Source: Escherichia coli (GTDB lineage Bacteria > Pseudomonadota > Gammaproteobacteria > Enterobacterales > Enterobacteriaceae). Taken from it: a stretch of DNA of 64,000 nt. The notes beneath the pieces were generated by a model. It was not told where the DNA came from. It was given only the letters and a program-made list of their open reading frames with translations, and did no database searches. Where the stretch lies: assembly GCF_044324785.1 (NCBI RefSeq), contig NZ_CP172127.1. One strand, 5' to 3'. Position numbers and translations under genes: made by a program. Positions 1 to 64,000 of the stretch are shown here, piece by piece. How positions within the stretch are numbered: position 1 is the first letter of the stretch; every line of letters begins with the position of its first letter.

Positions 1-1
1 C

Positions 2-1129
2 ATTCAGACGGAACGTATTACAGCCGGAGCTTATGATTACATACTGAAACGTGGTCAGGGGATTAACAGCACTAACTGGTATCTGATTAGCAGAAAAGAC
101 ATTCCTGTACCACAACCTGAAGCTGTACCGGAAAGCCATGATAATAATTTGCGTCCTGAGGCAGGTAGCTATGTTGCCAGTATTGCTGCTGCAAATAATC
201 TGTTTGTAACGAATCTGTATGAACGACAGGGACAGGAGTTGTATATCAGCCACATGACAGGAGAAGAAAATGAAGCAGGTATCTGGATGTATAATAAAGG
301 AAAACATAATCGCTGGCGTGACAACAGTAGTCAGCTGAGAACCCGGGGGAATAGCTACGTTGTGTTAATAGGGGGAGATATAGCTCAGTGGAGCCTGAAT
401 GGTACCGATCGCTGGCATACAGGTATGATGGCTGGCTATGGTCATAATAATAACAGTACGAATGCCCTGAGCACCGGATACCATTCGGAAGGAAGAATGA
501 ATGGATACACAGCGGGTCTTTATGCAACATGGTATGCCAATGATGAAACACACAATGGTTCTTATCTTGATAGCTGGCTGCAATACAGCTGGTTTGATAA
601 TCATATAAATGGAGAACGGCTGCCTGCTGAGTCATGGAAGTCAAAAGGGTTTACGGTATCTCTGGAAGCAGGATATTCATGGAAGGCTGGAGAGTTTACC
701 GACAATTACAAGGGAAGTCATGAATGGTATGTTCAGCCGCAGCTTCAGGTTGTCCGGATGAATGTAAAATCAGACAAATATCATGAAAGTAACGGAACCA
801 GTATTGAAAATACCGGTAACGGAAATATTCTCACCCGCCTGGGAGCAAGAACATGGCTTACCAGCAAAAACGGTAAAAATACGCGGTATGCGGTTCCGTT
901 CAGACCATTTGTGGAGGCACACTGGTTGCACAATAGTCGTGTTTTCGGCACCAGTATGAATGGTGTAAGTATATACCAGGATGGTGCGCGTGATATCGGA
1001 GAAATAAATGGTGGTGTTGTGGGAATGATAACACCAGAAGTAGCATTCCGGGCTGATGCAGGCATTCAACTTGGAGAACATGGATACCATAATACATCTG
1101 CCATGTTGAGTGTGGAATATCGTTTCTGA
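2..1129 (+). CDS. Autotransporter outer-membrane beta-barrel (translocator) domain protein, C-terminal portion; 5' end outside window
   Basis: Reading frame open from nt 2 to stop at 1129 with no stop codon; Gly/Tyr/Trp/Asn-rich alternating composition and terminal aromatic motif ...SVEYRF typical of autotransporter beta-domains; family by recall. Confidence 0.6.
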   Translation: MQTERITAGAYDYILKRGQGINSTNWYLISRKDIPVPQPEAVPESHDNNLRPEAGSYVASIAAANNLFVTNLYERQGQELYISHMTGEENEAGIWMYNKGKHNRWRDNSSQLRTRGNSYVVLIGGDIAQWSLNGTDRWHTGMMAGYGHNNNSTNALSTGYHSEGRMNGYTAGLYATWYANDETHNGSYLDSWLQYSWFDNHINGERLPAESWKSKGFTVSLEAGYSWKAGEFTDNYKGSHEWYVQPQLQVVRMNVKSDKYHESNGTSIENTGNGNILTRLGARTWLTSKNGKNTRYAVPFRPFVEAHWLHNSRVFGTSMNGVSIYQDGARDIGEINGGVVGMITPEVAFRADAGIQLGEHGYHNTSAMLSVEYRF

Positions 1130-1150
1130 TGTGTCGGTAATGACTCCAAC

Positions 1151-1654
1151 TTATTGATAGTGTTTTATGTTCAGATAATGCCCGATGACTTTGTCATGCA
1201 GCTCCACCGATTTTGAGAACGACAGCGACTTCCGTCCCAGCCGTGCCAGGTGCTGCCTCAGATTCAGGTTATGCCGCTCAATTCGCTGCGTATATCGCTT
1301 GCTGATTACGTGCAGCTTTCCCTTCAGGCGGGATTCATACAGCGGCCAGCCATCCGTCATCCATATCACCACGTCAAAGGGTGACAGCAGGCTCATAAGA
1401 CGCCCCAGCGTCGCCATAGTGCGTTCACCGAATACGTGCGCAACAACCGTCTTCCGGAGCCTGTCATACGCGTAAAACAGCCAGCGCTGGCGCGATTTAG
1501 CCCCGACATAGCCCCACTGTTCGTCCATTTCCGCGCAGACGATGACGTCACTGCCCGGCTGTATGCGCGAGGTTACCGACTGCGGCCTGAGTTTTTTAAG
1601 TGACGTAAAATCGTGTTGAGGCCAACGCCCATAATGCGGGCTGTTGCCCGGCAT
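1151..1654 (-). CDS. insB: IS1 transposase InsB frame
   Basis: ORF-track protein ...[46 protein letters not shown] matches IS1 InsB by recall; normally expressed as InsAB' by frameshift. Confidence 0.85.
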
Positions 1655-1848
1655 CCAACGCCATTCATGGCCATATCAATGATTTTCTGGTGCGTACCGG
1701 GTTGAGAAGCGGTGTAAGTGAACTGCAGTTGCCATGTTTTACGGCAGTGAGAGCAGAGATAGCGCTGATGTCCGGCGGTGCTTTTGCCGTTACGCACCAC
1801 CCCGTCAGTAGCTGAACAGGAGGGACAGCTGATAGAAACAGAAGCCAC
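1573..1848 (-). CDS. insA: IS1 InsA
   Basis: 91-aa protein [43 protein letters not shown]... (zinc-finger, HTH) matches IS1 InsA by recall. Confidence 0.85.
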
Positions 1849-2320
1849 TGGAGCACCTCAAAAACACCATCATACACTAAATCAGTAAGTTGGCAGCATC
1901 ACCCGTTCATTTTCTGAGCCTGTAAAACATGTGGTGATATAGTCTGAGAGCATAAAAGTTGAGATTCTGTGTATCAAGTCCTGTCTTGGCACCGAATGAA
2001 TATTGCTTACGAAGCCCCTTCATGCTTTCCTTGAGAACAATAATTTTATCTTTATGTGAATCTCATTTTTTATAATGATGTCAGATGATTGAAATGCTAA
2101 ATTATATCTGAATCAACTTTTCCTTTGCTAAAGGTATAGAAATAACTGCAAGGCTGTATTTTGTAATTGCCAATTTAAAAATGTCAATTTGTTTTTAATT
2201 ATGTTTTTGTAATAAGTTTGAAGACACAAAAAATAATATAATAACAAAAATCCTCCAGCCTTGTAGGCCAGAGGATAAAATACTTAATTGAGGAAAACAT
2301 CAGGGAAAAGTATTTCTGAC

Positions 2321-3505
2321 TTAACTTTCCCGGCTGGAGAGTGAATCAATGTAATCAGCGTACCATTGCATCATTTCACGGCGGCCATCGAGATACAGGG
2401 CATGATTATAGGTACCCCTGATGGAATTTTTATCCACATGAGCTAACTGCATTTCAATCCAGGCAGAATTAAAGCCCTGTTCGTGCAGAATGGTACTCAT
2501 GGTGTGACGAAAACCATGACCGGTTGCCCTGCCATCGTAACCGATACGTTTGAGCACCATATTGATGCTGGCTTCGCTCATTGGCTTGTTGATATCACAA
2601 CGTCCCGGAAAAACCAGCCGGTATTGCCCGGAGAAAGTTTTGAGCTGCAGCAGAATGTCAGTGGCCTGTCGTGACAGTGGTACGACATGTTTACGTCGCA
2701 TTTTCATGCGGCTTTCAGGGATTGTCCACAGTGCATTATCAAAATCAATTTCTGACCATTCAGCGGACCGTAGCTCAATGGTTCTGAGACCTGTCAGAAG
2801 CAGCAGATTTGTCGCCATGCGGGTAACAGGACTGCCATGATACTCAGCGAGCTTCCGGAGAAAAACAGGGAGCTCATCTGCTCTCAGGTGGGGGAAATGT
2901 GCAGCTTTTGGCGCCGCCAGCGTACTGGTCAGTTCAGATGCCGGATTGACAGTGGCTCGTCCGGTGGCGATGGCATAACGAAAAATCTGATTACAGTATT
3001 GACGCACCTTACGAAGTTTTTCCAGCGAGCCACGTTTTTCTATGCGGCGCAGAATTTCCAGCATTTCCAGCGGGAGGATATCCGTAACGCTTCGTTTGCC
3101 CAGATACGGGAAAATATCTTTATCCAGCGCTTCCAGTACGCTTCTGGCGTAACTTTCAGACCATGACAAAGATTTATGCTGGTGCCATTCCGTAGCGAGG
3201 GCATGGAACGTATTGGTGGCAGAGATTTTCTGAGTGAGTTTTTCCTTTCGCTTCTTTTCGCCCGGGTCACCACCTTCGGAGATGATTTTTCGGGCATCGT
3301 CGCGTTTGATTCTGGCCTCAGCAAGGGAGACGTCGGGATAGACGCCGAGGGCCAGTTTTTTCTCTTTTCCTGCTATCCGGTATTTAAGCCGCCAGTAGCG
3401 GGCACCCGTGGTTTTTACCAGCAGATATAAACCACGTTCGTCAGAGAGTTTATAGTCTTTTTCTTTAGGTCTGGCTGTTTCGACCTGTCTGGCTGTAAGT
3501 GCCAT
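2321..3505 (-). CDS. Tyrosine recombinase, P4-type phage/island integrase
   Basis: N-terminus MALTARQVETARPKEKDYKLSDERGLYLLV typical of P4-like integrases; C-terminal catalytic region with HGFRHT...R...Y; start set at ATG 3505 (MALTAR), not the longer track ORF; lies 177 bp from a tRNA-Phe 3' fragment. Confidence 0.85.
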   Translation of the reverse strand: MALTARQVETARPKEKDYKLSDERGLYLLVKTTGARYWRLKYRIAGKEKKLALGVYPDVSLAEARIKRDDARKIISEGGDPGEKKRKEKLTQKISATNTFHALATEWHQHKSLSWSESYARSVLEALDKDIFPYLGKRSVTDILPLEMLEILRRIEKRGSLEKLRKVRQYCNQIFRYAIATGRATVNPASELTSTLAAPKAAHFPHLRADELPVFLRKLAEYHGSPVTRMATNLLLLTGLRTIELRSAEWSEIDFDNALWTIPESRMKMRRKHVVPLSRQATDILLQLKTFSGQYRLVFPGRCDINKPMSEASINMVLKRIGYDGRATGHGFRHTMSTILHEQGFNSAWIEMQLAHVDKNSIRGTYNHALYLDGRREMMQWYADYIDSLSSRES

Positions 3506-3569
3506 ATGGGGGCTCCTGAAACTGACTGAACACAATGAGCCCCCACCGGGGCCCCCAATGAACGCTTGA

Positions 3570-3665
3570 TTGAGAGAGAGTTCAGTAGAGTCTGGTGGAG
3601 TTCAGAATGTTCAGATTGCTTGTAACGATGTGATTATACTTGAGTTTCGTGGAGTTCGGGAGATG
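3570..3665. promoter_or_regulatory. Cluster of short GGAGTTC(A/G)G direct repeats between integrase and tRNA-derived core; candidate arm-type integrase binding sites
   Basis: gagagttcag, tggagttcag, tgttcaga, tggagttcggg within ~100 bp; interpretation is inference. Confidence 0.3.
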
Positions 3666-3681
3666 AATCTGGAAGTGAAAG

Positions 3682-3734
3682 TGGTGCCCGGACTCGGAAT
3701 CGAACCAAGGACACGGGGATTTTCAATCCCCGTG
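3682..3734 (-). repeat. 3' fragment of tRNA-Phe (anticodon stem to CCA) = attachment-site direct repeat / island junction
   Basis: Reverse complement reads GGGGATTGAAAATCCCCGTGTCCTTGGTTCGATTCCGAGTCCGGGCACCA, identical to the 3' ~49 nt of E. coli tRNA-Phe (recall); the 5' half of the tRNA is absent, so not a functional tRNA gene. Confidence 0.75.
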
Positions 3735-3782
3735 CCATAATTGGCTGTGTCAGTTGGTTACACACCATTGAGGTGTGTACTA

Positions 3783-4661
3783 ATGAAAATACTGCCCGTT
3801 GTCTCCACAAAAGGTGGCGAAGGTAAATCAACACAATCCGCAAACCTGGCTGGTTTTCTCGCCGATGCAGGTATCCGTACCCTGCTGATTGACGGAGATC
3901 ATGCTCAGCCCACGGCAAGCAACATCTTTCCGCTGACATATGAAGCGTCAGCCGGTCTTTTTGAGTTGCTGATGCGCACGGCTGACCTCAGTCATCCCGA
4001 TAACATCATTTCCCGCACGGCTATCGACGGACTCGATCTGATAGTCTCCAATGACCCTCATGAGCAGTTAAAAACTGCGATGCTTCACGCCCCGGATGGT
4101 CGTCTGCGCCTCCGGAATGTCCTGCAGCATCCGCTTTTTCTGAACAACTACGATGTCATTGTAGTTGATTCTCAGGGAGCACGTTCTGTCATGCTCGAAA
4201 TGATTATGCTGTCGGCCACTGATTCGGTTGTCGGGATGGTCAATCCGGTACTCCCTGATGTGCGCGAGTTTATTCGGGGCACTGTCAATGTTATGGAGAA
4301 CCTGCTGCCTTACCGGGAGCTGGGGATACCCCTGCCGAAAGTACGCACGCTGGTTAACTGCATGGATTATACGGCACTGGCCAGGAAGACGCTGGATGAG
4401 CTGGCCGGAATTATTCAGACCGGTCGTTACAGCAGACAGTTACCTGAAGGTGCGGTTTCCCTTCTTTCCACACAGATTTACGACCTGAATATTTACAAGC
4501 AGGGGCATGCGGCTGGTCAACCCGTACATCGTCTCGAAAAAGAATCCACACGTCGCAGTGATTCCGCGCTTGTCACGATGCACAGCCTGGCCTGTGAACT
4601 CTTTCCTGAGTGGAAACAGGCGTTTGACGGGCTGCTGGCGAACGGGGGAATACGTCAGTGA
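3783..4661 (+). CDS. ParA/Soj-family partition ATPase
   Basis: MKILPVVSTKGGEGKST deviant Walker A (KGGxGKS/T); first gene inside the ICE next to att repeat as in PAPI-1/SPI-7-type elements (recall); start chosen at ATG 3783. Confidence 0.85.
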   Translation: MKILPVVSTKGGEGKSTQSANLAGFLADAGIRTLLIDGDHAQPTASNIFPLTYEASAGLFELLMRTADLSHPDNIISRTAIDGLDLIVSNDPHEQLKTAMLHAPDGRLRLRNVLQHPLFLNNYDVIVVDSQGARSVMLEMIMLSATDSVVGMVNPVLPDVREFIRGTVNVMENLLPYRELGIPLPKVRTLVNCMDYTALARKTLDELAGIIQTGRYSRQLPEGAVSLLSTQIYDLNIYKQGHAAGQPVHRLEKESTRRSDSALVTMHSLACELFPEWKQAFDGLLANGGIRQ

Positions 4662-4749
4662 TTCAGGTTAAGCGAGAACCATGCAGCTCCGTTACCCTGG
4701 CTTATGGACGTTATCAATACCGGACAATATGACGAGAAGGATTAACCCT

Positions 4750-5244
4750 ATGAATAACAGCAGCAATACCACAACCCGTAATACGCTTTCACCCGTTGAG
4801 TCAGCCTGTCATGCCTTACTGGATTTTATTGCCCGGGAAGTTTTTGAGAATAAAGCACCGGAAGAGGACGTCAGGGAACGTTGCAAAGTATTTACAGCGC
4901 TGCTTAACGAAGGATTTAAAGCCCTGCTTGATGAGGCAGGGCTGAATCTGTCAAACCTTCGTAAACAGTGTGAGGAACTGGAATCTCAGATAACCAGACT
5001 TGATTCTCAGTCCGATGCTATTTGTCGCAGAGGTGCTCAAATTGAACGCTTCATTGGTCACCATTTACCTTTTTTCGATTTGAACAAAGTTTTTGATACT
5101 GCCAGTCAGTCATGTGAACCAGCGCCTTCTCCGGCTCAGTCGGCTGTGTCCAGTAGTCAGCCCAGTAATCTGTCAGAGCAAGGGACATCTCAGCGGGTGT
5201 CATCTGTTCAACCGTTGCAGGGAGCCAGTGATGTTGATGAATAA
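4750..5244 (+). CDS. Hypothetical protein (helical N-terminal part, S/Q/P-rich tail)
   Basis: ATG 4750 preceded by AGAAGGA; tail overlaps a convergent minus-strand ORF, so 3' portion uncertain. Confidence 0.4.
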   Translation: MNNSSNTTTRNTLSPVESACHALLDFIAREVFENKAPEEDVRERCKVFTALLNEGFKALLDEAGLNLSNLRKQCEELESQITRLDSQSDAICRRGAQIERFIGHHLPFFDLNKVFDTASQSCEPAPSPAQSAVSSSQPSNLSEQGTSQRVSSVQPLQGASDVDE

Positions 5245-5527
5245 GAGCAAACTTAACGGCTTGTTGAACGCTGATACTGTTATCGTCCAGAAAAAACCAG
5301 CGGCGGCTGTTAATCAGCCAGTGTCCGAGCCAGCAAAGTCGGTAAGCGAGCTTCCGGTCAGCTCCGGGAAAGATTTCTGTTCCCTGGTCAAAGAAGGTTT
5401 TGCACCGTTCCACATCGTCGGTGCTCATACCTCCGACTTTCCAGTTTTCATAATATTTTGCCATGTTGCCATCCTCATCATGGTTGTTATCAATGCCGGA
5501 CGGCAGTTGCTGATGATTTGTGTTCAT
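5051..5527 (-). CDS. Hypothetical Trp-rich protein, antisense to the parA-dnaB operon direction
   Basis: Protein-like composition (…DYWADYWTQPTEPEKALVHMTDWQYQKL…); start chosen at MNTNHQQ; the same-region plus frame is hydrophobic low-complexity. Confidence 0.45.
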   Translation of the reverse strand: MNTNHQQLPSGIDNNHDEDGNMAKYYENWKVGGMSTDDVERCKTFFDQGTEIFPGADRKLAYRLCWLGHWLINSRRWFFLDDNSISVQQAVKFALIHQHHWLPATVEQMTPAEMSLALTDYWADYWTQPTEPEKALVHMTDWQYQKLCSNRKKVNGDQ

Positions 5528-5735
5528 AAGGTATTTCTCTTCGTAAACATGTTGATTATGAGCGCAAATATGCTGTACGTACCTTCTGACCGGGGTCGGC
5601 AAACTTACCGGTCGGAAAATGTACAGACAGTTATGGGCCTTTTATGCCCTGCAACTGTTCGTCCGGCACCCGTTTTCGTTTTTTTGCATGGTGGGTTTGC
5701 TGTGAAACAGGCTCCGTTTGCCCGGGAGGTGGCGT

Positions 5736-7124
5736 ATGTCTGAACGCTATATTCCACGCTCCGTTGATGCAGAGCAGGCCGTGCTGGGCGGCCTGATGCT
5801 CGATAATGAACGCTGGGATGAGGTGGTACTGATGCTCCGGGGGGAGGATTTTTCTCTGGCCGCACACCGGGTGATATTCCGCACCATGTCAGAGCTGGCA
5901 ACCAGCGGTCAGCCGTTCGACCTCATCACGCTGAGTGAGCATATTGAGAAAACAAACAATATTGAGGCACTGGGTGGTTTCGCTTATCTGGCTGAACTCA
6001 GCAAAAATACGCCTTCTGCAGCCAATATTATCGCTTATGCCCGTATTGTTGCTGAAAAGAGCATGCTGCGTCAGTTGCAGGAGACGGGGAATGCGCTGAT
6101 TACGGATGTGGCCGCACCGGATGCGACACCACGCACTGTTCTTGAATCCGCTGAACGTCGGCTCTTTTCACTTTCACAGACTGGCATGTTGCATGAGCGA
6201 TGTGAAGTCAGTCTCACCTCGGCTATGGAGCTGGCGCTGCGTCAACTGGAAGAGGGACTGAACGCCGGCGGGATGACGGGCACGCCCACGGGATTTGATG
6301 AACTGGATAAGATGACCTGTGGTCTGCAGCCCGGCGACCTCATTCTTCTGGCTGCACGCCCGTCTATGGGGAAAACAGCGCTGGGCCTTACCTTCTGTCT
6401 TAATGCCCTGTGTAACCGGACCGATGAAACGGTATTTCTTTTCAGTATCGAAATGTCCCGGGAGCAGCTGATTCTGCGTGTCCTGTCAATGCTCTCCAGG
6501 GTGGAGCTGACACGTCTTCGCAGCAGCATGATGAATGATGAAGAGTGGGCGAGAGTCACGGCAACCATGGGACGCTTCATGAATGAAGCGTCATTCATCG
6601 GAGATGGAAACCGCCTGATAATTGATGACACCTCCTTCCAGACGCCGTCATCGCTGCGTGCCAGCGCCCGTCGTTATGTCCGTCTGTATGGCAGACCTTC
6701 CCTGATAATGGTTGATTACCTCCAGCTGATTCGTTCTCCGGACCAGGAGAACCGAACGCAGGAAATTGCGGAAATATCCCGCGCCCTTAAGGCGTTAGGT
6801 AAAGAGCTGGGATGCCCGGTACTGGCACTGTCTCAGCTTAACCGTCAGGTGGAGCAGCGGGCGGATAAGCGCCCCAATAACGGTGACCTGCGTGATTCCG
6901 GGGCGCTGGAGCAGGATGCTGACCTCATTATGTTTATTTACCGTGATGAGGTTTATAACTCTGGCACGCTGGATAAGGGCGTTGCTGAAATCATTGTGAG
7001 CAAACAGCGGCAGGGGCCAACCGGAACGATACGGGTGAACTTCGACGGCCGCTACACCCTGTTTTCACCGTTTGAACGTGGATGGAATTTTGACCGTGCC
7101 GGAGGAAATGCGTATGTCAATTAA
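5736..7124 (+). CDS. DnaB-like replicative DNA helicase
   Basis: N-terminal DnaB domain (AEQAVLGGLMLDN), Walker A ARPSMGKTALGLTF, Walker B IMVDYLQL; SD GGGAGGTGG before ATG 5736. Confidence 0.9.
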   Translation: MSERYIPRSVDAEQAVLGGLMLDNERWDEVVLMLRGEDFSLAAHRVIFRTMSELATSGQPFDLITLSEHIEKTNNIEALGGFAYLAELSKNTPSAANIIAYARIVAEKSMLRQLQETGNALITDVAAPDATPRTVLESAERRLFSLSQTGMLHERCEVSLTSAMELALRQLEEGLNAGGMTGTPTGFDELDKMTCGLQPGDLILLAARPSMGKTALGLTFCLNALCNRTDETVFLFSIEMSREQLILRVLSMLSRVELTRLRSSMMNDEEWARVTATMGRFMNEASFIGDGNRLIIDDTSFQTPSSLRASARRYVRLYGRPSLIMVDYLQLIRSPDQENRTQEIAEISRALKALGKELGCPVLALSQLNRQVEQRADKRPNNGDLRDSGALEQDADLIMFIYRDEVYNSGTLDKGVAEIIVSKQRQGPTGTIRVNFDGRYTLFSPFERGWNFDRAGGNAYVN

Positions 7125-8766
7125 ACGAAATCATTCCGTTGATCTGGGAGCTGCCATCATGCAACCGGGCCGTCAGGCCAGCACGACGGGTAACGTGGTG
7201 GCGCTGGGGGAAACACCGATGATTCTGACGCTGGATCAACTGCGCCCCAACCCGGATAACCCGAGGACCACGCGTAATCCCCGGTACGACGATATTAAAA
7301 GTTCAATTTTCTCCCGTGGACTGGATACGGTGCCCAAAGTCACCCGGATACCTGAGAGTGAGCCGGATATCTATATTTTCAGCGATGGTGGTAACACGCG
7401 ATATCAGATCCTGAAAGAGCTGTGGGAGGAGACCGGCGATCAGCGTTTCTATCGTATTCATGTGCTTTTCAAGCCATGGCCGGGACGGCTTCAGTGCGTC
7501 ATTGGTCACCTGGCTGAGAATGAAGTCAGGGGCGAACTGACGTTTATTGAAAAGGCCCGGGGTATCCATAACGCCCGGATGATTTATGAGGAGTCGATGC
7601 AGCGAACCGTGACGATCAGGGAACTGGCGTCACTGCTGACGGATGAAGGACTTCCGGTAAGCCACTCATCTGTCAGCAGGATGGAGCATACTCTGAAATA
7701 TCTGTATCCGTGGATCCCCGATCTTCTGGAATCAGGATTAGGAAGACCGCAGATCAATTCACTGTTGTCTCTCCGGCAGGATGCGGAACGCATCTGGGGA
7801 CAGTTTGCGGTGGCAACAGAGAACGGGGCGGATTTTGACCGCGTGTTTGGTGAATGCTGCAGCAAATTCAATTCACCGGAGCTCTGGTCACTGGAGATGT
7901 TCCGGGATGAGCTGATTGGTGATCTGCTGAAAGCGTTACCACATCCGGTGCTGGATTATGACCGCTGGTTGCTTGAACTGGATCCGCGGGAGCGTAACCG
8001 ACGTCACCATTTTGGCGAACCTGAGCCGGTGCTCATTCCCGCAGACAGTGATGCGATGCCAGAGCCTGCGACTGACGGTGTGTCGGCAGTGACGGCGGAG
8101 AAGAACAGCGGAAGGGAGCAGTCTGTGATTTCCGCACCGGCTGACCATGACACCGTCATGAATACGGAGCAATCCCCGGCTGGAAAGGCGGAGAGTTCAG
8201 TTATCGAACAACGCGAAGAACGCCGTAGAAAGGAAGTCCAGCCGGATATGTATGGTGGTGAAGAAACATACAGCGGCGATTACGAAGAGGATGGCGATAC
8301 CCGTGATGCTGCGGATCTGCCGGTAACGTCACCGGAAGAGGGGGCTCAGCAGAGCAGCGGTGAAATATTCAGTGAGCCGGTATTCAGTGTTGGTGAACTG
8401 GATGATATCGAATATCTGCAGAATGAGGCATTTCACCTGGCATGGGAGCTGGCGTCACACACAGGCTGTGTCGATGAGCTGGCTATGGACAGGGAAAGCG
8501 AACTGTCTGCGGGATTCGGCGCGGCAGAGGCGAATTGTTCTCCGGTCATGGCATTTCTTGTCAGACTGACCGGTGAGGAGGTTCTGCGGGTCAATCCGGT
8601 TTCCCTTGATGCACTGCTGATAGGCGGCAGTACTGAAGAAGACCTGCCGTTGCTTGATGATGAACATGCAGGAAAGTTGCTTCGCCTGCTGGGTGTGTTG
8701 CGTCGTCTGCGGGGGCTGCAGCGTATGGTGGAAGACGAGAGTGAGGAAGGGCGCGATGAATGCTGA
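7114..8766 (+). CDS. ParB-like nuclease-domain protein with acidic C-terminal region
   Basis: N-terminal ParB/Srx-like domain (LTLDQLRPNPDNPR...); SD GGAGGAA before ATG 7114; overlaps dnaB-like stop by 11 nt. Confidence 0.8.
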   Translation: MSIKRNHSVDLGAAIMQPGRQASTTGNVVALGETPMILTLDQLRPNPDNPRTTRNPRYDDIKSSIFSRGLDTVPKVTRIPESEPDIYIFSDGGNTRYQILKELWEETGDQRFYRIHVLFKPWPGRLQCVIGHLAENEVRGELTFIEKARGIHNARMIYEESMQRTVTIRELASLLTDEGLPVSHSSVSRMEHTLKYLYPWIPDLLESGLGRPQINSLLSLRQDAERIWGQFAVATENGADFDRVFGECCSKFNSPELWSLEMFRDELIGDLLKALPHPVLDYDRWLLELDPRERNRRHHFGEPEPVLIPADSDAMPEPATDGVSAVTAEKNSGREQSVISAPADHDTVMNTEQSPAGKAESSVIEQREERRRKEVQPDMYGGEETYSGDYEEDGDTRDAADLPVTSPEEGAQQSSGEIFSEPVFSVGELDDIEYLQNEAFHLAWELASHTGCVDELAMDRESELSAGFGAAEANCSPVMAFLVRLTGEEVLRVNPVSLDALLIGGSTEEDLPLLDDEHAGKLLRLLGVLRRLRGLQRMVEDESEEGRDEC

Positions 8767-9487
8767 TGCCGCACGTCAGGATCAACTGATTAAACGGATA
8801 AGAAAACTGCTGGCGCTGAGCCGGAATAACAGTAACCCCCATGAGGCAGGCCAGGCACTTTCCCGTGCTCAGGCGCTGATGCGCAAGCACGGTATCACTG
8901 AACTGGATACTGATATTTCGGTGATAAAGACCTCGTCATCAAAGGGGGCCCCGTCAGAAGCGGAAAAAGTTCCGGTATGGATGGGGCGCCTTATGCATGT
9001 TGTTGCAGAGGCATTCGGATGCCATACATACCTGGACTGGCGTATCACAACCGGAAGGTACTGGCGGCGGGTTGTCATATTTTATGGCTTTGGGGAGCGC
9101 CCGGTTGTGGCGGCGTATGCCTTTGATGTTCTCTGCCGGCAGATGCAAAAGGCAACAAAGGCGTATCTTTCAACCCAGAGCCGGACATTAAAATTGTCAA
9201 CCCGAAGGGCAAGAGCAGCCATGTTTCGTGACGGCTGGGTTTATGGGGTGCGTGATGTGGTGGATGCATTCCCGCTCACGGAAGATGAGACGCGTGTAAT
9301 GAAGACGTGGCTGAAGAGACAGCAATTTGAGGGAATGGCTGCCTTCCGGAATGTTAAGGACTGTAATGGTGGTGATCGTGCACGCTGGCAGGGATACAAC
9401 GAGGGGAAAAAGGCAACGCTGAATCACGGTGTTGGTTCCCGGGATCTGAGACCGGAAAGCCTGATATCGGGCGGAGGTGAGGTATGA
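8756..9487 (+). CDS. Conserved ICE protein, DUF2786-like N-terminus
   Basis: MNADAARQDQLIKRIRKLLALSRNNSNPHEAGQALSRAQALMRKHGI; SD GAGGAAGG before ATG 8756; family by recall. Confidence 0.65.
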   Translation: MNADAARQDQLIKRIRKLLALSRNNSNPHEAGQALSRAQALMRKHGITELDTDISVIKTSSSKGAPSEAEKVPVWMGRLMHVVAEAFGCHTYLDWRITTGRYWRRVVIFYGFGERPVVAAYAFDVLCRQMQKATKAYLSTQSRTLKLSTRRARAAMFRDGWVYGVRDVVDAFPLTEDETRVMKTWLKRQQFEGMAAFRNVKDCNGGDRARWQGYNEGKKATLNHGVGSRDLRPESLISGGGEV

Positions 9488-10062
9488 GTAACAACTTATC
9501 ACAGGCCACCAACGGGCTGTTGATGCAACTGGTGATGGATCTCAAGAGTGGCTATCTGCGGCGATGTGAAGCGCTGGGGCTTTCCCGGGAAGAAATGCAG
9601 ATGCTGCAGGGGCTGAGCATTGAAGAAATTCACTATCTGTCAAATTCAGAAGTGTCGGTGCTGCGGCTGGATATTAACCACAACAATCTTGTGCGCATGT
9701 TGCAGCAGGCGCGGACTGAACAGAAACGTCTGCAGCGAATCGATCGCGCTCTGGCGCTGGGTGGGTCTATCGAACTCATGGCGTTTTATTTTGGTCTTTC
9801 CAGCGTGGATGTGGCTGCGCGGCGTCGTATCTCCGGTATTGATGTTCGTCCCGGAAGGGGGATCACCCTGAGTGACGATGAGAATTCTGAACTCTGGCGG
9901 TTGTGGCAGAAAGCCGGGATCAATGATGTGGAGAGTGTGGATGGGCTGGATGTCATGATGCTTTGTGCTGAACAGATGAACATTCCACTGACGGCCATCT
10001 GGCATGCCGTCAGAGGGTGGCATACAACCGGAAATCCGGATCAGGTAAGGAGTGCGTCATGA
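9484..10062 (+). CDS. Conserved ICE hypothetical protein (SPI-7-type replication/regulatory region protein)
   Basis: 192-aa ORF translationally coupled to flanking genes; family by recall. Confidence 0.65.
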   Translation: MSNNLSQATNGLLMQLVMDLKSGYLRRCEALGLSREEMQMLQGLSIEEIHYLSNSEVSVLRLDINHNNLVRMLQQARTEQKRLQRIDRALALGGSIELMAFYFGLSSVDVAARRRISGIDVRPGRGITLSDDENSELWRLWQKAGINDVESVDGLDVMMLCAEQMNIPLTAIWHAVRGWHTTGNPDQVRSAS

Positions 10063-10307
10063 AGATGACAGAACTGGTTCCCGGAGTGCTGACAAGTCCG
10101 GGCGTCCCTCCCACCAGTCAGCGTAAGGCGGTTGAACTGGTCAATCGCTTCCGTCGTGGAGAGCGGAATTATCATGAACTGAAGGAAAGGGGATTTGGTT
10201 ATTTCAAGATTGATGTTGGTCCTGGCTGGCGGTTACTGAGCCGGAATAAAGGGCTGACCTGGGCCCTGTTGAGTCATGAACGATACAACAACATGAGACT
10301 GAAGTGA
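10059..10307 (+). CDS. Small protein, weak RelE/ParE-toxin-like C-terminal pattern
   Basis: SD AAGGAG before ATG 10059; ...GYFKIDVGPGWRLLSRNKGLTWALLSHERYNN resembles RelE/ParE fold signature only loosely. Confidence 0.5.
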   Translation: MKMTELVPGVLTSPGVPPTSQRKAVELVNRFRRGERNYHELKERGFGYFKIDVGPGWRLLSRNKGLTWALLSHERYNNMRLK

Positions 10308-10316
10308 GGTGGAAAG

Positions 10317-10574
10317 ATGAGTAATGCAGCAAGACTCCAGCTGGGTTTTTCTCCGTTTTCAAAAACTATCGTGCTGGCAAAAATGCGTAATCTTGACGAC
10401 GGAACCAGTCTTCGTGTCGGTAATGATCCCGGTCGCGATGTAACCAATGAGGCGGCTCAGCTTGTCTGGCATCTGGTCATGGCAGAAGGTGGTGAAATTA
10501 TGTGGGAAATGGACGATGGCTCCCGCATGGTGCTGAAGGCTGAAAGTCAGGAGGCAACCAGTGAGCAAGATTAA
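10317..10574 (+). CDS. Hypothetical protein
   Basis: 85-aa ORF in tightly packed same-strand cluster. Confidence 0.45.
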   Translation: MSNAARLQLGFSPFSKTIVLAKMRNLDDGTSLRVGNDPGRDVTNEAAQLVWHLVMAEGGEIMWEMDDGSRMVLKAESQEATSEQD

Positions 10575-10776
10575 CTACCAGGCACTGCGTGAGGCGGCAG
10601 AGAAAGCACCGTGGGGAGACTGGGACTCATATAAACCGCACCGTGGCGCACGAGGTTATGAGGTCCGACTAAGTAAGACGAGTGAGGTTGACGGGGTGTT
10701 GCGGGGTGATGGGGCACAGTTGTTGCAAAAAGCCCAGCGCGGCGCAAAACCGCTGGAAAAACCACTTGCGCACTAA
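10561..10776 (+). CDS. Hypothetical protein
   Basis: 71-aa ORF overlapping neighbours in operon-like arrangement. Confidence 0.45.
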   Translation: MSKINYQALREAAEKAPWGDWDSYKPHRGARGYEVRLSKTSEVDGVLRGDGAQLLQKAQRGAKPLEKPLAH

Positions 10777-10787
10777 AGGAGATTGAT

Positions 10788-11153
10788 ATGGCACTGACGA
10801 AAAAACAACGTGCAGAACTGCGCATGAAGTTCGGCGGTCGCTGCGCTTATTGCGGCTGCGAGCTTGGCGAAAAGTGGCATGCAGACCATGTAAAACCGGT
10901 CATTCGTTTTGCTGGAAATATGCTTCACCAGGACCGTGACGATATATCCAACATGGTTCCGGCATGCCACCCATGCAATCTGCACAAGCATTGCAGTAGC
11001 CTGGAAGATTATCGGCGAATTATCAGTGATGGTCGTCGTGAATTCCTTGCGTCCGGGAAAGGCAAGGCGCTGGTTCGTATGGGATTGGTTGAAATGAAAT
11101 CTGACCCGGTTGTGTTCTGGTTTGAAAAATATCAAGAAGGGGCTACGGCATGA
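10788..11153 (+). CDS. HNH endonuclease
   Basis: CAYCGCELGEKWHADHVKPV ... VPACHPCNLHKH: Cys-box plus His-Asn-His motif. Confidence 0.8.
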   Translation: MALTKKQRAELRMKFGGRCAYCGCELGEKWHADHVKPVIRFAGNMLHQDRDDISNMVPACHPCNLHKHCSSLEDYRRIISDGRREFLASGKGKALVRMGLVEMKSDPVVFWFEKYQEGATA

Positions 11154-11536
11154 CCACTATTACCAAAGAGCGACTGCTGACAATCAAACAGTGGCGCGAA
11201 ACATACGGACCGGGTAGCAACGTTGTCCTTCCAGCAGAAGAAGCGGAAGAACTGGCACGAATTGCTCTGGCATCGCTGGAAGCAAAACCAATAGGTGCAT
11301 TCCACATTGCAGAACAGCAAGTTGACGGCACAAGTGACTACCTCAAGGATGGAGAATGGCCTATTGATAATGGAATTATTGAGGTCTACGCCGCTCCCCC
11401 CGTTCCAGTAGTACCGGAAGAAAAACCAATGCCTAATCCTCTTAGCATGTACGCGGTCGATGCTGTTGCCGCTATTGCAGAGGTGAGAGGCTGGAACGCC
11501 TGTCGTGCCGCCATGCTTCATGGTAAAGGAGAGTGA
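11150..11536 (+). CDS. Hypothetical protein (paralogous N-terminus with 11744-12250)
   Basis: MTTITKERLL...RIALASLEAKP shared with downstream ORF. Confidence 0.55.
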   Translation: MTTITKERLLTIKQWRETYGPGSNVVLPAEEAEELARIALASLEAKPIGAFHIAEQQVDGTSDYLKDGEWPIDNGIIEVYAAPPVPVVPEEKPMPNPLSMYAVDAVAAIAEVRGWNACRAAMLHGKGE

Positions 11537-11537
11537 T

Positions 11538-11747
11538 ATGGCTATTGCCGCAAGTTACACAATGCATCTCTATTGTGACTGCCGCCAGTGTACGGAAGGT
11601 GTATATCCAGTGCCAGACTTCGGTGAGTATATAGGTACGTCATGGGCTGGCTGTGCAAAAGAGGCGCGCAAGGATGGCTGGCGAATAAGCAAAGACAAAA
11701 CACGTGCTTTTGCGCCAGGGCATAAAGTTTTAAGGATTAACAAATGA
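11538..11747 (+). CDS. Small Cys-rich protein (possible zinc-binding)
   Basis: SD AAGGAG before ATG 11538; HLYCDCRQC...C motif. Confidence 0.5.
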   Translation: MAIAASYTMHLYCDCRQCTEGVYPVPDFGEYIGTSWAGCAKEARKDGWRISKDKTRAFAPGHKVLRINK

Positions 11748-12250
11748 CCACTATTACCAGAGAAAACGCGGAAATTAAATCATTCATCACTGGTTTCCTG
11801 AGCGACGCGGCGCACGATAAACAATCGTCAAACAGCCTGCTTGCCAATGTGTTTCGTATCGCACTGGCATCACTGGAAGCAGAGCCAGTTGCGTGGCGAT
11901 ATCGCTACGTGAAAAAAGGCGTTACGGACTCTCAGGGGGAGTCGTGGGTTGGTGACTGGAAATATGTACCGACAAAAGAGGATTGCAACGACAGACCGAA
12001 CTATGAAATTCAGGCGTTATTCACGGCTCAGCCTGTGCCACTGACACAAGAAGTGTTGAATCTGGAGAAGGCCAGGATGCAGTTGCGTGTTTTGTTATCT
12101 GGACCTGTTCCTGCAATCACTCCGATGGCGCATGCCGTGGCAATAAAAGTTGTGCTTGATGCTCTGGATGCGAGTGAGCGGAGGGTGGCTGAACTGGAAC
12201 AGGTCTGCACTGCCGCGGGTATTCGTATCAAAGGGGAACAAGTGAAATGA
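11744..12250 (+). CDS. Hypothetical protein (paralogous N-terminus with 11150-11536)
   Basis: MTTITRENAE...RIALASLEAEP. Confidence 0.55.
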   Translation: MTTITRENAEIKSFITGFLSDAAHDKQSSNSLLANVFRIALASLEAEPVAWRYRYVKKGVTDSQGESWVGDWKYVPTKEDCNDRPNYEIQALFTAQPVPLTQEVLNLEKARMQLRVLLSGPVPAITPMAHAVAIKVVLDALDASERRVAELEQVCTAAGIRIKGEQVK

Positions 12251-12257
12251 ACTGAAA

Positions 12258-12467
12258 ATGCAGACAATTTCGGGTCCTGTGATTATCGACAGTAATGAGG
12301 TGACACAGTTTTACCCGGACCATGAAAGTGGAGGGGAACTCACCGCTGTTGAGTACCTTGCTGACGGGGGAAGAATCACCGCGAGGGTGAGGCACTCTTT
12401 TTATCAGGTTGCTGCGGCACTTGCCGGGGCATGGCGTGCGGATGATGCATCAAAAAGCGGTGGGTGA
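12258..12467 (+). CDS. Hypothetical protein
   Basis: 69-aa ORF ending the small-gene cluster. Confidence 0.4.
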   Translation: MQTISGPVIIDSNEVTQFYPDHESGGELTAVEYLADGGRITARVRHSFYQVAAALAGAWRADDASKSGG

Positions 12468-12728
12468 GGACTGTGCCGGAATGATTGTCTGTTCCGAAGC
12501 TGCTGAGCCGCGACATAAATTTTTTATGTTGCGGTGAAGCAGCCGACAAACGAAGTGCGTCAGCGTGCTGGTTATTAAGGCAATATTTTTTCAGAGGAAC
12601 CGCAATACCGTCGGTATTAACGGTTTACGGGTAATGAAGTGTTTAGCCTGCATCTTTGCCGGGTGCAGTTATAAGCATTTCGGAAACCGTTCCCCGGCGC
12701 AGTCTGCCGGGATTTAAGGAGTTTATTT

Positions 12729-13994
12729 ATGGCGCTACCTGCAGAAAGCCTTATTGCGCATACGCTCAGAAAAATGAAGGCCAGCATGGCAGAGAAAGCC
12801 AGTCGTGAGGACGGGAGGATACGCAGTGGGCTGTTGTTTACCGGCAATGTTCACGATTCGTATCCCCGCAGGCTGTTGCTGGATACGCGCCTTTCTCCCC
12901 TTGATAAAACTGCGTGGATGATGATTCGTCTGCATGCCCTGAATAATGAGGGCGCAGTATTTCCGACGTACGATGAACTGCAGTTACAACTGGCATCTCC
13001 CGGGCGCGGGAAGGCGTCCCGTGAAACAGTGAGCCGGGTGCTGACAATGCTGCGGCTTACGGGCTGGCTGAGTCTGTGTAAGCGGGTCAGGGATGAAAAA
13101 GGGCGGGTCCGGGGGAATATTTACGCCCTGCATGATGAGCCACTGACCTGCTGTGATGCAGAAAAGTTTGACCCACGATACCTGGATATGGTTCTGGATA
13201 CTGTGAGCAGGAGCCGGAACAAGACAATCCGGCACACAGCCAGTGAAGTGCTCAGTGATATCAAAAATGAGCCCGGTATGCGGCATTACCACAGCCATAT
13301 CACTCTGTTTGAATCGCGTATGGGGGCAGCACAGACACCTGGTCAGCTGGCGGCGCGTCAGCGGGTGAACCCGATGGTGAATGAAAACACAGGCAGAGAG
13401 AGTGGTTCGGATTCCGTACATACCCCTGCACCTGTCGTGCAGGTAACCGAACTCAGTGCTCCGTTAACCGAACTCAGTGAAAAACAGGAAATGAGCCCAC
13501 TCAGTTCGGATTCCGTACTTCCTGAAAAATCAGTAACTTATCACTCGGTTCGGAAACCGAACAATTACGTACGTAATATCACACACAGTGTGATTAAAAA
13601 TACGTACGTATTGCCTGAGTCGGTGAAATCGCAAATCAGCGCAGAAGACACGGACATGCTGACAAAACAACTGCAGGCGTTGCCGGAAGAACTGGCAGGT
13701 AGTGTGCTGAGCAGCCTGTTACAGATGCTCAGCAAAAACACGCTCCAGAATCCGGTTGGCTGGATGCTGGCTGTGATGAAACTTGCGCGTGAGGGACGTT
13801 TTAATACGCCGGATATGTCCGTGCATGAATCCCGGTCGCCAGCCCGTGCACCATATCAGCCTGTGTACAACCGTGATGAACGTGAACGTCGTCGCGGGAA
13901 AGTGGCGTCACCTGAAACGGTGAGCAACATTGTCGCAGAATTCCGGGCCAGCCTGAAACGTGCAAATGCTGCCCGTCTGGCGGCGCGTGTGTGA
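12729..13994 (+). CDS. Putative ICE replication initiator (winged-helix Rep-like; SPI-7 STY4528-type family by recall)
   Basis: SD AAGGAG before ATG 12729; N-terminal HTH/winged-helix-like segment; internal peptide repeats coincide with DNA repeats/palindromes; followed immediately by a 36-bp tandem array. Confidence 0.7.
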   Translation: MALPAESLIAHTLRKMKASMAEKASREDGRIRSGLLFTGNVHDSYPRRLLLDTRLSPLDKTAWMMIRLHALNNEGAVFPTYDELQLQLASPGRGKASRETVSRVLTMLRLTGWLSLCKRVRDEKGRVRGNIYALHDEPLTCCDAEKFDPRYLDMVLDTVSRSRNKTIRHTASEVLSDIKNEPGMRHYHSHITLFESRMGAAQTPGQLAARQRVNPMVNENTGRESGSDSVHTPAPVVQVTELSAPLTELSEKQEMSPLSSDSVLPEKSVTYHSVRKPNNYVRNITHSVIKNTYVLPESVKSQISAEDTDMLTKQLQALPEELAGSVLSSLLQMLSKNTLQNPVGWMLAVMKLAREGRFNTPDMSVHESRSPARAPYQPVYNRDERERRRGKVASPETVSNIVAEFRASLKRANAARLAARV

Positions 13995-14008
13995 TGGTTA
14001 AAAGTCAA

Positions 14009-14836
14009 TCTATGGCGCTACTGGCACCATAGTACAAAAAATGAGCGATGGTGCCACTGACACCACGGTATAAAAAATGAGCGATGGTGACGCTGGCACC
14101 ATAGTACAAAAAATAAGCGATGGTGCCACTGGCACCATAGTACAAAAAATGAGCGATGGTGCCACTGGCACCACGGTATAAAAAATGAGCGATGGTGCCA
14201 CTGGCACCACGGTACAAAAAATAAGCGATGGTGCCACTGGCACCACGGTATAAAAAATGAGCGATGGTGCCACTGGCACCACGGTACAAAAAATAAGCGA
14301 TGGTGCCACTGGCACCACGGTACAAAAAATAAGCGATGGTGCCACTGGCACCACGGTACAAAAAACGAACGATGGTGCCACTGGCACCATAGTACAAAAA
14401 ATAAGCGATGGTGCCACTGGCACCACGGTACAAAAAATAAGCGATGGTGCCACTGGCACCACGGTACAAAAAACGAACGATGGTGCCACTGGCACCATAG
14501 TACAAAAAATAAGCGATGGTGCCACTGGCACCATAGTACAAAAAATAAGCGATGGTGCCACTGGCACCACGGTACAAAAAATAAGCGATGGTGCCACTGG
14601 CACCATAGTACAAAAAATGAGCGATGGTGCCACTGGCACCACGGTATAAAAAATGAGCGATGGTGCCACTGGCACCACGGTACAAAAAATAAGCGATGGT
14701 GCCACTGGCACCATAGTACAAAAAATGAGCGATGGTGCCACTGGCACCACGGTATAAAAAATGAGCGATGGTGACGCTGGCACCATAGTACAAAAAATAA
14801 GCGATGGTGCCACTGGCACCATAGTATAAAAACGAA
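14009..14836. repeat. Tandem array of ~22-23 copies of a 36-bp unit, each containing a 17-19-bp palindrome (A)TGGTGCCACTGGCACCA(T) plus an A-rich spacer
   Basis: Directly visible periodicity of 36 bp across ~830 bp with minor unit variants (cggtac/tagtac, ataa/atga/acgaa, gtgacgctg). Confidence 0.95.
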
Positions 14837-14964
14837 CGCAATTCATACGCTCAATCCCGTTAATTTTAAAAGGTTCAAATCTGTTTTCCTGTTGTTGTTA
14901 ATCCGGTTCTTTCTGACGATCTCACACTCAACTGGTGTTATTTCTGGTACTGAGTGGAGGTCAT

Positions 14965-15645
14965 ATGACTGATGAGAAAAAGACTGAACCTGGCGTGTTA
15001 AAAAGCTCCCTGACAATTAATATTCACACTTATTACGCTATTCGGTTGTGGAACGGTCGCAAGCCTGAGACTGGTGCTGATAAGTCGGAACGTCGGCGCA
15101 GGATCATTGGCATGCCCGGGGTTATTTCCCGTGCGGGTATCGCAACAAAAGATTCTGAGAACAATAATCCGTGGGCGGATGAATTTTTGTTCAGCCTTGA
15201 GGAAAAGCTGAATCACTCAAAGCAAAAGATTAATGACCTGGTTGAGCAGTTAAATGATGTTTTACGGGATGTGCCAGGGGATATTTGTATTTCTGAAATA
15301 TCATCAACCAGTCCAGTAAATATTGGTGTGCACAGTCGTTCACCTCTTGGTTACAAATGTGTATGGCTGCTTGTCGGGTACGATGAACTGGTGCTTAAAG
15401 CCTTTCAGGCTTTCCACTATGGACTGATTGCCCGATCACGTCGTGATGAAATACTTAATGCCGGAGGGCATGCTGTACGTCAGATTTGTGCTCTTGCCCA
15501 GGGATATAAAACTGTACCTGCAACGAGGGGTGATATTTCTTCTGGCTCACAAAAAGGAAAAGATGCGATCAGCCGCTATGGCATGCCTGATCCTGACATC
15601 CTTACCGGGAAGAAACGGTCCTCCTTTTCTGCACCGCTGAAATAA
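14965..15645 (+). CDS. Conserved ICE protein (PFL_4669-type family by recall)
   Basis: SD GGAGG before ATG 14965; conserved position before topB in this ICE family. Confidence 0.65.
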   Translation: MTDEKKTEPGVLKSSLTINIHTYYAIRLWNGRKPETGADKSERRRRIIGMPGVISRAGIATKDSENNNPWADEFLFSLEEKLNHSKQKINDLVEQLNDVLRDVPGDICISEISSTSPVNIGVHSRSPLGYKCVWLLVGYDELVLKAFQAFHYGLIARSRRDEILNAGGHAVRQICALAQGYKTVPATRGDISSGSQKGKDAISRYGMPDPDILTGKKRSSFSAPLK

Positions 15646-15657
15646 TCTGGTAACTCT

Positions 15658-17676
15658 ATGCGTCTCTATTTATGTGAAAAACCTTCACAGGCCGCTGATA
15701 TAGCCAGAGTACTTGGGGCTGCCAGACGTGGTGATGGTGCGATTGAAGGTAAGGACTTTGTTGTGACCTGGGCCTTTGGTCACTTGCTGGAGCAGGCGCC
15801 ACCGGAGGCGTATGGTGAACAGTTTGGCAGCCCCTGGAAAATTGACGTTTTGCCGGTCTTTCCTAAACAGTGGAAGATGGTGGTGAAGGATAATGTCGGG
15901 AAGCAGTTTAATGTGATCAGCCGCCTTCTCCGTAAGACTGATGAAGTGGTGATTGCCACTGACGCCGATCGTGAAGGCGAAATTATCGCAAGGGAACTGC
16001 TGGATTATTGTGGTTATACCGGCGTTGTGCGCCGTCTCTGGCTGTCCGCACTGGATGAGAGCAGTATCAGGGAGGCGCTGGGCAGAATACTGCCCGGAGA
16101 GGAGACCGAGAAGTTATATGAAGCCGGTAAGGGACGCAGCCGGGCTGACTGGCTGACGGGGATCAACCTGACGCGTCTGTATACCCTGAAAGCCAGGGGG
16201 TGTGGTGTGTCCGGCGTCCTCTCTGTTGGCAGGGTGCAGACGCCCACGCTTGCGATGGTGGTCAGACGGGACGCGGAAATAAAAAATTTTATTCCGGTAC
16301 CTTACTGGCAACTGTATCTCTGGCTGGAGAAGGATAATGTGCGTTTTCGTACCACCTGGATTGCGGCAGCGCAGTACTGCGATACTGAAAAACGGTGTGT
16401 GAATGTGCAGGCGGCAACAGCCGTCCTGTCACAGTGTCGTCAGGCAGGTGTTGCTGTTGTCAGGGATGTCAGCAGCAGACGGGAGAAAAAGCAGCCTCCG
16501 CTGTGTTTTTCGCTCGGAACGTTGCAGGAGGTCTGTTCGCGCAAATTTGGCCTCGGAGCGCAGGCTGTTCTTGATATAGCCCAGTCGCTGTACGAAAAGC
16601 ATAAGGCGACAACATATCCGCGTACAGATTGCGGTTATCTGCCGGTATCAATGCACAAAGAAGTGCCTGACGTACTGGCGGCGCTGGAAAAAACCGATCC
16701 GGATATTGCCACGGAGCTGGCAAAACTCAGTCCTGATATTGTGTCGGGGATCTGGAACGACAGGAAGATCACCGCGCATCATGCGATAATCCCCACCCGT
16801 CAGCCGTTTAATATTGTGGCGCTGAGTGATAATGAGCTTAAGGTGTACCGGTTAATTCGTCAGCATTATCTGGCTCAGTTTTTACCCATGCAGGAGTCGG
16901 ATGTCACAGAGGCCACATTTCTTGTTGCGGGGCAGTTGTTCGGAACGCGGGGACGGGTGGAGGTTGTCAGGGGATGGCGTGCGCTTTTTGTGTCAGATTC
17001 GGCGGGAGAGGAAGAGGATGTTGCAGACGATGAGCAGGCGATGCCCCTTCCCGTACTGGCAAAAGGTGATGAATGTCGTCCTGCTGAAGCTGAACTCAAA
17101 GAGATGCAGACCACGCCACCACGTCATTATACGGAAGGCACGCTGATTGCGGCGATGAAAAATGCTGCGGGTATGGTGAGTGATCCGGCACTGAAAAAAG
17201 TGTTACGCGAAAATGCGGGGCTGGGTACTGAAGCGACCCGCGCAGAAATACTGGAAACGTTGTTCACCCGCAAATATATCGAGAAGCAGGGTAAGCATAT
17301 CCGTGCCACGCAACTGGGGGCGGAGCTGATAGCGGGATTGCCGGAGGCGCTGACCAGTCCGGGAACAACGGCGCTGTGGGAACAGGCTCTGGATGATATT
17401 GCACAGGGTAAACTGTCACTGTCGTCATTTATGGAGAAGCAGAAACAGTGGCTTAACCACCTGGTGGCCGGTGCAAGGCAGCAGCCACTGCAGATCACGG
17501 CACCGGTTACGCCTGCATGCCCTCTTTGCAGGGGAAGAATGCGGAAAGTGAAGATGAAAAGCGGGAAAGGGGAATTCTGGAGTTGTCAGCGTTATCCGGA
17601 GTGTAAGGGAGTGATTTCAGAGCAGAAACCGACATCCGGGAAACGGGGCGGCAGAAAAATTAAAAAGCGTGGATGA
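15658..17676 (+). CDS. topB: DNA topoisomerase III
   Basis: TOPRIM (IATDADREGE), topo IA core (SVGRVQTPTLAMVV), C-terminal zinc ribbon (CPLCRGRM...CQRYPECKG). Confidence 0.9.
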   Translation: MRLYLCEKPSQAADIARVLGAARRGDGAIEGKDFVVTWAFGHLLEQAPPEAYGEQFGSPWKIDVLPVFPKQWKMVVKDNVGKQFNVISRLLRKTDEVVIATDADREGEIIARELLDYCGYTGVVRRLWLSALDESSIREALGRILPGEETEKLYEAGKGRSRADWLTGINLTRLYTLKARGCGVSGVLSVGRVQTPTLAMVVRRDAEIKNFIPVPYWQLYLWLEKDNVRFRTTWIAAAQYCDTEKRCVNVQAATAVLSQCRQAGVAVVRDVSSRREKKQPPLCFSLGTLQEVCSRKFGLGAQAVLDIAQSLYEKHKATTYPRTDCGYLPVSMHKEVPDVLAALEKTDPDIATELAKLSPDIVSGIWNDRKITAHHAIIPTRQPFNIVALSDNELKVYRLIRQHYLAQFLPMQESDVTEATFLVAGQLFGTRGRVEVVRGWRALFVSDSAGEEEDVADDEQAMPLPVLAKGDECRPAEAELKEMQTTPPRHYTEGTLIAAMKNAAGMVSDPALKKVLRENAGLGTEATRAEILETLFTRKYIEKQGKHIRATQLGAELIAGLPEALTSPGTTALWEQALDDIAQGKLSLSSFMEKQKQWLNHLVAGARQQPLQITAPVTPACPLCRGRMRKVKMKSGKGEFWSCQRYPECKGVISEQKPTSGKRGGRKIKKRG

Positions 17677-17876
17677 TGATTACATGCTTTTTTTATTTGT
17701 TAAAGTGCATACGCTTTGATGCGTACCCTGCTGACCACAGTAAAGAGCGGGCAGCTCTTCGGTCCGGTGATCGGCTCTACACACCAGCTGGATCACAAGG
17801 CGCATAAACTCCGTGAAAACCGCGCCGGGAGAAATCCCCGGAGACTGATGAGATAAACCACAGGGCTGGTAACCCC

Positions 17877-17908
17877 GGGCACCGTTTTTACGGTGCCCTT
17901 TTTATTTT
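17877..17908 (+). terminator. Rho-independent terminator-like hairpin
   Basis: GGGCACCGT-ttttt-ACGGTGCCC followed by TTTTTATTTT. Confidence 0.6.
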
Positions 17909-17940
17909 GGTATTGACTTTCTTTATGTGAGCTTTAAATA

Positions 17941-18270
17941 TGGCAGGGCTAACTTGTCGCTCCGGCGACCACCAATGTTCCATAGTGGCCTGTGAGGAAC
18001 GCCTTCGGGTGGCCCATGTCGCTTCAGCGACCACCAATGTTCCATGTGGCCTGTGAGGAACGCCTTCGGGTGGCCCACGTCGCTCCGGCGACCACCAATG
18101 CTTCATCTGACCTGTGAGGAGCGCCTTCGGGTGGTCAGTTTTACACCTCCTGAGCCTGAAAGGAGCTGTGCGTACTGAAGGGATATATTCCCGGAAGTAC
18201 GGGCAAATCTGCACACCTTTGAGAGCAGATGTCACTGCGGTTTTCCGTGATGATGAAGGCTTTTTTTACT
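17941..18270 (+). repeat. Structured ~320-bp element, copy 1 of 3 (three ~61-bp tandem units plus hairpin-rich tail)
   Basis: Unit gtcgctccggcgaccaccaatgttccatgtggcctgtgaggaacgccttcgggtggcccac x3, then tail with CTCCT/AGGAG, GTACT/AGTAC, ATCTGC/GCAGAT stems; near-identical at 46163 and 48465. Confidence 0.85.
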
Positions 18271-18385
18271 GCACAGACAGCCGGAAATTCAGCTGATTCC
18301 GGCATCCCCGACGGGAACTATCACTCCCGTCAGGGCTGGTGATGTTCTCCGTCATATCTTTTTTTCACTCCATGGAGAAATCATC

Positions 18386-18850
18386 ATGTCTGCAACTAAC
18401 TCTACTTCTGCAAAAACTGAATACTTCAACCTGACCATGAAAGGTCTTGGGTATCTCAGCAATGTACGTCAGGTTAACCATCAGAACGGTTCGTTCCTCA
18501 GCTGTGTGATTAACGCACTGAGTGGACCAACGGACAATCCGTCCTATACGCGTTTTGATGTTACGGTTGCCGGTAAAGAGGCGACCACCCTGATCTCCCG
18601 CTGCCAGAAAGCAGTGGATGAGGACCGCAAGGTACTGCTTGGTTTTACGTTAAGCAACCTTGCCACCGACATTTTCACCCTGAACAAGGGGGAGCATGCC
18701 GGTGAGCAACGCGTCAGCCTGAAAGCCCGCCTGATCAAGGTGGACTGGATAAAAATAGGCCAGGAGCAGGTCTATAAGGCTGAAAAAGCGGAGTCCCAGC
18801 CACCGAGCCATGGCACCACAAAACGTGAATACGCAGAAGACTCCTTCTGA
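18386..18850 (+). CDS. Conserved ICE protein preceding ssb (STY4534-type family by recall)
   Basis: SD GGAGAAA before ATG 18386; conserved neighbour of ssb in this ICE family. Confidence 0.65.
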   Translation: MSATNSTSAKTEYFNLTMKGLGYLSNVRQVNHQNGSFLSCVINALSGPTDNPSYTRFDVTVAGKEATTLISRCQKAVDEDRKVLLGFTLSNLATDIFTLNKGEHAGEQRVSLKARLIKVDWIKIGQEQVYKAEKAESQPPSHGTTKREYAEDSF

Positions 18851-18949
18851 TCGCGTATTTTTCTCACTGCCTCCCTGATAAAGAAAACAGACCACCATCA
18901 GGGAGGTCTGTTTTCTTATTGTGTTTACTGAACTTTAAGGAAACAAATT

Positions 18950-19153
18950 ATGACTTCTACAAACGGTATTCTCGCAGCTGCGGCAGGTTATACATTACCT
19001 CTGGAAATACTCAAAAGTGGGCGCGGATATTATATTGGCACTCAGTGTTGTGAGGGGCCGGTATCCCGTGAATCAGAAGAGTATTTCAAAAAATATGAGC
19101 AGGCTGAGCGGGCGCTGAAAAATGGCACCTGGACACAACGTCATGCCTGGTAA
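18950..19153 (+). CDS. Small hypothetical protein
   Basis: 67 aa; SD AAGGAAA before ATG. Confidence 0.45.
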   Translation: MTSTNGILAAAAGYTLPLEILKSGRGYYIGTQCCEGPVSRESEEYFKKYEQAERALKNGTWTQRHAW

Positions 19154-19165
19154 TGAGGAGGTGCT

Positions 19166-19723
19166 ATGGCTTCACGTGGCGTAAACAAAGTTATCCTGAT
19201 AGGACATCTGGGGCAGGATCCGGATATCCGGTATTTCCCCAATGGCGGTGGCGTTGTGGCGAATCTGTCACTGGCGACCAGCGACACCTGGCGGGATAAA
19301 CAGAGCGGTGAAATGAAGGAAGTCACTGAATGGCACCGCGTTGTTCTCTATGGAAAACTGGCTGAAGTTGCCTGCGAGTACCTGCATAAGGGGTCGCAGG
19401 TGTATATAGAAGGCCAGCTTAAAACCCGTAAATGGTTTGACCAGCAGAATGGTGTGGACCGTTATTCAACTGAGGTTGTTGTGGGCGTGAATGGTGTCAT
19501 GCAGATGCTGGGTTCATCGCGTCAGCAGGGCGCTTCCGGTAATGGTGCTTCAGCACCGGCACAAGGGGGCCAGGGACAGCCGCCGAAGACGACCGGACAG
19601 ACTGGTCGTGCTACCCGGACAACTTCAACAGGTAATGGTGCTCCACCTGTGGACTTTGACGATGATATCCCCTTTATGGGGATCGGGTATGGCATGGAAC
19701 GGCGAATTATTCATGCCATGTAA
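19166..19723 (+). CDS. ssb: Single-stranded DNA-binding protein with C-terminal extension
   Basis: OB-fold N-terminus ([28 protein letters not shown]...), Gly/Gln-rich linker, acidic tip DFDDDIPF followed by 15 extra residues before stop. Confidence 0.9.
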
Positions 19724-19769
19724 TATTAACCATGGGGCGATACGCCCCACTTTTTTATCCGGAGGTTAC

Positions 19770-20714
19770 GTGAGTGAAAAAGTTAACAAAATCACTATGA
19801 TTCATGACGGGGCGTTAAAGAAGACGCTTGAAGATCCCGCAGCAGTAAGGGACTTTCTTGAACAGGTCTTGACACACGATCAGATATCCCGCTGTAATCT
19901 TGATACAATAGAAGTTGAAAAGAATTCGTTCGTGACGGAAAGTTTGCGTCAGCATGCCTGTGATGTTTTGATCAGCATGAAGACAAACGACGGCAGGGAC
20001 GGATACATTTATACCTTAATCGAGCACCAGAGTTCGCCGGATAAATTCATCCCGCTGCGTATGATGCGATATATCCTGGCTGTAATGGAGCAACATGTTG
20101 AAAAGCATAAGTGTGCACCTGTGGTGATCCCCGTGCTGTTTTATCATGGTGCAGTGCGGCCATATCCGTATCCGCTGAACTGGGTGGATTGTCTGGATGA
20201 CCCGGAGTACGGACGTGAGATTTATGGCGAGTCAAAGCCATTCAGTCTGGTGGATGTCAGTACGCTTGATGATGATGAAATTGAGCAGTATCGCCGGATG
20301 GCGGCGCTGATGTACACCATGAAGTCCGGAACTCAGGGTGATTTGATTGAGCTGATTGGTAAATCGATCACACTGACGGATAAGTATGGCAGCAGCGTTC
20401 ACCTGAATACGGTGCTTACTTATCTGATGGAACTTTACCAGATGGATGTTGCTGAACTTTTTGAAGCAATATCCACACACTATCCCAGCCACAAGGGGGT
20501 GATTATGACGATAGCGGAACAACTGGAAGAGAAAGGCCTTGAGAAAGGCCGTGCTGAAGGTCTTGCTGAAGGCCGTGCTGAAGAGCGTCAAAAAGCGCTT
20601 GCAGAAACCTATGCATCTGTCCGTCGCATGAGTGATATGGGGATGTCAACAGAAGTTATTAAGCAAGCTCTTCAGCTTTCTGATGAACAGATTCAGGAAG
20701 CGCTTAATAATTAA
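19770..20714 (+). CDS. Rpn-family (YhgA-like) recombination-promoting nuclease
   Basis: DGYIYTLIEHQSSPDKFIPLRMMRY, PVLFYHG, C-terminal GLEKGRAEGLAEGRAEE repeats; resembles E. coli RpnA by recall; GTG start 19770 after GGAGG. Confidence 0.75.
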   Translation: MSEKVNKITMIHDGALKKTLEDPAAVRDFLEQVLTHDQISRCNLDTIEVEKNSFVTESLRQHACDVLISMKTNDGRDGYIYTLIEHQSSPDKFIPLRMMRYILAVMEQHVEKHKCAPVVIPVLFYHGAVRPYPYPLNWVDCLDDPEYGREIYGESKPFSLVDVSTLDDDEIEQYRRMAALMYTMKSGTQGDLIELIGKSITLTDKYGSSVHLNTVLTYLMELYQMDVAELFEAISTHYPSHKGVIMTIAEQLEEKGLEKGRAEGLAEGRAEERQKALAETYASVRRMSDMGMSTEVIKQALQLSDEQIQEALNN

Positions 20715-20782
20715 CCTCACATCGTAATGATGTGGCAGAGCGCGACTGATGCGTCAGAATGCGTGATGCCCTGTGAACACAG

Positions 20783-20810
20783 CGCCTGCCATTGTGCAGG
20801 CGTTTTTTTT
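20783..20810 (+). terminator. Rho-independent terminator
   Basis: CGCCTGC-cattgt-GCAGGCG followed by T8. Confidence 0.6.
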
Positions 20811-20904
20811 GTCAACCGGAAATCAGTTGTTCATTGAGCCTCCCCTCACTTCTTCTGCAAATTGACCTCTGACTTTATCACTTCACTGCAGAGGTAATTC
20901 CCTG

Positions 20905-21483
20905 ATGAAAATATCCCTTCTTTTTTCCGCGCTGTCTGCCTGTGTGTTGCTGGCGGGGTGCCAGAGTCCGCAAAAACTGCAGCAGAGGGCGGCTGCCGTC
21001 CCGGTACCGTCGGTGACAGTCAGCAACAATGTCCGTCCGGCAAATCCGGATGTGTACGCCGGTGCGGCGACACCGGAGGTGGTGCGTTATGACCGCTATC
21101 TGCTGGTTAACACGGCACCGGATACGGTACAGCGTGACCCGCTTTCCCAGGTGATTGACATCCGCATTCCGGCATCACTGAAGCCGACGGTGGCGGATGC
21201 GATGCGTTATGCCCTGAAACAGTCCGGCTACACACTCTGCGCCACGGGGCCTGCCAACGGTGTGCTCTACCGTCAGCCGCTACCGGCCGTGCAGTACCAG
21301 ACCGGGCCGGTCAGACTGCGGAGCGCGCTGCAGATGATGGCGGGGCCGGCATGGCAGCTTGAGGTGGATGATGTGCAGCGCGTGGTCTGTCACAGTCTGC
21401 GTGAGGGTTATCAGTTACCGGCACGCCAGCTGGCGCCGGTACCGGCGGTGGTGAAGGTATCCGGTGCGGAGCAGAAAAAATGA
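20905..21483 (+). CDS. pilL: PilL-like lipoprotein of GI-type conjugative T4SS
   Basis: Signal peptide with lipobox LLAGC; first gene of T4SS block as in PAPI-1/SPI-7 (recall). Confidence 0.7.
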   Translation: MKISLLFSALSACVLLAGCQSPQKLQQRAAAVPVPSVTVSNNVRPANPDVYAGAATPEVVRYDRYLLVNTAPDTVQRDPLSQVIDIRIPASLKPTVADAMRYALKQSGYTLCATGPANGVLYRQPLPAVQYQTGPVRLRSALQMMAGPAWQLEVDDVQRVVCHSLREGYQLPARQLAPVPAVVKVSGAEQKK

Positions 21484-22259
21484 GTGAAAAGCAACAGGAG
21501 ATATCAGCCGCTGCAGGTGGTTCAGGTGGCACCACACCGTCAGGAAGGGCGAAACGGCGTCCCTCTCCCGGTCTGTTCGCAGGGCTGGTGACGGTGGTGA
21601 TGATGGCGATCGCGGTTGCCGGTCTGGTTCGTTATACGGGAGAGCAGGACAGGCGAATGACTGCGCTGGCGGTGCAGATGAAGGCGTATTCTGATGCGCT
21701 CGCCTTGTCCGGAACGGAACTGGTACCACTGAGGGAGAGGCTGGCTGAGACCGAAAAACAGCTGAAGAGTGTGGCGGAACGTATTTCTCAGCTGGAAAAG
21801 CGTCCTGCACTGACGGAGGAAGAGCATGCGCGTACGGGAGAGATGGCCGCCAGCCTGGCATCACTGCAGACCTCACTGGCGCAACAGGGAGAAACGCTTC
21901 GCACGTATGAGCAGCGACTGGAGAAGGTGGAGAAGACTTCAGTCACCCCGGTATCACCGTCATCTGCGAAAGGCGCGGGCGGGACGATGAAGGGCACAGC
22001 GGCGGTTGCGCCACAGAAGAAACGAATGTCTGCCGGCGTGCCGGTGGTCAGTCGTACCGCGCCGTTTGTTCTGACCGGGACAGAGCAGCGGGGAGGCCGT
22101 ACGTATGCGGCAGTGGCCCCCCGTGGATTCAGCAGTCTTGCTGATGTGACGTTACTGGGTGAAGGGGAGAGCACGACAGGCTGGGTGCTTGAGCGTGCAG
22201 GACGTGGCGAGGCCACGTTCCGGGTGAATGGTCGTCAGGTCCGGGTCATGGTGGAGTGA
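21480..22259 (+). CDS. T4SS-associated membrane-anchored coiled-coil protein
   Basis: One TM helix then long helical region; translationally coupled within conjugation block. Confidence 0.65.
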   Translation: MSEKQQEISAAAGGSGGTTPSGRAKRRPSPGLFAGLVTVVMMAIAVAGLVRYTGEQDRRMTALAVQMKAYSDALALSGTELVPLRERLAETEKQLKSVAERISQLEKRPALTEEEHARTGEMAASLASLQTSLAQQGETLRTYEQRLEKVEKTSVTPVSPSSAKGAGGTMKGTAAVAPQKKRMSAGVPVVSRTAPFVLTGTEQRGGRTYAAVAPRGFSSLADVTLLGEGESTTGWVLERAGRGEATFRVNGRQVRVMVE

Positions 22260-22263
22260 GAAA

Positions 22264-22983
22264 ATGAAGCTGAAAAGTCTGTCACTGGCGCTCATGCTGC
22301 TGTCCCTGCAGGCGATGGCCGCCGTACAGGAGAGTACGCAGCAGGGAACGCGCACCTCCTCATCCTCTCAGGTCAGTACCACCACACAGGAACTGCAGCA
22401 GCAGGCCGGGCAGTGGGGACTCAGTGAGGAAGATTACCGGCGTTACCGTACCCTGATGGAAGGTCCCCGCGGTATTCAGTCTCCGGGGCTGGACCCGCTG
22501 ACGGTACTGGGGATTGAAGCGCGGACGGATGCAGAGCGCAGGGTGCTGGCCGAAAAATGGGTTAAAGCTGAGTATGAACGCACTGAGAAGGAACTGGCTT
22601 TCCAGCGTGAAGTGAATGCCGCCTGGAAACGGTTGTATCCGGGGGTGATGCCGGTCAGCCTGGGGAATTCTGCCGGCATCGCCCGTGACACCGGGGGACG
22701 TCTTGCCCTGTTTGTCAGGTCGAAAGACTGCAGTACCTGTGATGCGCGGCTGGCCGCCGTGCTTTCATCCGGTCGTCAGGTGGATATTTACCTGGTCGAC
22801 AGTCAGGGAAATGATGAAAAGCTGAGGCAGTGGGCCCGGGAGCACAGTATCCCGGCAGACCGTGTGCGCAGTCGCCACATCACGCTGAACCATGACGGCG
22901 GTCGCTGGCTGCGGTTTGGGGAGGGGAGAATGCCGGTGGTACTTCAGCAGGGGGCTGACGGATGGCGCGTGGCAGCCTTCTGA
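22264..22983 (+). CDS. ICE conjugation protein with signal peptide (thioredoxin/DsbC-like, by recall)
   Basis: MKLKSLSLALMLLSLQAMA signal; SD GGAG before ATG 22264. Confidence 0.65.
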   Translation: MKLKSLSLALMLLSLQAMAAVQESTQQGTRTSSSSQVSTTTQELQQQAGQWGLSEEDYRRYRTLMEGPRGIQSPGLDPLTVLGIEARTDAERRVLAEKWVKAEYERTEKELAFQREVNAAWKRLYPGVMPVSLGNSAGIARDTGGRLALFVRSKDCSTCDARLAAVLSSGRQVDIYLVDSQGNDEKLRQWAREHSIPADRVRSRHITLNHDGGRWLRFGEGRMPVVLQQGADGWRVAAF

Positions 22984-23618
22984 TGTCGCTGCTGCTGATG
23001 GCAGTCAGCATTCCGGCGGGGGCGGCGCTGCATGATATCCCGGAGGGATACGTGCGTGTGGCGGAACAGCATGGTGTTCCGGCAGAAGTACTCTATGCCG
23101 TCTCGCTGACCGAGACGGCCATGGTCCCCTCCGCCATTGGTGCTGTAATGAAAAAACGGAATGAGGATTACAGGGTACCAGCAGTGGCACGTCCCTGGCC
23201 CTGGACCATCAATGTGGCGGGCCGGGGATACCGCTATGCCAGTCGACTGGAGGCCTGGCAGGCCCTCCAGGTTTTTCTGAAACGATATCCGGCCCGACGG
23301 ATTGATGTGGGGATAGCCCAGGTCAATCTGGGCTGGAACGGGCACCGTTTTGCGTCCACATGGGCGGCATTTGACCCGTACACCAGTCTGAACACGGCGG
23401 CGGTCATCCTGAGAGAATGTCGCCGTCGCCATCCTGACAGCTGGCTGCAGGCTGCCGGCTGTTATCACCATCCGGCAGGCGGCGCACCCGCAGTACGCTA
23501 CATCGCGCTGGTGAGGCGGCATATTGACCGCCTCCACCGTGATGCGGTCAGTACGTCAGGTGTGACTGCCATGAATCCCCGTTATATCCGGACAGAACCC
23601 CGGGAGTTAACCCCATGA
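22962..23618 (+). CDS. Lytic transglycosylase (SLT-domain) of T4SS
   Basis: Signal peptide; ...EVLYAVSLTETAM... SLT-like catalytic Glu region. Confidence 0.7.
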   Translation: MARGSLLMSLLLMAVSIPAGAALHDIPEGYVRVAEQHGVPAEVLYAVSLTETAMVPSAIGAVMKKRNEDYRVPAVARPWPWTINVAGRGYRYASRLEAWQALQVFLKRYPARRIDVGIAQVNLGWNGHRFASTWAAFDPYTSLNTAAVILRECRRRHPDSWLQAAGCYHHPAGGAPAVRYIALVRRHIDRLHRDAVSTSGVTAMNPRYIRTEPRELTP

Positions 23619-24142
23619 AACGATTTAAACGATATGTCATGACGACCGCAACGGGTCTGTTGCTGTGCGCGGCTCAGGCCGGCGCGGAGCTCAGGGTGAT
23701 TGCTGACCTTGGTGGCAGTGATGCCGGCAGGTTTTATGAAGCAATAAACCGCCAGGCGGACAGCGGAACGTCGTCGCCTGTCACGGCGCTGCTGCCGCAG
23801 GGGGAGAGTGCGATGCTGCCTGTTTCCACGCCGGAAATGTCTCCCGGAGAGGTGACGCCGAGGCCACTGCAGTTACCGGGGCTGGGGGCACTGTTCCTCG
23901 TGGGGGATGATGCACTCTCCCGTCAGTGGCTGCAGGCGAATGCGGCCGCGCTGCTTGAAAGGAAGGCTGCCGGTATGGTGGTGAGCGTGACGAATGAGAG
24001 CGGTCTGCAGGCGCTGCGGGCGCTGGCTCCCGGTGTGATGATGGTACCGGCTTCCGGTTCAGCACTGGCCCGCCGTCTGCAGCTTGACCACTGGCCGGTG
24101 CTGATAACGGACAGTGGTATCAGCAGTGTGGTGATGCCGTGA
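23615..24142 (+). CDS. ICE conjugation protein (secreted)
   Basis: Signal peptide LLCAAQAGA; SD GGGAG before ATG. Confidence 0.65.
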   Translation: MKRFKRYVMTTATGLLLCAAQAGAELRVIADLGGSDAGRFYEAINRQADSGTSSPVTALLPQGESAMLPVSTPEMSPGEVTPRPLQLPGLGALFLVGDDALSRQWLQANAAALLERKAAGMVVSVTNESGLQALRALAPGVMMVPASGSALARRLQLDHWPVLITDSGISSVVMP

Positions 24143-24732
24143 TGCAGAGACAACTGACGGACCTGTTACAGGAAGGCGCGTGGCACGGCATTCTGCTGTG
24201 CGTTCTGGTCGTGCTGTTTCTGTTTTTTCCGCGCCTGTGGGGGCGATGCAGGCATCGTGAACGCGCCAGTGAGCGTCGTCACCGCCGTTACCGCGCTGCG
24301 GCTGAACGTGTGCTGACAAAGCTGCCGGAAGGTGGGGCGGGTGTGAAATACCTGCGAAAAATTAACCCGTATGTGTTTGAAGAACTGCTGCTTCTGGCGT
24401 TTGAACGCAGGGGGATGGCGGTCATCCGTAACACACGTTACAGCGGAGATGGTGGCCTGGATGGTCAGGTGCTGATTGACGGCGAGCGGTGGCTGATTCA
24501 GGCCAAACGTTACGGACGGACCATCCGTCCGTCGCATATTGATGATTTTGGTGACCTGCTGCGCCGTGAAGGCTGCCGTGGATTTTTTATTCACACCGGT
24601 CGTACGGGACCTGCCAGCCGGGCACGGCTGGCGCTGTGGCCGGATATTGAGCTGGTCAGCGGGCAGCGTCTGCTGAAACTGCTGAACGGGGCATTGCTGC
24701 CGGATGAACTTACCAGAGGAGCGCGGAGATGA
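24139..24732 (+). CDS. Membrane-anchored restriction-endonuclease-like (Mrr-cat-like) protein
   Basis: N-terminal TM segment; C-terminal ...YSGDGGLDGQVLIDGERWLIQAKRY... resembles PD-(D/E)xK Mrr catalytic core (recall). Confidence 0.6.
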   Translation: MMQRQLTDLLQEGAWHGILLCVLVVLFLFFPRLWGRCRHRERASERRHRRYRAAAERVLTKLPEGGAGVKYLRKINPYVFEELLLLAFERRGMAVIRNTRYSGDGGLDGQVLIDGERWLIQAKRYGRTIRPSHIDDFGDLLRREGCRGFFIHTGRTGPASRARLALWPDIELVSGQRLLKLLNGALLPDELTRGARR

Positions 24733-25241
24733 TGACGGTAAAACGGATGTTTATGTTTTTATTCAGAATAACGATTGTCTGGCCATCCGTGCTGACAGGA
24801 TGCGTGATGATGCTGTATTTCGCGAAGGTCGCCGGCGGTGGTGTGGCGGGACTGGAGCAGCGTTACGGGGTGGAATCCGCCCGCTGGCGTGATGCGCCGG
24901 AAGGGATGGTGATGACAGTGCAGTGCCCGTCGCGTCCCTTTATGGCGTCTGTGAGCACCGGGGAGTGGCGTGCACTGGCTGCATCTGATGATGAATGCAG
25001 CCAGGTTTCGCGCTCTTTCAGAGAAGCTGCAGAGGGCGATGCGCAGTCGCTGCGCAGAGTGGCAGTGACACTGCTGCTGGCATCCGTGGTTCTGGAAGCG
25101 TTTTCAGCCTGCATTCTGCGCCGGGTAACGGCATCCGTCCGGGTATCACCACACTGTGGATATGGCTGCGGACGTGGTGCGGTGGCGCACTGGCCAGAGA
25201 GCAGCGTTCACACTGCACCGGAGAAAGGAGAGCGGGTGTGA
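24729..25241 (+). CDS. Putative lipoprotein
   Basis: Hydrophobic N-terminus with LTGC lipobox; low-complexity remainder lowers confidence. Confidence 0.4.
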   Translation: MMTVKRMFMFLFRITIVWPSVLTGCVMMLYFAKVAGGGVAGLEQRYGVESARWRDAPEGMVMTVQCPSRPFMASVSTGEWRALAASDDECSQVSRSFREAAEGDAQSLRRVAVTLLLASVVLEAFSACILRRVTASVRVSPHCGYGCGRGAVAHWPESSVHTAPEKGERV

Positions 25242-26023
25242 ACGTTTCATTTACTGAACAGGTGCAGAGGGATATGCCGCAATGGGCGAATGACCCGTTA
25301 CTGGCATGGGATGCCACCGCGTTTGCGGCAATGTCGGATTTTATTACAGAGCACTACTGGACGGGACAGGGCAGCATCAATGTGTTCCGCATTGTGGGAA
25401 CTGACCATCCACAGTATGCCGGAATGACCTGGCTGGAGCTGCTGGAGCGCGGTAACCGTATGGACATCAATATCCCGTTACTGGAAAAAAATCCGGGATA
25501 CTACACGCAGGCAGAGCAACAGCATGCCGGGATGAGTTTTGTCAGCACGGATGGCGTTGACTGGTATGTCAGTGCAGACGGCAATCACCGCAGTTGCCTG
25601 GCACGCTTTCTGTTTCACCTGCAGGGGGAGGAGCGCACACAGCTTCACAACGTGGCACAGAGTATTTATCACACAGACCGGGCGTTCTGGTCTGCCTGCC
25701 GGGAAATCCACAACCTGACTGACGCGCTGTCCCGGCATGGTGTGTATATCCGTCTGCAGACCCGACGGCAGTGTGTTGCCCGCGAAGACCTGGCCTGCTG
25801 GAAAGTGGACCGTTTCAGCACAGAGGCGCAGCTGACAGTGGATGACGTGCGTGCCGGCGGACATGATATGCCTGCGGTGTATAAGACGTTGCTGCTGAAT
25901 GCAGCAGACGCATGGCGTGAGGTGATGGTATTACAGCGCAGACTGGAGGCGCTGTCTGCATCACCGGGGAACGATTTGCCACGCACATGGTGGCGACGTC
26001 TTTTACGGAAGGGGGACATGTAA
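25238..26023 (+). CDS. ICE conjugation-block hypothetical protein
   Basis: GTG 25238 after AAAGGAGAG; stop overlaps traD start (TAATG). Confidence 0.55.
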   Translation: MNVSFTEQVQRDMPQWANDPLLAWDATAFAAMSDFITEHYWTGQGSINVFRIVGTDHPQYAGMTWLELLERGNRMDINIPLLEKNPGYYTQAEQQHAGMSFVSTDGVDWYVSADGNHRSCLARFLFHLQGEERTQLHNVAQSIYHTDRAFWSACREIHNLTDALSRHGVYIRLQTRRQCVAREDLACWKVDRFSTEAQLTVDDVRAGGHDMPAVYKTLLLNAADAWREVMVLQRRLEALSASPGNDLPRTWWRRLLRKGDM

Positions 26024-28140
26024 TGAGCAACCGCTATGTCATTGAGGCATTGCTGAGACCGGCTGTGGAGTTCAATACGGCAGTGGTGGCAGCAACAGCA
26101 GCATGTATCTGTGTGACAGCCCCCTGGGCGGTGGCGCTGGCACCCACCGTCAGTTACGCCACTGCCGGTGGATTTGCCCTGCTGGCCGTGGTGCGTTTCC
26201 GGCAGGGGATGAACATCATCCGGTATCGCCGTAATCTGCGCCGGCTGCCCCGCTATGTGATGAGTACACGGCAGATCCCGCTCAGCCGTCAGCGGCTGTT
26301 TCTGGGGCGGGGATTTCGCTGGACCCAGAAGCATACCCAGCGTCTCCAGGATACGCTGCGACCGGAGGTGGCACACTATCTGCAGCCGGGCGGACTTTAC
26401 CGGCTGGCGCGCTGGCTGGAAATGAAAACGGAACACCGTCTGCCCGCGCTGGGGAAACTGCTCCGGCATGAGTCGTCGCTGAATCCTGTGCGTCCTCTGC
26501 CGCCGGTGGGGGGAAATCCCGCCCTGCATGGTATTGAGCCGGATGAACAGGATGTGACGCTGGCTCTGGGGGAGCGTGTGGGGCATACCATTGTCTACGG
26601 CACCACCCGTGTCGGTAAAACCCGCCTGGCAGAACTGCTGGTCACTCAGGATATCCGCAGGGGAGAGGTGACCATTGTGTTTGATCCCAAAGGTGATGCT
26701 GATCTGCTGCTGCGTGTCTGGGCGGAAGCACACCGTGCCGGGCGGGGTGATGAACTGTATATTTTCCATCTGGGATGGCCGGAAATTTCGGCCCGATATA
26801 ATGCGGTGGGACGCTTCGGGCGTGTTTCGGAAGTGGCTTCCCGTGTGGCCGGTCAGTTGTCCGGTGAAGGGAACTCGGCGGCTTTCCGCGAGTTCGCCTG
26901 GCGGTTCGTCAACATCATTTCCCGCGCCCTGGTGGCACTCGGTGAGCGCCCGGACTACCTGCTGATTGTGCGGTATGTGAACAACATAGCCGATCTCTAT
27001 ATCCGCTATGCCGGAAAGGTGATCCGCGAGCGCATGCCGGAACTGGAGCAGGCGATTGCGAATAACCAGAATGTGATCAGCGAGGAGGATGTTCCCCGCA
27101 CCATGCAGAACCAGCCGGATGCGGTACGTATCTGGTCCATCGAGATGGCCCTGAGCAGTGAGGAGGGTAAAAAAATTTACGATCCGATCCTGGACGGGCT
27201 TCGCAGTGCGGTCCGCTATGACCGTACCTATTTTGACAAAATCGTGGCGTCCCTGCTGCCGCTGCTGGAAAAACTCACCACGGGCAGGATCGCAGAGCTG
27301 CTGGCACCGGACTATCTGGACATGAACGATGCGCGACCGATTTTTGACTGGGAACAGGTGATCCGTAAAAAGGCGGTGGTCTATATCGGCCTGGATGCAC
27401 TCAGCGACAGTGTGGTAGCCAGTGCTGTGGGGAATTCGATGTTTGCGGACCTGGTGAGCGTGGCGGGGCATATCTACAAGCACGGCATGCATGCCGGTCT
27501 GCCCGGTAAGGGGGAAGGCAAAAATGTGGTGAACCTGCACTGCGATGAGTTTAACGAACTGATGGGGGATGAGTTTATTCCGCTCATTAACAAGGGGGGC
27601 GGTGCCGGTATGCAGGTCACCGCGTACACCCAGACATCGTCAGATATTGAAGCGCGTATCGGTAATGCAGCCAAAACGGCGCAGGTTCAGGGAAACTTCA
27701 ACAACATGATCATGCTGCGTGTCAGGGAGAACAGGACGGCAGAGCTGCTGACCACACAACTGCCTCAGGTGGAGATCTACACCAAGACGCTGGTCTCCGG
27801 TCACCAGGATACGGCGGACGTGTCTGCCGGTCAGGATTTCACGTCCAGCACCCAGGATCGTGTCGGCACGGTGAAGGTACCTCTGCTGGAGCCGTCAGAT
27901 ATTGTCACCCTGCCCAAGGGACAGGCGTTTGCCCTGCTGGAAGGGGGGCAGTTGTGGAAAATCCGGATGCCGCTGCCGGCAGGGGATACGGATGACGTGC
28001 TGATGCCGGAGAACATTGCCCGGGTGGCAGAGGCGATGAGACAGAACTATCACACCGGTGAAGGATGGTGGAATGAGCCGCCGTCAGCGCAGGCCGCCGG
28101 AACAGATGAAGGAGGCGGATATGGCGGAAGCGCGTCGTGA
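26023..28140 (+). CDS. traD: Conjugative coupling protein TraD (T4CP, GI-type)
   Basis: Two N-terminal TM helices, Walker A GTTRVGKT, TraD/VirD4-like architecture. Confidence 0.85.
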   Translation: MSNRYVIEALLRPAVEFNTAVVAATAACICVTAPWAVALAPTVSYATAGGFALLAVVRFRQGMNIIRYRRNLRRLPRYVMSTRQIPLSRQRLFLGRGFRWTQKHTQRLQDTLRPEVAHYLQPGGLYRLARWLEMKTEHRLPALGKLLRHESSLNPVRPLPPVGGNPALHGIEPDEQDVTLALGERVGHTIVYGTTRVGKTRLAELLVTQDIRRGEVTIVFDPKGDADLLLRVWAEAHRAGRGDELYIFHLGWPEISARYNAVGRFGRVSEVASRVAGQLSGEGNSAAFREFAWRFVNIISRALVALGERPDYLLIVRYVNNIADLYIRYAGKVIRERMPELEQAIANNQNVISEEDVPRTMQNQPDAVRIWSIEMALSSEEGKKIYDPILDGLRSAVRYDRTYFDKIVASLLPLLEKLTTGRIAELLAPDYLDMNDARPIFDWEQVIRKKAVVYIGLDALSDSVVASAVGNSMFADLVSVAGHIYKHGMHAGLPGKGEGKNVVNLHCDEFNELMGDEFIPLINKGGGAGMQVTAYTQTSSDIEARIGNAAKTAQVQGNFNNMIMLRVRENRTAELLTTQLPQVEIYTKTLVSGHQDTADVSAGQDFTSSTQDRVGTVKVPLLEPSDIVTLPKGQAFALLEGGQLWKIRMPLPAGDTDDVLMPENIARVAEAMRQNYHTGEGWWNEPPSAQAAGTDEGGGYGGSAS

Positions 28141-28882
28141 TGCGGAACGCAGCCCGCAGTCCCGGGCGCCCCGTCAGCATGGTCTGCTGTACAATCTGGT
28201 GTGGGGCTGGCCGTGGGCACTGGTGGGGCTGATTTTATCCTCCCTGCTGCTGAGTCTGTTGATTGAGTATGCCGGTATGACGTTTTTCTGGAGTGAGGAG
28301 GGGGCGGCGCACAGCCGCGCTGTCATGAACACGGAGCTGGGCTGGCTGTCAACGGAGTTCACCCGCAGTCTGCTGCTTTCCGCGCCGGCAGAAACGGTGC
28401 CGGCGTGGATTTCCGCCGCGTATCAGTGGCTGTTTGTGGACAGTGGCATGCAGACATGGCTGCATGCACAGCAGGCGGGGACGGCGGCAGGCAGAAGCGT
28501 GTCTGAATTCAGCAGTGAGCTGAGTCAGTGGCTGGCTTATCATCTTCATGACTACCTGCTGGCGACGGTGTATGTGACGGTGGTGACGATGGTCAGGGTG
28601 GTTATTCTCGTCCTGTCCGTTCCGTTGTTTGTGATGGTGGTTCTGGTGGCCGTTGTGGAGGGGCTGGGGCGCCGTGATTTGCGGCGTTACGGCGCGGCTT
28701 ATGAGTCCAGCTTTGTCTATCATCATGCAAAAAAATCAGTCAGACCGGCGATTTATGTCCCCTGCATTATTTACCTTTCCTGGCCCGGCGCGGTATATCC
28801 GAACCTGCTGATATGGCCGGCGGCCATGCTGCTGGGACTGGCGGTTACCGTGACTGTGGCATCGTTCAAAAAATATCTCTGA
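28121..28882 (+). CDS. ICE integral membrane protein
   Basis: SD AAGGAGG before ATG 28121; multiple TM helices. Confidence 0.65.
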   Translation: MAEARRDAERSPQSRAPRQHGLLYNLVWGWPWALVGLILSSLLLSLLIEYAGMTFFWSEEGAAHSRAVMNTELGWLSTEFTRSLLLSAPAETVPAWISAAYQWLFVDSGMQTWLHAQQAGTAAGRSVSEFSSELSQWLAYHLHDYLLATVYVTVVTMVRVVILVLSVPLFVMVVLVAVVEGLGRRDLRRYGAAYESSFVYHHAKKSVRPAIYVPCIIYLSWPGAVYPNLLIWPAAMLLGLAVTVTVASFKKYL

Positions 28883-28965
28883 TTCATGCGCCGGACACCC
28901 CGGTGCAAAACGTGTTTTGTGGCGGGGTGTCGGCAGACAAGCCACGTACTGACTGTCACAGCGCG

Positions 28966-29157
28966 TCAGCGTAAGAGCACCGGCAGCAAGGGAATGACAA
29001 CAATGGTGATGACGATGATGAGCAGGTTGATGCCCCTGATGACGTCATATAACCAGACAGGGCACTGTGGCTCTTCCCTGACGATATATAACACAACAAA
29101 AAACCAGGTAAGACTGAACAGGGCCCGGTACGGAAGGGCGGTGAGGAGAAATTCCAT
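28966..29157 (-). CDS. Small hydrophobic protein (63 aa), antisense within T4SS block
   Basis: Strong SD AGAGGAAA 7 nt before ATG; two predicted TM helices; sits in a 0.5-kb gap with no plus-strand gene. Confidence 0.4.
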   Translation of the reverse strand: MEFLLTALPYRALFSLTWFFVVLYIVREEPQCPVWLYDVIRGINLLIIVITIVVIPLLPVLLR

Positions 29158-29400
29158 GCTGATGTTTCCTCTTTACGGGGGGTCATTAGCGGGAAACTGT
29201 AGTGATGACCTGTTTCAGTAAACAGAAAAAATCATTAAAGATGGAATAAAATTGCGCCCCGGCGCGGGGATATGTTCCGGCATTCAGCCATGTCCGTTTT
29301 CCCTTAAAAATTTTCAGTTTTACAAATAGAGTTTATCGCTGACCGGCACACCTGCCTTCTTCATGCTGTACGCACCCACAGATTCTTAACGGAGGTGCGT

Positions 29401-29742
29401 ATGTTTTCTCTTCCCGCATTTCCCCGGCGTGCCGCTGCCCTGGCAGGTACTACCGGGATGATGCTTCTTGCCATTGTGGCTGTGCCGGTTCAGGCCGCCG
29501 AAAAGGATGAGCTGGCAACGGCCATGCGCCAGCTTGACCAGGTACGGGCGGCGCTTGACCGTGCCAGAACGGCATCCCTTCAGGCCACGCCTCATGACGG
29601 GCGTTATTTCTTCGACTACCCGCGCGCACAGGCTGACATTCAGACCATGCAGGCGGGTATTGACCGTTATCTCACGCCGTCCCGTGCCCAGCCCCGAAAC
29701 GGCAGTGCCGTGACCGGTGAATACCGGCGGGAGCGTCCCTGA
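29401..29742 (+). CDS. RAQPRD-family ICE protein (secreted)
   Basis: Signal peptide; motif SRAQPRN near C-terminus; SD GGAGG before ATG 29401. Confidence 0.7.
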   Translation: MFSLPAFPRRAAALAGTTGMMLLAIVAVPVQAAEKDELATAMRQLDQVRAALDRARTASLQATPHDGRYFFDYPRAQADIQTMQAGIDRYLTPSRAQPRNGSAVTGEYRRERP

Positions 29743-29984
29743 TGGCGCTGACGTCGGCACAGATCACGGCCTTTAAGGTGGCATCCGGTGATGTGGATCT
29801 GAATGTGGTGCATCTGACATCGGTGGGAATGCTGGTTGCCGTTCTCTTTCTCTGGGCCGCCTGGGGACTGTCGGATGCATGGTCCGGGTGGCGTAACGGT
29901 GACGTCAGGGAATCTGCGTTTATCTGGTTTACCGTCCGTACCGCACTGCTGCTTGTCAGCAGTATCTGGATGTTTGCGGGCTGA
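29742..29984 (+). CDS. Small T4SS membrane protein
   Basis: 80 aa, two TM helices. Confidence 0.65.
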   Translation: MALTSAQITAFKVASGDVDLNVVHLTSVGMLVAVLFLWAAWGLSDAWSGWRNGDVRESAFIWFTVRTALLLVSSIWMFAG

Positions 29985-30011
29985 TTTTCCGTTTTCTTTA
30001 AGGAGACATAT

Positions 30012-30377
30012 ATGTTTAAAAACGCTTTTACTTTCCGTCACCTGCGTCTGGCGGGAATGGGGCTGATTGCTTTTCTGCTGGGCAGTCTGACCCCGGCACT
30101 GGCCGATTTGCCCAAAATTGAGCCGCCATCATCCGGTGGGGGTGGTGGTTTTTTTAATCAACTCAAAGGCTATATCCAGGATGGCATTGTGCTGTTTGGT
30201 CTGGTAGTTGCAGCGGCGGCCTTTGTGAAGGTGGCGGAGGCTGCCGTTACCACTTTTTCTGAGGTGCGTGACGGCAAGACGGGCTGGGGACAGTTCGGGG
30301 CCATTATCGTGGTCGGGGTGGTGCTGCTGGTTGCGGTTATCTGGCTGCTCGGCAAATCCGCGAACATCATCCTGTAA
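30012..30377 (+). CDS. Pilin-like T4SS membrane protein
   Basis: Signal sequence, Gly-rich segment, two hydrophobic helices; SD TAAGGAG. Confidence 0.65.
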   Translation: MFKNAFTFRHLRLAGMGLIAFLLGSLTPALADLPKIEPPSSGGGGGFFNQLKGYIQDGIVLFGLVVAAAAFVKVAEAAVTTFSEVRDGKTGWGQFGAIIVVGVVLLVAVIWLLGKSANIIL

Positions 30378-30396
30378 TCCACCAGGAGGGCTGTTT

Positions 30397-30762
30397 ATGG
30401 AAACCATTCGTTTTCTGCCCGATCGTCTGAATGCCGAACCGACGGTGTTCCGGGGATTCACCACGCCAGAGCTGGGTCTGGCCGCACTGAGCGGTGTCTT
30501 TCTCGGTCTTCTCTGGACACTGCCACTGATACCGCTGTTCGGCTGGGTGATTATTCCCACCGGTGCCCTGCTCACTCCACTGCTTCTGGTCTGGACCGGC
30601 GGCGTGTGGATCACCCGGCTGAAACGGGGCAAACCGGATAACTGGCTCTGGCAGCGTATTGAAGAGAAAAAAGCGGCGCTGGGTGTGGGGCGCCCTGCAT
30701 TTATCAGGGAAGCACAGGGCTGGTCCCTGCGTCGTTCCCGCGTCAGGGGAGGAAAAGGATGA
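30397..30762 (+). CDS. T4SS membrane protein
   Basis: SD AGGAGGG before ATG 30397; two TM helices. Confidence 0.65.
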   Translation: METIRFLPDRLNAEPTVFRGFTTPELGLAALSGVFLGLLWTLPLIPLFGWVIIPTGALLTPLLLVWTGGVWITRLKRGKPDNWLWQRIEEKKAALGVGRPAFIREAQGWSLRRSRVRGGKG

Positions 30763-31406
30763 GTCGTTTTCGTCATGCCCTGCAGGATCGTGACCAGCAT
30801 ATTCTGACGCTTCGTGTGTTCAGTGGTGTGCTGGCGGGGCTGCTTCTGATGGTCACCCTCGGCTGGATGTCTGCACCTGACCGGCTGACCATCCATAATC
30901 CACCTGATTTACGTTCCGGCAGTACCCGTCCGTGGTGGGAGGTTCCGCCTTCCACTGTCTATTCCTTTGCGTATTACATTTTCCAGCAACTGAATGCCTG
31001 GCCGAAAAACGGTGAGGTGGATTATCCGGCAAAAATTCATGCCCTGTCGGCCTATCTGACACCGTCGTGCCGGGAAATCCTTGAAACGGATGCACGACGC
31101 CGTAAGGACGCGGGGGAACTGCTGGATCGTGTTCGTGTGGTGTATGAGATCCCTGAGCACGGTTACGGCGGACGTTACAACCGTAATCCGGTCACGGTGG
31201 AAGGCCGGGACAACTGGCAGGTTCGTCTCGACCTGGTGGTGGATGAGTATTTTCATGCTGAGCCGGTCAAACGGGCGCTGGTCCGCTATCCGATGAAGGT
31301 GGTGCGTATGGAGGGCGATCCGGAACTTAATCCGTTTGCTCTGGCGCTGGACTGTTACAGCTCCACGCCGCAGCGTCTGGAAGCCGTGAAGGGAGGTGGT
31401 GAATGA
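30759..31406 (+). CDS. T4SS protein (membrane-anchored)
   Basis: N-terminal TM helix; coupled overlaps with neighbours. Confidence 0.65.
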   Translation: MSRFRHALQDRDQHILTLRVFSGVLAGLLLMVTLGWMSAPDRLTIHNPPDLRSGSTRPWWEVPPSTVYSFAYYIFQQLNAWPKNGEVDYPAKIHALSAYLTPSCREILETDARRRKDAGELLDRVRVVYEIPEHGYGGRYNRNPVTVEGRDNWQVRLDLVVDEYFHAEPVKRALVRYPMKVVRMEGDPELNPFALALDCYSSTPQRLEAVKGGGE

Positions 31407-32323
31407 GAACCTGTGTACTGCGCAACCTGCTGCGTCCTGCCGCTGTGATGTTGTCGCTGTCAGTGATGTCCCTGACGGCGCAGGCAGATGAACTGATGAA
31501 GTGGGAGCGTATTCCGCTGGATGTCCCGCTGATGGTGGGGCAGGAGCGGGTCATTTTTGCCGATAAAAACGTGAGGGTGGGCTTTCCGCCGGCACTGAAC
31601 GGCAGGCTGCGGGTGCAGAGCACCGGCGGTGCCGTTTACCTGAAAGCGGACAGCGCGTTTCCGAAAACGCGGATCCAGCTGCAGGATGTGGAAAGCGGGG
31701 AGATGATCCTGCTGGATGTGACGGCCGCAGAAAAGGGGCCCACTGAGCCTGTCCGGATTGTGTATGACGGGGAGGTGAACACGGTGAGCCGTGCCGGCGG
31801 CAGCGCTCCGGAGAGCGCGAAGGCGGGCAGCAGTGACGGACGTCCCGGGAAAGTCGGTGCGGATGACGGCACGCAGGCCCGCCGGACCGCCCCCCGTTAT
31901 GACGAGCCCTTGCCGGTTCTGCTGACCCGGTATGCGGCACAGTCCCTGTATGCTCCGCTGCGCACCCTTGAACCGGTTGCGGGGATCAGACCGGTGGTGC
32001 CACCTCTTCCCCGGCAAATCACCACGCTTTACCCGTCTGAACCCCTGACGGTATCCCCGGTGGCGGCATGGTCCGCCGGCGGACGAACCGTGGTGGCCCT
32101 GAAACTCACCAGTACGGTGAGCCGGCGTATTGTGCTTGATCCGCGAGCCCTGCAGGGCCGTTTTGTGGCGGCCACCTTCCAGCACCGCTGGCTGGGTGCT
32201 GCCGGGACACCGGAAGACACCACAATGCTGTATGTGGTGACGGCAGGCCGCCCGGAGAAGGCCTTTGTGGCAGAGCCTGTGGCACCGAGCAGGACGGGCG
32301 GGGAGGTGAAACATGCAGATTAA
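31403..32323 (+). CDS. T4SS protein with signal peptide (VirB9/TraK-like role by position)
   Basis: Signal peptide ...SLTAQA; conserved block position. Confidence 0.65.
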   Translation: MRTCVLRNLLRPAAVMLSLSVMSLTAQADELMKWERIPLDVPLMVGQERVIFADKNVRVGFPPALNGRLRVQSTGGAVYLKADSAFPKTRIQLQDVESGEMILLDVTAAEKGPTEPVRIVYDGEVNTVSRAGGSAPESAKAGSSDGRPGKVGADDGTQARRTAPRYDEPLPVLLTRYAAQSLYAPLRTLEPVAGIRPVVPPLPRQITTLYPSEPLTVSPVAAWSAGGRTVVALKLTSTVSRRIVLDPRALQGRFVAATFQHRWLGAAGTPEDTTMLYVVTAGRPEKAFVAEPVAPSRTGGEVKHAD

Positions 32324-33791
32324 GTCCAATACCCTGGTGAAATTTGTGGTACCTGCTGTGGTACTGGCGGGGCTGGTGATCACGATGAAAAGCTGCAGCA
32401 CACCGGAGAGCGGGAGTGAGAGTACAGCACAGAGCGGTGCGCTGGCCGGATTATCGTCAGAAGAGCTGCGTGCGCTGGGCGTGGAAGGGGACACGCCGGA
32501 GGATACCCTGCGGACCCTGGTTGCCCGCCTGAACCAGGTCAGGGATAACCAGAAAACGCTGGAGAGCCAGAATGCGCAGTTGCTGAAGGACAACGAACAG
32601 CTGCGTCGCCGGGGGACGGATGTGTCCGGCCAGGTCAGTGAAGCCGTGGCGGGAATGCAGAAAACCTACGATCAGAAGCAGCGTGAACTGCAGGAGCAGC
32701 AGCGCTCCCTGATGTCGCAGATTGATGTGCTGCGGGGGCAACTGAGTGACCAGCTGACGGGAAGTCACACGAAGCTCAGCGATATTCCTGACGGGCTGGG
32801 ACTGGATTCAGGCAGTGGTGCCGGGTCGTTGATCTCGCAGGGGGCGGACGGGCTGATGTGGGTGAGTCCGGCCGATCAGTCACAGGATGATCCGCTGAGC
32901 AGCGGCGGAAAGAGCGGTCCGCGTTTTCCGACCTCCTTCCTTGAAGATAACCCCCTGACCCGGCAGAAAGCAGCCTATGAGCAGCAGGTGAAGGGGTACA
33001 GCAATGAGCAGCAGGCGGCCACCACGCAGGCCGTGTACACCCTGCCGGAGAACTCAACCCTGACGGGCAGCCGTGCCATGACGGCCCTGCTGGGCAGGGT
33101 GCCGGTAAACGGCACGGTGACCGATCCGTATCCGTTCAAGATCCTCGTGGGGCGCGATAACCTCACGGCAAACGGCATTGAACTGCCGGATGTGGAGGGG
33201 GCTGTGGTGTCAGGGACGGCCAGCGGTGACTGGACGCTTTCCTGTGTGCGCGGACAGGTGAACAGCATCACCTTTGTGTTTGCTGACGGCACGGTACGCA
33301 CGCTGCCACAGGCGGATGTGAACGGTACCACCAACAGCAATCAGCAGGCGAAAAACGGGAATAACGCAGGCGGGATTGGCTGGATTTCGGATGAGGATGG
33401 GATCCCGTGTATCAGCGGCACCCGTAAATCCAATGCGTCAACCTACCTGCCGACGATATTCGGGCTGGCCGCAGCCGGCGCGGCCGGGGATGCCCTGAGT
33501 GAGGGGCAGTACACCTCGCAGAACAATGTCAACGGTATCACCTCGACGCTGACCGGCAGTGCCGGTGAAGCGGCGCTGGGTAAGGCCCTTTCCGGCGGGA
33601 TGAATGAGACCGCGGACTGGGTAAGACAGCGTTACGGGCAGACCTTTGATGCCATTTATGTGCCGCCGGGAAAAACGCTGGCCGTTCACATTACCCGTCA
33701 GCTGGCGATTGATTATGAAGAGCGTGGACGTCGTGTGCGTTATGACTTCACCCTGCCGGGAGAAGCGGGCGACCGGGGCGGCCTTGACTGA
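32313..33791 (+). CDS. T4SS protein (VirB10/TraB-like role by position)
   Basis: N-terminal TM helix, coiled-coil, Gly-rich C-terminal domain. Confidence 0.65.
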   Translation: MQIKSNTLVKFVVPAVVLAGLVITMKSCSTPESGSESTAQSGALAGLSSEELRALGVEGDTPEDTLRTLVARLNQVRDNQKTLESQNAQLLKDNEQLRRRGTDVSGQVSEAVAGMQKTYDQKQRELQEQQRSLMSQIDVLRGQLSDQLTGSHTKLSDIPDGLGLDSGSGAGSLISQGADGLMWVSPADQSQDDPLSSGGKSGPRFPTSFLEDNPLTRQKAAYEQQVKGYSNEQQAATTQAVYTLPENSTLTGSRAMTALLGRVPVNGTVTDPYPFKILVGRDNLTANGIELPDVEGAVVSGTASGDWTLSCVRGQVNSITFVFADGTVRTLPQADVNGTTNSNQQAKNGNNAGGIGWISDEDGIPCISGTRKSNASTYLPTIFGLAAAGAAGDALSEGQYTSQNNVNGITSTLTGSAGEAALGKALSGGMNETADWVRQRYGQTFDAIYVPPGKTLAVHITRQLAIDYEERGRRVRYDFTLPGEAGDRGGLD

Positions 33792-33808
33792 ACAGGGAGA
33801 ATGAGTCC

Positions 33809-34213
33809 GTGAAACGATTACTGTTCGTGATGAGTGTGGCACTGGTGCTGTCGGGCTGTGCCACCTCTAAAGAAGAGCTGCTGCCTGCCGGAGAGCAGAC
33901 GATGCTGGAGCTCTGGCAGGGTAAAACCGCAGGTGGCGGTCAGCGGCATGCGCTGGCCGCCCGGGAAACGTTGCGCCGTCCCCTTACGGTAACGGAGCAG
34001 CAGGGGATGAACGCGGAGGCGTACAGCTACAGCCGGACGCAGGAAAGCGAAATCAGCCAGCAGTTTCCGCGTCTGCCGAATCCCGACATGGTGATGTATG
34101 TGTTTCCGCATCTGGCCGGCGGTACGTCGCCGGTTCCGGGCTACAGCACGGTATTTCCTTTTTACAGCAGGACGCAGTATGCGCTGCCAGGTGAGCGTAC
34201 GGAGGCTCTGTAA
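33809..34213 (+). CDS. Conjugal transfer lipoprotein
   Basis: GTG start; lipobox VLSGC. Confidence 0.65.
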   Translation: MKRLLFVMSVALVLSGCATSKEELLPAGEQTMLELWQGKTAGGGQRHALAARETLRRPLTVTEQQGMNAEAYSYSRTQESEISQQFPRLPNPDMVMYVFPHLAGGTSPVPGYSTVFPFYSRTQYALPGERTEAL

Positions 34214-37062
34214 TGACATTCTCGCTTTTCAGACGCCGTGAGGAAAAAGGTACAGCAGAGACCAGGGAACGACCGGAAGCAGAAGCGGGGGCATCTTCAT
34301 CGGCCTTTGTTCCGCCCTGTCCTCCGGGGGCACAGCCCCTGCGACGTCCGGGACAGATGACCCGTGATGCTGAGGCGGCGGTTTATCATGCCGGTCCGTC
34401 GGTTATTGATTTTCTGCCATGGGTGGAATATCTGGATGAGGAGCAGTGTCTGCTGCTTGACGACGGGGTGTCGGTGGGAGCGGTCTATTCGGTGACGCCG
34501 GCCGCAACGGAAGGGCGTACGGAAGAGCGCCTGGCGCAAATCAGGGACATGGTGGAGGATGCCCTCCAGGACAGTTTTGATGAGTACGACACGCATCCCT
34601 GGGTGGTGCAGTTCTACTGTCAGGATGAAAATGATGTGGATGCGTACCTGGACTATCTGAAGGGGTATGTGAAACCCCACGCGCAGGGAACGGCATTCAC
34701 GGAGGCCTGGCTGGGTGAAATGGCCCGCCATCTCAGGGGGATTGCCCGTCCTGAGGGACTGTTTACGGACACCCTGGTCACCGGTCAGCCCTGGCGGGGA
34801 CAGCAGCGACGAACCCGGATGGTGGTTTACCGTCGTATCGGGAAGAACAATAACGATCCGATGTCGCCGGTGGCGATGCTGAACCAGGTCTGCGACCGCG
34901 TGGTGTCCGCACTGGGTGGAGCCGGTATCCGCTGTACCCGGATGAACGGTCAGCAGGTGCACAGCTGGCTGCTGCGGTTATTTAATCCGGCACCGGACTG
35001 GATTGCCCGTGAAGAGCTGTACCGGATGGCCTCACGGGTTGATCCGCGTGAGCGTGGTGATGATGTGATGCCGGTGATGACGGATTTTGCCGAGAGCCTG
35101 TGGTTTAACCCGCCGTATTCCGATCCGGAGAACGGGGTGTGGTGGCTGGACGCCATGCCGCACTGTGCCGTGGTGGTGGAAAAGCTGCGTACGCCGCCGG
35201 AGCCGGGGACCATCACCGGAGAGATGCCCCGTGGGGAAAAAACGGTGAATGCGCTGATGGACACCTTTCCGGAGGGAACGGTGATGTGCATGACCATCGT
35301 GGTGCAGCCCCAGGACACCCTGGAGGACCGTTTCACCCGGCTGTCGAAAAATGCGGTGGGTGAGAACACGGAATCCATCCGGGCGCGTCAGGACGTGAAG
35401 GTGGTGAAGGAGCTGCTGGGGAACCGGCACAAGCTGTACCGGGCAGGGCTCACCTTTCTTCTGCGGGCAGAGGATATGGACAGCCTGAAACGCCGGCGTG
35501 TGGAGCTGACCACGGTGCTTCTGGGGGCTGGTCTGCAGCCGGTGCGGCCTGAGTTTGACGTGGGGCCGCTGAACAGCTGGCTGCGGGCGCTGCCGATGTG
35601 TTTTGATCCGGATACGGACAAAAAGCAGTGGTACACGCGTCTGATGTGGGTACAGCACATGGCAGGATTGTTGCCGGTGACCGGCCGGGATACGGGGACC
35701 GGACATCCGGGGTTCAGTTTTTTTAACCGGGGTGGTGATGTGCTGACTTTCGATCCGCTGAACAAGCTGGACCGTACCCAGAACGCGCATCTGCTGCTGT
35801 TCGGACCAACGGGGGCCGGTAAATCGGCCACGCTGTGTGCTTCACTGTCGCAGGTGATGGCAGTACACCGTCCCCGCCTGTTCATTGCCGAAGCGGGGAA
35901 CTCGTTTGGTCTGCTGGCCGATTATTTTGAGAGTCTCGGGCTGTCGGTGAACAAAATCAGCGTCAGACCGGGAACCGGTGTGACCCTGCCGCCGTTTGCA
36001 GATGCGCATAAACTGGTTGAGGAAGGGCAGGATCTGCAGTGCGTGGATGAGCACTCACTGCCTGATATTGAGGATGAAGCCGGGGATGAAGGGGAGGATA
36101 AACGAGACATTCTGGGCGAGATGGAAATCTCAGCCAGGATGATGATCACCGGGGGGGACCCGAAAGAAGAGGCCGCGCTGAAGCGTGCGGACAGGGCGAT
36201 GATCCGCGAGGCGCTGCTGATGGCCACACACCGGACATACCGTGAGGGGCGGCAGATGCTGCCGGAGGATTTGCAGTCCGCCCTGTGGGAGATCTCCCGT
36301 GACAGCAGCCGTAACGATGTGCGCAATGCAAAGGCGGCGGAGATGGCGGAGTCTCTGGGGATGTTCACCCAGAAGGGGAGTTTTGAGGCGGAGTTGTTCA
36401 ACCGCGAGGGCGAACTGTGGCCGGAAGCGGATGTGACGCTGATTGACCTGGGGCATCTGGCCCGTGAGGGGTATGAGGCACAGATGGCGCTGACCATGGT
36501 GTCGATGACCAACATGATCAATAACATTGCCGAACGTGATCAGTATCTGGGGCGTGACATCGTGTTTGCGGTGGATGAGGCGCATATCGTGACGGTCAAT
36601 CCGCTGCTTTCGCCGTACATGACGAAGGTTGTGAAGATGTGGCGTAAGCTGGGAGCGTGGCTGTGGCTGGCGACACAGAACCTGAAGGATTATCCGGATG
36701 TGTCGGAGAAGATGCTGAATATGGCGGAATGGTGGGTGTGTCTGACGATGCCACCGGAGGAAGTGAACAACATTGCACGCTTTAAATCACTGACGGAGGA
36801 GCAGAAAGCGGTGCTGATGTCGGCGAGTAAGCTGTCCGGCTGTTATACCGAAGGCGTGGTGCTGGCGAAGCAGATTGAGGCGCTGTTCCGTGCGGTGCCG
36901 CCAAGTCTCTATCTGGCGCTGGGCATGACGGAGAAGGAGGAGAAGGCTGAGCGGCGTATGCTGATGAAGGAACACCAGTGCAGCGAACTGGAGGCTGCGT
37001 TCCATGTGGCGCGTAAGCTGGACAGGCTGCGTGGTCTGTCGTCCATGGAGGCGGAGGTATGA
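34213..37062 (+). CDS. Conjugative transfer ATPase (VirB4/TraC-like, GI-type)
   Basis: 949 aa; Walker A GPTGAGKS; Walker B region VFAVDEAH. Confidence 0.85.
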   Translation: MTFSLFRRREEKGTAETRERPEAEAGASSSAFVPPCPPGAQPLRRPGQMTRDAEAAVYHAGPSVIDFLPWVEYLDEEQCLLLDDGVSVGAVYSVTPAATEGRTEERLAQIRDMVEDALQDSFDEYDTHPWVVQFYCQDENDVDAYLDYLKGYVKPHAQGTAFTEAWLGEMARHLRGIARPEGLFTDTLVTGQPWRGQQRRTRMVVYRRIGKNNNDPMSPVAMLNQVCDRVVSALGGAGIRCTRMNGQQVHSWLLRLFNPAPDWIAREELYRMASRVDPRERGDDVMPVMTDFAESLWFNPPYSDPENGVWWLDAMPHCAVVVEKLRTPPEPGTITGEMPRGEKTVNALMDTFPEGTVMCMTIVVQPQDTLEDRFTRLSKNAVGENTESIRARQDVKVVKELLGNRHKLYRAGLTFLLRAEDMDSLKRRRVELTTVLLGAGLQPVRPEFDVGPLNSWLRALPMCFDPDTDKKQWYTRLMWVQHMAGLLPVTGRDTGTGHPGFSFFNRGGDVLTFDPLNKLDRTQNAHLLLFGPTGAGKSATLCASLSQVMAVHRPRLFIAEAGNSFGLLADYFESLGLSVNKISVRPGTGVTLPPFADAHKLVEEGQDLQCVDEHSLPDIEDEAGDEGEDKRDILGEMEISARMMITGGDPKEEAALKRADRAMIREALLMATHRTYREGRQMLPEDLQSALWEISRDSSRNDVRNAKAAEMAESLGMFTQKGSFEAELFNREGELWPEADVTLIDLGHLAREGYEAQMALTMVSMTNMINNIAERDQYLGRDIVFAVDEAHIVTVNPLLSPYMTKVVKMWRKLGAWLWLATQNLKDYPDVSEKMLNMAEWWVCLTMPPEEVNNIARFKSLTEEQKAVLMSASKLSGCYTEGVVLAKQIEALFRAVPPSLYLALGMTEKEEKAERRMLMKEHQCSELEAAFHVARKLDRLRGLSSMEAEV

Positions 37063-37445
37063 TGTGTCTGAAATACCCGAAACCGGAGGTGATGACAGAG
37101 GTCATGCCCGGGGGCAGCGTGTTTTTTCTGCCGCCGCAGGGAAAACCGGGTGTTGCGGATCTGGCGCAACCGCATCTGCAGCGCCTGCGGTCACAGCTTG
37201 AACGCAGGCTGGGTACGCTGCATCGTGTGGTGTGTCAGCCCCAGCGGGTGGGGCAGAGCAGCAGTGTGGCCGTGACAGCAGAAGGGGCGTGTGGCGAGGT
37301 GCATCTTCTGCTGACAGTAGGGGGGCATGAGAGCTGGCCCTCTGAAGAGGAATACCGGCATCCGCGCTGGTATATCCAGGTGGTGGATGCGGCCGATCTG
37401 TTCTACCTGCTGCTCTGGCTGTGTGATGGCGGGCAGGAAGCCTGA
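37059..37445 (+). CDS. Hypothetical protein in T4SS block
   Basis: 128-aa ORF coupled to ATPase gene. Confidence 0.5.
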   Translation: MMCLKYPKPEVMTEVMPGGSVFFLPPQGKPGVADLAQPHLQRLRSQLERRLGTLHRVVCQPQRVGQSSSVAVTAEGACGEVHLLLTVGGHESWPSEEEYRHPRWYIQVVDAADLFYLLLWLCDGGQEA

Positions 37446-37818
37446 AAAAACTGCCGCTACTGGCAACTGTGTCGTGGTGGCATGTTACTGGCAGGTGGTT
37501 TACGGAGTATGGGCCCAATTCTGGCCTGCCGGAACATGCCCTTATAACCTTTAACACAGCGGTTACATAAAAAACAATGTCTTTTATGCACAGCAGTATT
37601 ATGGCTGAAAGTGAAATAAAAGCGCGATATTATACTGCTTCGCGTCCGGTTGTCATTATCATGGATAGTGCGTTATGTTTATAAAGGCGTGACGGACGCT
37701 TAATTCTCACGCAACGCACCCCTCTTAAATTTTCAGTTTCCGGTTTTGAATTTATTGCTGCTATTGGTGCTGCTTATGCGCACGCTGTAAGTCGGATATT
37801 GTCTGACGGAGGCGTACA

Positions 37819-38214
37819 ATGTACCGGATTTTCTGTTCCCTGTTTTTCCTGCCGCTGGCAGCGTCTGCTGGCACAACAATTTATACCGATTCTCAGCACC
37901 TCCCCGTTAATACTCCCGATGGTGTCAGGGTGGTTCTGCTGGATGCACCGGAGCAGCTTCAGAACCGCTTTTTTGGCTCGTTGCCTGCTGATGCGGATAA
38001 GGCTGAAGCGCTGGTCAGGGCACGTATGCAGTCTCCCGAATGGCAGATGATGCAGGCGGAACTGGCTGCTCATTACCGCGATGTGGCACATGCCTGGTCG
38101 CTGGGCGTGAAGAAATATCCTGCCGTGGTGTTTGATGACAGTGAGGTGGTTTACGGCACCACTGATGTGGTGGTGGCCGGGAAACTCCGTACTGAGGGAG
38201 GAGTGCAGCCATGA
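37819..38214 (+). CDS. Secreted T4SS protein
   Basis: Signal peptide FFLPLAASAG; SD GGAGG. Confidence 0.65.
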   Translation: MYRIFCSLFFLPLAASAGTTIYTDSQHLPVNTPDGVRVVLLDAPEQLQNRFFGSLPADADKAEALVRARMQSPEWQMMQAELAAHYRDVAHAWSLGVKKYPAVVFDDSEVVYGTTDVVVAGKLRTEGGVQP

Positions 38215-39185
38215 TATCCCTGAAAGGTCGTCTGCGTGCCGGCGCGCTGTTACTGAGTGTGGCATCACTGCCTCTGGCGTCTGCGTCACTGAATACTGCC
38301 AGCATTATCGCCAGCGCGGCGGCACCGGACTGTATCAGCTGGCGTGTCAGCGGGATTTGTTACTGGCTTTACTGCAGCACGTTTGGCTGCAAGGTCCGAA
38401 CCTCCGTGAAGGTGACGCATTTCATCCCGGAAGTGGTTGTTTCCACCTATACGGCACCGGGTGGTAATCCCTGGAAAGAGATGTCGCTGGTCAGCCGGAC
38501 GGCAGGTGGCCCGGAGAATGCCATCACTGACGGTCTGTCGGGGCTGAGTGCAGGCGGGGGAAATCCGGCGGATATGAAAGCACAGGGGGAGCGGCGTTCA
38601 GCCATTCGCTTCAAATACGCAGATGCGCTGGGGCATCCGGCAACGAAGCTTATCGGCGGGATGGTGCCCGGATTCAGCTGTGATTCACCGGTGACGCCGG
38701 CCATGCCCTATTTCCTGAGTACCCTGGACAGCATCGTCTGGCGAACGGGATTACCTGAATCCCTGTATCCCGAAGCACTGGTTCCCGGCAAACGCGAGAT
38801 TGGCAGCCAGGCCGATAAAAACATGTGGGGGAGTGTTTATCCAAGAAGCGGTTTTGTGATGCAGACCGATGATGACCGGGCCGCGGCGGTGGTGGCCCAG
38901 CGGGTGGCCGACATTATCACGCGGACGGGGGAGCCGCATGTCTACAGGGAGGTGAAGGGCGTGAAACGTGACGGCTACTGGCCCCCGGAGGCGGTGGAGG
39001 AAAACACCGGCACCCGCAATCACAAATGGCAGCGACTGACGCCGTCAGTGTCGCGTTCCTGTGCCGTTTTCCCGGATGGTGAACACCAGGCAGCGGAGAA
39101 CGGTAATGCCGCCTTTGCACTGTGGCAGCCCTACAGTTGCTGCAAAAAGCGCGGGCAGCGATTCCTTGGCAGTACGAATTTTTAA
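38211..39185 (+). CDS. TraU-like T4SS protein
   Basis: Signal peptide; Cys-rich mature region; family by recall. Confidence 0.65.
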   Translation: MISLKGRLRAGALLLSVASLPLASASLNTASIIASAAAPDCISWRVSGICYWLYCSTFGCKVRTSVKVTHFIPEVVVSTYTAPGGNPWKEMSLVSRTAGGPENAITDGLSGLSAGGGNPADMKAQGERRSAIRFKYADALGHPATKLIGGMVPGFSCDSPVTPAMPYFLSTLDSIVWRTGLPESLYPEALVPGKREIGSQADKNMWGSVYPRSGFVMQTDDDRAAAVVAQRVADIITRTGEPHVYREVKGVKRDGYWPPEAVEENTGTRNHKWQRLTPSVSRSCAVFPDGEHQAAENGNAAFALWQPYSCCKKRGQRFLGSTNF

Positions 39186-39191
39186 GGAACC

Positions 39192-40613
39192 ATGATGATG
39201 AAGATGAAAACAGGTGTGGTGGCACTGAGTGTGATGCTGTGCTGCAGTACTCCGGTGATGGCTGATCTTCTTTCCCTGCCGAAACTGAATGACAGCACGT
39301 TCGGTTACGGGAAATCCGTGGATGGCGCCGTATCTGACAAACTGTTCTATACGCTGGGTGGCGGCTCGGTGATCTCCCAGCCAGCCACGCGCAGCAACAT
39401 GCAGAAGCTGGGTATGGACCTGGGCTGGAGCAGCGATCTGATGTGCGGCAACTTTGACCTGAAGACCACGGTGGGTAATCAGCTTAACGGCGTGACCGAA
39501 GGTTTTAAAAATCTGATGGGGGATGTGATTCAGGGGGCGACCGGCGCCGTTGCCAGTCTGCCGGCGATGGTGATACAGCGTGCCAATCCCGGCCTGTACG
39601 ACATGATCACCAACGGTGTGCTGCAGGCGAATGTGGCTTTCGACAAGGCGCAACTGAACTGCCAGAACATGGCAAAACGGATGATGGACTTTTCTGATCG
39701 CAGCAAATGGACGCAGGCTGCGATGCTGGAAGAGTACAAGAAGGTGGTGAACAGCGGTGACGGCGATGCGGTGAAAGGGGATGAGGCCGGGCGTCAGGCC
39801 ACCGGGAAGGAGGGTAAGAAATGGATTGGCGGACAGCAGCGTGGCGGGGCAGGTCAGCCCGCCATCCGGCCGGTGCATGATCTGACAGCGGCCGGGTTTA
39901 ACATGATGAACGGTCTGCCCGTGACCAGTACGGCCAGCGTCAGTGCCGGCAACTGTAACGGCAGCGCCTGTGAGATGTTCCGGAATGCAGAAGAGGCCGC
40001 GAAGGCGGTGGTGAAGGTGCTGGGTGATCGTACCATGCGCACCTGTACGGATGCGAAGGCCTGTACCAGCGGGGATAATGAACAGCAGCAGGGAACCGTT
40101 GCAGGAACGGGGTTTGCGCCGGTGCTGGAAGAGGCGACCCGGGTGAACACGGAACAACTGGTCCGTCTGGTGAATGGTCAGGAGAAACCCACAGCGGAGA
40201 ATCTGGCAAAACTGAAAACCGGCAGTCTGGCTGTCTCTGCAGGGGTGATCAATGCCCTGCGTCGTGACCCGGACAATATGTCCCTGACATCGCGGCTGGC
40301 GGGAGAACTGGCGATGGCGCATACCGTGGAAACGGCTCTGGTGATGCGCAGAATGCTGCTCACCGGGATGTCTGAGCCGTATGCGGCCGCAGAAGATGCC
40401 GCGATTCAGGAAGGCGACCGGCGTATCGCTTCACTGGACAGGGAAATCATGGCGCTGAAGAACGAGATGGAGCTGAAACGCGATCTGGCACGTAACAGCG
40501 TGCTGACCATCATTGAACGCGACAATGAGCGCGTGGGCAGCAACCCGATGATCCAGCCTGCAGACAATACTGACAGTCGTGTCCGGGCACTGGAAACTCC
40601 GGACGGGGAGTAA
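39192..40613 (+). CDS. T4SS protein (secreted, coiled-coil C-terminus)
   Basis: Signal peptide; conserved block position. Confidence 0.65.
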   Translation: MMMKMKTGVVALSVMLCCSTPVMADLLSLPKLNDSTFGYGKSVDGAVSDKLFYTLGGGSVISQPATRSNMQKLGMDLGWSSDLMCGNFDLKTTVGNQLNGVTEGFKNLMGDVIQGATGAVASLPAMVIQRANPGLYDMITNGVLQANVAFDKAQLNCQNMAKRMMDFSDRSKWTQAAMLEEYKKVVNSGDGDAVKGDEAGRQATGKEGKKWIGGQQRGGAGQPAIRPVHDLTAAGFNMMNGLPVTSTASVSAGNCNGSACEMFRNAEEAAKAVVKVLGDRTMRTCTDAKACTSGDNEQQQGTVAGTGFAPVLEEATRVNTEQLVRLVNGQEKPTAENLAKLKTGSLAVSAGVINALRRDPDNMSLTSRLAGELAMAHTVETALVMRRMLLTGMSEPYAAAEDAAIQEGDRRIASLDREIMALKNEMELKRDLARNSVLTIIERDNERVGSNPMIQPADNTDSRVRALETPDGE

Positions 40614-40617
40614 GCGT

Positions 40618-40977
40618 ATGGCGATGACTCAGGGGACAAAAGCGGGGCTGGTCCTGAAGGGCGTTAAGGTGGCCGGCATGTGGCTGTCGGGCCTTATTGC
40701 CATGATGATTCTGGCCCTCCTGGTGGCTGATACGGGCATGCGGCATACGCAGGAAGTGGAAGCATTACGGCTCTGGCTCCACGAGACACGTTTCGGATGG
40801 CTGGGGTGGCGGGTGTGCCTCTACGGTGCGCTGGCATGGGGATGCCGGAAAATCTGGCGTGCGCCGGGGTTCAGACCGGAATACCGCCGTCCCTTTGCGC
40901 GGATTTGTCTGGTCAGTGCTCTGTTTGCGTTACTTTGCGAGTACAGCATTTTTTTCGGACCGGGGGCTGAACTGTGA
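40618..40977 (+). CDS. Membrane protein
   Basis: SD GGGGAG before ATG 40618; TM helices. Confidence 0.55.
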   Translation: MAMTQGTKAGLVLKGVKVAGMWLSGLIAMMILALLVADTGMRHTQEVEALRLWLHETRFGWLGWRVCLYGALAWGCRKIWRAPGFRPEYRRPFARICLVSALFALLCEYSIFFGPGAEL

Positions 40978-42476
40978 CCACGAATAACTATCTGGAACAC
41001 TTTCTGACCCTGCTGGGCTGGCTGGTGAATAACGGCCTGTGGGATCTGCTGACGGGGACGGGGCTGTTTGCCCTGCCACTGGCCTTCAGGGTTATCGGGA
41101 TCTGGCTGAAAGTGCGGGAAGAGGGGGCGGATGAGGGAAATAAAGGGATGCTCTCACTGCCCCGCATTGAGCATGCCCTGTATGGTGCATTTTTTGTGAT
41201 GGTGGCCTGCTGTGTGCCGCTGGTACAGGTGACGCTGGACACGCTGAAATTTGATCGCAGCCGTGCCCAGACCTGCGGTGTGTGGACACCGAAAGCACCC
41301 GGTGATACCGGGTACAGCGGGGTGATCAGCAGCCTGGGTGACAGGACAGCGGCCGCCCCGGTGTGGTGGGTGGTGGTGCATAAACTCTCCAAAGGTGTGA
41401 CGCAGGCTGCTGTGGCGTCCATTCCCTGCCGGCCGGATATACGGCAACTGCGTTTTGAGGTGCAGCGGACATTCATTGCGAACCGGGCGCTGGCCGACGA
41501 GCTGCAGGACTTCACCAACGACTGTTACTCGCTGGCGCTGTATCAGTGGAAGCAGCGTGACCAGGGGATGACGAAGGACAGGAAGCTGCTTTCGGATATC
41601 AGCTGGATTGGCAGCAGTACGTTCATGCAGGGTGACTACGGGACACTGCAGTCGAAAATGCCACGTGCGGCATTCCCGTGGAATAGCGCCCGTGACAGCG
41701 GCCGTCCGGATACGGGACGGGGGGGTTATCCCACATGCCGTGAATGGTGGAGTGACAGTAGTGTCGGGCTGAAGAAGCGGGTGACAGAGGAAGTTGATGA
41801 AGGACTGTGGTTACGTATTTCGGCGGCAATGAAAATGCTGGGGAACGCGCAGGCGAACTACCAGGAGGAAATCATCAAACGTCTGGTGAGTCCGGCGAAC
41901 CTGACCCTGTCACAGGGGGGGGAGGTGTACCGTGGCTATGGCGGTAATGCAGATATGACGGCGGCGAATGCGGTCACGCGTGCAGCAGGCACGGCGGGTT
42001 CTGCCGTTGCTAGTCTGGCAGCGTTTCCGGCGTTTGATGCGATGCGGCAGGCGCTGCCGATGGTGCAGAGTATTCTGCTGATGGCGGTGTATATCATGCT
42101 CCCGTTGATTCTGGCGTTTGCGGCGTATGAATTCAGCACGCTGATCACACTGACGTTTGTGGTGTTTGCACTGAATTTCCTGACGTTCTGGTGGGAGCTG
42201 GCGCGGTGGCTTGACAGCTGGATGCTGACGGCCTTGTACAGTTCGGACACGCATTCCCGAGTGAACATGATGGGGCTGCAGAACACGTCGGATGATATCA
42301 TCATGAATTTTGTGATGGGCACGATGTTTCTCGTATTACCGGCGGTGTGGCTGGGAGCATTATCCTGGGCTGGAGTTAATATCGGACAGGCTATTTCTGA
42401 GGGATTCAATCGAGCAGGGCATGTTACACAACAAGCAGGCCAGCATGCTGGAAGTTTTGTTAAAAGAATAAAATAA
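40974..42476 (+). CDS. traG: TraG-like (N-terminal domain type) conjugal transfer membrane protein
   Basis: GTG start; multiple TM helices at both ends; last gene of T4SS block. Confidence 0.75.
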   Translation: MTTNNYLEHFLTLLGWLVNNGLWDLLTGTGLFALPLAFRVIGIWLKVREEGADEGNKGMLSLPRIEHALYGAFFVMVACCVPLVQVTLDTLKFDRSRAQTCGVWTPKAPGDTGYSGVISSLGDRTAAAPVWWVVVHKLSKGVTQAAVASIPCRPDIRQLRFEVQRTFIANRALADELQDFTNDCYSLALYQWKQRDQGMTKDRKLLSDISWIGSSTFMQGDYGTLQSKMPRAAFPWNSARDSGRPDTGRGGYPTCREWWSDSSVGLKKRVTEEVDEGLWLRISAAMKMLGNAQANYQEEIIKRLVSPANLTLSQGGEVYRGYGGNADMTAANAVTRAAGTAGSAVASLAAFPAFDAMRQALPMVQSILLMAVYIMLPLILAFAAYEFSTLITLTFVVFALNFLTFWWELARWLDSWMLTALYSSDTHSRVNMMGLQNTSDDIIMNFVMGTMFLVLPAVWLGALSWAGVNIGQAISEGFNRAGHVTQQAGQHAGSFVKRIK

Positions 42477-42489
42477 CTACCTGTTTTTT

Positions 42490-42527
42490 ATGGCGATATT
42501 TGTCATGAATATCGCCATATTTTTATT
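42490..42527 (+). terminator. Hairpin terminator after traG
   Basis: ATGGCGATATT-tgtcatga-AATATCGCCAT followed by ATTTTTATT. Confidence 0.55.
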
Positions 42528-42822
42528 CTGGCGTTTTGTAAGGGCTACCACTCCATTCTCTACTATCAATAGGATGATGATCTCGATAAAGAGGATGAAA
42601 GGGATTGAACATCGCTTCATTCGAATCTTTTTCATTTGAATCGCATATATCAGATAAAACAGATGTTAAATAATTGTTTTCTTTCTTATTGACACGATGA
42701 ACCGTGTGTGGACCAGAATCCGGTAAAACCGCACAGATAGCCTTTTTCAGCAGGCGGCTGAAAGTCCATGGTGTGTCAGAGGTTTTGCAACTCCACATTG
42801 CTTTTTCTGTTTCATTGGTCAT
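42523..42822 (-). CDS. Hypothetical protein
   Basis: SD GGAGG 6 nt before ATG 42822 (MTNETEKAMW...); AT-rich. Confidence 0.45.
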   Translation of the reverse strand: MTNETEKAMWSCKTSDTPWTFSRLLKKAICAVLPDSGPHTVHRVNKKENNYLTSVLSDICDSNEKDSNEAMFNPFHPLYRDHHPIDSREWSGSPYKTPE

Positions 42823-43118
42823 CGCGGCCTCCTGTAAGTGGATAATCATCCTGGTACTATCATACGTGTTGTATGATAAATGTTCAATGCTTGCGAATCC
42901 AGGTATAATTGTCCGATTTTGCACCTCCTGCTGTACAGCTTGTGATGTGGGCCAGGATGTGACTCTGCATGTCACAATAGCTCCAGGAACTTCAGTCTCA
43001 GCCCTGCTGAACATTGTGTGATTAATTTTTAAAAATGAGAAAAGAATAATCTCTCTTTTTAGTCGTCCGGCTATGCCTTAATTCTCCCTGAGTCAAAACC
43101 TGTATCAGGAGAAGCTGA

Positions 43119-43691
43119 ATGAAAATATCAAAACTGGTTGTTGTGGCTACAGTATGTTCCACGCTTAGTGCATGTTCCGTGGAAGAGATGGCTGCTGTGA
43201 ACAAGAAAATCAGTGACGGTGCATTTGCTGTGACGAAAGCGCTCAATGGGGGAACGGGCTACGCGGATAATGGTATGCCGATCCTTAACAAGCAATTGCC
43301 GCCGGCGCAGGATAAACGCGAAAATGTTATTGATGTCCCTGTTGATGTGGATACCGCAGCAGGCCGACTGAAACGCTATTACAAGTTTTACTCGAATGAT
43401 GAGGTAAATGCGATCCGCAATAACGGCACAACTGACGGAAAATGGCAGGCAAGTGCGATTATTGACAATGGGCATATCTGGGATGCGATGCCGGGCAGTT
43501 ACTACAAAATGGGAGGAAACTGGCGTAAAGGCAGCTTTGATGATCACCTGACGATTGAGGTGGAAAAGAACGGTAAGGGAAGCCGGGTCTATATCACCTA
43601 TGCTTCAGCTTCTCAGGCGCATTTGCAGGCAAGTTCTCTTGAGCCTCTGTTTAAGCGAGTGAAGGATGTGGCTGAAGGAAAGGTTCGTTGA
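43119..43691 (+). CDS. Putative lipoprotein
   Basis: Signal peptide with lipobox LSAC; SD AGGAGAA. Confidence 0.6.
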   Translation: MKISKLVVVATVCSTLSACSVEEMAAVNKKISDGAFAVTKALNGGTGYADNGMPILNKQLPPAQDKRENVIDVPVDVDTAAGRLKRYYKFYSNDEVNAIRNNGTTDGKWQASAIIDNGHIWDAMPGSYYKMGGNWRKGSFDDHLTIEVEKNGKGSRVYITYASASQAHLQASSLEPLFKRVKDVAEGKVR

Positions 43692-43915
43692 TGAGCACGC
43701 CACGGGCAAGCCCTTATGGCTAAAGGAGAGGGAGATTGCCCGTGGCGGCCCACTTTTTTTAATCATTTTTTTACCATGTTGTCCAGTATTTTTACATAAG
43801 TGAAACATCTGGTGTTGTTTTCTGTTCATCGTGCTGGAAGTTACAGGGCTTGTAATTGAACGGGGAGAGATGTAATTTACGTGCGCAAAAATTTTACTCA
43901 AGGGGGAGAAAACCG

Positions 43916-44179
43916 ATGAAACCGAATATCCATCCTGAATACCGTACTGTGGTGTTCCACGATACCAGTATCGATGAGTACTATAAAATTGGTTCGACCA
44001 TCAAGACTGAACGTGTGATTGAGCTTGATGGTGTCACCTATCCGTACGTAACAATTGATGTTTCCTCTAAGTCGCATCCTTTCTACACTGGCAAACTGAG
44101 AACTGTTGCTTCAGAAGGTAACGTGGCGCGCTTTAACCAGCGTTTCGGTCGTTTTGTTGACACCAAAAAAGGCGCATGA
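43916..44179 (+). CDS. ykgM: 50S ribosomal protein L31 type B (zinc-independent paralog)
   Basis: [31 protein letters not shown]... matches RpmE2/YkgM by recall, lacks the CxxC zinc ribbon; SD GGGGAGAAAA. Confidence 0.8.
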
Positions 44180-44301
44180 GCAGAAATCGATCACAGGCGC
44201 TATTGATATGCAAAAGTATTGCTTGAGTGTCTGAGGTCGGTTATTTTACGTTTCACAAGAAAGAAGCACTTAAACAGAAACTCACAGTCCATATTCCTTC
44301 A

Positions 44302-44325
44302 TCCCCGGTTACGGGGATTTTTTTT
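44302..44325 (+). terminator. Rho-independent terminator after ykgM-like gene
   Basis: TCCCCG-gtta-CGGGGA followed by T8. Confidence 0.6.
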
Positions 44326-44898
44326 AGCTGTTGTCTGGGGAGGGAAGGGGGCTGTGTCGGGCTGGGAGCTGTAAGGCTGCGATTGTCCGGGTGATGTCTG
44401 AACATGCGGTATGTTTGCGTTAAACAAGGGGGGAGTATGTGGATACTGATTTTCTGGCTTTCAACACCATATTCAGTGTCATCCAGTGTTGCCAGACAAC
44501 CAACGCTTGCTGTTCATTCTCAGGAGTTCGCTGGCTGAGATGAAGAAGGTGAATGTCGGAGAACTGACCCTGAGGGGGATCTGTGTCTCAAAAGAATAGT
44601 GGGGTAGAGGGAGCGAACCAGGCTGTTTTATCAGGATGTGATTCTGGAGAGTCCGCTCGCCGCAGTCCGGCGACCGAACGGTAGTGAGCGAGCGGACGAG
44701 GAAGCGGAACGTCACAGTTCTTTCATAATGCACCTACGCTGTGTGGTTACATGGGTAAAGGATGAATATCACCATTCTATATCTGTTTCTGAAAAACAGT
44801 TTCGCTTGTTGCCTGTCATTGCCGGCTGGCGTTAGCATACAGAGGCGGTATTATCCCCTGTGATATTACGGGTTATTTTGTTTTGCTCTGTAAGACCT

Positions 44899-44924
44899 GG
44901 CCAGCTATTATGCTGGCCTTTTTT
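44899..44924 (+). terminator. Hairpin plus T-run
   Basis: GGCCAGC-tattat-GCTGGCC followed by TTTTTT. Confidence 0.45.
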
Positions 44925-44929
44925 GTGGT

Positions 44930-45247
44930 TTATTGTTCGCAGTCCAGCATTGCAAATAATTTTCGTTTCTGTTCCTTCACATACTCAACATCAACAGTAC
45001 AATCCAGATAACTTAACTCATCTTCTGTCCAGGCATTGATGGATTCTTTTATTCGGTGTGTCACATCCGGTGTGAGTATGTCGCGCATTTTCTCAATGGT
45101 ATCCCGGCTTATTTCTCCTCGTGGAGATTCAAGCAGAGGAATTACTGCCTGATGTCCCGGAGGGAGTATAAGACGTAATTCATATTTAAGTGTTTCGTTG
45201 AGTAAACGACAGAAAGCACTGTATTTCTCTTTCCGGGTACTGTTCAT
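44930..45247 (-). CDS. Hypothetical protein (low GC)
   Basis: SD GAGAAGGAA before ATG 45247. Confidence 0.5.
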   Translation of the reverse strand: MNSTRKEKYSAFCRLLNETLKYELRLILPPGHQAVIPLLESPRGEISRDTIEKMRDILTPDVTHRIKESINAWTEDELSYLDCTVDVEYVKEQKRKLFAMLDCEQ

Positions 45248-45342
45248 CGTTTTATTCCTTCTCATTACTGTGCATGGTGTAAGATTAAAGCGTTTTGCAA
45301 AAGATGTACAAGTTGTTTTTATCCGGATTTAATATCATGGAC

Positions 45343-45996
45343 TCACTTTTCTTTTGTGTCAGTGGGTACTGCATTGTTTATTAGCCACGGCAATTGTTGA
45401 TTACCCTGTATTTTTCGGATGTAGTTATCAATAATATCTTTTGTTTCATCACTATTATTATAAAAAGATTCAAGTGTGCATATAAAATCATCATTTAATG
45501 CAGGTAGCAGGATTATGTTTTTTACTGTGAACCGGATATGACGATTACTCAGTGTTTTTAAATAAAGTTTCTTTCCAATAACAGGATTTACATTGAAAAT
45601 ATTGTAACAGATTTCCACTGTGTTTTCTGAAGGTGCGTATAATACGTATACCGGATATTTTTTATGAAGTTTTATCAGGCAATTTATAAAGTCTAAGGAA
45701 TTTGTTTGTTTTGCTTTTTCTCGCATCTTATTTACGTGTTGCGAAAAGAAATATGCTTTTGTAAATATAAAAAGAAAAATAAGCGCAGTGTTTAACAGAA
45801 ATGTGATGGCAATTGTTATAAATAACCATTTACCTGAACCTGTATTAAAGATATGGGATGAAAGATACCCACCTGTCAGCAACAAAAATATAAATAATAA
45901 TGACTGCATTTTTTCCTGGTTGTTTATTGATGATTTCAGACACAGAAATATAACAACACATGCAAAGCTCCAGAAAAATATAACAGCAAAATCCAT
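45343..45996 (-). CDS. Hypothetical membrane protein (3 N-terminal TM helices plus soluble C-domain; low GC)
   Basis: SD AAAGGTGA before ATG 45996; strongly AT-rich relative to ICE backbone. Confidence 0.55.
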   Translation of the reverse strand: MDFAVIFFWSFACVVIFLCLKSSINNQEKMQSLLFIFLLLTGGYLSSHIFNTGSGKWLFITIAITFLLNTALIFLFIFTKAYFFSQHVNKMREKAKQTNSLDFINCLIKLHKKYPVYVLYAPSENTVEICYNIFNVNPVIGKKLYLKTLSNRHIRFTVKNIILLPALNDDFICTLESFYNNSDETKDIIDNYIRKIQGNQQLPWLINNAVPTDTKEK

Positions 45997-46162
45997 ATTA
46001 TCACCTTTTGTCTGACAGTTCATTTGTTGATGCTATCACGATATTCGCGATGCGGTAAATATATCAATATGTTGGTTTATTTGTGTAATACATTATTTCC
46101 CATATGCCATAAATCAGTCTGTTGACGATAGCTTTTTTCTTTTGTTATTCTGTTCCCGCATT

Positions 46163-46478
46163 AACTGTCGCTTCGGCGACCACCAATGTTCCATGAGGCC
46201 TGTGAGGAACGCCTTCGGGTGGCCCATGTCGCTCCGGCGACCACCAATGTTCCATGTGGCCTGTGAGGAACGCCTTCGGGTGGCCCACGTCGCTCCGGCG
46301 ACCACCAATGCTCCATCTGACCAGTGAGGAGCGCCTTCGGGTGGTCAGTTTTACACCTCCGTAGCCTGAAAGGAGCTGTGCGTGCTGATGGGATATGTTT
46401 CCGGAAGTACGGGTAAATCTGCACACCTTTGCGAGCAGATGTCACCACGGTTTACGTGATGATGAAGGCATTCCGGAT
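46163..46478 (+). repeat. Structured ~320-bp element, copy 2 of 3
   Basis: Same three-unit plus hairpin-tail organisation as 17941-18270, with a few substitutions. Confidence 0.85.
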
Positions 46479-47175
46479 TTCGTCCGGTACTTTTACTTTT
46501 TCTCAGCAGACTTTCATAAAAAATGCTTTATGGATCTGCGTCTTAACATATTTTCTGACTTTCCGCATAAGCTTCTTATGACTGTGCGCACGGCATAAGG
46601 CCATTTGAAATTTGGCCGCTTGCGTGTGTACGTGGAGTTTGAAGCAGTGCATGCGTCACTTTTGTCGGCGTTCACGCTGACAAAGTGACGCATGAACGTC
46701 GACTCAACGAACCCGCATAAACAGGCTCTTCACGGGATGTTTTTTAACATTTGAAGAAGTGACCTGACGTGATCGTTTTTTTTCAACTTCATTCTGTTTC
46801 GTAGTGACGTCTCTCCGGTAAAACTTCCGGAAAAACGTCAGTCAACAGAATATCATTGTTTTTTAAGGAGTTTAATGTAGTGAGATGCCGAATCGGCGAT
46901 ATATCTGACAGGCAGATATGTCGGGGGCGACCTTCAGAGGTACAGTTAATTCTGCGGCCGGTTAAACTAACCGGCTTGACACCCCGCAAAACCTGAACAC
47001 TTTGCGTTACCCTGACGCACAGGCACTCACTCACCGAAGGAACGTAACGAAGAACCGTGTCGTCAGGTGAAATGCAGATGAATTCTTCTGTTGTGTTCAC
47101 GGCACAACAGAAGAATTCATCTGTGTTGTGTGCTGCTGTTTTGTTTAGGTCATAGGTCATAAGGAGAATGTACAG

Positions 47176-48081
47176 ATGTCCAGACGTGAGAAATTGCTTA
47201 AAAAGGATCTGGTTGCTCATGTCCGAAAAGAAAAGGGGAGTTTTAAAAAGTTAAGTGACTATACAAGGATTATGCATCGATTCGCTGAAACGCTTGCTCG
47301 TCTGAATGTACAGATTAGTTCTGCTGCACAGTTAAAAGTTCGTCACATTGAATTATATATGAACAGCAGGACGGATGTATCAAAACGAACGAGAGAAAAT
47401 GAAATGTCAGCAATACGCGCGGTTTTACGTCAGGTTGGTAAGAATAAACTTGCCGATCCCAGCCATCCACGGCTGAGTAATAAAGCATTAGGTATTTCAG
47501 GTGAGAGTCGTAAAGGTACGAAAAGTCTGATTACAGACGATCGTTTTCGTGAAATTCTTCAGCGCATTGAACAAAAAGATAAAGGACTCGCTGCAACGGT
47601 TAAATTGTCGCGTTATCTTGGTCTGAGAAATGAGGAGGCCATTCAGTCCGCCAAATCGCTCAAAACATGGAAACAGGCATTAGAACGGGGAGATGAAAAA
47701 TTACGTGTTATTTTTGGTACGAAAGGCGGTCGTGAGAGAATGACCACGATTGTTGACAGAAATAATGTTATTGAGGCTGTTAATTATGCTATTAAATATG
47801 CCGGTGAGCATGACGGGCGATTAATCGACAGAGGTAATCTTAAGTCTGCAATGAATTATTATCTTAACTCATTGCGTCGTTATGGTGAAATGAAAGGCGG
47901 TGATGAGACACCACATAGTTTTCGTTACAGTTATGCCGCAAGTGCAATGAAATACCATATTATGAATGGTTACAGTTATCATGAAGCGCTTGCATTAACA
48001 TCTATGGATCTTGGTCACGGTGACGGCAGAGGACGTTATATCGAGCAGGTATATTGCCAGTTGTTAGGACATGAAGAATAG
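47176..48081 (+). CDS. Tyrosine-recombinase/integrase-like protein
   Basis: SD TAAGGAGAA before ATG; candidate catalytic residues R (LGLRNEEA), HxxR (HSFRYSYA), Y (GRGRYIEQVY); family by pattern only. Confidence 0.55.
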   Translation: MSRREKLLKKDLVAHVRKEKGSFKKLSDYTRIMHRFAETLARLNVQISSAAQLKVRHIELYMNSRTDVSKRTRENEMSAIRAVLRQVGKNKLADPSHPRLSNKALGISGESRKGTKSLITDDRFREILQRIEQKDKGLAATVKLSRYLGLRNEEAIQSAKSLKTWKQALERGDEKLRVIFGTKGGRERMTTIVDRNNVIEAVNYAIKYAGEHDGRLIDRGNLKSAMNYYLNSLRRYGEMKGGDETPHSFRYSYAASAMKYHIMNGYSYHEALALTSMDLGHGDGRGRYIEQVYCQLLGHEE

Positions 48082-48121
48082 CTGTTATTATATTGTAGCC
48101 ATTTTCTTAAAAGGGACCGTT

Positions 48122-48415
48122 ATGAGTGATTATATTTATATGACTATTACTTCTGTTAAAAGTATCACTGACAACTCTCCTTTCTGGTCTTATGATTTAG
48201 GTTATTATCTTTATTCAGGAAAACTTGTGTCTTTTTATTGTGAGGGCATGTCCAACGAATGGGATATGTGTTCTGCTATCGCGGATCATTTTGACGTTGT
48301 CGGAGATTTTTCTTTTGATGTTATTCGTAAGAAAAAAAGAACGCTGATACGTGGGAACTGCGTTTTTCTTTTTGAACAACCCTTTCCGGGAGCGTATAAA
48401 ATACCGCTTTACTGA
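48122..48415 (+). CDS. Hypothetical protein (AT-rich)
   Basis: SD AAAGGGA before ATG 48122. Confidence 0.4.
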   Translation: MSDYIYMTITSVKSITDNSPFWSYDLGYYLYSGKLVSFYCEGMSNEWDMCSAIADHFDVVGDFSFDVIRKKKRTLIRGNCVFLFEQPFPGAYKIPLY

Positions 48416-48464
48416 ATTTTTTTGTTGTTCTTCCACGTAGTTTGTGCTTACAATTTAAACGCTA

Positions 48465-48775
48465 ACTTGTCGCTTCGGCGACCACCAATGTTCCATGTGG
48501 CCTGTGAGGAACGCCTTCGGGTGGCCCATGTCGCTCCGGCGACCACCAATGTTCCATGTGGCCTGTGAGGAACGCCTTCGGGTGGCCCACGTCGCTCCGG
48601 CGACCACCAATGCTTCATCTGACCTGTGAGGAGCGCCTTCGGGTGGTCAGTTTTACACCTCCTGAGCCTGAAAGGAGCTGTGCGTACTGAAGGGATATGT
48701 TTCCGGAAGTACGGGCAAATCTGCACACCTTTGAGAGCAGATGTCACTGCGGTTTTCCGTGATGATGAAGGCTTT
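48465..48775 (+). repeat. Structured ~320-bp element, copy 3 of 3
   Basis: Near-identical to copy 1. Confidence 0.85.
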
Positions 48776-48901
48776 TTTATCACTGTATGACCTGAGTTAT
48801 CTCTGGTCCTTAAGCACATCGTGTTATCGCATTGATGTGTTCACCTGACGGATTTTCCAGTCCGTCAGGGCGGAACGTCCGTCTTTTATCCGGAGGTTCC
48901 A

Positions 48902-49303
48902 ATGTTTATTCCACTTCTGTTTCGCGCAGAGATGCGCCTGACACCTTTCTTTCAGCGACTCAGACAACGTCTGTGTTATCCGGTGAGTCGTGTTCATACA
49001 CAACATCCCTGGTCTTCTCCACAGTTGCGGCACCTTTACTGCACGCCGTGGTTTGTTAACGCCACCGGCAATCTTGCACTCCGTGCCTGCATTGTTTCCA
49101 TTGACGGTTCTTTGCGACACTGCTTTGAGTTCCGTGAAGGCTCTCACAGCCGTGAATACCGTTTCTGGTTTGAGGCGCTTCCTTTGTCGGTACTGCGTTT
49201 TAACACTTTTACCGGTCGAATATCCGATCGCCGTACACTCTCTGCTGCCTCCCGTATGGCCGCGCAGCTTACTTCCTTTCGCTATCGCTTCGGTTTGCGC
49301 TGA
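48902..49303 (+). CDS. Hypothetical basic protein
   Basis: SD GGAGG 5 nt before ATG 48902; preceded by 9-bp-stem hairpin. Confidence 0.45.
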   Translation: MFIPLLFRAEMRLTPFFQRLRQRLCYPVSRVHTQHPWSSPQLRHLYCTPWFVNATGNLALRACIVSIDGSLRHCFEFREGSHSREYRFWFEALPLSVLRFNTFTGRISDRRTLSAASRMAAQLTSFRYRFGLR

Positions 49304-49455
49304 AGCTGTTTGAGGTCGTTATGACAGTCATTTTCTCTACGAGCAGCGTTGTCTGATCGCGCCATTCAGAACGCGATGACAAAGCTGATTTTTCCTTAAC
49401 CCGTCCGGGACCGCTTCCGTTCGGGGAACGGTCTCTCTGTTTCTGGAGATTGTTT

Positions 49456-49842
49456 ATGGGACTCGATATTTTTTTCCTTGGGCGTGATCGTGTTTGTGTT
49501 ACCGACGCAGTGGTATCGGTACCGGAAACGCGGGAAGTGGGGTACTTTCGCAAGGTTAACCCACTGATTGCCTGGTTTGAGAAGCATTGTGGACCGCTTG
49601 AAAATGCCGTGGAGCGTCCGGTTTCCAGAACGGAACTGGAGGCACTACTGAGCGATCTTGAATGCCTTACGCCGGAGAACTGCCGGGAATTCTTCCCCAC
49701 AACAGAAGGATTCTTTTTTGGCTCTCAGGAGTATGACCAGTATTACTGGAAGGATGTTGAGGACGTGAAGTCGTGGGTCAGAAGCACGCTTGATTCGTTT
49801 GATTTTGAACGAAAAATACTGTTGCTCTGGGCATGGTGGTAA
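49456..49842 (+). CDS. Hypothetical protein
   Basis: SD GGAGA before ATG 49456 (track ORF begins at upstream TTG). Confidence 0.5.
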   Translation: MGLDIFFLGRDRVCVTDAVVSVPETREVGYFRKVNPLIAWFEKHCGPLENAVERPVSRTELEALLSDLECLTPENCREFFPTTEGFFFGSQEYDQYYWKDVEDVKSWVRSTLDSFDFERKILLLWAWW

Positions 49843-49928
49843 CTATTTCTCAGTCCTTGTTTTTAACCATGTGATTATTCGCAGAAGCCCGACTTCTCTG
49901 GCCTGCTTTTATTCCGGAGAATGAGATT

Positions 49929-50177
49929 ATGCAAATAAGTGCAGAAACTCGCGCTGTTTTACGTCACTACAGACAGATCATTAACGCCAGACGGCGTGAA
50001 GATGGCATGAAAGCTCTCAGCACGCCGCAAATCGTTGATGAGATCTGTGAGTTTATGCTCAGCCAGCCAGCAGTGTATCTGGGGGGGGCAGTTCATCATG
50101 CAGAAGGCCAGAACAAGATAGCTGTCTTTGTTCATGGCTTTTCAACAGACCGTTATGCTTTCGCCACCACATGGTAA
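49929..50177 (+). CDS. Hypothetical small protein
   Basis: 82-aa ORF in same-strand block. Confidence 0.45.
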   Translation: MQISAETRAVLRHYRQIINARRREDGMKALSTPQIVDEICEFMLSQPAVYLGGAVHHAEGQNKIAVFVHGFSTDRYAFATTW

Positions 50178-50261
50178 GGCGGGTCTGATTTTACTGTTAA
50201 CCGTACGGTTCACTCTCATACCGTACGGTGGGAGTGAACCCTTTTCATTAAGGACACTCTC

Positions 50262-50771
50262 ATGAAAACGAAAACTTCTGCACCTGCTGTATATGTTGGT
50301 ACCTGGGCTAAATACAACAATGGCAGCATAGAAGGATGCTGGTTTAATGATTTAACCGTTTTTGAAACTGAAAGCGATTTTTTATCTGCGGCCCGTAAGT
50401 TTCATCAGGATGAAAAAGATCCTGAATTTATGTACCAGGATTATGAAAACTTTCCTTCGGGAATGGCTTCAGAATATGGTTTCAACTGGGCTTATGTTGA
50501 AGGTTATCGTCTTGCCCGTGAAGAAGGCTGTGAAGATGCATGGTATGCATGGGTTTCTAATACCGGTGATACCTGTTTCGAACAGTTCAGGGAGGCGTGG
50601 CTTGGTGGTCCTTATGACAGTGAACTCGAGTTCGCCGCGCAGTACGTGGATGAATGCGGTTTTCTGTCAGAGGTACCTGATACTGTTGCACGCTATTTTG
50701 ATTATGAGGCTTTTGCGCGCGATTTGTTCATGGAACTGGATTTTGTCGACGGACACGTTTTCCATCGGTAA
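50262..50771 (+). CDS. ardA: Antirestriction protein ArdA
   Basis: PAVYVGTWAKYNNGSIEGCWF...HQDEKDPEFMYQDYENFP and acidic composition match ArdA by recall. Confidence 0.8.
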   Translation: MKTKTSAPAVYVGTWAKYNNGSIEGCWFNDLTVFETESDFLSAARKFHQDEKDPEFMYQDYENFPSGMASEYGFNWAYVEGYRLAREEGCEDAWYAWVSNTGDTCFEQFREAWLGGPYDSELEFAAQYVDECGFLSEVPDTVARYFDYEAFARDLFMELDFVDGHVFHR

Positions 50772-50967
50772 CTCACAGCCATGAGGGCGCATATAAGCCG
50801 TGTACTGGCGGATGTGATTTCAGCATACATTCTGCTGGTTTTTTTACCGTTGTTGACAATTTTAATCATCGCGGATGAACAACCTGAACTCTGTTGTTCA
50901 CCGCCCGGAGGCATCGTTCCTTCGGACGGTGTGCTCTTTCATCAGAAAGAATCAGACAGGGGGTTTT

Positions 50968-51327
50968 ATGTATTCGCGTTTTATTACTGGTTACTGGCAT
51001 CTTCAGACGCAGTCCGCTTTGCTGGCACATCTCTGTCAGCTTGAAGGTGAACTGACGATACTTCGCGCCTGGCAACGTCTCGGAATTACCCCGGTGCCGG
51101 AGGATGAAGATGAGCCTTCACCACTTTACTCAATTTTGTGGGATGTTGGTGAGGCTCTGGGCTGGTTGCTGTATGACCTGGAGATGGAAAATGTTCCTGC
51201 ACCGGGAACGATTTTCCACGAGGTATTCGACAGGGTTATATCTCTGGGGTATGAGACTGAGCCCGGTATCTGGGCTGAAAGTATCAGTACCGGAAAGCGC
51301 TACGCTGCAATGCCTGACGAATTTTAA
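50968..51327 (+). CDS. Hypothetical protein
   Basis: SD GGGGG before ATG 50968. Confidence 0.45.
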   Translation: MYSRFITGYWHLQTQSALLAHLCQLEGELTILRAWQRLGITPVPEDEDEPSPLYSILWDVGEALGWLLYDLEMENVPAPGTIFHEVFDRVISLGYETEPGIWAESISTGKRYAAMPDEF

Positions 51328-51394
51328 TGTTTTCCACATTCCCACAGGGACTCATCCCTGTGGGACGGGTCCCGGCTTTTTCAGGAGAAATTTC

Positions 51395-51733
51395 ATGAGA
51401 CCCGATTTGAATACTTTACCCGGAGATTCCGGCTGCAGCGTCTGGTTCTATGACGGAATGTCTCAACCGCGTCTGCTGGCGGGCAGTATTGCCGGGTTAC
51501 TGACGGATGTTACGATCACATCGAATTACCGTGGTGACGTCACATCTGAAATTCATGACGTGGTGCAGGAGTGGCTTGCGACCGGCAGGGGTAACCTGGC
51601 GGATTTAAAGGAAGAACTCTGGTACTACAACCTCTACATAAATCCGTCGGCAGACGAACTTATGAATGCCAACAGGCGGTATGGCCTCGGACATACCACC
51701 AGGCTGAAAGGCTTTATCAATAACGCGGCGTGA
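51395..51733 (+). CDS. Hypothetical protein
   Basis: SD AGGAGAAA before ATG 51395; preceded by hairpin. Confidence 0.5.
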   Translation: MRPDLNTLPGDSGCSVWFYDGMSQPRLLAGSIAGLLTDVTITSNYRGDVTSEIHDVVQEWLATGRGNLADLKEELWYYNLYINPSADELMNANRRYGLGHTTRLKGFINNAA

Positions 51734-51808
51734 CACACCGCCATCCCGTGAGGGCTCAGCTCCTCACGGGGCTGTTCCCTCGGTGATTTTCATACAGAGA
51801 GGAGCAGA

Positions 51809-52246
51809 ATGATGAACGTTAAGTCTGTGACTGAGGTTGACGACGCTGTGGTTGCCCGTGTCAGTGAAGTTCTGGAATTCGCATTTCCGGGGCAGAAATT
51901 TGAAGTGCTGAAGGTATGCGATTCCGGCGTTTACAACATGATTAATGTGTACTGGCTGGACGGCCCGACACAGGCTGAAGTGCGGTTTATCACCCGTGCG
52001 TTTGAAGGCAAAAACGGGCTGAGGTTTGTGCACGAATCCCGCGAATTCAGTAATGAATTTGTGCAGGAGTGCATTGACCGGCTTCGCCAGAAGTACGGGC
52101 ATCGCAACGTTCCGCCAGAGGTGACCGTGGAGCGTTACTGGAAAAACGATCTGTGGAAGATTAAAACAGATCGTTTCCCGGGCACTATTGAGGTTGCCAT
52201 CAACGAAATGGGGATGGAAACCAGTAAATACCGGAAGGTTGTATAA
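51809..52246 (+). CDS. Hypothetical protein
   Basis: 145-aa ORF, SD GAGAGGAG upstream. Confidence 0.5.
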   Translation: MMNVKSVTEVDDAVVARVSEVLEFAFPGQKFEVLKVCDSGVYNMINVYWLDGPTQAEVRFITRAFEGKNGLRFVHESREFSNEFVQECIDRLRQKYGHRNVPPEVTVERYWKNDLWKIKTDRFPGTIEVAINEMGMETSKYRKVV

Positions 52247-52353
52247 CCGGCTGGACTTTTGACGATGGCGGAATGTGACAATTCCGCTTTTCCCGTGAGG
52301 GCATTGTTCCTCACGGGACAATGCCCTCTTCATTTACCAGAGGAGCATTGATT

Positions 52354-53331
52354 ATGGCTGAATGGTGCAGAAATCGTTTTGAAATCACCGGTAAGTCAGT
52401 CTGTCTTGACGTACTGATTCAGTGGATTGAAGGGAATGATGCCCCCCGGTACCGTCATGCGATCCAGCAGAGCATACTGCTGTTTCTTGCAGGCTGTGCG
52501 GGGATACTGAAACCGGTAAGAACGGTGTCATATCCGCCTTATCCCGGGCTGGTCAGTCACGGTGCCGGCTCAACAACTGTAGCCAGTCAGGCGTTTGAAC
52601 AATGGCTGGGATTACTGACCAGGGATGCCTTCCTTGATCACGAGACGGTGAAGACAATAGATCGTCTTTATCATCAGACAGGGACAGGCGCTATCCGGTG
52701 GAGTAATCTGCCTGATACGGCGAAGGAGATAATCGGTGGTGTGCTTGCACAACAATATGCTGACTGGTTTGGCGTGGCGGATGTGTATGAACGCCCTGAT
52801 AACGCCTTTCTCTGGGAGTCGTTGTTAACATTTGCGGAGTATTCGCAACCCTGTGATATGCTGCAGGTGATGCCAACACGACTGGCCACGGAGCTGAACG
52901 GAAGTGGTGGTTTGCTGAAAGGCACCGGAACGACCCGCAGTTTTTACTGCCGCCAGTTTGGTATGGAGTACCCACTGGGGCAGAATGTCCGGTGGAAACG
53001 AACCGGGCTGAGTACGTTGATACTGGAGTTTGATACCATCTGGTGTCCGCCTTCAGGTGTACTGGTGGGGGAGATTTCGGCAGTGTTTGACTGTGAGGTC
53101 CGTCACTGGTACAGCGAGCCGAAGAACGGAATCAGAGGCTATGACTGTTATGATGGTGGTGAACATACGGACAGCAATATGGAAGCCGAATGGCCACACT
53201 CTGACGATGAGGGGGAGGTCGCGGAGCATGAGCAGCCACAACTCTGTCTGATCAGGGACACGCAGCCAGGTGAACGCGTCATGGCATTAGCATCAGTCGA
53301 GTCCCCGGGGCCAGTAGTAAAAATAGTGTAA
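52354..53331 (+). CDS. Hypothetical protein
   Basis: SD GGAG before ATG 52354 (MAEWCRNRFEITG...). Confidence 0.55.
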   Translation: MAEWCRNRFEITGKSVCLDVLIQWIEGNDAPRYRHAIQQSILLFLAGCAGILKPVRTVSYPPYPGLVSHGAGSTTVASQAFEQWLGLLTRDAFLDHETVKTIDRLYHQTGTGAIRWSNLPDTAKEIIGGVLAQQYADWFGVADVYERPDNAFLWESLLTFAEYSQPCDMLQVMPTRLATELNGSGGLLKGTGTTRSFYCRQFGMEYPLGQNVRWKRTGLSTLILEFDTIWCPPSGVLVGEISAVFDCEVRHWYSEPKNGIRGYDCYDGGEHTDSNMEAEWPHSDDEGEVAEHEQPQLCLIRDTQPGERVMALASVESPGPVVKIV

Positions 53332-53340
53332 TGAAACAAT

Positions 53341-53365
53341 GCGCCACATTTTGTGGCGCTTTTTT
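53341..53365. terminator. Terminator hairpin between convergent genes
   Basis: GCGCCACA-tttt-GTGGCGC followed by TTTTTT. Confidence 0.6.
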
Positions 53366-53412
53366 AATAAATCAGTGATGGCAGAGTTGTTATTGTAAAT
53401 AACTCTCCGTGT

Positions 53413-56328
53413 TTACTGAGTCAGTTTTTTTATCAGGTCGTGAATTTTATCACCTGAAAACTGGGTCATGAAAGTTATCTTTATGGATTTACTGATTTGT
53501 TCGAAGAGTTTCTGTGCATGTTTTATTTTATCGCGTTCTTCATGTCTGAGTTCACGTTTGCCATCAACATTTTTGGTTTCAATAATAAGGTTCAGATAAT
53601 CACCCTTTGACGTGTTTACAACATAAGCGAAGTCAGGGGAGTAAGTGTATCCTCCCGCTACAGGAATTTTTATTGAATTTTTGGGGATCTTTGTGAAGAC
53701 AATGACTGACCTGACCTCACCCTCTGTCATATTGAGTTTTTCAAGTTCTGAATCATAAAATACTTCTTCAAAAAGATAAGAGTCCAGTGGAGGGCTTGTA
53801 TTATCCTGTAAAACGCCAAGATCACTTGACAATACATCAGCAAGATAACCGCCGTCTGCATTGGTGAATTTCGTGGGATGGACAGTTCCTGATATTACAT
53901 TATACCCAAGGCTGAATTTACTGAACGAGTTATTAAGCAAATACTTGCTGAAACCAGATTTAATTTTTCTGATTGTCTGAATGTTAAGGTATTCAGTTAT
54001 ATTTATGATGTCTTTTATATCACAAAAAACCTTATGCATGGTGTCATGTTTGACAAAAATAGTCTGTGATAATTTATCAAGGAATTCACGATAGCTCATT
54101 GTGTTTATTTTGTGAAAATTATCCTCATCAACACTGAGAATGCTTTTCGACATTGCCGTATCATTATGGATATAAATTCTTTCAATACGAGTATGAGCAC
54201 CGGATTTGGTAAATCTGTCTGCTTCTTCCAGCATAAACGCTCTGAAAAGGGATAAAAACTCACGTTCACTTTTTATTTTATACTCAATCACGACCTTTTG
54301 ATTGATCAAGTCCCATAGTTCTTTCAGCTCACTGAACTTACCAACACGCATTTTAGTGCGTCTTTTTCCATCAGAGGCTTTTTTTATTTTGCCTGGTTTC
54401 ACTCCTGCAGGAAATGCTGCCGGATATCTGGCTTTTAAGCGGCTATAGGCATCTGAATCTTTGAAGTTATCATTATCATCAATGATCTCATCACCAAAAA
54501 TTTCATTCAAGAGTGTTCTGGAGGAAAGCTCCGGATATTGAGACAGGATTTTATCCTTAAGCTCCTGAGTAAACTTACCTGGAACAGTCTCTTTGAAAGA
54601 ACTATCGTTGATCTCTTTGACAAGAGAATCGACAAAATCTTTTTCTGTAAAATCAACATAATAGTTGAGGGTAAAATTGCGGTCTTTCACACGACACATG
54701 TATTCATTCACCGGAAGACGTAAACCACGCCCTACTTCCTGAAGTTTAGATGTGGTGCTACCGCTCGAACGGAGCTTACAAATCTGAAAGACATTTGGGT
54801 TATCCCATCCCTCACGCAACGTCCATTTAGAGAAAATGAAACGGCGAGGATTTTCTAAAGACAATAGAAGCTCTTTATCATGAAGGATTTCGTTGATTTC
54901 CTGCTCAATTTTATCATCTTTATCACTATTATCTTTTGAAAAATAACCACCATGAACAGAAGATATATCCTTAACAGTTTTTTCAAGGTAGTTTCTGTAA
55001 AACTCATCTTTTTCTGTTTTTAACAGTTCATTTGCTTCTGCCAAAACGTATTCTTCGAACTTAGTTTTCAGGCTTCCTGCAATATCATTACCATCACGAT
55101 AGCCTTCAATGTCATCAATGAAGAAAAGAGTAAGAGGTTTTATGCGTGGCCTTTGTGTCAGATACTCTTTTTCTAACTTAAAGTGTTCTTTGACAGCTTT
55201 ACGTATCATGTTATCAGCAAGTGTCTGATCGTAAGAATAGGGGTTTATCGAACTACCAATTTTTAGCTCAATACCATTACTCAACACTGCTGTATTCTTA
55301 TTTAAAGCATCAAGAGTTAAATCATGGATCGCACTATGCGTCTTAGATAGTGATTCACCTTTGGCTAACTTAAAAATTTTTTTATTATTATTTTCGTTCA
55401 GTTCAAATGTAGCTTCTTTTCCGTCAGATTTGACCAACTTGAGGTTGGCATTACCATCACCAACTATATCCTCAATGTATGCATCAATACCTTTAACAAG
55501 ATCTTCATTGAAGGCATCTACGGCTGTAAGACGATAAACTAAGTTCTTATAGCCTTCACTAAAGGTTGCACCATAGCGGATGATATATTGGGCATTAAAT
55601 TTTTGAATATGTTCCCATGTCTTTTTACCAGTAGGAAATTTATGAGGCTCATCAATGATAATGAATGGTTTTATCGCACTAAGTGCAGAAAATGGGGTAT
55701 CAAACTGATTATTAAGCAAGCCAACATCATAAGTGTCAGTTAAAGACTTAGAGTTAATCATCCCTGAATTGATCACAAGAATGTGTATATATTTCTTATT
55801 GAAATTACTTGCTTCAACAAAATCATGGATAGCTTGAGGTATATACGATTTTGTATTTTTACCCGAACGTTTCTGACTTTCAACAACGTAAGTCTTTAGT
55901 TCACGCTCGTAATCATCTCGAAAGTGTTCTTTTATAGCATCGCTTTTTAAAAAGTTAACGGTTCCGGCTTTGATCGATAGGGTAGGAACAATGATGATAA
56001 ACTTGTTAATACCAAATGATTTGTTCAGGTCAAAAATTGTTTTGGTGTAAGTATAAGTTTTACCTGTACCTGTCTCCATAGAAACATCAATTACGTTGCT
56101 TTTAGCATCGTAATTATCTTTTGAGTGCTCAATACCATTGAACTCCTGAACATTTTTTATGTTGTTGTAGTATTGTTGTTCAGATAGATTCAGTTCTGGA
56201 TTAGCTAACAGGCGAATTGCAACATGATCCGTCTGATGAGGTATGGCGGATACAAAGACATTCATTACCGAATCAACGCCAGCCTTTTGATGAGGTAAAT
56301 TTTTTTCGAATGTGAACCCTTTAGACAT
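53413..56328 (-). CDS. res: Type III restriction enzyme Res subunit
   Basis: 971 aa; helicase Walker A METGTGKTYT, DEAH-like IIIDEPH, motif VI QEVGRGLRL, C-terminal PD-(D/E)xK; low GC; immediately downstream of mod. Confidence 0.85.
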   Translation of the reverse strand: MSKGFTFEKNLPHQKAGVDSVMNVFVSAIPHQTDHVAIRLLANPELNLSEQQYYNNIKNVQEFNGIEHSKDNYDAKSNVIDVSMETGTGKTYTYTKTIFDLNKSFGINKFIIIVPTLSIKAGTVNFLKSDAIKEHFRDDYERELKTYVVESQKRSGKNTKSYIPQAIHDFVEASNFNKKYIHILVINSGMINSKSLTDTYDVGLLNNQFDTPFSALSAIKPFIIIDEPHKFPTGKKTWEHIQKFNAQYIIRYGATFSEGYKNLVYRLTAVDAFNEDLVKGIDAYIEDIVGDGNANLKLVKSDGKEATFELNENNNKKIFKLAKGESLSKTHSAIHDLTLDALNKNTAVLSNGIELKIGSSINPYSYDQTLADNMIRKAVKEHFKLEKEYLTQRPRIKPLTLFFIDDIEGYRDGNDIAGSLKTKFEEYVLAEANELLKTEKDEFYRNYLEKTVKDISSVHGGYFSKDNSDKDDKIEQEINEILHDKELLLSLENPRRFIFSKWTLREGWDNPNVFQICKLRSSGSTTSKLQEVGRGLRLPVNEYMCRVKDRNFTLNYYVDFTEKDFVDSLVKEINDSSFKETVPGKFTQELKDKILSQYPELSSRTLLNEIFGDEIIDDNDNFKDSDAYSRLKARYPAAFPAGVKPGKIKKASDGKRRTKMRVGKFSELKELWDLINQKVVIEYKIKSEREFLSLFRAFMLEEADRFTKSGAHTRIERIYIHNDTAMSKSILSVDEDNFHKINTMSYREFLDKLSQTIFVKHDTMHKVFCDIKDIINITEYLNIQTIRKIKSGFSKYLLNNSFSKFSLGYNVISGTVHPTKFTNADGGYLADVLSSDLGVLQDNTSPPLDSYLFEEVFYDSELEKLNMTEGEVRSVIVFTKIPKNSIKIPVAGGYTYSPDFAYVVNTSKGDYLNLIIETKNVDGKRELRHEERDKIKHAQKLFEQISKSIKITFMTQFSGDKIHDLIKKLTQ

Positions 56329-56330
56329 GA

Positions 56331-58367
56331 TTAGTTCCTTACCACCAAATCTAAATCAATAGATTTTTTATTAGCATAACTTTTTAGTGCTTCATTGAGT
56401 TCCATCTGTTTCGCACTTTCGAAGTTGCTGCCATAAAATACAACTTTGTTAGGGGCAAAGTCTTTGTCTGCATCCAGCTTTTGAAGTAAAGCTTTCAAAG
56501 CCTCACTTGTGAAATTAGGCGCAATTAGATATAGCCGACCATCGCACAAGTGTGCTTTGTAGCCATTAAGGTCAATATCTTCAATTGGTGTTGTTAGCAA
56601 GCTGCCATCATACACGCACCATGTCGTCAATAGAGTGTCATACTGCTCTGGTGTCAATACAGCATCGTCAAAGAAACTAAGATTAGAAAGCGTAAGTTCA
56701 GACTCATCTTTCACTCGAAAATCATGAACTGTTTCAAATATTTTAAATCCCAAATCTCCATTATAATTAGGATTATCTTTTTTCAGCTTTTTTCCTGCCT
56801 TAATAATTCTGTCTTTTGTTATATTGAAGATGGATTTATACCCTTCTTTATAGGCTTGTTTCTTTTTATCTGTTTCTTCATCTAATTGAACACAGATGAA
56901 GTTTCTTTTCCTGCCGTCTTCAATATTTAACTCCAGAATACCATGAGCTGTAGTTCCAGAGCCAGCAAAAAAGTCAAGATAAATGTCTTTATCTTCGGTT
57001 TTTACTGAACCAAATAGTGTTTTTATTAAACTTGTTGGCTTCGGGTAGGAGAAATATCCTTTCCCACCAAAAAGATTTTCAACCTCAACACCACCATCAC
57101 TTTTAGTTGAAATAATTGATCTTAGTAAAAACTCTTCAACTTCATCTAAAAATTTAACCGAACTGGGTTGGGTGTTTTCTGTACTGGCAAACCAAATTCC
57201 ACCACAAATAACGCTACCATCATGTAGTTTTTTGATATCTGCATACTTTCCATCTATTCTTTTTGCAATATGATTAAAAGTGCCTTCTTTCCAACGCCAG
57301 CCTCTGTCTGGGATTTTGACAGGGTTATTAGTCAAAGGGTGCAATACTTCATACGTGGGTCCAAATGAATCTGCATTAGGCCAGCTCATATTAATTTTAC
57401 CCCATGGCCTATAATCTTCGTTCAAACAGTTGTAAAGAGTAATTCCACGATCATATCCGTTGGAGCTGTAGAATTTTTTGAGTTGCTGCTCTGCTTTATC
57501 TAATGGCACCTTCTCCTTTTTTAACTTTTCAATAAACTGATATACATCATCAATACCATCTTTCCGCATTAAAAATTCTTTACTTATTTCGTTATTCTTC
57601 GCATAAGCAAGGATGTACTCATGGATATTACCAATACCCTTATCATTTTTAGGGATACGTTTATTCCATACAATATTTTCTATGAAATTTGCTTCGCCAA
57701 AAATTTCATCACAAATAGTTTTAAGTTGATTTAATTCATTTTCGTCAATCGAAATAAATATCACACCATCTTCACGTAGAAGCTCACGAGCAATATATAA
57801 ACGAGGATAAATGAACGTTAACCATGCGCTATGGCTGCTTGAACCATTCGTGGTAAATTCAAGTATACGTTTAGCCTCATCAAGATCGATACCTGCCAGA
57901 TCAGAAAGCTGTTCAGGTGTAAACTTGCGATCATCGTTATAGGCGAATCCATCCTTACCTGTATTGTATGGTGGATCAATGTAAATCATCTTCACCTTTT
58001 CAGAGTAAGCATTAACCATATGCTTCAATACTTCGAGGTTATCCCCTTTGATTAACAGATTCTGACTGTTTTTGTTCTCTTCACGTTGGTTATGGTCTTT
58101 ATCTTCGGAGAGTAATGTCTTCGGCGGCAAGTTAGCTAACAGACGGGCATAGGATTTACCAAGCCAGTTCAGGCTGTATGATTCTTTGGAGAGTTCAACA
58201 TCCGATGATTTGACGATTTCAAGCAATTTTTCCTGAATGAACGCTCCATTTTTATCAAAACACTGTGGAAAGTTAGCCTTTAAAATCGCAAGCTGTTTAC
58301 TGTTTGTGGTTTCAGTTTCAGAGAAAAGAGTTTCTTTTTTCAGTTGAAATTGGGGTTGTGTATTCAT
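56331..58367 (-). CDS. mod: Type III N6-adenine DNA methyltransferase Mod subunit
   Basis: Motif IV DPPY (MIYIDPPYNTG) preceding motif I FFAGSGTT (beta-class order); SD GGAGGTG 5 nt before ATG 58367; mod-res order. Confidence 0.85.
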   Translation of the reverse strand: MNTQPQFQLKKETLFSETETTNSKQLAILKANFPQCFDKNGAFIQEKLLEIVKSSDVELSKESYSLNWLGKSYARLLANLPPKTLLSEDKDHNQREENKNSQNLLIKGDNLEVLKHMVNAYSEKVKMIYIDPPYNTGKDGFAYNDDRKFTPEQLSDLAGIDLDEAKRILEFTTNGSSSHSAWLTFIYPRLYIARELLREDGVIFISIDENELNQLKTICDEIFGEANFIENIVWNKRIPKNDKGIGNIHEYILAYAKNNEISKEFLMRKDGIDDVYQFIEKLKKEKVPLDKAEQQLKKFYSSNGYDRGITLYNCLNEDYRPWGKINMSWPNADSFGPTYEVLHPLTNNPVKIPDRGWRWKEGTFNHIAKRIDGKYADIKKLHDGSVICGGIWFASTENTQPSSVKFLDEVEEFLLRSIISTKSDGGVEVENLFGGKGYFSYPKPTSLIKTLFGSVKTEDKDIYLDFFAGSGTTAHGILELNIEDGRKRNFICVQLDEETDKKKQAYKEGYKSIFNITKDRIIKAGKKLKKDNPNYNGDLGFKIFETVHDFRVKDESELTLSNLSFFDDAVLTPEQYDTLLTTWCVYDGSLLTTPIEDIDLNGYKAHLCDGRLYLIAPNFTSEALKALLQKLDADKDFAPNKVVFYGSNFESAKQMELNEALKSYANKKSIDLDLVVRN

Positions 58368-58425
58368 AACGCACCTCCAGAATGCACGGAGGTACTTGAC
58401 GCGGAATTTTTATACAGGCATATTG

Positions 58426-58575
58426 TTGCGTTGCGTTGCGTTGCGTTGCGTTGCGTTGCGTTGCGTTGCGTTGCGTTGCGTTGCGTTGCGTTGCGTTGCG
58501 TTGCGTTGCGTTGCGTTGCGTTGCGTTGCGTTGCGTTGCGTTGCGTTGCGTTGCGTTGCGTTGCGTTGCGTTGCG
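58426..58575. repeat. Perfect pentanucleotide repeat (TTGCG)x30; (CGCAA)x30 on the mod-sense strand
   Basis: 150 bp of uninterrupted 5-nt periodicity, 58 bp upstream of mod ATG, preceded on the sense strand by ATG-AAA with SD GAGG. Confidence 0.95.

Positions 58576-64000: not shown

Follow-up and report, generated by a model that had tools for sequence, protein, structure and literature searches.

A stretch of about 210 bases in the middle of an STY4528-family gene of an Escherichia coli ICE is conserved at the level of DNA, not of protein. Lying at 13400-13611 of the window (the whole 64-kb stretch of DNA that was analysed), it is probably the initiator-binding core of the vegetative origin (oriV) of the ICE, housed in the initiator's own gene, in the part that codes for the linker. 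We infer the identity of the binder and the start of replication at 13400-13611, and prefer an origin to a nick site or a centromere, from architecture and analogy.

Symmetric DNA within the STY4528 gene

An HMM search with the ORF at 12729-13994 against NCBIfam NF040582 (STY4528 family pathogenicity island replication protein; curated whole-protein cut-off of 130 bits) gave 387.1 bits (E = 1e-115) over model positions 1-322 of 323, which makes the ORF a member of the family, in agreement with the RefSeq annotation. Its host is an SPI-7/pKLC102-type ICE in E. coli. The gene lies in a dnaB-parB-topB-ssb module, with parB about 2.7 kb upstream, and AcaB-like (PFL_4669) and FlhD-like regulators are encoded adjacent to its region. 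The protein comprises an N-terminal winged helix (aa ~34-213), a linker predicted to be disordered (aa 220-291, pLDDT below 50) and C-terminal helical parts (aa 297-354 and 395-420). The modelled winged helix is similar to the RepA_N and DnaD initiators and has the RepA_N/DnaD-NTD fold; the ORF, which the initial annotation had called Rep-like, combines family membership with an initiator-like fold.

At the sequence level, the STY4528 family matched no Pfam initiator family (DnaD_N, HTH_36 and RP-C_C appeared below threshold only), and RepA_N (PF06970) matched none of 50 family members. Foldseek with the STY4528 model as query gave nothing significant in the PDB, and a sequence-profile search of the PDB gave no relevant match. 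Kinship with phage replication proteins was dropped, as tblastn of phage records returned three matches only, unannotated or island-like. The putative recognition helix, SRET, is invariant in 42 genes, all with the half-site xTTCGx, and is replaced by SRDT, SRKL, SHET or SRGT in the four lineages whose half-sites differ; this covariation stands on no more than about four independent events.

The features of the gene and of the region downstream are as follows; the IHF and DnaA entries are consensus matches.

12729-13994, plus strand: STY4528-family ICE 'replication protein' gene, 421 aa
13405-13419, unstranded: box 1, GTTCGGATTCCGTAC, a 6-3-6 palindrome with one mismatch in the right arm
13444-13458, unstranded: half box TAACCGAACTCAGTG, the extended palindrome reduced to its right arm, the left one having degenerated in the E. 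coli element
13465-13479, unstranded: half box TAACCGAACTCAGTG, second right arm
13498-13518, unstranded: box with extended left arm, CACTCAGTTCGGATTCCGTAC, containing the second GTTCGGATTCCGTAC at 13504-13518
13528-13540, plus strand: IHF-like site AATCAGTAACTTA, following the consensus pattern WATCARNNNNTTR and flanked by the last two boxes
13548-13562, unstranded: last box, GTTCGGAAACCGAAC, palindromic without mismatch and translated in a different frame (V-R-K-P-N)
13565-13611, unstranded: AT-rich imperfect palindrome of ~47 bp, consisting of TTACGTACGTAA, TCACAC-ACA-GTGTGA, an A-tract and ATACGTACGTAT
13589-13597, minus strand: DnaA-box-like 9-mer TTAATCACA, one mismatch to TTWTNCACA
14012-14832, unstranded: tandem array, 36 bp x 22.8, with unit TGGTGCCAcTGGCACCA plus an A-tract

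A sequence search of the window recovered every repeat and palindrome that the initial annotation had listed within the ORF. Both copies of the tandem repeat that it had placed at 13444 and 13466 are present, the first start being off by one for the 14-mer: (T)AACCGAACTCAGTG occupies 13444/13445-13458 and 13465/13466-13479. The density of symmetric DNA, which it had read as a hint of an embedded cis site, is beyond chance in the 64-kb window and far above shuffle expectation. Allowing one mismatch, GTTCGGNNNCCGWAC has 8 strand-matches, spread over 4 sites of which 3 belong to the cluster (0.5 expected; 8 matches reached in 0/100 shuffles). CCGAACTCAGTG has 3 matches (0.25 expected; 0/100 shuffles), and WTACGTACGTAW has 2 exact matches and 1 near match against 0.27 expected.

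Both TAACCGAACTCAGTG copies are right halves of the extended palindrome CACTGAGTTCGG-N3-CCGAACTCAGTG, so that every repeat upstream of 13563, however distinct it looks, is a full or half copy of a single motif, with 3 full and 2 half boxes at 13405-13562. The E. coli copy is partly degenerate, with two boxes carrying a mismatched arm, two half boxes and one mismatch in the DnaA-like box; in homologues, full boxes stand at the place equivalent to 13444-13479. Downstream of the boxes, the two ACGTACGT palindromes (13565-13576 and 13600-13611) and TCACAC/GTGTGA (13579-13593) make up the single ~47-bp imperfect palindrome. GC content falls to 35% at 13560-13619, the minimum of the gene, most 60-nt windows of which have 45-65%, and single-stranded DNA folding of 13540-13620 is strong (z = -6.3). 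The ~47-bp palindrome is a candidate unwinding or hairpin element.

Conservation of the segment as DNA

The initial annotation had proposed an embedded cis-acting site, origin or nick site, overlapping a protein linker, and had suggested comparing synonymous sites across homologues, with poor DNA conservation alongside conserved protein counting against it. The comparison gave the opposite. In a codon alignment of 46 non-redundant homologous genes, synonymous-codon identity was 0.74 in codons 221-300 (nt 13389-13628), which encode the linker predicted to be disordered, vs. 0.42 elsewhere (Mann-Whitney p = 4.6e-21), and it was likewise 0.42 at protein-conserved columns outside these codons. The strong synonymous constraint coincides exactly with 13400-13611. 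Among diverged E. coli ICEs, the segment of codons 221-300 is the only part of the STY4528 gene that megablast aligns.

Of 85 loci, nearly all have 2-6 copies of the 15-bp box GTTCGG-N3-CCGAAC, invariably 590-920 nt from the start of the gene, and no box with up to one mismatch was found in the flanks of these loci (up to 3 kb per side). Selection acts at the DNA level: the boxes fall into two codon frames (114 and 34 boxes) that give an identical DNA consensus, and the half-site bases are conserved whatever their codon position, with a variable spacer (93% A/T-rich). Box spacings are 33, 44, 45 and 54 bp, with phase coherence peaking near 10.8-11 bp. The last two boxes are 44 bp apart, a distance not divisible by 3, and this spacing is preserved across E. 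coli, Pseudomonas and Ralstonia.

The order of elements is conserved as well, with boxes followed by an IHF-consensus site, the last palindrome and the AT-rich ~47-bp palindrome (ACGTACGT...TCACAC/GTGTGA...A-tract...ACGTACGT). This layout is retained at 25-31% protein identity in pKLC102, whose STY4528 gene has 4 copies of the in-gene palindrome, and in ICEHin1056, Stutzerimonas and a Ralstonia element. An IHF pattern is present at the equivalent place in 35/45 homologues vs. 0/180 control segments of the same genes, and a DnaA-box consensus in 33/45 vs. 2/180, in most as a perfect TTATTCACA. The ~47-bp palindrome is almost invariant in the 45 homologues, third codon positions included. Family-wide retention of the box palindrome in two reading frames lends the proposed cis-acting site further support.

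Proposed origin function and its alternatives

If 13400-13611 is an origin core, STY4528 dimers would, after excision of the ICE, bind the GTTCGG-N3-CCGAAC boxes via the N-terminal winged helix, the boxes being spaced in near-integral helical turns. IHF, a host bending protein, may aid DNA wrapping from between the last two boxes, and DnaA is a possible additional actor in most family members. The AT-rich palindrome next to the boxes would melt or extrude, and the C-terminal domain of STY4528 would recruit the DnaB-type helicase, SSB and topoisomerase III that the ICE encodes alongside.

The array at 14012-14832, which the PFL_4669 gene follows, is the putative second half of the origin/partition region. 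Its palindrome is identical to that of the 57-bp x 15 array of pKLC102, and equivalent downstream arrays are present in homologues. The counterparts in pKLC102 and PFGI-1 have been postulated as oriV (Mavrodi 2009, PMC2647930; Juhas 2007, PMC2258188). It may be another protein-binding array, specific to the lineage, with ParB (partition) the probable ligand, or serve copy control. Loci L081 and L092 have NHSS in common and different palindromes, so a strict code between ParB helix and array palindrome is consistent only in part; it is kept as a lead. The 25 'terminator-like' matches in 12400-15100 are the palindrome plus T-run of this array, and the protein-coding gene that RefSeq annotates across it is probably spurious.

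The box array could instead be the parS centromere of the ICE, with ParB dimers on the palindromes, ParA segregating the excised circle and the 36-bp array as origin. The F plasmid sopC has 43-bp repeats with a palindrome in each, close to the 44-bp box spacing, and P1 parS also holds an IHF site, both points in its favour; so is the resemblance to sopC and ParB-parS systems of palindromic sites that are clustered, tandemly spaced and downstream of a nearby parB, together with a 36-bp array that the literature takes as the iteron part of the origin. We nevertheless regard a centromere at the boxes as unlikely. The ParB recognition helix differs widely (SHSS, NHSS, HNST, SASH, HYSS, HHSN, SQTS and others) and the box remains GTTCGG-N3-CCGAAC; in a comparison across elements the two do not covary, varying helices going with an identical box. 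Unlike at sopC, an invariant box does not track a variable helix. The variable ParB is better matched by the lineage-variable downstream palindromes, 'PVSHS' and the array palindrome being shared by the E. coli ICE and pKLC102 at only 43% ParB identity; the 36-bp array is the better sopC analogue. A centromere also leaves the conserved AT-rich palindrome and the DnaA-box consensus unexplained.

The strong single-stranded fold, in which the ACGTACGT pair can form one long hairpin, would suit an element that works as single-stranded or nicked DNA, that is, an oriT/relaxase nick site or a hairpin priming site (ssi) for strand displacement, with the ~47-bp palindrome extruded, cut or primed. Strand displacement has been suggested for pKLC102 (Mavrodi 2009, PMC2647930). 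The only replication demonstrated in the ICE family is that of ICEclc, which is relaxase-driven: replication of the excised element needs the relaxase and oriT1, not an oriV. The two oriTs of ICEclc are reportedly conserved among related islands. For 13400-13611 such a role is improbable, given its position in the dnaB-parB-topB-ssb module and the lack of an annotated relaxase gene anywhere in the 64-kb window; oriT nick sites usually adjoin relaxase or mob genes. A set of four phased, sequence-specific palindromes accompanied by consensus sites for host factors is typical where an initiator binds duplex DNA, and mispairs in the box arms follow no strand-specific wobble (30 compatible with the minus strand, 12 with the plus strand, 22 with neither).

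Palindromes also fit dimeric HTH proteins, and with AcaB-like and FlhD-like regulator genes next door the boxes might be an operator array at which STY4528, the AcaB-like PFL_4669 protein or DUF2857 controls read-through or downstream expression, with no role in replication. This has little to recommend it. A search of 12400-15100 for a promoter gave no sigma-70-like site; neither the box nor the array palindrome recurs elsewhere in the 64 kb, unlike dispersed operators; and the AT-rich palindrome, the IHF and DnaA consensus sites and the family-wide 44-bp spacing would be unaccounted for.

Conservation through RNA or protein (mRNA hairpins, a repeated S-S-E-x-E-L-S linker peptide or a hidden overlapping ORF) is very improbable: the RNA fold of the region is better than shuffles (z = -4.7) and boxes do translate to repeated SSExELS, but the final box is translated in a different frame, to VRKPN, synonymous sites are fixed and amino-acid-changing spacer bases variable, all hairpins share family-wide one stem sequence that structure alone does not need and show no strand-specific G-U pattern, the encoded segment is predicted disordered, an Rfam scan gave only sub-threshold noise located in the 36-bp array, and an overlapping ORF was ruled out by stops in all five alternative frames of the 215-nt region in 44-45 of 45 genes.

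Likeness to known origins and implications

Comparison systems for the putative oriV are PFGI-1 (P. fluorescens Pf-5), pKLC102, ICEHin1056 and SPI-7 (Mavrodi 2009, PMC2647930; Juhas 2007, PMC2258188). The box palindrome has been noted once, in silico, as half of the putative oriV of PFGI-1 (Mavrodi 2009, PMC2647930), which has four copies of CTGAGTTCGGAATCCGAACTCAGT. Like the bipartite oriV described for pKLC102 and PFGI-1, the E. coli ICE has several direct (CTGA)GTTCGG-N3-CCGAAC(TCAGT) copies and, upstream of a PFL_4669-family gene, a direct-repeat array bearing inverted repeats; dnaB, parB, topoisomerase and ssb genes are likewise neighbours. It differs in having 3 full and 2 half boxes and an array of 36-bp rather than 46- or 57-bp units. 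Beyond those descriptions, the palindromes are placed here inside an initiator-like coding sequence, under synonymous constraint and accompanied by IHF- and DnaA-consensus sites. Up to about 30 circular copies per chromosome have been reported for pKLC102, where the in-gene element is also present. The plasmid pPant4 carries the box module plus a conventional replication initiation gene. Plasmid records were accordingly dropped as proof of autonomous replication by the module; module-bearing plasmids can hold another replicon and therefore do not show that it is sufficient.

The proposed design would be shared with pSK41/RepA_N plasmids and with phage lambda O/ori-lambda. In pSK41-type RepA_N theta replicons of Firmicutes the origin is central in rep, as four Rep boxes encoding a dispensable linker, and RepA_N iterons consist of inverted repeats that point towards an A-rich centre, an A-tract. 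The boxes of the STY4528 gene are also central, and aa 220-291, predicted to be disordered, link an N-terminal winged-helix DNA-binding domain to a C-terminal domain with a putative recruitment role. STY4528 differs in its missing RepA_N Pfam match, its proteobacterial host and its integrating element; the ACGTACGT palindrome, the long downstream array and the element-encoded DnaB helicase are extras. In phage lambda, ori-lambda lies inside the O initiator gene, in the segment coding for the inter-domain linker, with four iterons of dyad symmetry and, after them, an AT-rich region and a palindrome, and the C-terminal part of O recruits the helicase loader. STY4528 resembles it in a putative origin placed in linker-coding DNA, in palindromic boxes that an AT-rich palindrome follows and in the proposed recruiting role of its C-terminal domain, but has no sequence or Pfam relation to Phage_rep_O, differs in box sequence and spacing, and has an element-encoded helicase. 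For the host-factor sites and AT-rich unwinding region expected of an iteron-type theta origin, the window offers candidates by sequence: the IHF consensus, the DnaA-like box with 1 mismatch and the 35% GC at 13560-13619.

More tentatively, the SPI-7/PAPI-1/pKLC102/ICEHin1056 superfamily may replicate vegetatively in the style of RepA_N plasmids or lambda O, with the origin within the gene of the initiator. STY4528 would then be a previously unrecognised DnaD/RepA_N-fold initiator that binds phased boxes in the DNA coding for its own linker and loads the island DnaB, and the variable array would be the ParB centromere. If true, the one 'oriV' of the literature would be two sites, an origin and a centromere.

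The cargo of this ICE family includes SPI-7 (Vi antigen), PAPI-1 virulence genes, antibiotic resistance in Haemophilus and catabolic islands. Several members persist as multicopy circles, yet we found no experimental origin mapping in the literature for any member, vegetative origin or initiator, all descriptions being 'putative'. Synonymous recoding or annotation-driven engineering of the STY4528 gene would probably destroy the cis site. The analysis yields a family-wide candidate, a 210-bp in-gene site under strong synonymous constraint together with a candidate initiator of DnaD/RepA_N-like fold, and this makes ICE replication and persistence in dividing cells open to direct test.

A constrained DNA element within the STY4528 gene

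The repeat cluster lies in an ORF (12729-13994) that matches the STY4528 family of pathogenicity island replication proteins (NCBIfam NF040582, 387 bits). Every repeat and palindrome listed in the initial annotation was found at its given position, one 14-mer being off by one base; these motifs occur far above their shuffled-sequence frequency and are essentially missing elsewhere in the 64 kb. Their variety comes down to two elements, one extended palindrome and one AT-rich imperfect palindrome, the latter (13565-13611) having the lowest GC in the gene. Pfam's sole match to the protein was a sub-threshold Crp-type HTH (aa 96-117), and the only sequence-level domain matches for STY4528 were DnaD_N, HTH_36 and RP-C_C, all sub-threshold; domain limits come from an AlphaFold2 model with a 50-sequence alignment as input.

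Features of the STY4528 gene and the sequence 3' of it
12729-13994, +: STY4528-family gene, 421 aa, containing the repeat cluster
aa ~34-213: N-terminal domain with winged helix, confident in the model
aa 220-291 (nt 13386-13601): low-confidence segment, pLDDT < 50
aa 297-354 and 395-420: helical C-terminal domain, confident in the model
centres ~13412, 13445, 13466, 13511, 13555: extended palindrome CACTGAGTTCGG-N3-CCGAACTCAGTG, full or half copies
13565-13611: AT-rich ~47-bp imperfect palindrome with TTACGTACGTAA, TCACAC-ACA-GTGTGA, an A-tract and ATACGTACGTAT
14012-14832: tandem array, 36 bp x 22.8, starting just after the STY4528 stop codon; unit, palindrome TGGTGCCAcTGGCACCA plus A-tract

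In a megablast search of 5,426 complete E. coli genomes, diverged ICE lineages (60-80% band) aligned only over query 740/775-1083, the repeat region and the sequence after it, a pattern hinting at a possible DNA-level element. A five-gene DNA alignment was near-invariant at 13538-13611, third codon positions included, and almost every third position had changed in the protein-invariant N-terminal domain. From 80 loci in one-genome-per-species Enterobacterales (43-59% protein identity to the window), 46 non-redundant genes were codon-aligned. Synonymous-codon identity per 10-codon block, 0.38-0.50 in most of the gene (0.29-0.50 overall), rose to 0.61-0.86 over nt 13389-13628. Mean per-codon synonymous identity was 0.74 inside codons 221-300 vs. 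0.42 outside (Mann-Whitney p = 4.6e-21), and likewise 0.42 at protein-conserved columns outside. The synonymous-site comparison proposed in the initial annotation places the constraint at ~13404 to 13610, almost exactly where the cluster had been located. The accompanying idea of a cis site overlapping a protein linker is supported as far as a cis-acting DNA site embedded in linker-coding sequence goes, given the synonymous constraint and the segment with pLDDT < 50. An overlapping ORF was rejected, as no alternative frame is open across the region, and Rfam gave zero family matches for it.

Box architecture across the family

Nearly every locus has 2-6 copies of the 15-bp box GTTCGG-N3-CCGAAC (≤1 mismatch), invariably 590-920 nt from the gene start, and such matches are absent from the flanks (up to 3 kb per side). 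Most boxes share one codon frame (114/150, S-S-E/D-x-E-L-S); another 34/150 (V-R-K-P-N) are each gene's last box, and the DNA consensus is common to both sets. Half-site bases are 80-99% conserved at any codon position, and the central three bases are variable but 93% A/T. Spacings are 45 (n = 33), 44 (31), 54 (16) and 33 (10) bp, with a broad peak of phase coherence at a 10.8-11 bp period; the last spacing of 44 bp, which is not a multiple of three, is retained from E. coli to pKLC102 and a Ralstonia element.

Two further motifs accompany the boxes. AAATCA(A/G)NNNNTTA, 3' of the penultimate box, fits the IHF consensus WATCARNNNNTTR in 35/45 genes vs. 0/180 control segments, as a sequence match only. 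The last box is followed by (G/C)NTTACGTACGTA-NTTTCACACA-N-AGTGTGAATAAAAAAACGTACGTA, within which TGTGAATAA reads TTATTCACA on the opposite strand, matching the DnaA-box consensus perfectly; this consensus was found, again purely as a match in sequence, in 33/45 genes vs. 2/180 controls, with one mismatch in the window copy. The window copy is partly degenerate: two arms are mismatched, two boxes are only halves and the DnaA box is imperfect. The common plan is still visible at 25-31% protein identity: in pKLC102 (four GAGTTCGG-N3-CCGAACTC boxes at spacings of 44/54/44, followed by an AT-rich palindrome that contains GTAC), ICEHin1056 (four GTTCC-N5-GGAAC boxes), the Ralstonia element (CTTCGG-N3-CCGAAG) and a Stutzerimonas plasmid.

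Host element and candidate box-binding proteins

The segment is chromosomal, from an avian-pathogenic-type E. coli (100% identity to NZ_CP126926.1), and an integrative conjugative element of the SPI-7/pKLC102 type lies in it. Locally, the genes run integrase, parA, dnaB-PI, parB, DUF2786, DUF2857, small variable genes, the STY4528-family gene, the repeat array, a PFL_4669-family gene, topoisomerase III, STY4534, ssb and type-IV transfer genes. The stretch from DUF2857 to STY4528 (~10560-12470; L001 locus 11833-13739) holds a ParE-like toxin gene, an HNH endonuclease, ead/Ea22-like pseudogene fragments and small hypothetical genes, and its content differs among related ICEs (loci L002-L005). 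Cargo at ~43880-44145 (record 4649270-4649533) and ~53380-58330 includes a type-B ribosomal protein L31 paralogue, a type III restriction-modification system, ArdA anti-restriction and toxin-antitoxin remnants. The PFL_4669-family protein directly 3' of the array (~14929-15606; L001 16201-16881) clearly matches the AcaB transcriptional regulators of Pfam (E = 2e-74) and the DUF2857 gene (~9484-10062; L001 10756-11334) has a weak FlhD match, which hints that SPI-7-type ICEs may have an activation circuit resembling AcaB/AcaCD.

Among Enterobacterales genes with the GTTCGG half-site, the putative recognition helix reads A-S-R-E-T-V/I-S-R-V-L without exception. Across 50 genes compared, those with S-R-E-T/S have xTTCGx half-sites in 42/42 cases, and the lineages with variant half-sites are each substituted at residues 98-100 relative to SRET: S-R-D-T with GTCCGG or GTCCGA in four Erwinia genes (L053, L073, L074, L080), S-R-K-L with GTTCC in Haemophilus (L087, ICEHin1056), S-H-E-T with CTTCGG in Ralstonia (L089) and S-R-G-T with GTTCGA in one gene (L078). 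This covariation is suggestive only, because it comprises ~four independent events. Box changes affect the two arms symmetrically and all copies of a gene in concert, as would be expected of a dimeric sequence-specific binder from the same element.

The ICE ParB (~7114-8766; L001 8386-10038) is the obvious alternative binder, which would make the boxes a centromere, but its recognition helix differs widely among elements with an identical box, and we consider this unlikely. By lineage (window and loci L007-L092) the helix reads PV-SHSS, NHSS, HNST, SASH, HYSS or HHSN, then -ISRME. The array palindromes are likewise lineage-specific, matching ParB variability. The window and pKLC102 (57-bp x 15 array) share TGGTGCCAcTGGCACCA and the ParB motif PVSHS at just 43% ParB identity, and in a closer E. 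coli relative PVNHS goes with GGTGGCAcTGCCACC. This correspondence is a lead only, because there is no clean code (L081 locus); it suggests that the array may be a sopC-like ParB centromere, not an iteron origin. The minus-strand 'hypothetical protein' CDS that RefSeq places over 14012-14832 is probably spurious, and 25 'terminator-like' scan hits are the 36-bp array.

Proposed origin function and its precedents

Origin function is the best explanation of the in-gene site, and a moderately probable one. A transfer or nicking role, as an oriT or ssDNA site, is unlikely, although the 13565-13611 palindrome is hairpin-prone and in ICEclc, which has two oriTs, the demonstrated replication of the excised element requires the relaxase and oriT1. 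An operator has little probability, and an RNA or protein artefact is very improbable.

STY4528 homologues occur in 35 plasmid records in total, in which another replicon may accompany the module. The 72-kb circular Pantoea vagans plasmid pPant4 (NZ_CP022520.1; L093/L094) carries a complete ICE-type module for replication, partition and transfer, with STY4528 and a TraI-domain protein in it, and has separately a 'replication initiation protein' of conventional type as well as a TrfB-like gene.

Placement of an origin inside its initiator gene is already well known from pSK41-type RepA_N plasmids and lambda O. The former have four Rep boxes central in rep, encoding a dispensable linker from the winged-helix DNA-binding domain to the primase-binding C-terminal domain, and in RepA_N iterons inverted repeats converge on an A-tract. 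Among proteobacteria, the classic parallel is the ori of phage lambda, which lies within gene O. Sequence searches gave no RepA_N hit in any of 50 STY4528 members, and we therefore describe the element as one that would work like RepA_N, not as a member.

Within the ICE family, the literature searched contained no experimental mapping of oriV; oriVs are merely 'putative' or 'postulated', defined by iteron-like repeats (Juhas 2007, PMC2258188; 2020 review). In the literature searched, the box sequence appeared in one paper only, in which PFGI-1 of P. fluorescens Pf-5, remarked to encode no Rep protein, has a putative ~1.1-kb oriV upstream of PFL_4669, with four copies of CTGAGTTCGGAATCCGAACTCAGT in the first half and four 46-bp repeats in the second (Mavrodi et al. 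2009, PMC2647930). Since the origin-in-gene design is known elsewhere and an oriV has been proposed for PFGI-1, the element is a further case of the already proposed ICE 'oriV'. What is new is its location inside an initiator-like gene and its measurable synonymous constraint, together with candidate host-factor sites matching consensus and a predicted DnaD/RepA_N-like fold of the protein.

Follow-up and report, generated by a model that had tools for sequence, protein, structure and literature searches.

The array of tandem 36-bp repeats described here is probably an amplified site of the bisS/parS type, a centromere-like array on which the ParB-like (BisD-type) clamp of an ICE would be loaded. 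It was found in a 64-kb stretch of Escherichia coli DNA (the window), and the element that carries it is an ICE of the SPI-7/pKLC102/ICEclc family. The assignment is based on sequence comparison, a structural model, and analogy with ICEclc. It draws on the observed anatomy of the array, its conserved position, the covariation of its dyad with the helix-turn-helix (HTH) of the ParB-like protein, and the ParB fold and CTP-pocket motifs of that protein. The array belongs to a repeat class that has been described since 2004; its functional reassignment is the interesting part.

Anatomy of the Repeat Array

Tandem Repeats Finder placed the array at 14012..14832 (no strand assigned), with a period of 36, 22.8 copies, 91% matches, 0% indels, and a score of 1306. 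In-register reading of the sequence gave 23 head-to-tail units, in agreement with the ~22-23 tandem units of palindrome plus A-tract described in an earlier note on this DNA. That note had also located the flanking stop codon (13994) and the ATG of the next gene (14965) correctly. Each unit is made up of the 17-bp dyad TGGTGCCA-C-TGGCACCA and, after it, a spacer with an A6 tract. The perfect dyad TGGTGCCAcTGGCACCA is present in 19 of the 23 units; the first perfect (8-1-8) copy lies at 14121..14137 (no strand assigned), and further perfect copies follow in 36-bp steps to 14805-14821. The four units with one or two dyad mismatches are edge units (14013, 14049, 14085, and 14769). The spacer consensus is [CG/TA]GTA[C/T]AAAAAA[T/C][A/G]A[G/A]CG, with a few patterned variants. 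This conserved A-tract spacer has no explanation in the clamp-loading model. Multi-unit blocks recur within the array; for example, units 0-2 resemble units 19-21.

Both strands of the window were searched for the dyad with up to three mismatches. This search gave 47 matches, all but one inside the array; the shuffle expectation was 0.36. The dyad itself was not found outside the array in the 64-kb window, and such confinement fits a loading site better than a dispersed operator.

A CRISPR array was ruled out, as the earlier note had proposed, because all 36 bases of the unit repeat and there are only ~10 unit variants. A protein-coding gene, annotated in RefSeq as a "hypothetical protein", was also rejected, since neither the reading frame nor the strand is conserved. 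Two 278-aa ORFs cover the array (14005-14841 and 14010-14846). They had been taken for repeat artefacts on both strands; they are indeed non-coding, but both lie on the minus strand, and the only ORF on the plus strand is 130 aa long. Among the relatives, the PGAP ORF over the array is on the minus strand in loci L001, L002, L005, and L006, on the plus strand in L004, and 141 nt long in L003. Its length tracks the copy number of the array. Arrays of this kind are routinely mis-annotated as hypothetical proteins, and they also break short-read assemblies.

Genetic Context and Conservation of Position

The array is located between a gene of the STY4528 family and the gene of a PFL_4669 (Pfam AcaB) regulator. 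The STY4528-family "replication protein" gene (12729..13994, plus strand) ends 18 bp before the array. In its product, a disordered linker joins a winged helix (residues ~57-132) to helices at the C-terminus; Pfam gave only sub-threshold HTH hints for this protein, and a PDB profile search gave no match. On the other side, a leader/promoter region of 128 bp (14837..14964, plus strand; 37-39% G+C) separates the last unit from the gene of the PFL_4669/TIGR03761 protein (14965..15645, plus strand), which belongs to the AcaB family of RHH-like transcription activators. This is the first gene of a long plus-strand core block. A sigma-70 promoter scan of 12400-15200 found no consensus site. Judged by synteny only, the PFL_4669 protein may be the counterpart of InrR of ICEclc; a literature search found no paper that connects inrR with PFL_4669/AcaB.

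The upstream genes encode a ParA-family ATPase (3741..4661, plus strand), which is a possible partner for a centromere role, the ParB-like protein, and a DUF2857 protein (9484..10062, plus strand), the putative BisC-type partner of BisD. A protein 100% identical to the latter is annotated as DUF2857 in RefSeq. The DUF2857 protein is identical in ICEs with different dyads and is therefore not the specificity determinant. No tRNA genes were found in the 64-kb window.

The earlier note had proposed a comparison of copy number across related ICEs. This comparison found 8-1-8 dyads at the same spot in ~60 relatives that range from Haemophilus to Ralstonia, with copy numbers of 1 to 26. In the E. 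coli relatives and in ~60 Enterobacterales loci, the dyads are flanked by the STY4528-family and PFL_4669 genes; the same position is occupied in pKLC102, ICEHin1056, and the Stutzerimonas, P. veronii, and Ralstonia elements. The last dyad is always 137-225 bp upstream of the PFL_4669 gene. Copy number differs even among near-identical ICEs and is evolutionarily labile; the values from draft genomes may be underestimates, as many contigs end at the array locus. The half-sites differ by lineage (TGGTGCCA, TGGTGGCA, TGTTGCCA, TGCTGGCA, TGATTAGA, and TGTTTCCA), with both arms changing together. Such symmetric change is typical of sites that are bound by dimers, and together with the perfect dyads it supports the earlier proposal of a repeated site for a dimeric DNA-binding protein. 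A blastn match in the IncI plasmid pSTY-blaCTX-M-65 proved to be a captured 5-unit fragment, which adjoins flagellin-gene remnants and IS26 and is not a plasmid function.

The ParB-like Protein and Its Covariation with the Dyad

The proposed dyad binder is the ParB-like/BisD-type protein of 552 aa (7108..8766, plus strand). It is matched by TIGR03764 (E 2.5e-113). Pfam-A found no domain in it, and a PDB sequence profile search gave only weak KorB/ParB matches (E 0.05-0.13). The AF2 model (pLDDT 84) has the KorB/Noc/ParB fold (Foldseek E 1e-6, probability 1.0), and the best structural match of the N-terminal domain is KorB (8qa9, E 1.2e-6). The window's protein carries the CTP-pocket motifs G95NTR98 and E137NEVR141 in the places known from BisD. 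An acidic low-complexity linker (residues ~300-440) leads to a C-terminal helical domain. The protein thus has the architecture of BisD in its size, long linker, and C-terminal domain, and a DUF2857/BisC-like gene is adjacent. By these sequence features it is classified as a BisD orthologue. Its HTH comprises residues 169-199 (7612..7704, plus strand). The recognition helix starts with S185-H186-S187-S188, and these residues change along with the dyad.

The window and locus L083 have backbones that are 98-99% identical but half-sites that differ (TGGTGCCA versus TGTTGCCA). Between them, 15 of the 18 substitutions in the N-terminal domain of the ParB-like protein fall within a 48-residue HTH segment (Fisher p = 6.6e-10). 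The same pattern was found for L023 and L050. The recognition helix reads SHSS with TGGTGCCA, DASS with TGTTGCCA, and NHSS with TGGTGGCA. The dyad differs in one of 14 pairs with identical ParB HTHs, and in 8 of 19 pairs with identical STY4528 winged helices, including both of the above pairs. The exception is found in Xenorhabdus, where L028 and L069 have identical ParB HTHs and different detectable dyads. Apart from it, these sequence comparisons support the view that the dyad tracks the HTH of the ParB-like protein, and not STY4528 or AcaB. For the window and L083, the HTH patch and the array could also have been co-inherited in one mosaic recombination event, not co-selected.

Mutual information was calculated between every column of all proteins and each half-site position. 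ParB could not be separated from the other proteins in this global analysis, and the top columns were spread over ParA, DnaB, TopoIII, and others; phylogeny dominates the signal, which makes the result unusable. A one-residue/one-base code (Q-A and N/D-C in several lineages) was rejected, since it is broken by Stutzerimonas, Brenneria, and ICEHin1056.

Comparison with Known Systems

In ICEclc, BisD loads at palindromic bisS sites, and its CTPase is stimulated by bisS DNA. It spreads ~50 kb along the direction of transcription, and promoter activation depends on it; a role in daughter-cell partition was judged improbable by Antar, Carraro, Gruber, and van der Meer (NAR 2025, gkaf802). Binding, CTPase stimulation, and spreading have been demonstrated for ICEclc only. 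The two elements share their superfamily and the gene order ParA, ParB-like, DUF2857, STY4528-family, PFL_4669, and ssb/topoisomerase. The two proteins share their size and the GNTR/ENxxR motifs, and both kinds of site are perfect palindromes with a single central base. However, ICEclc has two single bisS sites 2 kb apart with 11-bp arms (GAGCTATCCCCnGGGGATAGCTC), whereas the present array has 23 tandem sites with 8-bp arms and another sequence. The ICEclc-like locus L092 has one bisS-like dyad upstream of its PFL_4669 gene, at a distance of 139 bp, where the array is located here. A second one is found 1.93 kb away, after ssb, in agreement with the published distance. The centromere-like site for the ParB-like protein that the earlier note had suggested fits the HTH covariation, the BisD orthology, and the bisS precedent.

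Repeats at exactly this position have been published as the putative oriV of pKLC102, PFGI-1, ICEHin1056, and SPI-7, assigned from sequence alone; the earlier note was mistaken in taking the array type as not previously described. Klockgether et al. reportedly described the "oriV" repeats of pKLC102 from P. aeruginosa in 2004, as 16 x 57 bp. In pKLC102 (NC_019202.1) the array has the same neighbours, with the STY4528-family gene on one side and the PFL_4669 gene on the other, and the ParB-like and DUF2857 genes are located upstream of it. The array has 15.2 tandem copies, and the core of the unit is the identical 17-bp dyad TGGTGCCAcTGGCACCA. The recognition helix of the pKLC102 ParB-like protein also starts with S-H-S, although the N-terminal domain is 49% identical to that of the window. 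The period is 57 bp instead of 36 bp, and the spacer is G+C-rich and unrelated, without an A-tract.

The sopC site of plasmid F is made of 43-bp units repeated 12 times in tandem, and SopB binds a 7-bp inverted repeat in each of them. Both sopC and the present array are long and strictly periodic, have one inverted repeat per unit for a ParB-family protein, and exceed the strictly needed copy number. However, sopC directly follows sopAB, whereas 5 kb separate the array from the ParB-like gene; the periods also differ (43 bp and 36 bp), and SopB has no transcription-activator domain. KorB of RK2, which controls promoters jointly with KorA, is likewise a ParB-type CTP clamp; it loads at palindromes and affects transcription from a distance. 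Its OB sites, in contrast, are single and dispersed around the plasmid, and its repression extends over a few hundred bp, compared with tens of kb for activation by BisD.

In iteron origins, Rep monomers bind asymmetric direct repeats of ~17-22 bp, and DnaA boxes and an A+T-rich unwinding element occur alongside them. As in RK2 oriV/TrfA, P1 oriR/RepA, and pPS10, the tandem repeats of the present array adjoin a gene for a winged-helix "replication protein". The asymmetric repeats, the DnaA boxes, and the A+T-rich unwinding element were, however, not found here.

Alternative Explanations

The published oriV label would correspond to an iteron-type origin, at which STY4528 as initiator would bind the repeats and recruit the DnaB-type helicase of the ICE, so that the excised element replicates. 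The placement of four putative origins here in the literature, the closeness of the STY4528 gene, the winged helix of its product, and its NCBI name of replication protein agree with such a role, as do the DnaB, TopoIII, and SSB genes that flank the array. The family also includes stand-alone plasmids, such as pKLC102 and Pantoea pPant4, which does not give the location of the origin. Plasmid-living members need an origin somewhere in the module, and this is a point against the clamp-loading model. Nevertheless, an origin is unlikely, and the iteron/Rep role offered in the earlier note is not supported. The winged-helix region of STY4528 stays identical across different dyads, and neither fold nor sequence comparison matched the protein significantly to any initiator; its model contains one winged helix. 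The units are perfect palindromes, not asymmetric direct iterons. No DnaA box lies within 800 bp of the array (the nearest TTWTNCACA are at 11652 and 15673), and this motif is not enriched in the window (8 versus 5.35 expected). The A+T-rich flank reaches only 37-39% G+C, with the lowest value beside the array being 37%, so a strong A+T-rich unwinding element is lacking. The homologous ICEclc site is the BisD loading site. Moreover, Delavat is said to have reported in 2019 that ICEclc replication in transfer-competent cells depends on oriT and the relaxase, which also counts against oriV.

A pure partition centromere of the sopC kind, where the ParB-like protein and ParA would segregate the excised circle without gene activation, is doubtful but deserves more weight. 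It would account for the inverted repeat in each tandem unit, for the combination of repeated ParB sites with an upstream Walker-type ParA gene, and for the large arrays of pKLC102, which coexists as a plasmid; plasmid-form relatives need partition. ParA/Soj is also reported to be needed to keep the circular form of PAPI-1. Against partition as the sole function, the ParB-like protein has the full BisD architecture next to a DUF2857/BisC-like gene, the ICEclc counterpart is required for promoter activation, and the array heads a unidirectional block of transfer genes. The partition and gene-activation roles are not mutually exclusive. It is very unlikely that the array is an operator for the AcaB/PFL_4669 regulator, serving RHH-type autoregulation or titration at its own promoter. 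In favour of an operator, AcaB-type proteins bind DNA, the AcaB-family gene begins 128 bp past the end of the array, and the last dyad of the relatives is always 137-225 bp upstream of that gene. In addition, "type 2" AcaB alleles in L004 and L006 accompany promoter-proximal TGTTGGCA units, but recombination breakpoints inside the arrays explain these variant units equally well. L082 and L084 share a dyad while their AcaB proteins are only 50% identical; conversely, L010, L011, and L014 have ~91% identical AcaB proteins and three different dyads. Finally, the units might act on RNA as minus-strand intrinsic terminators, or as hairpins in transferred single-stranded DNA. A simple scan does score every unit on the minus strand (an 8-bp stem and a 3-nt loop, then CGCTTATTTT), and perfect dyads could fold in single-stranded DNA. 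This explanation is extremely improbable, however, since the T-run begins 6 nt past the stem, the neighbouring genes are all read from the plus strand and leave no obvious target to terminate, and pKLC102 retains the dyad without a T or A run. The complementarity also reaches the bases beside the single central base, which a hairpin loop does not require, and no Rfam family matches the array.

Proposed Mechanism and Implications

In the clamp-loading model, each 17-bp dyad would bind a dimer of the ParB-like CTP clamp. By analogy with ICEclc, dyad binding would close the clamp with CTP. The closed clamps might then slide into the flanking DNA, mainly downstream, over the AcaB/InrR-like, TopoIII, ssb, and type IV secretion genes. 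At promoters they would meet the BisC-like DUF2857 protein, and transfer competence would be switched on. With the ParA of the ICE, this nucleoprotein complex might also provide a centromere-like handle for the excised element. The 23 sites, compared with one or two, would give a higher loading flux and local occupancy. All of these steps are predictions: that the clamp binds the dyad, that it needs CTP, that it slides, and that transfer or segregation is affected.

The chances are about even that the "oriV" arrays of the pKLC102/SPI-7/ICEHin1056 type are in general amplified loading arrays for BisD-type ParB-CTP clamps, and not origins. If the loading-array reading is true, the published "oriV" label of the family would probably be wrong, and the true origin would need mapping. 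The BisD mechanism, demonstrated to date only in ICEclc, would reach the enterobacterial ICEs. The copy number (1 to 26) would tune the clamp flux and hence the fraction of transfer-competent cells, and this natural series might amount to dosage control by site number. Joint swaps of the ParB HTH and the dyad would give rise to orthogonal specificity groups and so keep co-resident ICEs of this family from activating one another; the covariation would also offer a ready set of specificity variants for ParB-type recognition. The family of SPI-7, PAPI-1/pKLC102, ICEclc, and ICEHin1056, to which these implications would apply, spreads virulence, resistance, and catabolic genes across the Proteobacteria.

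Organization of the array and its neighbourhood

The window is an ICE belonging to the SPI-7/pKLC102/PAPI-1/ICEclc family; among 5,426 complete E. coli genomes, 109 have a match. Every gene considered here lies on the plus strand, in the order ParA (3741-4661), SPI-7-type DnaB (5718-7124), a ParB-like protein (7108-8766; TIGR03764), DUF2786, DUF2857 (9484-10062), small genes, an STY4528-family protein (12729-13994), the array, and the PFL_4669 protein (14965-15645; Pfam AcaB, E 2.6e-74). Topoisomerase III, STY4534, ssb, and the pilus and type IV secretion genes follow downstream. AcaB is known from IncC plasmids as an RHH-like transcription activator; a Pfam search of STY4528 gave no domain.

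Tandem Repeats Finder identified one array at 14012-14832 (period 36, 22.8 copies, 91% matches, zero indels), which contains 23 units in register, of the form ATGGTGCCACTGGCACCA[CG/TA]GTA[C/T]AAAAAA[T/C][A/G]A[G/A]CG. These readings bear out the coordinates and description of the array in the earlier note; the two 278-aa ORFs over the array, however, are both on the minus strand, not on both strands. A perfect 17-bp dyad, TGGTGCCA-C-TGGCACCA, with two 8-bp half-sites and one central base (8-1-8), is present in 19 units. Dyad variants are found at the edges of arrays, and here four edge units carry one or two mismatches. A search with up to three mismatches recovered the array and one chance match outside it (0.36 expected). 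Multi-unit blocks are repeated within the array, a pattern that unequal crossing-over would produce.

Other repeats are also present in the window. A 61-bp repeat forms three clusters of about 2.9 copies each (17955-18261, 46166-46461, and 48468-48773), one of them between the topoisomerase III and STY4534 genes; each gives two hits to the Rfam STAXI RNA motif (RF01728; 62-69 bits, gathering score 40.5). At 58425-58577 the pentanucleotide GTTGC is repeated perfectly, 30.6 times in tandem (TRF, 100% matches). A short 12/24-bp tandem repeat, AAGGCCGTGCTG, lies at 20533-20583 within an ORF (19491-20714), and also in the relative locus L001 (22583-22681).

Arrays in related elements

The position of the array is conserved; its sequence is not. 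Arrays of 36-bp units occupy this spot in seven E. coli ICEs and range from 8.1 to 25.6 copies, the latter in locus L004; the copy number of the window array is among the highest. The ICE of strain TUM1886 has 15.8 copies versus 22.8 in the window, the ICEs being 97-100% identical. RefSeq/PGAP calls the array a 'hypothetical protein' CDS, on either strand depending on the genome (L001 16306-16890, L002 4320-4841, L004 4267-5232, L005 4320-4805, and L006 4308-4919); these ORFs are repeat artefacts.

Relatives were gathered by anchoring on the PFL_4669 protein, and gene order is kept across the resulting 75 Enterobacterales loci. Their STY4528-PFL_4669 spacers contain 8-1-8 17-bp dyads followed by an A-tract, usually spaced at 36 bp but in some cases grouped into super-units of 108 or 117 bp; the distance from the last dyad to the downstream PFL_4669 gene is 137-225 bp. 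Half-sites differ by lineage (TGGTGCCA, TGGTGGCA, TGTTGCCA, TGTTGGCA, TGCTGGCA; further TGCTGCCA, TGTTGACA, TGTTGCAC, TGATTAGA, TGTTTCCA), and the two arms always vary in concert. Many dyads resemble canonical parS (TGTTNCAC|GTGNAACA), differing by one additional central base.

Many draft contigs stop at or beside the array locus (L009, L030, L065, L066, L072, L079, L080), which suggests that arrays break short-read assemblies; draft copy numbers may therefore be too low. On long contigs and in complete records, both small arrays (4 copies in Serratia 106R) and large arrays (14.6 copies of a 36-bp unit, TGTTGCCAcTGGCAACA, in Serratia marcescens pE36_1) occur. The pE36_1 array belongs to a complete family ICE with integrase (L086, 113735-138207) within a 205-kb conjugative plasmid. 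In eight loci (L019, L021, L029, L039, L048, L069, L070, L078) the spacer holds 0.8-3.4 kb of extra DNA flanked by dyads on both sides, suggesting insertion within the array.

PFL_4669-proximal units can have TGTTGGCA, unlike the bulk of the array (L004 5177-5230, L006 4851, L007 9395); in E. coli these accompany a divergent 'type 2' AcaB allele. They may be either recombination breakpoints within arrays or a separate promoter-proximal site. A five-unit 36-bp fragment (TGGTGCCAgTGGCACCA, last units TGTTGGCA-type) on the Salmonella Typhi IncI-gamma/K1 plasmid pSTY-blaCTX-M-65 (L085, 3560-3760) adjoins a flagellin-gene 3' end, with IS26 nearby, and is apparently a captured chromosomal or ICE piece. 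ICEs of Serratia and Pantoea also contain another family of palindromes, CCCCGGTTCGGATACCGAACT (33-bp x 3; L023 7445-7546, L052 9132-9233, L076 about 9253). It resembles a 23-bp palindrome in the 'oriV' of PFGI-1 and the ICEclc candidate 'bisS-3' CTTCGGAtTCCGAAG, which is not bound by BisD.

Gene order in pKLC102 (NC_019202.1) is as in the window, with a 57-bp x 15.2 array between the STY4528-family and PFL_4669 genes; this is the repeat published as 'oriV'. At the core of its unit is a 17-bp dyad, TGGTGCCAcTGGCACCA, identical to that of the window, whereas its G+C-rich spacer is unrelated; the functional element thus seems to be the dyad and not the spacer or the period. The N-terminal domains of the two ParB-like proteins are 49% identical, and both recognition helices start with S-H-S. 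ICEHin1056 has a 36-bp unit with A-tract (4.6 copies) at the same place. A Stutzerimonas plasmid carries a pair of TGTTGCGG dyads spaced at 56 bp, and in a Ralstonia element CTATGCCAcTGGCATAG precedes the PFL_4669 gene by 170 bp. From Haemophilus through to E. coli, the spacer G-T-A/T-C/T-A5-6 occurs at a constant position, but Pseudomonas lacks it.

Covariation of the dyad with the ParB-like protein

Natural recombinant ICEs, in which near-identical proteins are paired with different dyads and vice versa, were used to find the protein that tracks the dyad. The window (TGGTGCCA) and strain YZLc1-3 (L083, TGTTGCCA) have backbones 98-99% identical. Despite the different dyads, STY4528 is 97% identical between them and unchanged over its first 200 residues; AcaB is only 49% identical. 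SCU-106 and 2013C-3033 share TGGTGGCA and have STY4528 98.6% identical but AcaB 51% identical, so AcaB does not track the dyad. ParA, DnaB, DUF2786, DUF2857, and STY4534 differ little or not at all among ICEs with different dyads. The window and L083 differ by 18 substitutions in the ParB-like N-terminal domain, 15 of which fall within a 48-residue HTH-containing stretch (Fisher p = 6.6e-10). The dyad differed in 1 of 14 pairs with identical ParB HTH, versus 8 of 19 with identical STY4528 winged helix; the single exception (Xenorhabdus L028 and L069) is real. Recognition-helix starts correspond to half-sites as follows: SHSS, TGGTGCCA; NHSS, TGGTGGCA; DASS, TGTTGCCA/TGTTGCCC; HNSS/DNSS/SDGH, TGCTG...; SQTS, TGATTAGA; HF/HY-SS, TGTTGCAC. 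As judged from these comparisons, the ParB-like protein does track the dyad. Phylogeny dominated a global mutual-information scan, which therefore counts neither for nor against, and a simple residue-to-base recognition code fails across the whole superfamily.

The ParB-like protein (552 aa) contains G95NTR98 and E137NEVR141 motifs, an acidic low-complexity linker, and a helical C-terminus. A Pfam-A search gave no hit, and PDB sequence matches to KorB and ParB were weak. Residues 1-315 were modelled with AlphaFold2 (pLDDT 84). In Foldseek the model matched structures of KorB, Noc, and ParB (E 1e-6 to 1e-4, probability 1.0), and in it the dyad-linked variable residues lie at the N-terminus of helix 186-199.

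Comparison with ICEclc and possible function

The ICEclc protein BisD has 550 aa, with G92NTR95 and E136NELR140 motifs, and its dimer is a ParB-like clamp (NAR 2025, gkaf802). BisD foci need either of two palindromic bisS sites, GAGCTATCCCCnGGGGATAGCTC; bisS DNA stimulates its CTPase, and it spreads about 50 kb in the direction of ICE transcription, meeting BisC at promoters to activate transfer competence (NAR 2025, gkaf802). The sites lie 2 kb apart, bisS-1 at inrR and bisS-2 at ssb (NAR 2025, gkaf802). An ICEclc-like P. veronii element encodes a BisD-type protein with the same motif positions. Of its two bisS-like dyads, one precedes the PFL_4669 gene by 139 bp and the other follows ssb at a distance of 1.93 kb from the first, in agreement with this layout; the window array therefore occupies the bisS-1 position. 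By synteny, inrR would be a PFL_4669/AcaB-family gene and orf96323 an STY4528-family gene; our literature search found no paper equating them. Same-position arrays of this kind were described as putative oriV in 2004-2009, and the window array is a 36-bp-period member of that class. No link of BisD loading sites to the 'oriV' repeats was found in the searchable literature: the paper on BisD (NAR 2025, gkaf802) does not mention pKLC102, oriV, or repeats, and a 2026 preprint adds nothing further.

Those oriV assignments were made from sequence only. Replication-type genes lie in the neighbourhood and relatives in plasmid form exist, but an iteron-type replication origin is unlikely, as STY4528 neither covaries with the dyad nor matches known initiators, DnaA boxes are absent near the array, and no strongly A+T-rich element lies beside it. 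An array of AcaB operators is disfavoured by the comparison of AcaB identity with dyad in the recombinant ICEs. A scan flagged the minus-strand units as terminator-like hairpins; this reading is not supported, since gene orientation lends it nothing and pKLC102 has no T-run. A pure partition role is possible and would be compatible with clamp loading.

The array is probably an amplified bisS/parS-type loading site for the BisD-type clamp of the ICE; binding, CTP dependence, sliding, and phenotype are what we infer for it. The clamp would load at the array, at the head of the unidirectional core gene block, and the array might also form a centromere-like handle with ParA.

Follow-up and report, generated by a model that had tools for sequence, protein, structure and literature searches.

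STAXI repeats of an Escherichia coli ICE as predicted multi-pseudoknot 5′ leaders of establishment-gene transcripts

The STAXI motif was first described in 2010 (Weinberg et al.; PMC2864571). As catalogued by Rfam, the family consists of tandem pseudoknot units found near ssb, topoisomerase, antirestriction and XerC/D-like integrase genes in Enterobacterales. It is common in MPF_G ICEs, in which STAXI and the radC motif together make up 80% of the RNA genes; the radC motif is associated with anti-restriction functions (PMC5587801). Rfam lists radC as a family of its own from Proteobacteria (RF01754), and none was detected in the window analysed here. In Pectobacterium, STAXI RNA following topB was seen by strand-specific RNA-seq, and a species of roughly 228 nt was reported (PMC4710047); in E. 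coli, the RNA was detected by RT-qPCR on DNase-treated samples and is abundant in vesicle RNA (PMC12370729). According to Rfam, as quoted in PMC12370729, a second motif, EFASI, lies between STAXI on its upstream side and integrase genes on its downstream side. STAXI itself has stayed an orphan motif from 2010 onwards, and the question of whether it acts in the form of RNA or of ssDNA was left open till now.

The leader of the T4 gene 32 mRNA contains a pseudoknot that nucleates the autoregulatory binding of the ssDNA-binding protein. Type III antitoxin RNAs (ToxI-like) have a constitutive promoter, then tandem direct repeats each of which is a pseudoknot, and then a protein gene; tandem identical modules are typical of these antitoxins and also of sponge RNAs. 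Single-strand promoters of plasmid leading regions, known as Frpo or ssi, were reportedly described by Masai and Arai in 1997. In Frpo, a hairpin of the transferred (template) strand rebuilds a duplex −35 and −10 (PMC11541004).

The window, by which we mean the whole stretch of 64,000 nucleotides that was analysed, is an SPI-7-type ICE of E. coli; its gene annotation was taken from an E. coli record that is 100% identical over a 551-nt query, and was converted to window coordinates. A repeat search of the window returned one family of three copies over 282 nt, at 17985-18266, 46195-46476 (88%) and 48497-48778 (99%), in agreement with the three near-identical copies reported in a first-pass annotation. 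The full copies, of ~320 nt and all on the + strand (Table 1), are each formed by three 61-nt tandem units and a tail of ~130 nt; the tandem units of ~61 bp, also claimed earlier, were recovered by TRF (61-nt period, 2.9 copies, at 17955-18134, 46166-46344 and 48468-48646). A scan of the window with the STAXI model of Rfam (RF01728; gathering score 40.5) gave six matches of 61.6-68.6 bits, on the + strand only, including two in copy 1 (61.6 and 66.3 bits). The E-values of the matches, from 1e-10 to 3e-12, together with the occurrence of homologous arrays in many genera, indicate that the repeat is not due to chance. Each window copy carries two adjacent matches because it contains five modules, the canonical unit being triplicated, whereas the Rfam model contains three. 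The pseudoknot unit is repeated in each copy, as three canonical units and two tail modules, and the neighbourhood is that of the family: copy 1 lies between topB, upstream, and ssb, downstream, with an Integrase_1 gene after copy 2 and ardA after copy 3. The window repeats belong to the already catalogued STAXI motif, and are ordinary members of this known family.

Table 1. Positions of the STAXI copies and of neighbouring features in the window (promoters, terminator and pairings are predictions)
Feature	Position	Strand	Basis or details
topB (topoisomerase III), upstream of copy 1	15658-17676		annotation
Intrinsic terminator closing the upstream topB unit	17877-17908	+	9-bp stem, 7 G-C pairs, then TTTTTATTTT
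Copy 1 σ70 promoter (predicted)	17913-17941	+	−35 TTGACT 17913-17918, 17-nt spacer, −10 AAATAT 17936-17941
STAXI copy 1 (in full about 17952-18267), three canonical 61-nt pseudoknot units	17952-18015, 18016-18076, 18077-18137	+	RF01728 and R1
Copy 1 tail module 4, degenerate pseudoknot	18138-18204	+	CTCCT 18147-18151 with AGGAG 18161-18165; inner hairpin GTACT...AGTAC
Copy 1 tail module 5, pseudoknot	18205-18267	+	ATCTGC 18207-18212 with GCAGAT 18225-18230
Module 5 outer stem, then T-run	18216-18219/18256-18259; 18261-18267	+	CCTT/AAGG; T-run
Gene-specific part of the leader	18268-18385	+	hairpins 18280-18303 and 18306-18335; read from sequence
Copy 1 operon	18386-19723	+	STY4534-family/DUF3577 18386-18850 (154 aa), 67-aa ORF 18950-19153, ssb 19166-19723
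Copy 2 promoter (predicted)	46122-46151	+	TTGACG, 18-nt spacer, TATTCT; −10 ends 11 nt before unit 1
STAXI copy 2, three units and two tail modules	46163-46469	+	88% identical to copy 1
EFASI-like RNA motif between copy 2 and the recombinase gene	46878-47031	+	RF02957, 46.3 bits, E = 4e-7
Tyrosine-recombinase-like gene behind copy 2	47176-48081	+	Integrase_1 and Phage_int_SAM_2, Pfam E = 5e-56 and 2.5e-23
Copy 3 promoter (predicted)	48425-48454	+	TTGTTC, 18-nt spacer, TACAAT; −10 ends 10 nt before unit 1
STAXI copy 3, three units, two tail modules and T-run	48465-48778	+	99% identical to copy 1
Gene block behind copy 3, including ardA (50262-50771)	48902-53331	+	annotation of the identical E. 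coli record

For a comparative analysis of the fold, 66 distinct arrays from Enterobacterales were assembled, and covariation was assessed on 40 distinct units from about 20 genera; loci L028, L029, L043, L044 and L046 (Aestuariivita, Rhodobiaceae and Clostridiales) were excluded as chance pattern matches. Over the 40 units, 97.2% of the cells assigned to helices are paired and 10 of the 18 pairs have both partners changed; in the pseudoknot helix, pairing reaches 99.5%, with five pair types at one position, and controls with slid alignments were all at most 56% paired. P1, P2 and the pseudoknot helix all show covariation, C(UUCG)G loops are present in 38 of the units, and the unpaired nucleotides CCAAUG and CUG-GAG are strictly conserved. 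Each STAXI unit is, as judged from this pattern, an H-type pseudoknot with strong covariation. A single-unit model, R1, scored the units of copy 1 at 72.5, 66.9 and 63.4 bits. Arrays have one to three canonical units at a spacing that is not fixed; the units of one array differ from each other, the last two being specialised. In module 4, the arms are fully complementary in 43 of the 49 arrays that have a GCCTG anchor, with 11 arm combinations (flank shuffles match that complementarity in 5% of cases), and in module 5 all six positions are paired in 46 of 52 arrays, with 12 combinations. By the same kind of evidence, the tail is predicted to form two further pseudoknot modules, for a total of five per window copy. 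The stems named in the first-pass annotation are all visible in the window sequence (GTCGC/GCGAC, the C-TTCG-G loop, CTCCT/AGGAG, GTACT/AGTAC and ATCTGC/GCAGAT), but two of the three tail stems, CTCCT/AGGAG and ATCTGC/GCAGAT, are better described as pseudoknot helices of two additional degenerate units than as simple hairpins.

Which strand folds could not be decided by minimum free energy calculations: the z-scores for both strands as RNA and as DNA were −2.4 (sense RNA), −1.3 (antisense RNA), −2.2 (+ strand as DNA, slightly better than shuffles) and −1.6 (the remaining combination), values that are modest and come from a method in which the repeats cross-pair and pseudoknots are not modelled. 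The strand was therefore decided by covariation. On the sense strand there are 72 G·U cells as against 6 A·C cells, and one G·U is kept in 39 of the 40 units; the fold thus belongs to the sense strand.

In 56 of the 66 distinct arrays, unit 1 follows the end of a σ70-type −10 at a distance of 10-11 nt, and a TTGACA-like −35 (TTGACA/G/C/T) precedes this −10 at a spacing of 16-18 nt; the TTGAC of the −35 reaches an information content of nearly 2 bits, and its flanks are unconserved. In the window, the promoter of copy 2 scored 9/12 in a consensus scan and has a TG before the −10; the scan itself called neither the promoter of copy 1 nor that of copy 3, the hexamers of which are weak, and the promoter of copy 3 obeys the family rule as to position but has a weak −35. 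No other promoter-like site was found on the + strand between 17600 and 18500, and copy 1 is preceded, as had been claimed, by a terminator (hairpin at 17877-17898, with a T-run). The fixed distance of the σ70 promoter implies a transcription start a few nucleotides before the first hairpin, which would make STAXI the extreme 5′ end of the primary transcript. The mRNAs of DUF3577-ssb, of a recombinase gene and of the ardA block are thereby predicted to begin with STAXI. The conserved promoter just upstream and the fold confined to the sense strand mostly settle, on comparative grounds, the choice between RNA and ssDNA.

The gene context is in line with the first-pass annotation, which had a conserved protein, a small ORF and ssb on the same strand behind copy 1 and ardA in a block behind one of the copies, now seen to be copy 3; its idea that the elements head operons of establishment genes (ssb, anti-restriction, recombinase) is also upheld. 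The DUF3577 protein of copy 1 matches NCBIfam NF040584 at 198 bits, as well as Pfam DUF3577; a 133-aa ORF downstream of copy 3 had no match in NCBIfam. Between the tail of copy 1 and the DUF3577 gene there is an inverted repeat at 18303-18338, and GATGTTCTCC (18341-18350) is predicted to pair with GGAGAAATCATC, the Shine-Dalgarno region at 18374-18385. In Pantoea, Serratia, Citrobacter and Edwardsiella, the DUF3577 gene is likewise preceded by these leader hairpins and by the GUUUUCUCC/GGAGAAAAC pairing. Those E. coli ICEs that seemingly have no STAXI before this gene carry a divergent STAXI variant instead. Among the arrays, the real-looking multi-member gene families that adjoin STAXI are all on its strand; the nearest downstream families are the recombinase (17), DUF3577 (16) and the 133-aa family (9), the nearest upstream one is TopB (15), and the recombinase is the commonest neighbour on the same strand (35 arrays). 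Genes named 'ICE replication protein' also adjoin the tandem repeats. A TraI-domain relaxase-like gene lies ~60 kb away, near tRNA-Phe, and a helicase and an integrase gene are likewise found at the far end of the ICE; the literature on ICEclc offered no oriT position or polarity transferable to the ICE of the window. No blastn match to STAXI was found among 50,697 phage records. STAXI heads ssb, anti-restriction and recombinase operons in widespread enterobacterial ICEs with virulence and resistance cargo.

STAXI is also found with EFASI. The segment between copy 2 and the recombinase gene scores below the gathering score of EFASI (46.3 as against 51.2 bits), and its position agrees with the description of that family; on plasmid L064, STAXI is followed by an unambiguous EFASI (77 bits). 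A STAXI+EFASI module of ~930 bp is common to two unrelated small plasmid backbones (94.7%) and has no protein gene downstream, which suggests that the RNA or the DNA can have a role other than the control in cis of a coding gene. One of the two is a rolling-circle plasmid of 3.1 kb (HUH Rep, motif HPHFH), of which the module is the main non-coding segment, with the sense strand of STAXI opposite to the coding strand of rep. The other has an annotated 'replication initiation protein' and no HUH Rep, and is presumably a theta-type replicon with no need for a single-strand origin. On Klebsiella plasmids, the STAXI module travels with a recombinase gene.

Our best guess is a leader that acts in cis and binds a factor. 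More fully, we regard it as reasonably probable that the copies, as STAXI RNA of five tandem pseudoknots, form a cis-acting 5′ leader of primary transcripts, with factor binding as the proposed function. Transcription from an ordinary σ70 promoter would place STAXI at the 5′ end of the mRNA, where it may serve as a shared leader 'tag', in cis, on maintenance and establishment operons (DUF3577-ssb, recombinase and ardA block). The conserved unpaired CCAAUG and CUG-GAG and the multivalent repeat design point to the binding of one shared factor by the array; the bound factor could then set the fate of the mRNA, through its stability, through elongation past downstream hairpins or terminators, or through translation.

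It is unlikely, though a serious alternative, that STAXI is instead a free-standing RNA acting in trans (a protein sponge, or antitoxin-like), ended or processed after the tail, whose position before genes is incidental or couples expression. Rfam classes STAXI as an sRNA, and a species of limited length in the RNA-seq, the abundance in vesicles, the tandem modules, as in sponge RNAs and type III antitoxins, and the plasmid module lacking a downstream protein gene all fit such an RNA. So do the 3′ ends: GGCTTTTTT(T) closes copies 1 and 3, a hairpin with a T-rich tail comes after copy 2 at 46473-46487, and about six other arrays have a strong terminator directly after the tail, which suggests that some STAXI transcripts may be discrete RNAs. 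However, other arrays do not keep the T-run that follows the tail, a search over 320 nt found no terminator-like site in 44 of 63 arrays, the arrays are co-oriented with, and close before, the downstream genes, and the promoter of copy 1 is the only candidate for DUF3577-ssb. CsrA-type sites, as such an RNA might offer, were rejected because covariation removes GGA from the bulge (giving GAGAAAC, for example), GGA changing to GAA together with its pseudoknot partner. A conserved intrinsic terminator giving a discrete sRNA was rejected, being absent from most arrays, as were small ORFs starting at the invariant AUG, since 61 nt is not a multiple of three and the variation tracks pairing rather than codons. 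A type III toxin-antitoxin system was rejected as well: no gene for an endoribonuclease of the ToxN, CptN or TenpN type was recognised behind the copies, those behind copies 1 and 2 being DUF3577 and Integrase_1 by Pfam and the 133-aa ORF behind copy 3 being without a match in NCBIfam.

Within the preferred reading of a factor-binding leader in cis, a more specific proposal, modelled on the T4 gene 32 paradigm, is that the pseudoknot array would be bound by an SSB-type OB-fold protein (DUF3577, the ICE Ssb or the host SSB), and that ssDNA would titrate this protein and so de-repress ssb, ardA and the recombinase gene. We consider this improbable as it stands. If true, the establishment operons would together sense the status of ssDNA as the ICE is transferred, enters a cell or replicates in its excised form, which would give early expression as with the Frpo of plasmids, but at the level of RNA.

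Still less credence is given to the view that STAXI is folded ssDNA of the sense strand, serving as a signal, for priming or as a single-strand origin, by which the complementary strand is synthesised once conjugative transfer or rolling-circle replication has taken place. It was raised by the discoverers of the motif, as the neighbouring genes handle DNA (PMC2864571), and is in keeping with the single orientation of all arrays in the ICE of the window, with the large share that the module has of the non-coding DNA of the rolling-circle plasmid, and with the folding of the + strand as DNA. Yet a conserved and precisely placed promoter of duplex type would then have no role, RNA is detected, and the C(UUCG)G and GNRA loops and the conserved G·U in a 3-bp stem stabilise RNA and are weak in DNA. 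Moreover, given the opposite orientation of rep, the sense strand of STAXI is probably not the displaced strand of the rolling-circle plasmid, and the same module is carried by the plasmid without an HUH Rep.

The first-pass annotation had offered two interpretations, a structured sRNA family or an ICE equivalent of Frpo or ssi. The former gained support, from Rfam and from the RNA seen in Pectobacterium and E. coli, and the latter did not. That STAXI is a single-strand promoter of this type, driving early transcription of ssb and ardA from the incoming strand, has the analogy of context in its favour, with three copies before ssb, anti-restriction and other establishment genes (PMC11541004), but is scarcely conceivable in view of the strand and of the architecture. 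No hairpin pairs −35 and −10 hexamers with their complements, no inverted repeat covers 17913-17941, 46122-46151 or 48425-48454, and the element has no promoter-like hexamers on either strand; the ordinary σ70 promoters of the family lie upstream. The strand test contradicts this view, as the antisense strand would bear C·A mismatches at 72 cells. The fold lies on the non-template strand of the genes to be driven, and a fold of that strand cannot act as their promoter, no matter which of the two strands is transferred, so that no choice of transferred strand permits both fold and template function. A role of the 61-bp repeats as duplex-DNA protein sites, either iterons of an ICE replicon or arm sites of a recombinase, would suit direct repeats that adjoin 'ICE replication protein' genes and a tyrosine recombinase and accompany a recombinase gene on plasmids, but is rejected as extremely unlikely because the variation keeps base pairing and not sequence, with compensatory changes, the asymmetry of G·U and A·C is meaningless in duplex DNA, and neither unit number nor spacing is fixed.

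The functional question thereby becomes one of how a 5′ leader with several pseudoknots affects the mRNAs of establishment genes. Like Frpo and ssi, STAXI is a repeated, non-coding, structured element before ssb and anti-restriction genes of a conjugative element; Frpo, however, is a hairpin mimicking duplex DNA, whereas STAXI is formed by short local pseudoknots of the sense strand downstream of an ordinary promoter. STAXI resembles ToxI-like RNAs in the succession of promoter, tandem pseudoknot repeats and protein gene, but the proteins behind it are DUF3577 (SSB-like), a recombinase or small unknown ones and not ToxN-type endoribonucleases. With the T4 gene 32 leader it shares a pseudoknot in a 5′ leader before the gene for an ssDNA-binding protein, the binding of SSB being here only a proposal; unlike that leader, STAXI is multimeric and also precedes unrelated genes.

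On reading, the hairpin-rich sequence at 17941-18270 was as the first-pass annotation had described it, and a repeat search returned its three copies (STAXI-1 to STAXI-3, or copies 1 to 3) as one family of 282 nt per copy; the tandem ~61-bp units were recovered by Tandem Repeats Finder (period 61 nt, 2.9 copies at each locus). In a three-way alignment the shared sequence starts a few bases 5' of the first hairpin and stops at the tail, and the flanks of the copies are unrelated to each other. An Rfam scan of the whole window gave six matches, every one to RF01728 (STAXI) and on the + strand only, with two adjoining matches per copy at 61.6-68.6 bits (gathering score 40.5). The Rfam model represents one canonical unit and two tail modules, so that the triplicated unit of the window copies (five modules each, the canonical unit three times and two tail modules) yields two matches per copy. 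The element is a known, catalogued RNA family, STAXI, and the initial observation was correct. STAXI was defined as two or three repeats of a pseudoknot, with genes for Ssb, a topoisomerase, an antirestriction protein and XerC/D-type integrases as neighbours; its discoverers did not decide between an ssDNA and an RNA role, and preferred RNA because of the UUCG loops (Weinberg et al., 2010; PMC2864571). Of the RNA genes detected in MPF_G ICEs, 80% belong to STAXI or radC (PMC5587801). STAXI transcripts were seen after topB in Pectobacterium atrosepticum by strand-specific RNA-seq (PMC4710047), and STAXI was detected by RT-qPCR in DNase-treated vesicle RNA of E. coli (PMC12370729); our literature search found no functional study of STAXI.

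Among 100,044 species genomes, a pattern scan gave 60 loci, 55 of them real, in Pantoea, Erwinia, Serratia, Citrobacter, Edwardsiella, Cedecea, Mixta, Xenorhabdus, Morganella, Brenneria and other Enterobacterales; a single-unit covariance model made from 41 units identified 116 units in 69 arrays (runs of units at one locus), the three of the window included. Structure was counted over 40 distinct units; the search pattern fixed CCAATG, CTG, GAG, CCTT and GGG, so that invariance there is partly imposed, the covarying positions being free. The unit folds into four helices: a P1 hairpin, an outer stem P2, an inner C(UUCG)G hairpin P2b and a pseudoknot, in which GUUCC of the linker pairs with GGAAC of a bulge. 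Standard pairs fill 97.2% of cells, with changes on both sides in 10 of the 18 pairs; the pseudoknot helix is 99.5% paired, one position showing five pair types. Controls with the 3' partners slid were all at most 56% paired, and no shuffle matched the observed covariation. The ~130-nt tail forms two further pseudoknot-like modules: its CTCCT/AGGAG-type arms can pair along their whole length in 43 of the 49 arrays with a GCCTG anchor (11 combinations; flank shuffles are as complementary in 5% of cases), and its ATCTGC/GCAGAT-type arms in 46 of 52 arrays (12 combinations). Many arrays have, as their first transcribed bases, a CAGGCU that can pair with the invariant AGCCUG in tail module 4 (17944-17950 with 18153-18158 in the window), with a run of at least 5 bp in 29 of 43 arrays against ~30% for shuffled leaders. 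Such pairing would enclose the element in a single domain; as one partner never varies, covariation is absent.

MFE folding of both strands, as RNA and as DNA, did not tell them apart. Among paired cells of the 40 distinct units there are 72 G.U and six A.C juxtapositions (33 and six without the G.U kept in 39 of the 40), each sense G.U being a C.A mismatch on the opposite strand, and the inner loop is UUCG with a C-G closing pair in 38 units. This asymmetry, together with the UUCG loops, assigns the conserved fold to the sense strand. The suggestion of a structured RNA family, made initially as an alternative, is borne out by the RF01728 matches and the RNA detected in Pectobacterium and E. 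coli.

The main new result of the analysis is that the distance between STAXI and a conserved promoter is fixed. Of 66 distinct arrays, 56 have, as the best sigma-70-like site in the upstream 100 nt, one whose -10 ends exactly 10 or 11 nt before unit 1; the -35 of these promoters is TTGACA, TTGACG, TTGACC or TTGACT, and the spacer 16-18 nt, nearly always 17-18. In an alignment anchored on the -35, information is ~2 bits at TTGAC and almost nil in the spacer and farther 5', which argues for selection on the promoter itself and not for shared descent of the whole region. Given the fixed distance, transcription is expected to start ~8 nt 5' of the first hairpin, which would make STAXI the extreme 5' end of the primary transcript. 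We show here that STAXI is a sense-strand, promoter-proximal, pseudoknotted RNA element.

The flanking gene families that look real are all on the STAXI strand, the nearest downstream being an Integrase_1 recombinase (17 arrays), DUF3577 (16) and a 133-aa family (9), and the nearest upstream TopB (15). In 44 of 63 arrays the 320 nt that follow the last canonical unit hold no terminator-like site, and a strong terminator directly follows the tail in about six of the 63; the T-run closing copies 1 and 3 is not conserved in other genera. For copy 1, no other promoter-like site was found before the DUF3577 gene, and a terminator, also noted in the first-pass annotation, lies upstream. STAXI is usually a 5' leader, and some instances may also give a discrete RNA. 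Most likely, STAXI works in cis as a 5' leader that three ICE operons have in common and that binds a factor; we infer that it would regulate the fate of the mRNA. Past the STAXI tail, further hairpins are conserved in the DUF3577 leader, together with a pairing between GUUUUCUCC and GGAGAAAAC that, from the sequence, would sequester the DUF3577 Shine-Dalgarno sequence. These hairpins and the pairing are also present at loci L006, L011, L023, L026, L033 and others of the comparative set, and a similar hairpin precedes the ORF behind copy 3.

E. coli ICEs seemingly without STAXI before the DUF3577 gene have in the same place a different STAXI variant, of the CCAGCCAAUG class (locus L063, 2690-3000, against 17913-18267 in the window; promoter TTGACT, 17-nt spacer, AAAAAT). 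The leader that follows is shared by these ICEs and the window at 98.5% identity, and STAXI is therefore exchanged as a cassette with sharp boundaries. STAXI and EFASI (RNA motif RF02957) are found without the recombinase gene in a 3.1-kb rolling-circle plasmid (HUH Rep; L064, NZ_CP059920.1; 139 and 77 bits, respectively) and in a 5.3-kb plasmid with a different annotated replication initiator (L066, NZ_CP135677.1). These unrelated E. coli backbones have in common a ~930-bp STAXI+EFASI module (94.7% identity), and their host strains, 64.1 and TUM9803, also carry the ICE. In Klebsiella IncF plasmids, STAXI occurs with the Integrase_1 gene, among IS elements. The module thus seems to have value on its own, and cassette exchange and the small-plasmid and Klebsiella-plasmid modules are the main support for two other roles, that of a trans-acting RNA and that of a priming signal formed by the folded + strand as ssDNA; the latter does not account for the conserved promoter, the RNA-type loops or the RNA that has been detected. 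In Frpo promoters, hairpins of the transferred strand pair the -35, -10 and UP elements with their own complements and let RNA polymerase start on ssDNA (PMC11541004). Such a single-strand promoter, the reading first put forward, fails, as no inverted repeat lies over any of the three window STAXI promoters, no promoter hexamers lie inside the element and the conserved fold is on the non-template strand: a transferred + strand folds yet is no template for + strand genes, and with a transferred - strand the conserved fold does not form.

Over a 551-nt query around copy 1, the window matches the chromosome of E. coli APEC E19035 at 100% identity, and the region is annotated there as an SPI-7-type ICE; the ICE ends ~18 kb past the window, and at that end lie a UvrD-type helicase, a TraI-domain protein and, adjoining tRNA-Phe, an integrase. 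The EFASI match behind copy 2 is below threshold, at the position given in Rfam's description of EFASI. The inverted repeat between this segment and the Integrase_1 start (47176) lacks the T-tail of an obvious terminator and may be a site of protein binding or of recombination. Both copies of CCCTTAAAAATTTTCAGTTTTACAAATAGAGTTTATCGCTG are intergenic, ahead of transfer-gene blocks, and may be a shared regulatory site. A 36-nt tandem repeat occupies nearly all of an annotated 266-aa hypothetical gene (- strand) between STY4528 and PFL_4669. The type III restriction-modification methyltransferase gene has a GTTGC tract (GCAAC on the coding strand) 58-210 nt upstream of its annotated start, and an ATG at 58581 (- strand) opens a frame through the repeat, out of frame with that start; the tract looks like a phase-variable (phasevarion-type) switch.

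Positions of features in the window, and gene order of the ICE
Feature	Position	Details
ICE order, segment 1		parA, dnaB-PI, parB, STY4528, PFL_4669, topB
ICE order, segment 2		STAXI-1, STY4534 (DUF3577), 67-aa ORF, ssb, Rpn, pil + tra genes, traD ... traG
ICE order, segment 3		STAXI-2, EFASI-like segment, Integrase_1 gene, small gene
ICE order, segment 4		STAXI-3, 133-aa ORF ... ardA, LPD29, DUF1281
ICE order, segment 5		type III restriction-modification system, opposite strand
36-nt tandem repeat	14012-14832	22.8 copies, 91% match
Terminator ahead of copy 1	17877-17898	9-bp stem
Copy 1 promoter	17913-17941	TTGACT, 17-nt spacer, AAATAT
Copy 1 tandem units	17955-18134
Copy 1 repeat	17985-18266
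DUF3577 leader	18268-18385
GUUUUCUCC/GGAGAAAAC pairing	18341-18350 with 18374-18385
STY4534/DUF3577 gene	18386-18850	annotated 'ICE replication protein'
CCCTTAAAAATTTTCAGTTTTACAAATAGAGTTTATCGCTG, 41 nt	29301-29341; 37720-37760	71% identity
Copy 2 promoter	46122-46151	TTGACG, 18-nt spacer, TATTCT
Copy 2 tandem units	46166-46344
Copy 2 repeat	46195-46476	88%
EFASI match	46878-47031	46.3 bits (threshold 51.2)
Inverted repeat	47075-47123	perfect, 21 bp, 7-nt spacer
Copy 3 promoter	48425-48454	TTGTTC, 18-nt spacer, TACAAT
Copy 3 tandem units	48468-48646
Copy 3 repeat	48497-48778	99%
TCCGTCAGGGC hairpin	48846-48871
Methyltransferase gene	56331-58367, - strand
GTTGC tract	58425-58577	30.6 perfect copies

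The first gene behind copy 1 is DUF3577. Its structure model (23 homologues; mean pLDDT 76, core blocks mostly 86-93) matched bacterial and mitochondrial SSB and PriB OB folds with a Foldseek probability of 1.0 and E = 3e-4, at a target-normalised TM of ~0.5 and 8-17% identity, and its disordered C-terminal tail ends in ...YAEDSF. Judging from this model, the copy 1 operon may encode two SSB-type proteins and, with two such apparent proteins, autoregulation of the kind known from T4 gene 32 is conceivable for this operon.

What the first reader, a model, noticed from the sequence alone, without database searches (positions are those of the whole stretch)
24139..24732. Membrane-anchored Mrr-like nuclease domain encoded inside the T4SS operon
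Seen: a TM-anchored protein with a restriction-endonuclease-like core sits among mating-pore genes. It may be a conserved but poorly understood part of this ICE family's transfer machinery, or a defence or exclusion function.
Basis: partly seen in the sequence, partly recalled or inferred. Interest (0 to 1): 0.35.

Follow-up and report, generated by a model that had tools for sequence, protein, structure and literature searches.

The report
Membrane-tethered Mrr-type nuclease of conjugative elements
A small gene inside the mating-machinery operon of an E. coli integrative conjugative element encodes a DNA-cutting enzyme anchored to the inner membrane; the same kind of protein recurs next to DNA-transfer genes in many unrelated conjugative plasmids and ICEs, yet a plasmid relative is dispensable for transfer, so its role is unknown.

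Summary
Window 24142-24732 (+) encodes a 196-aa protein with one N-terminal transmembrane helix, an arginine-rich linker and a Mrr_cat PD-(D/E)xK nuclease domain whose catalytic D/QxK residues are intact. The domain should face the cytoplasm. The gene overlaps both neighbours in the pilL-to-traD operon of an SPI-7/ICEclc-family ICE, identical to E. coli APEC E19035.

It is not a universal part of this T4SS. ICEclc and the E. coli M11 ICE lack it, and the NGF1 ICE carries an in-frame deletion of the nuclease core. It is fixed directly 5' of traD in 37 related loci from Enterobacterales, Shewanella and Photobacterium. Its dN/dS of 0.21 matches neighbouring backbone genes.

The same TM + Mrr_cat architecture occurs in other conjugation systems:
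- after the relaxase in Sphingomonadales;
- after the coupling protein in a Bacteroidota contig;
- after KorB in two contigs;
- as IncN 'mrr' and IncL pOXA-48 orf16.

62 of 80 loci have a coupling-protein gene within 5 kb. Published pOXA-48 Tn-seq shows orf16 is dispensable for maintenance and transfer.

My best reading is an accessory nuclease, made with the transfer apparatus, whose target is set by its membrane location. It could be a barrier to entering DNA or a DNA-processing aid at the coupling protein. Its function is untested.

The parts
24142..24732 (+). CDS of the TM-anchored Mrr-like nuclease (196 aa from the ATG; an alternative GTG lies at 24139)
   Evidence: PGAP: 'restriction endonuclease', WP_001189536.1
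24178..24240 (+). Single transmembrane helix (residues 13-33, AWHGILLCVLVVLFLFFPRLW)
   Evidence: Best 19-mer Kyte-Doolittle mean 2.26. Helix 2-37 in the AF2 model. A hydrophobic segment lies upstream of the nuclease domain in 80 of 83 family members.
24241..24321 (+). Arg-rich juxtamembrane stretch and linker helix (residues 34-60, net charge about +8), containing the conserved motif RRHxRYRxxAxRVL
   Evidence: Read from the sequence. Alignment A1. Median net charge of +7 to +11 for the 25 aa after the TM helix in every context class. High pLDDT helix 42-60.
24352..24684 (+). Mrr_cat PD-(D/E)xK nuclease domain. Catalytic codons: E80/E81 at 24379-24384, D107 at 24460-24462, Q120 at 24499-24501, K122 at 24505-24507.
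23615..24142 (+). Upstream gene: DUF2859/PFL_4695-family ICE protein (periplasmic and thioredoxin-like in ICEclc). Its stop codon shares one base with the Mrr ATG.
   Evidence: PMC10018362 Table 1
24729..25241 (+). Downstream hypothetical gene (170 aa), ATGA overlap with the Mrr stop. Variable: found in few relatives.
25274..26023 (+). Hypothetical gene (249 aa) between Mrr and traD. Present in only some relatives.
26023..28140 (+). traD, the type IV coupling protein (TIGR03754). It is the conserved 3' neighbour of the Mrr-like gene.

Best explanation
The gene encodes an accessory nuclease of the conjugative-element backbone, tethered to the inner membrane and facing the cytoplasm. It is a Mrr-type cleavage module in which the usual DNA-reading domain is replaced by a membrane anchor, so its target would be set by location rather than by sequence or methylation. 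In this ICE it is translated together with the mating apparatus, from the pilL-to-traD operon.

I take its most likely job to be cutting DNA that appears at the cytoplasmic face of the membrane in cells displaying the transfer machinery. That would make it a restriction-like barrier against phage or rival conjugative DNA entering such cells. It is not a structural or essential part of the pore.

Shown: the architecture, the intact catalytic residues, the operon embedding, the recurrent linkage to conjugation genes, purifying selection, and non-essentiality of a homologue. Inferred: topology, nuclease activity, the location-based targeting and the barrier role.
For: Architecture: TM helix plus positive-inside linker plus full Mrr_cat domain.

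Catalytic residues: E/D/QxK are invariant or near-invariant in 56 homologues and align with EcoKMrr.

Missing reader domain: EcoKMrr has Mrr_N, this protein does not.

Structural neighbours: the closest are cleavage modules that rely on a separate targeting or sensor domain (FokI, MspJI, AspBHI, LlaBIII, Can2/Cdn1).

Topology: a natural fusion, P0010 (signal peptide, DUF2859, TM, nuclease), fits an N-out/C-in orientation.

Co-expression: the gene overlaps both neighbours and there is no sigma-70-like site between pilL and traD.

Linkage to conjugation:
- 62 of 80 loci have a coupling-protein gene within 5 kb, and 69 of 80 have some conjugation hallmark in the fetched flanks.
- The systems are of unrelated types.
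- 2026 of 2607 plasmids with a homologue are typed conjugative.

Selection: dN/dS is 0.21, like adjacent T4SS genes. TM helix and basic linker are conserved in 80 of 83 members.

Not essential for transfer:
- ICEclc lacks it.
- M11 lacks it and NGF1 has the core deleted.
- pOXA-48 orf16 is scored NE, with log2FC +0.71 and adjusted p 0.25 from input to transconjugants.
- orf16 is not among the seven significant loci in CRISPRi screens.
Against: No experiment addresses nuclease activity, localisation or any barrier phenotype.

Several features look more like a conjugation function than like defence. The gene sits in the backbone rather than in a cargo or defence hotspot. It is inherited with each element family. 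The same ICE already carries a type III R-M system as cargo.

A non-specific nuclease at the membrane needs some means of sparing the host chromosome, and none is evident.

PADLOC gives only partial, domain-level hits.

If the operon is expressed only in rare transfer-competent cells, as in ICEclc, a general defence role would be weak.
Confidence: 0.37

Rival explanations
1. The protein is a DNA-processing accessory of the coupling protein or relaxosome. Tethered beside the T4CP, it would cut or trim DNA engaged with the transfer channel, for example severing a stalled or interrupted T-strand, or clearing non-substrate DNA. This would improve transfer or donor survival under natural conditions without being essential in laboratory matings.
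For: The gene lies immediately next to T4CP or relaxase genes in at least four unrelated architectures: 5' of TraD in MPF_G ICEs, 3' of a TrwC relaxase in 24 Sphingomonadales loci, overlapping the T4CP stop in Crocinitomix L066, and TraG-LPD7-Fic-Mrr in Rhizobium L060. In Shewanella and Photobacterium about 3 kb is inserted between DUF2859 and Mrr, yet the Mrr-TraD junction is kept at 14-45 bp. Other neighbours are DNA-metabolism genes such as topoisomerase III, primase-like, UvrD and DprA-like. It shows backbone-like vertical inheritance and dN/dS.
Against: IncN mrr (after kikA) and IncL orf16 (in the maintenance region, after an HTH gene) are not next to a T4CP. The pOXA-48 Tn-seq shows no transfer defect. 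ICEclc transfers without such a gene. No physical interaction has been tested.
Confidence: 0.27
2. The protein is an ordinary type IV (modification-dependent) restriction enzyme carried as host defence. The membrane anchor would be incidental.
For: The Mrr_cat domain is 30% identical to EcoKMrr with the same catalytic residues. There are weak PADLOC hits to mREase_IV and PDC-S02. Published tables label it 'restriction nuclease / host defense'. In pOXA-48 and Agrobacterium L039 a small HTH_3 gene lies directly upstream, as controller proteins do in R-M systems.
Against: The Mrr_N reader domain that gives EcoKMrr its methyl-dependence is absent. The TM helix and basic linker are conserved in 80 of 83 members, so they are not incidental. 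The strong linkage to conjugation genes, rather than defence islands, also argues against it.
Confidence: 0.15
3. The protein is a toxin or addiction-type function, or it damages host DNA in transfer-competent donor cells, with neighbouring small genes controlling it.
For: A potentially toxic non-specific nuclease lies next to small genes of unknown function (hyp170, and HTH genes in some plasmids). ICEs of this family are known to impose growth arrest on transfer-competent cells (PMC6812849, abstract seen).
Against: No conserved partner gene exists: hyp170 and hyp249 are variable and 20 MPF_G loci have a TraD match starting within 100 bp of the end of the Mrr match, leaving no room for a gene in between. 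Tn insertions in the HTH orf15 of pOXA-48 are tolerated (scored NE). The essential Xre-like orf20 of pOXA-48 is a different gene, located after nuc.
Confidence: 0.08
4. The protein is a catalytically dead scaffold or a decaying passenger gene.
For: It is weakly similar to the 'inactive REase' family NA-iREase1 (E=0.003, below cut-off). Natural deletions exist.
Against: The catalytic residues are invariant or near-invariant across 56 diverse homologues. dN/dS is 0.21. The gene is intact in 37 of 37 sampled relatives of this ICE branch.
Confidence: 0.05

Closest known systems
IncN plasmid 'mrr' (N3/R46/pKOX105 backbone, after kikA) and IncL pOXA-48 orf16 ('restriction nuclease')
   Same: They belong to the same protein family and have the same architecture: an N-terminal TM helix, an Arg/Lys-rich linker and a Mrr_cat domain. 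Identity is 45-54%. They are backbone genes of conjugative elements and none has an assigned function.
   Different: They lie in other parts of the plasmid: after kikA in IncN, and in an HTH-orf16 operon near resD/parAB in IncL. They are not inside the T4SS operon next to the coupling protein. They form a separate clade from the ICE proteins.
E. coli K-12 EcoKMrr (type IV methyl-directed restriction enzyme)
   Same: Both have the Mrr_cat catalytic domain, 30% identical over 122 residues. D203/Q219/K221 of EcoKMrr align with D107/Q120/K122.
   Different: EcoKMrr is a soluble 304-aa protein with an N-terminal Mrr_N winged-helix domain. Here that domain is replaced by a TM helix and a basic linker.
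Modular REase-fold cleavage domains: FokI, MspJI/AspBHI, the Type ISP LlaBIII nuclease, and CARF nucleases Can2/Card1/Cdn1
   Different: Their partner domains are DNA readers, translocases or cyclic-oligoadenylate sensors. Here the only partner element is a membrane anchor.
Nuc of pKM101/IncL-M plasmids (phospholipase-D-family nuclease encoded in conjugative plasmid backbones)
   Same: It is a nuclease of unclear role, conserved in conjugative plasmid backbones and dispensable in tests. The pOXA-48 nuc deletion has no stability phenotype.
   Different: It has an unrelated fold (PLD rather than PD-(D/E)xK) and is exported rather than being a cytoplasm-facing TM protein (from general knowledge; the PLD annotation is seen).
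MOBC relaxases (TraX of pAD1, MobC of CloDF13)
   Same: They are PD-(D/E)xK-fold enzymes dedicated to conjugative DNA processing (PMC12857230).
   Different: They are soluble oriT-specific nickases that act as the element's relaxase. Here canonical relaxases coexist: TrwC lies directly upstream in the Sphingomonadales loci. The protein is a small TM-anchored Mrr_cat protein with no other Pfam match.

Membership tests
Mrr_cat / PD-(D/E)xK nuclease superfamily | Sequence match to the Mrr_cat profile above the curated threshold | tested here: met
   PF04471, E=1.9e-19, 70.3 bits against a cut-off of 21, profile positions 1-115 of 115
Mrr_cat / PD-(D/E)xK nuclease superfamily | Catalytic acidic residue(s) and a (Q/E)xK motif | tested here: met
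   E80, E81, D107 and Q120 are invariant and K122 is at least 90% conserved in 56 homologues. They align to D203/Q219/K221 of EcoKMrr.
Mrr_cat / PD-(D/E)xK nuclease superfamily | Restriction-endonuclease alpha/beta core fold | tested here: met
Type IV methyl-directed restriction enzyme Mrr (EcoKMrr type) | N-terminal Mrr_N winged-helix DNA-reading domain | tested here: not met
   EcoKMrr has PF14338 at residues 6-91. The query has no such match; its N-terminus is a TM helix.
Type IV methyl-directed restriction enzyme Mrr (EcoKMrr type) | Cleavage dependent on modified DNA | not testable with these tools
   Needs biochemical or in vivo restriction assays
Core component of the MPF_G (ICEclc/PFGI-1/SPI-7) T4SS | Present in the characterised model system's conjugation gene set | tested here: not met
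   In ICEclc Table 1, orf71178 (DUF2859) is directly followed by orf68987 (iceD4/TraD) with no nuclease gene (PMC10018362).
Core component of the MPF_G (ICEclc/PFGI-1/SPI-7) T4SS | Universally conserved in syntenic position among relatives | tested here: inconclusive
   Present 5' of traD in 37 loci. Absent from the E. coli M11 ICE, and its core is deleted in NGF1.
Core component of the MPF_G (ICEclc/PFGI-1/SPI-7) T4SS | Required for conjugative transfer | not testable with these tools
   No mutant of this ICE is available. The IncL homologue orf16 is dispensable in Tn-seq.
Known anti-phage defence systems (PADLOC-DB v2) | Full-length match to a defence-system protein model | tested here: not met
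   Only partial matches restricted to the nuclease domain: PDC-S02 E=8.7e-7 and mREase_IV E=3.4e-5, aligned to the C-terminal part of 317-390-position profiles.
Entry-exclusion proteins of conjugative systems (TraS/Eex type) | Inner-membrane protein encoded in the transfer region that blocks entry from donors carrying the same element | not testable with these tools
   The membrane anchor and tra-operon location are met. Exclusion activity cannot be tested. No NCBIfam exclusion model matched. Known exclusion proteins are not nucleases (general knowledge).
MOBC restriction-endonuclease-like relaxases | Acts as the element's relaxase, with homology to TraX/MobC | not tested
   No direct comparison with MOBC sequences was made. 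Indirect evidence is against it: the only Pfam hit above threshold is Mrr_cat, and a TrwC relaxase is encoded directly upstream in 24 loci.

The most novel reading that the evidence does not exclude
TM-tethered Mrr-type nucleases would be a previously unrecognised module dedicated to conjugation, found across phyla. In this reading a non-specific cleavage domain is aimed purely by being anchored at the DNA portal, next to the coupling protein. It would act either as a 'gatekeeper' that destroys DNA entering cells displaying a mating apparatus, or as a cutter that frees a jammed transfer channel. That would be a spatial rather than chemical way of telling self from non-self.
Probability: 0.25. 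Interest if true: 0.7.

Novelty: new variant of a known kind. Interest (0 to 1): 0.45.

Why it matters
Conjugative plasmids and ICEs spread resistance and virulence genes, and their backbones still hold conserved genes of unknown role. This family is present in thousands of clinical plasmids (IncL pOXA-48, IncN) and in SPI-7-type ICEs. It is routinely labelled 'restriction endonuclease' and ignored.

The analysis shows that it is one conserved architecture: membrane anchor, basic linker and an intact Mrr-type active site. It is tied to coupling-protein and relaxase genes in unrelated transfer systems. That turns a vague annotation into a testable question: does a nuclease positioned at the membrane police DNA traffic during conjugation? 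If so, it would add a location-based principle to restriction. It would also bear on plasmid competition, retrotransfer and phage attack on piliated cells.

Tried and rejected
1. A literature hit for 'Mrr' in the pCTX-M3 review was a false lead. There MRR means 'multiple resistance region'.

2. I suspected that the essential Xre-like orf20 of pOXA-48 might repress the Mrr-like gene. It does not. orf19/orf20 lie after nuc, while the HTH next to the nuclease is orf15, and both orf15 and orf16 are non-essential.

3. A profile search of PDB sequences with alignment A1 found nothing at E<=0.01. Only fold comparison worked.

4. Papers on the Pectobacterium ICE, ICEPan, ICEKp2 and ICEclc cell-arrest do not mention this gene. 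The ICEEc2 paper (PMC2944505) is not held.

5. Recent anti-conjugation defence preprints (AbjA; Namtar/Attar/Ishtar) concern unrelated proteins.

6. The neighbouring hyp170 and hyp249 gave no Pfam or PDB sequence hit, even at permissive thresholds.

7. The NA-iREase1 ('inactive REase') match is below its cut-off and is contradicted by the intact catalytic residues.

8. The MOBC-relaxase idea was set aside because canonical relaxases coexist with the gene.

9. A promoter scan found no internal sigma-70-like site between pilL and traD. This is weak evidence only.

Full report
**1. What is at the coordinates**

An ORF runs from 24139 (GTG) or 24142 (ATG) to 24732 on the + strand. The whole region is 100% identical to the chromosome of E. 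coli O2:K1:H5 APEC E19035. There PGAP starts the gene at the ATG and calls it 'restriction endonuclease', WP_001189536.1.

Pfam gives a full-length Mrr_cat (PF04471) match at E=1.9e-19, and nothing else above threshold. NCBIfam has no model for it.

Residues 13-33 (AWHGILLCVLVVLFLFFPRLW) are strongly hydrophobic, with a best 19-mer Kyte-Doolittle mean of 2.26. Residues 34-60 follow with eleven Arg/Lys and three Glu. The 12 N-terminal residues carry a net charge of -1. By the positive-inside rule the N-terminus is periplasmic and the nuclease domain cytoplasmic. This is an inference.

The AlphaFold2 model built on 56 homologues has mean pLDDT 93. It shows a long helix (2-37), a linker helix (42-60) and an alpha/beta core.

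**2. Is the nuclease likely to be active?**

In an alignment of 56 homologues that are 33-81% identical to the query, E80, E81, Y100, G104, G105, D107, Q120, H151, T152, G153 and G174 are invariant. D103, K122, R123 and Y124 are at least 90% conserved.

BLASTP against E. coli K-12 EcoKMrr gives 30% identity over 122 residues. It aligns GDGGLDG/QAKRY of the query with GDGGIDG/QAKRW of EcoKMrr, so D107/Q120/K122 correspond to D203/Q219/K221.

- N.BspD6I, Cdn1, Can2 and NucS

The difference from classical Mrr lies in the N-terminus. EcoKMrr has an Mrr_N reader domain at residues 6-91. This protein has a membrane anchor instead.

**3. Genomic setting**

The window is an ICE of the SPI-7/ICEclc/PFGI-1 (MPF_G) family. 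It carries an integrase, ParA, a SPI-7-type DnaB, ParB, topoisomerase III, SSB, and then the transfer genes:

PilL - hyp - TIGR03759 - SLT - DUF2859/PFL_4695 - Mrr-like - hyp170 - hyp249 - TraD - TIGR03747 - further T4SS genes

The DUF2859 stop codon and the Mrr ATG share a base (TGATG). The Mrr stop and the next ATG overlap as ATGA. A consensus scan finds no sigma-70-like promoter between pilL and traD, which is weak evidence. The gene is therefore most likely transcribed and translated with the transfer operon.

**4. Is it part of the family's machinery?**

In the experimentally dissected model ICEclc, the DUF2859 gene orf71178 is directly followed by the coupling-protein gene iceD4. No nuclease gene is listed (PMC10018362 Table 1).

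A genome-wide scan with the family alignment returned 80 loci. In all Enterobacterales MPF_G loci with enough flank the gene lies between DUF2859 and TraD. The genera include Serratia, Erwinia, Pantoea, Photorhabdus, Xenorhabdus, Pectobacterium, Morganella and Hafnia.

In Shewanella and Photobacterium TraD is only 43-45% identical and about 3 kb is inserted after DUF2859. The gene still lies 14-45 bp upstream of traD.

The two hypothetical genes that separate it from traD in the window are not conserved.

Against a second E. coli ICE lineage (AH19B041) the dN/dS values are as follows:

| Gene | dN/dS |
|---|---|
| Mrr-like | 0.21 |
| PilL | 0.16 |
| SLT | 0.21 |
| TIGR03759 | 0.21 |
| DUF2859 | 0.25 |
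| TIGR03747 | 0.19 |
| TraD | 0.07 |

The gene is not indispensable for persistence of such ICEs. The E. coli M11 ICE (TraD 70% identical) has tandem-repeat DNA instead of the gene. The NGF1 ICE (TraD 90% identical) retains a 94-aa in-frame remnant, the TM helix and linker joined to the last 30 or so residues, with the nuclease core gone.

The conclusion is that it is a lineage-fixed accessory gene, not a universal T4SS component.

**5. The family is much wider than this ICE**

The remaining loci show the same small protein in other conjugation systems:
- 24 Sphingomonadales loci have the order RHH protein, TrwB-type coupling protein, TrwC relaxase, Mrr-like, putative transglycosylase.
- Rhizobium L060 has TraG, LPD7, Fic, Mrr.
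- Serratia L047 has TraG, then Mrr, then topoisomerase III.
- The Bacteroidota contig L066 has a coupling protein whose stop abuts the Mrr start.
- Treponema L078 and Xenorhabdus L056 have topoisomerase III next to it.
- Two contigs, a Porticoccaceae MAG (L063) and Marinobacterium (L072), have KorB immediately upstream.

Overall 62 of 80 loci have a coupling-protein gene within 5 kb. 69 of 80 have at least one conjugation or plasmid-backbone hallmark in the fetched flanks.

In PLSDB, 2607 plasmids encode a homologue and 2026 of them are typed conjugative. They include two well-known groups:
- IncL pOXA-48, where the gene is orf16 and is preceded by an HTH gene.
- IncN plasmids, where it follows kikA and has long been labelled 'mrr'.

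Both have the TM helix and the basic linker.

Across 83 family members, 80 have a hydrophobic segment upstream of the nuclease domain, followed by a stretch with net charge +7 to +11.

A neighbour-joining tree of the nuclease domain groups proteins by element type. There is one Enterobacterales MPF_G clade and one Sphingomonadales clade, and IncN and IncL fall together. This indicates long association with each backbone.

**6. Experimental information from a relative**

The pOXA-48 Tn-seq of Baffert et al. lists orf16 as 'Restriction nuclease / Host defense'. It was scored non-essential in donors. Its 18 insertion sites went from a mean of 155 reads in the input to 256 in transconjugants, log2FC +0.71 with adjusted p 0.25. 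By contrast, trb genes collapse from about 480 to about 11 (PMC12365149 supplements).

The parallel CRISPRi study found significant fitness or stability effects for only seven loci, and this gene is not among them (PMC12361523).

A homologue 54% identical in the nuclease domain is therefore not needed for maintenance or transfer in laboratory conditions.

I found no paper that studies the function of any family member.

**7. How it most likely works**

Shown:
- the membrane-anchor plus Mrr-type active-site architecture;
- co-translation with transfer genes in this ICE;
- recurrent linkage to coupling-protein and relaxase genes;
- purifying selection;
- dispensability of a homologue.

Inferred: the cytoplasmic orientation. 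This is supported by the natural fusion P0010 (signal peptide, DUF2859, TM, nuclease), which only makes topological sense with an N-out/C-in orientation.

The closest structural relatives are cleavage modules that are non-specific on their own. They are aimed or switched by a second domain: the FokI and MspJI readers, the LlaBIII translocase, the Can2/Cdn1 CARF sensors. Here the only second element is the anchor.

My best reading (confidence about 0.37) is a location-targeted nuclease that cuts DNA arriving at the inner face of the membrane in cells making the mating apparatus. That would be a barrier to phage or rival conjugative DNA.

The main rival (about 0.27) is a DNA-processing or channel-clearing aid for the coupling protein. 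That reading explains the tight T4CP/relaxase adjacency better. It explains the IncN and IncL positions and the absence of any transfer phenotype worse.

Lesser rivals:
- An ordinary type IV restriction enzyme (0.15). It lacks the reader domain, and the anchor is too conserved to be incidental.
- A toxin or addiction role (0.08). There is no conserved partner gene.
- A dead or decaying gene (0.05). The invariant catalytic residues and the dN/dS contradict this.

**8. Comparison with what is known, and novelty**

The gene is a member of the Mrr_cat/PD-(D/E)xK superfamily; profile, motif and fold were all tested and met. It belongs to the same family as IncN 'mrr' and pOXA-48 orf16.

It is not a member of the EcoKMrr type IV enzyme family in the strict sense, because Mrr_N is absent. 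It is not a core MPF_G component, because ICEclc lacks it. It is not a catalogued defence system, because PADLOC gives only domain-level hits.

The gene itself is already annotated in databases. What appears not to have been described is the family-wide pattern:
- a conserved TM-anchor architecture;
- association with conjugation modules across Pseudomonadota, Bacteroidota and a Treponema contig (family members also occur on cyanobacterial contigs, where no conjugation gene was seen in the flanks);
- fixation next to traD in the SPI-7-like branch.

I rate it a new variant of a known kind, of moderate interest. The function is open, directly testable, and relevant to very common resistance plasmids.

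Noticed in passing
L084 3956-4240 (E. coli NGF1 chromosome, NZ_CP016007.1): This is a natural in-frame deletion allele of the Mrr-like gene. The 94-aa product keeps the TM helix and Arg-rich linker and joins them to the last 30 or so residues, so the nuclease core is missing. The flanking DUF2859, hyp249 and TraD genes are intact.
   Followed up: partly
L085 5326-6150 (E. coli M11 chromosome, NZ_CP010206.1): A related ICE has no Mrr-like gene between DUF2859 and traD. It has about 0.8 kb of tandem-repeat DNA instead. PGAP annotates this as a 189-aa minus-strand 'hypothetical protein' made of GVSTGNSAQNL-like repeats, which is probably not a real gene.
   Followed up: partly
proteins P0010 (340 aa) and P0004 (276 aa): These are fusions of the upstream DUF2859 protein with the Mrr-like protein. 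P0010 is signal peptide, DUF2859, TM, nuclease, which is topologically coherent. P0004 lacks the TM helix and would place the nuclease domain behind a signal peptide.
   Followed up: partly
window 53413-58367 (- strand): There is a type III restriction-modification system in the cargo region of the same ICE. Mod (678 aa) has N6_N4_Mtase and the EcoP15I C-terminal domain. Res (971 aa) has ResIII and RE_endonuc.
   Followed up: partly
window 25274-26023 (+) and 24729-25241 (+): Two hypothetical genes lie between the nuclease gene and traD. Neither has a Pfam or PDB sequence match. hyp249 contains a 'SADGNHRS' stretch reminiscent of the ParB/sulfiredoxin DGxHR motif; this was not tested. It is conserved in only a few relatives and is kept in NGF1, where the nuclease core is lost. 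hyp170 has the highest dN/dS of the block, 0.41.
   Followed up: partly
L082 8625-9453 (pOXA-48-type plasmid NZ_CP068343.1) and L039 4170-5363 (Agrobacterium rubi): In these elements a small HTH_3/XRE gene lies directly upstream of the Mrr-like gene; in pOXA-48 the two overlap. The arrangement resembles controller (C) proteins of restriction-modification systems.
   Followed up: no
L061 and L062 (Shewanella sairae, Photobacterium frigidiphilum), about 6900-10000: About 3 kb of extra sequence is inserted between DUF2859 and the Mrr-like gene, while the Mrr-traD junction stays tight at 14-45 bp. Their Mrr-like proteins fall outside the enterobacterial ICE clade in the NJ tree. This could reflect independent acquisition at the same position or simply long branches.
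   Followed up: no
window 47176-48081 (+), 52321-53331 (+), 61790-62992 (-): These are other cargo or backbone items: a second integrase-like gene (Integrase_1), a DUF1281/Api92-like gene and a TraF_2-family gene. In the identical record a type B ribosomal protein L31 paralogue lies in the cargo region (L001 41917-42180).
   Followed up: no
L023 454-3465 (Erwinia oleae contig98): Here the Mrr-like gene is followed within 35 bp by a 1003-aa protein with a TraC_F_IV (VirB4-type ATPase) domain instead of TraD. Its nuclease nevertheless clusters with the MPF_G clade.
   Followed up: no
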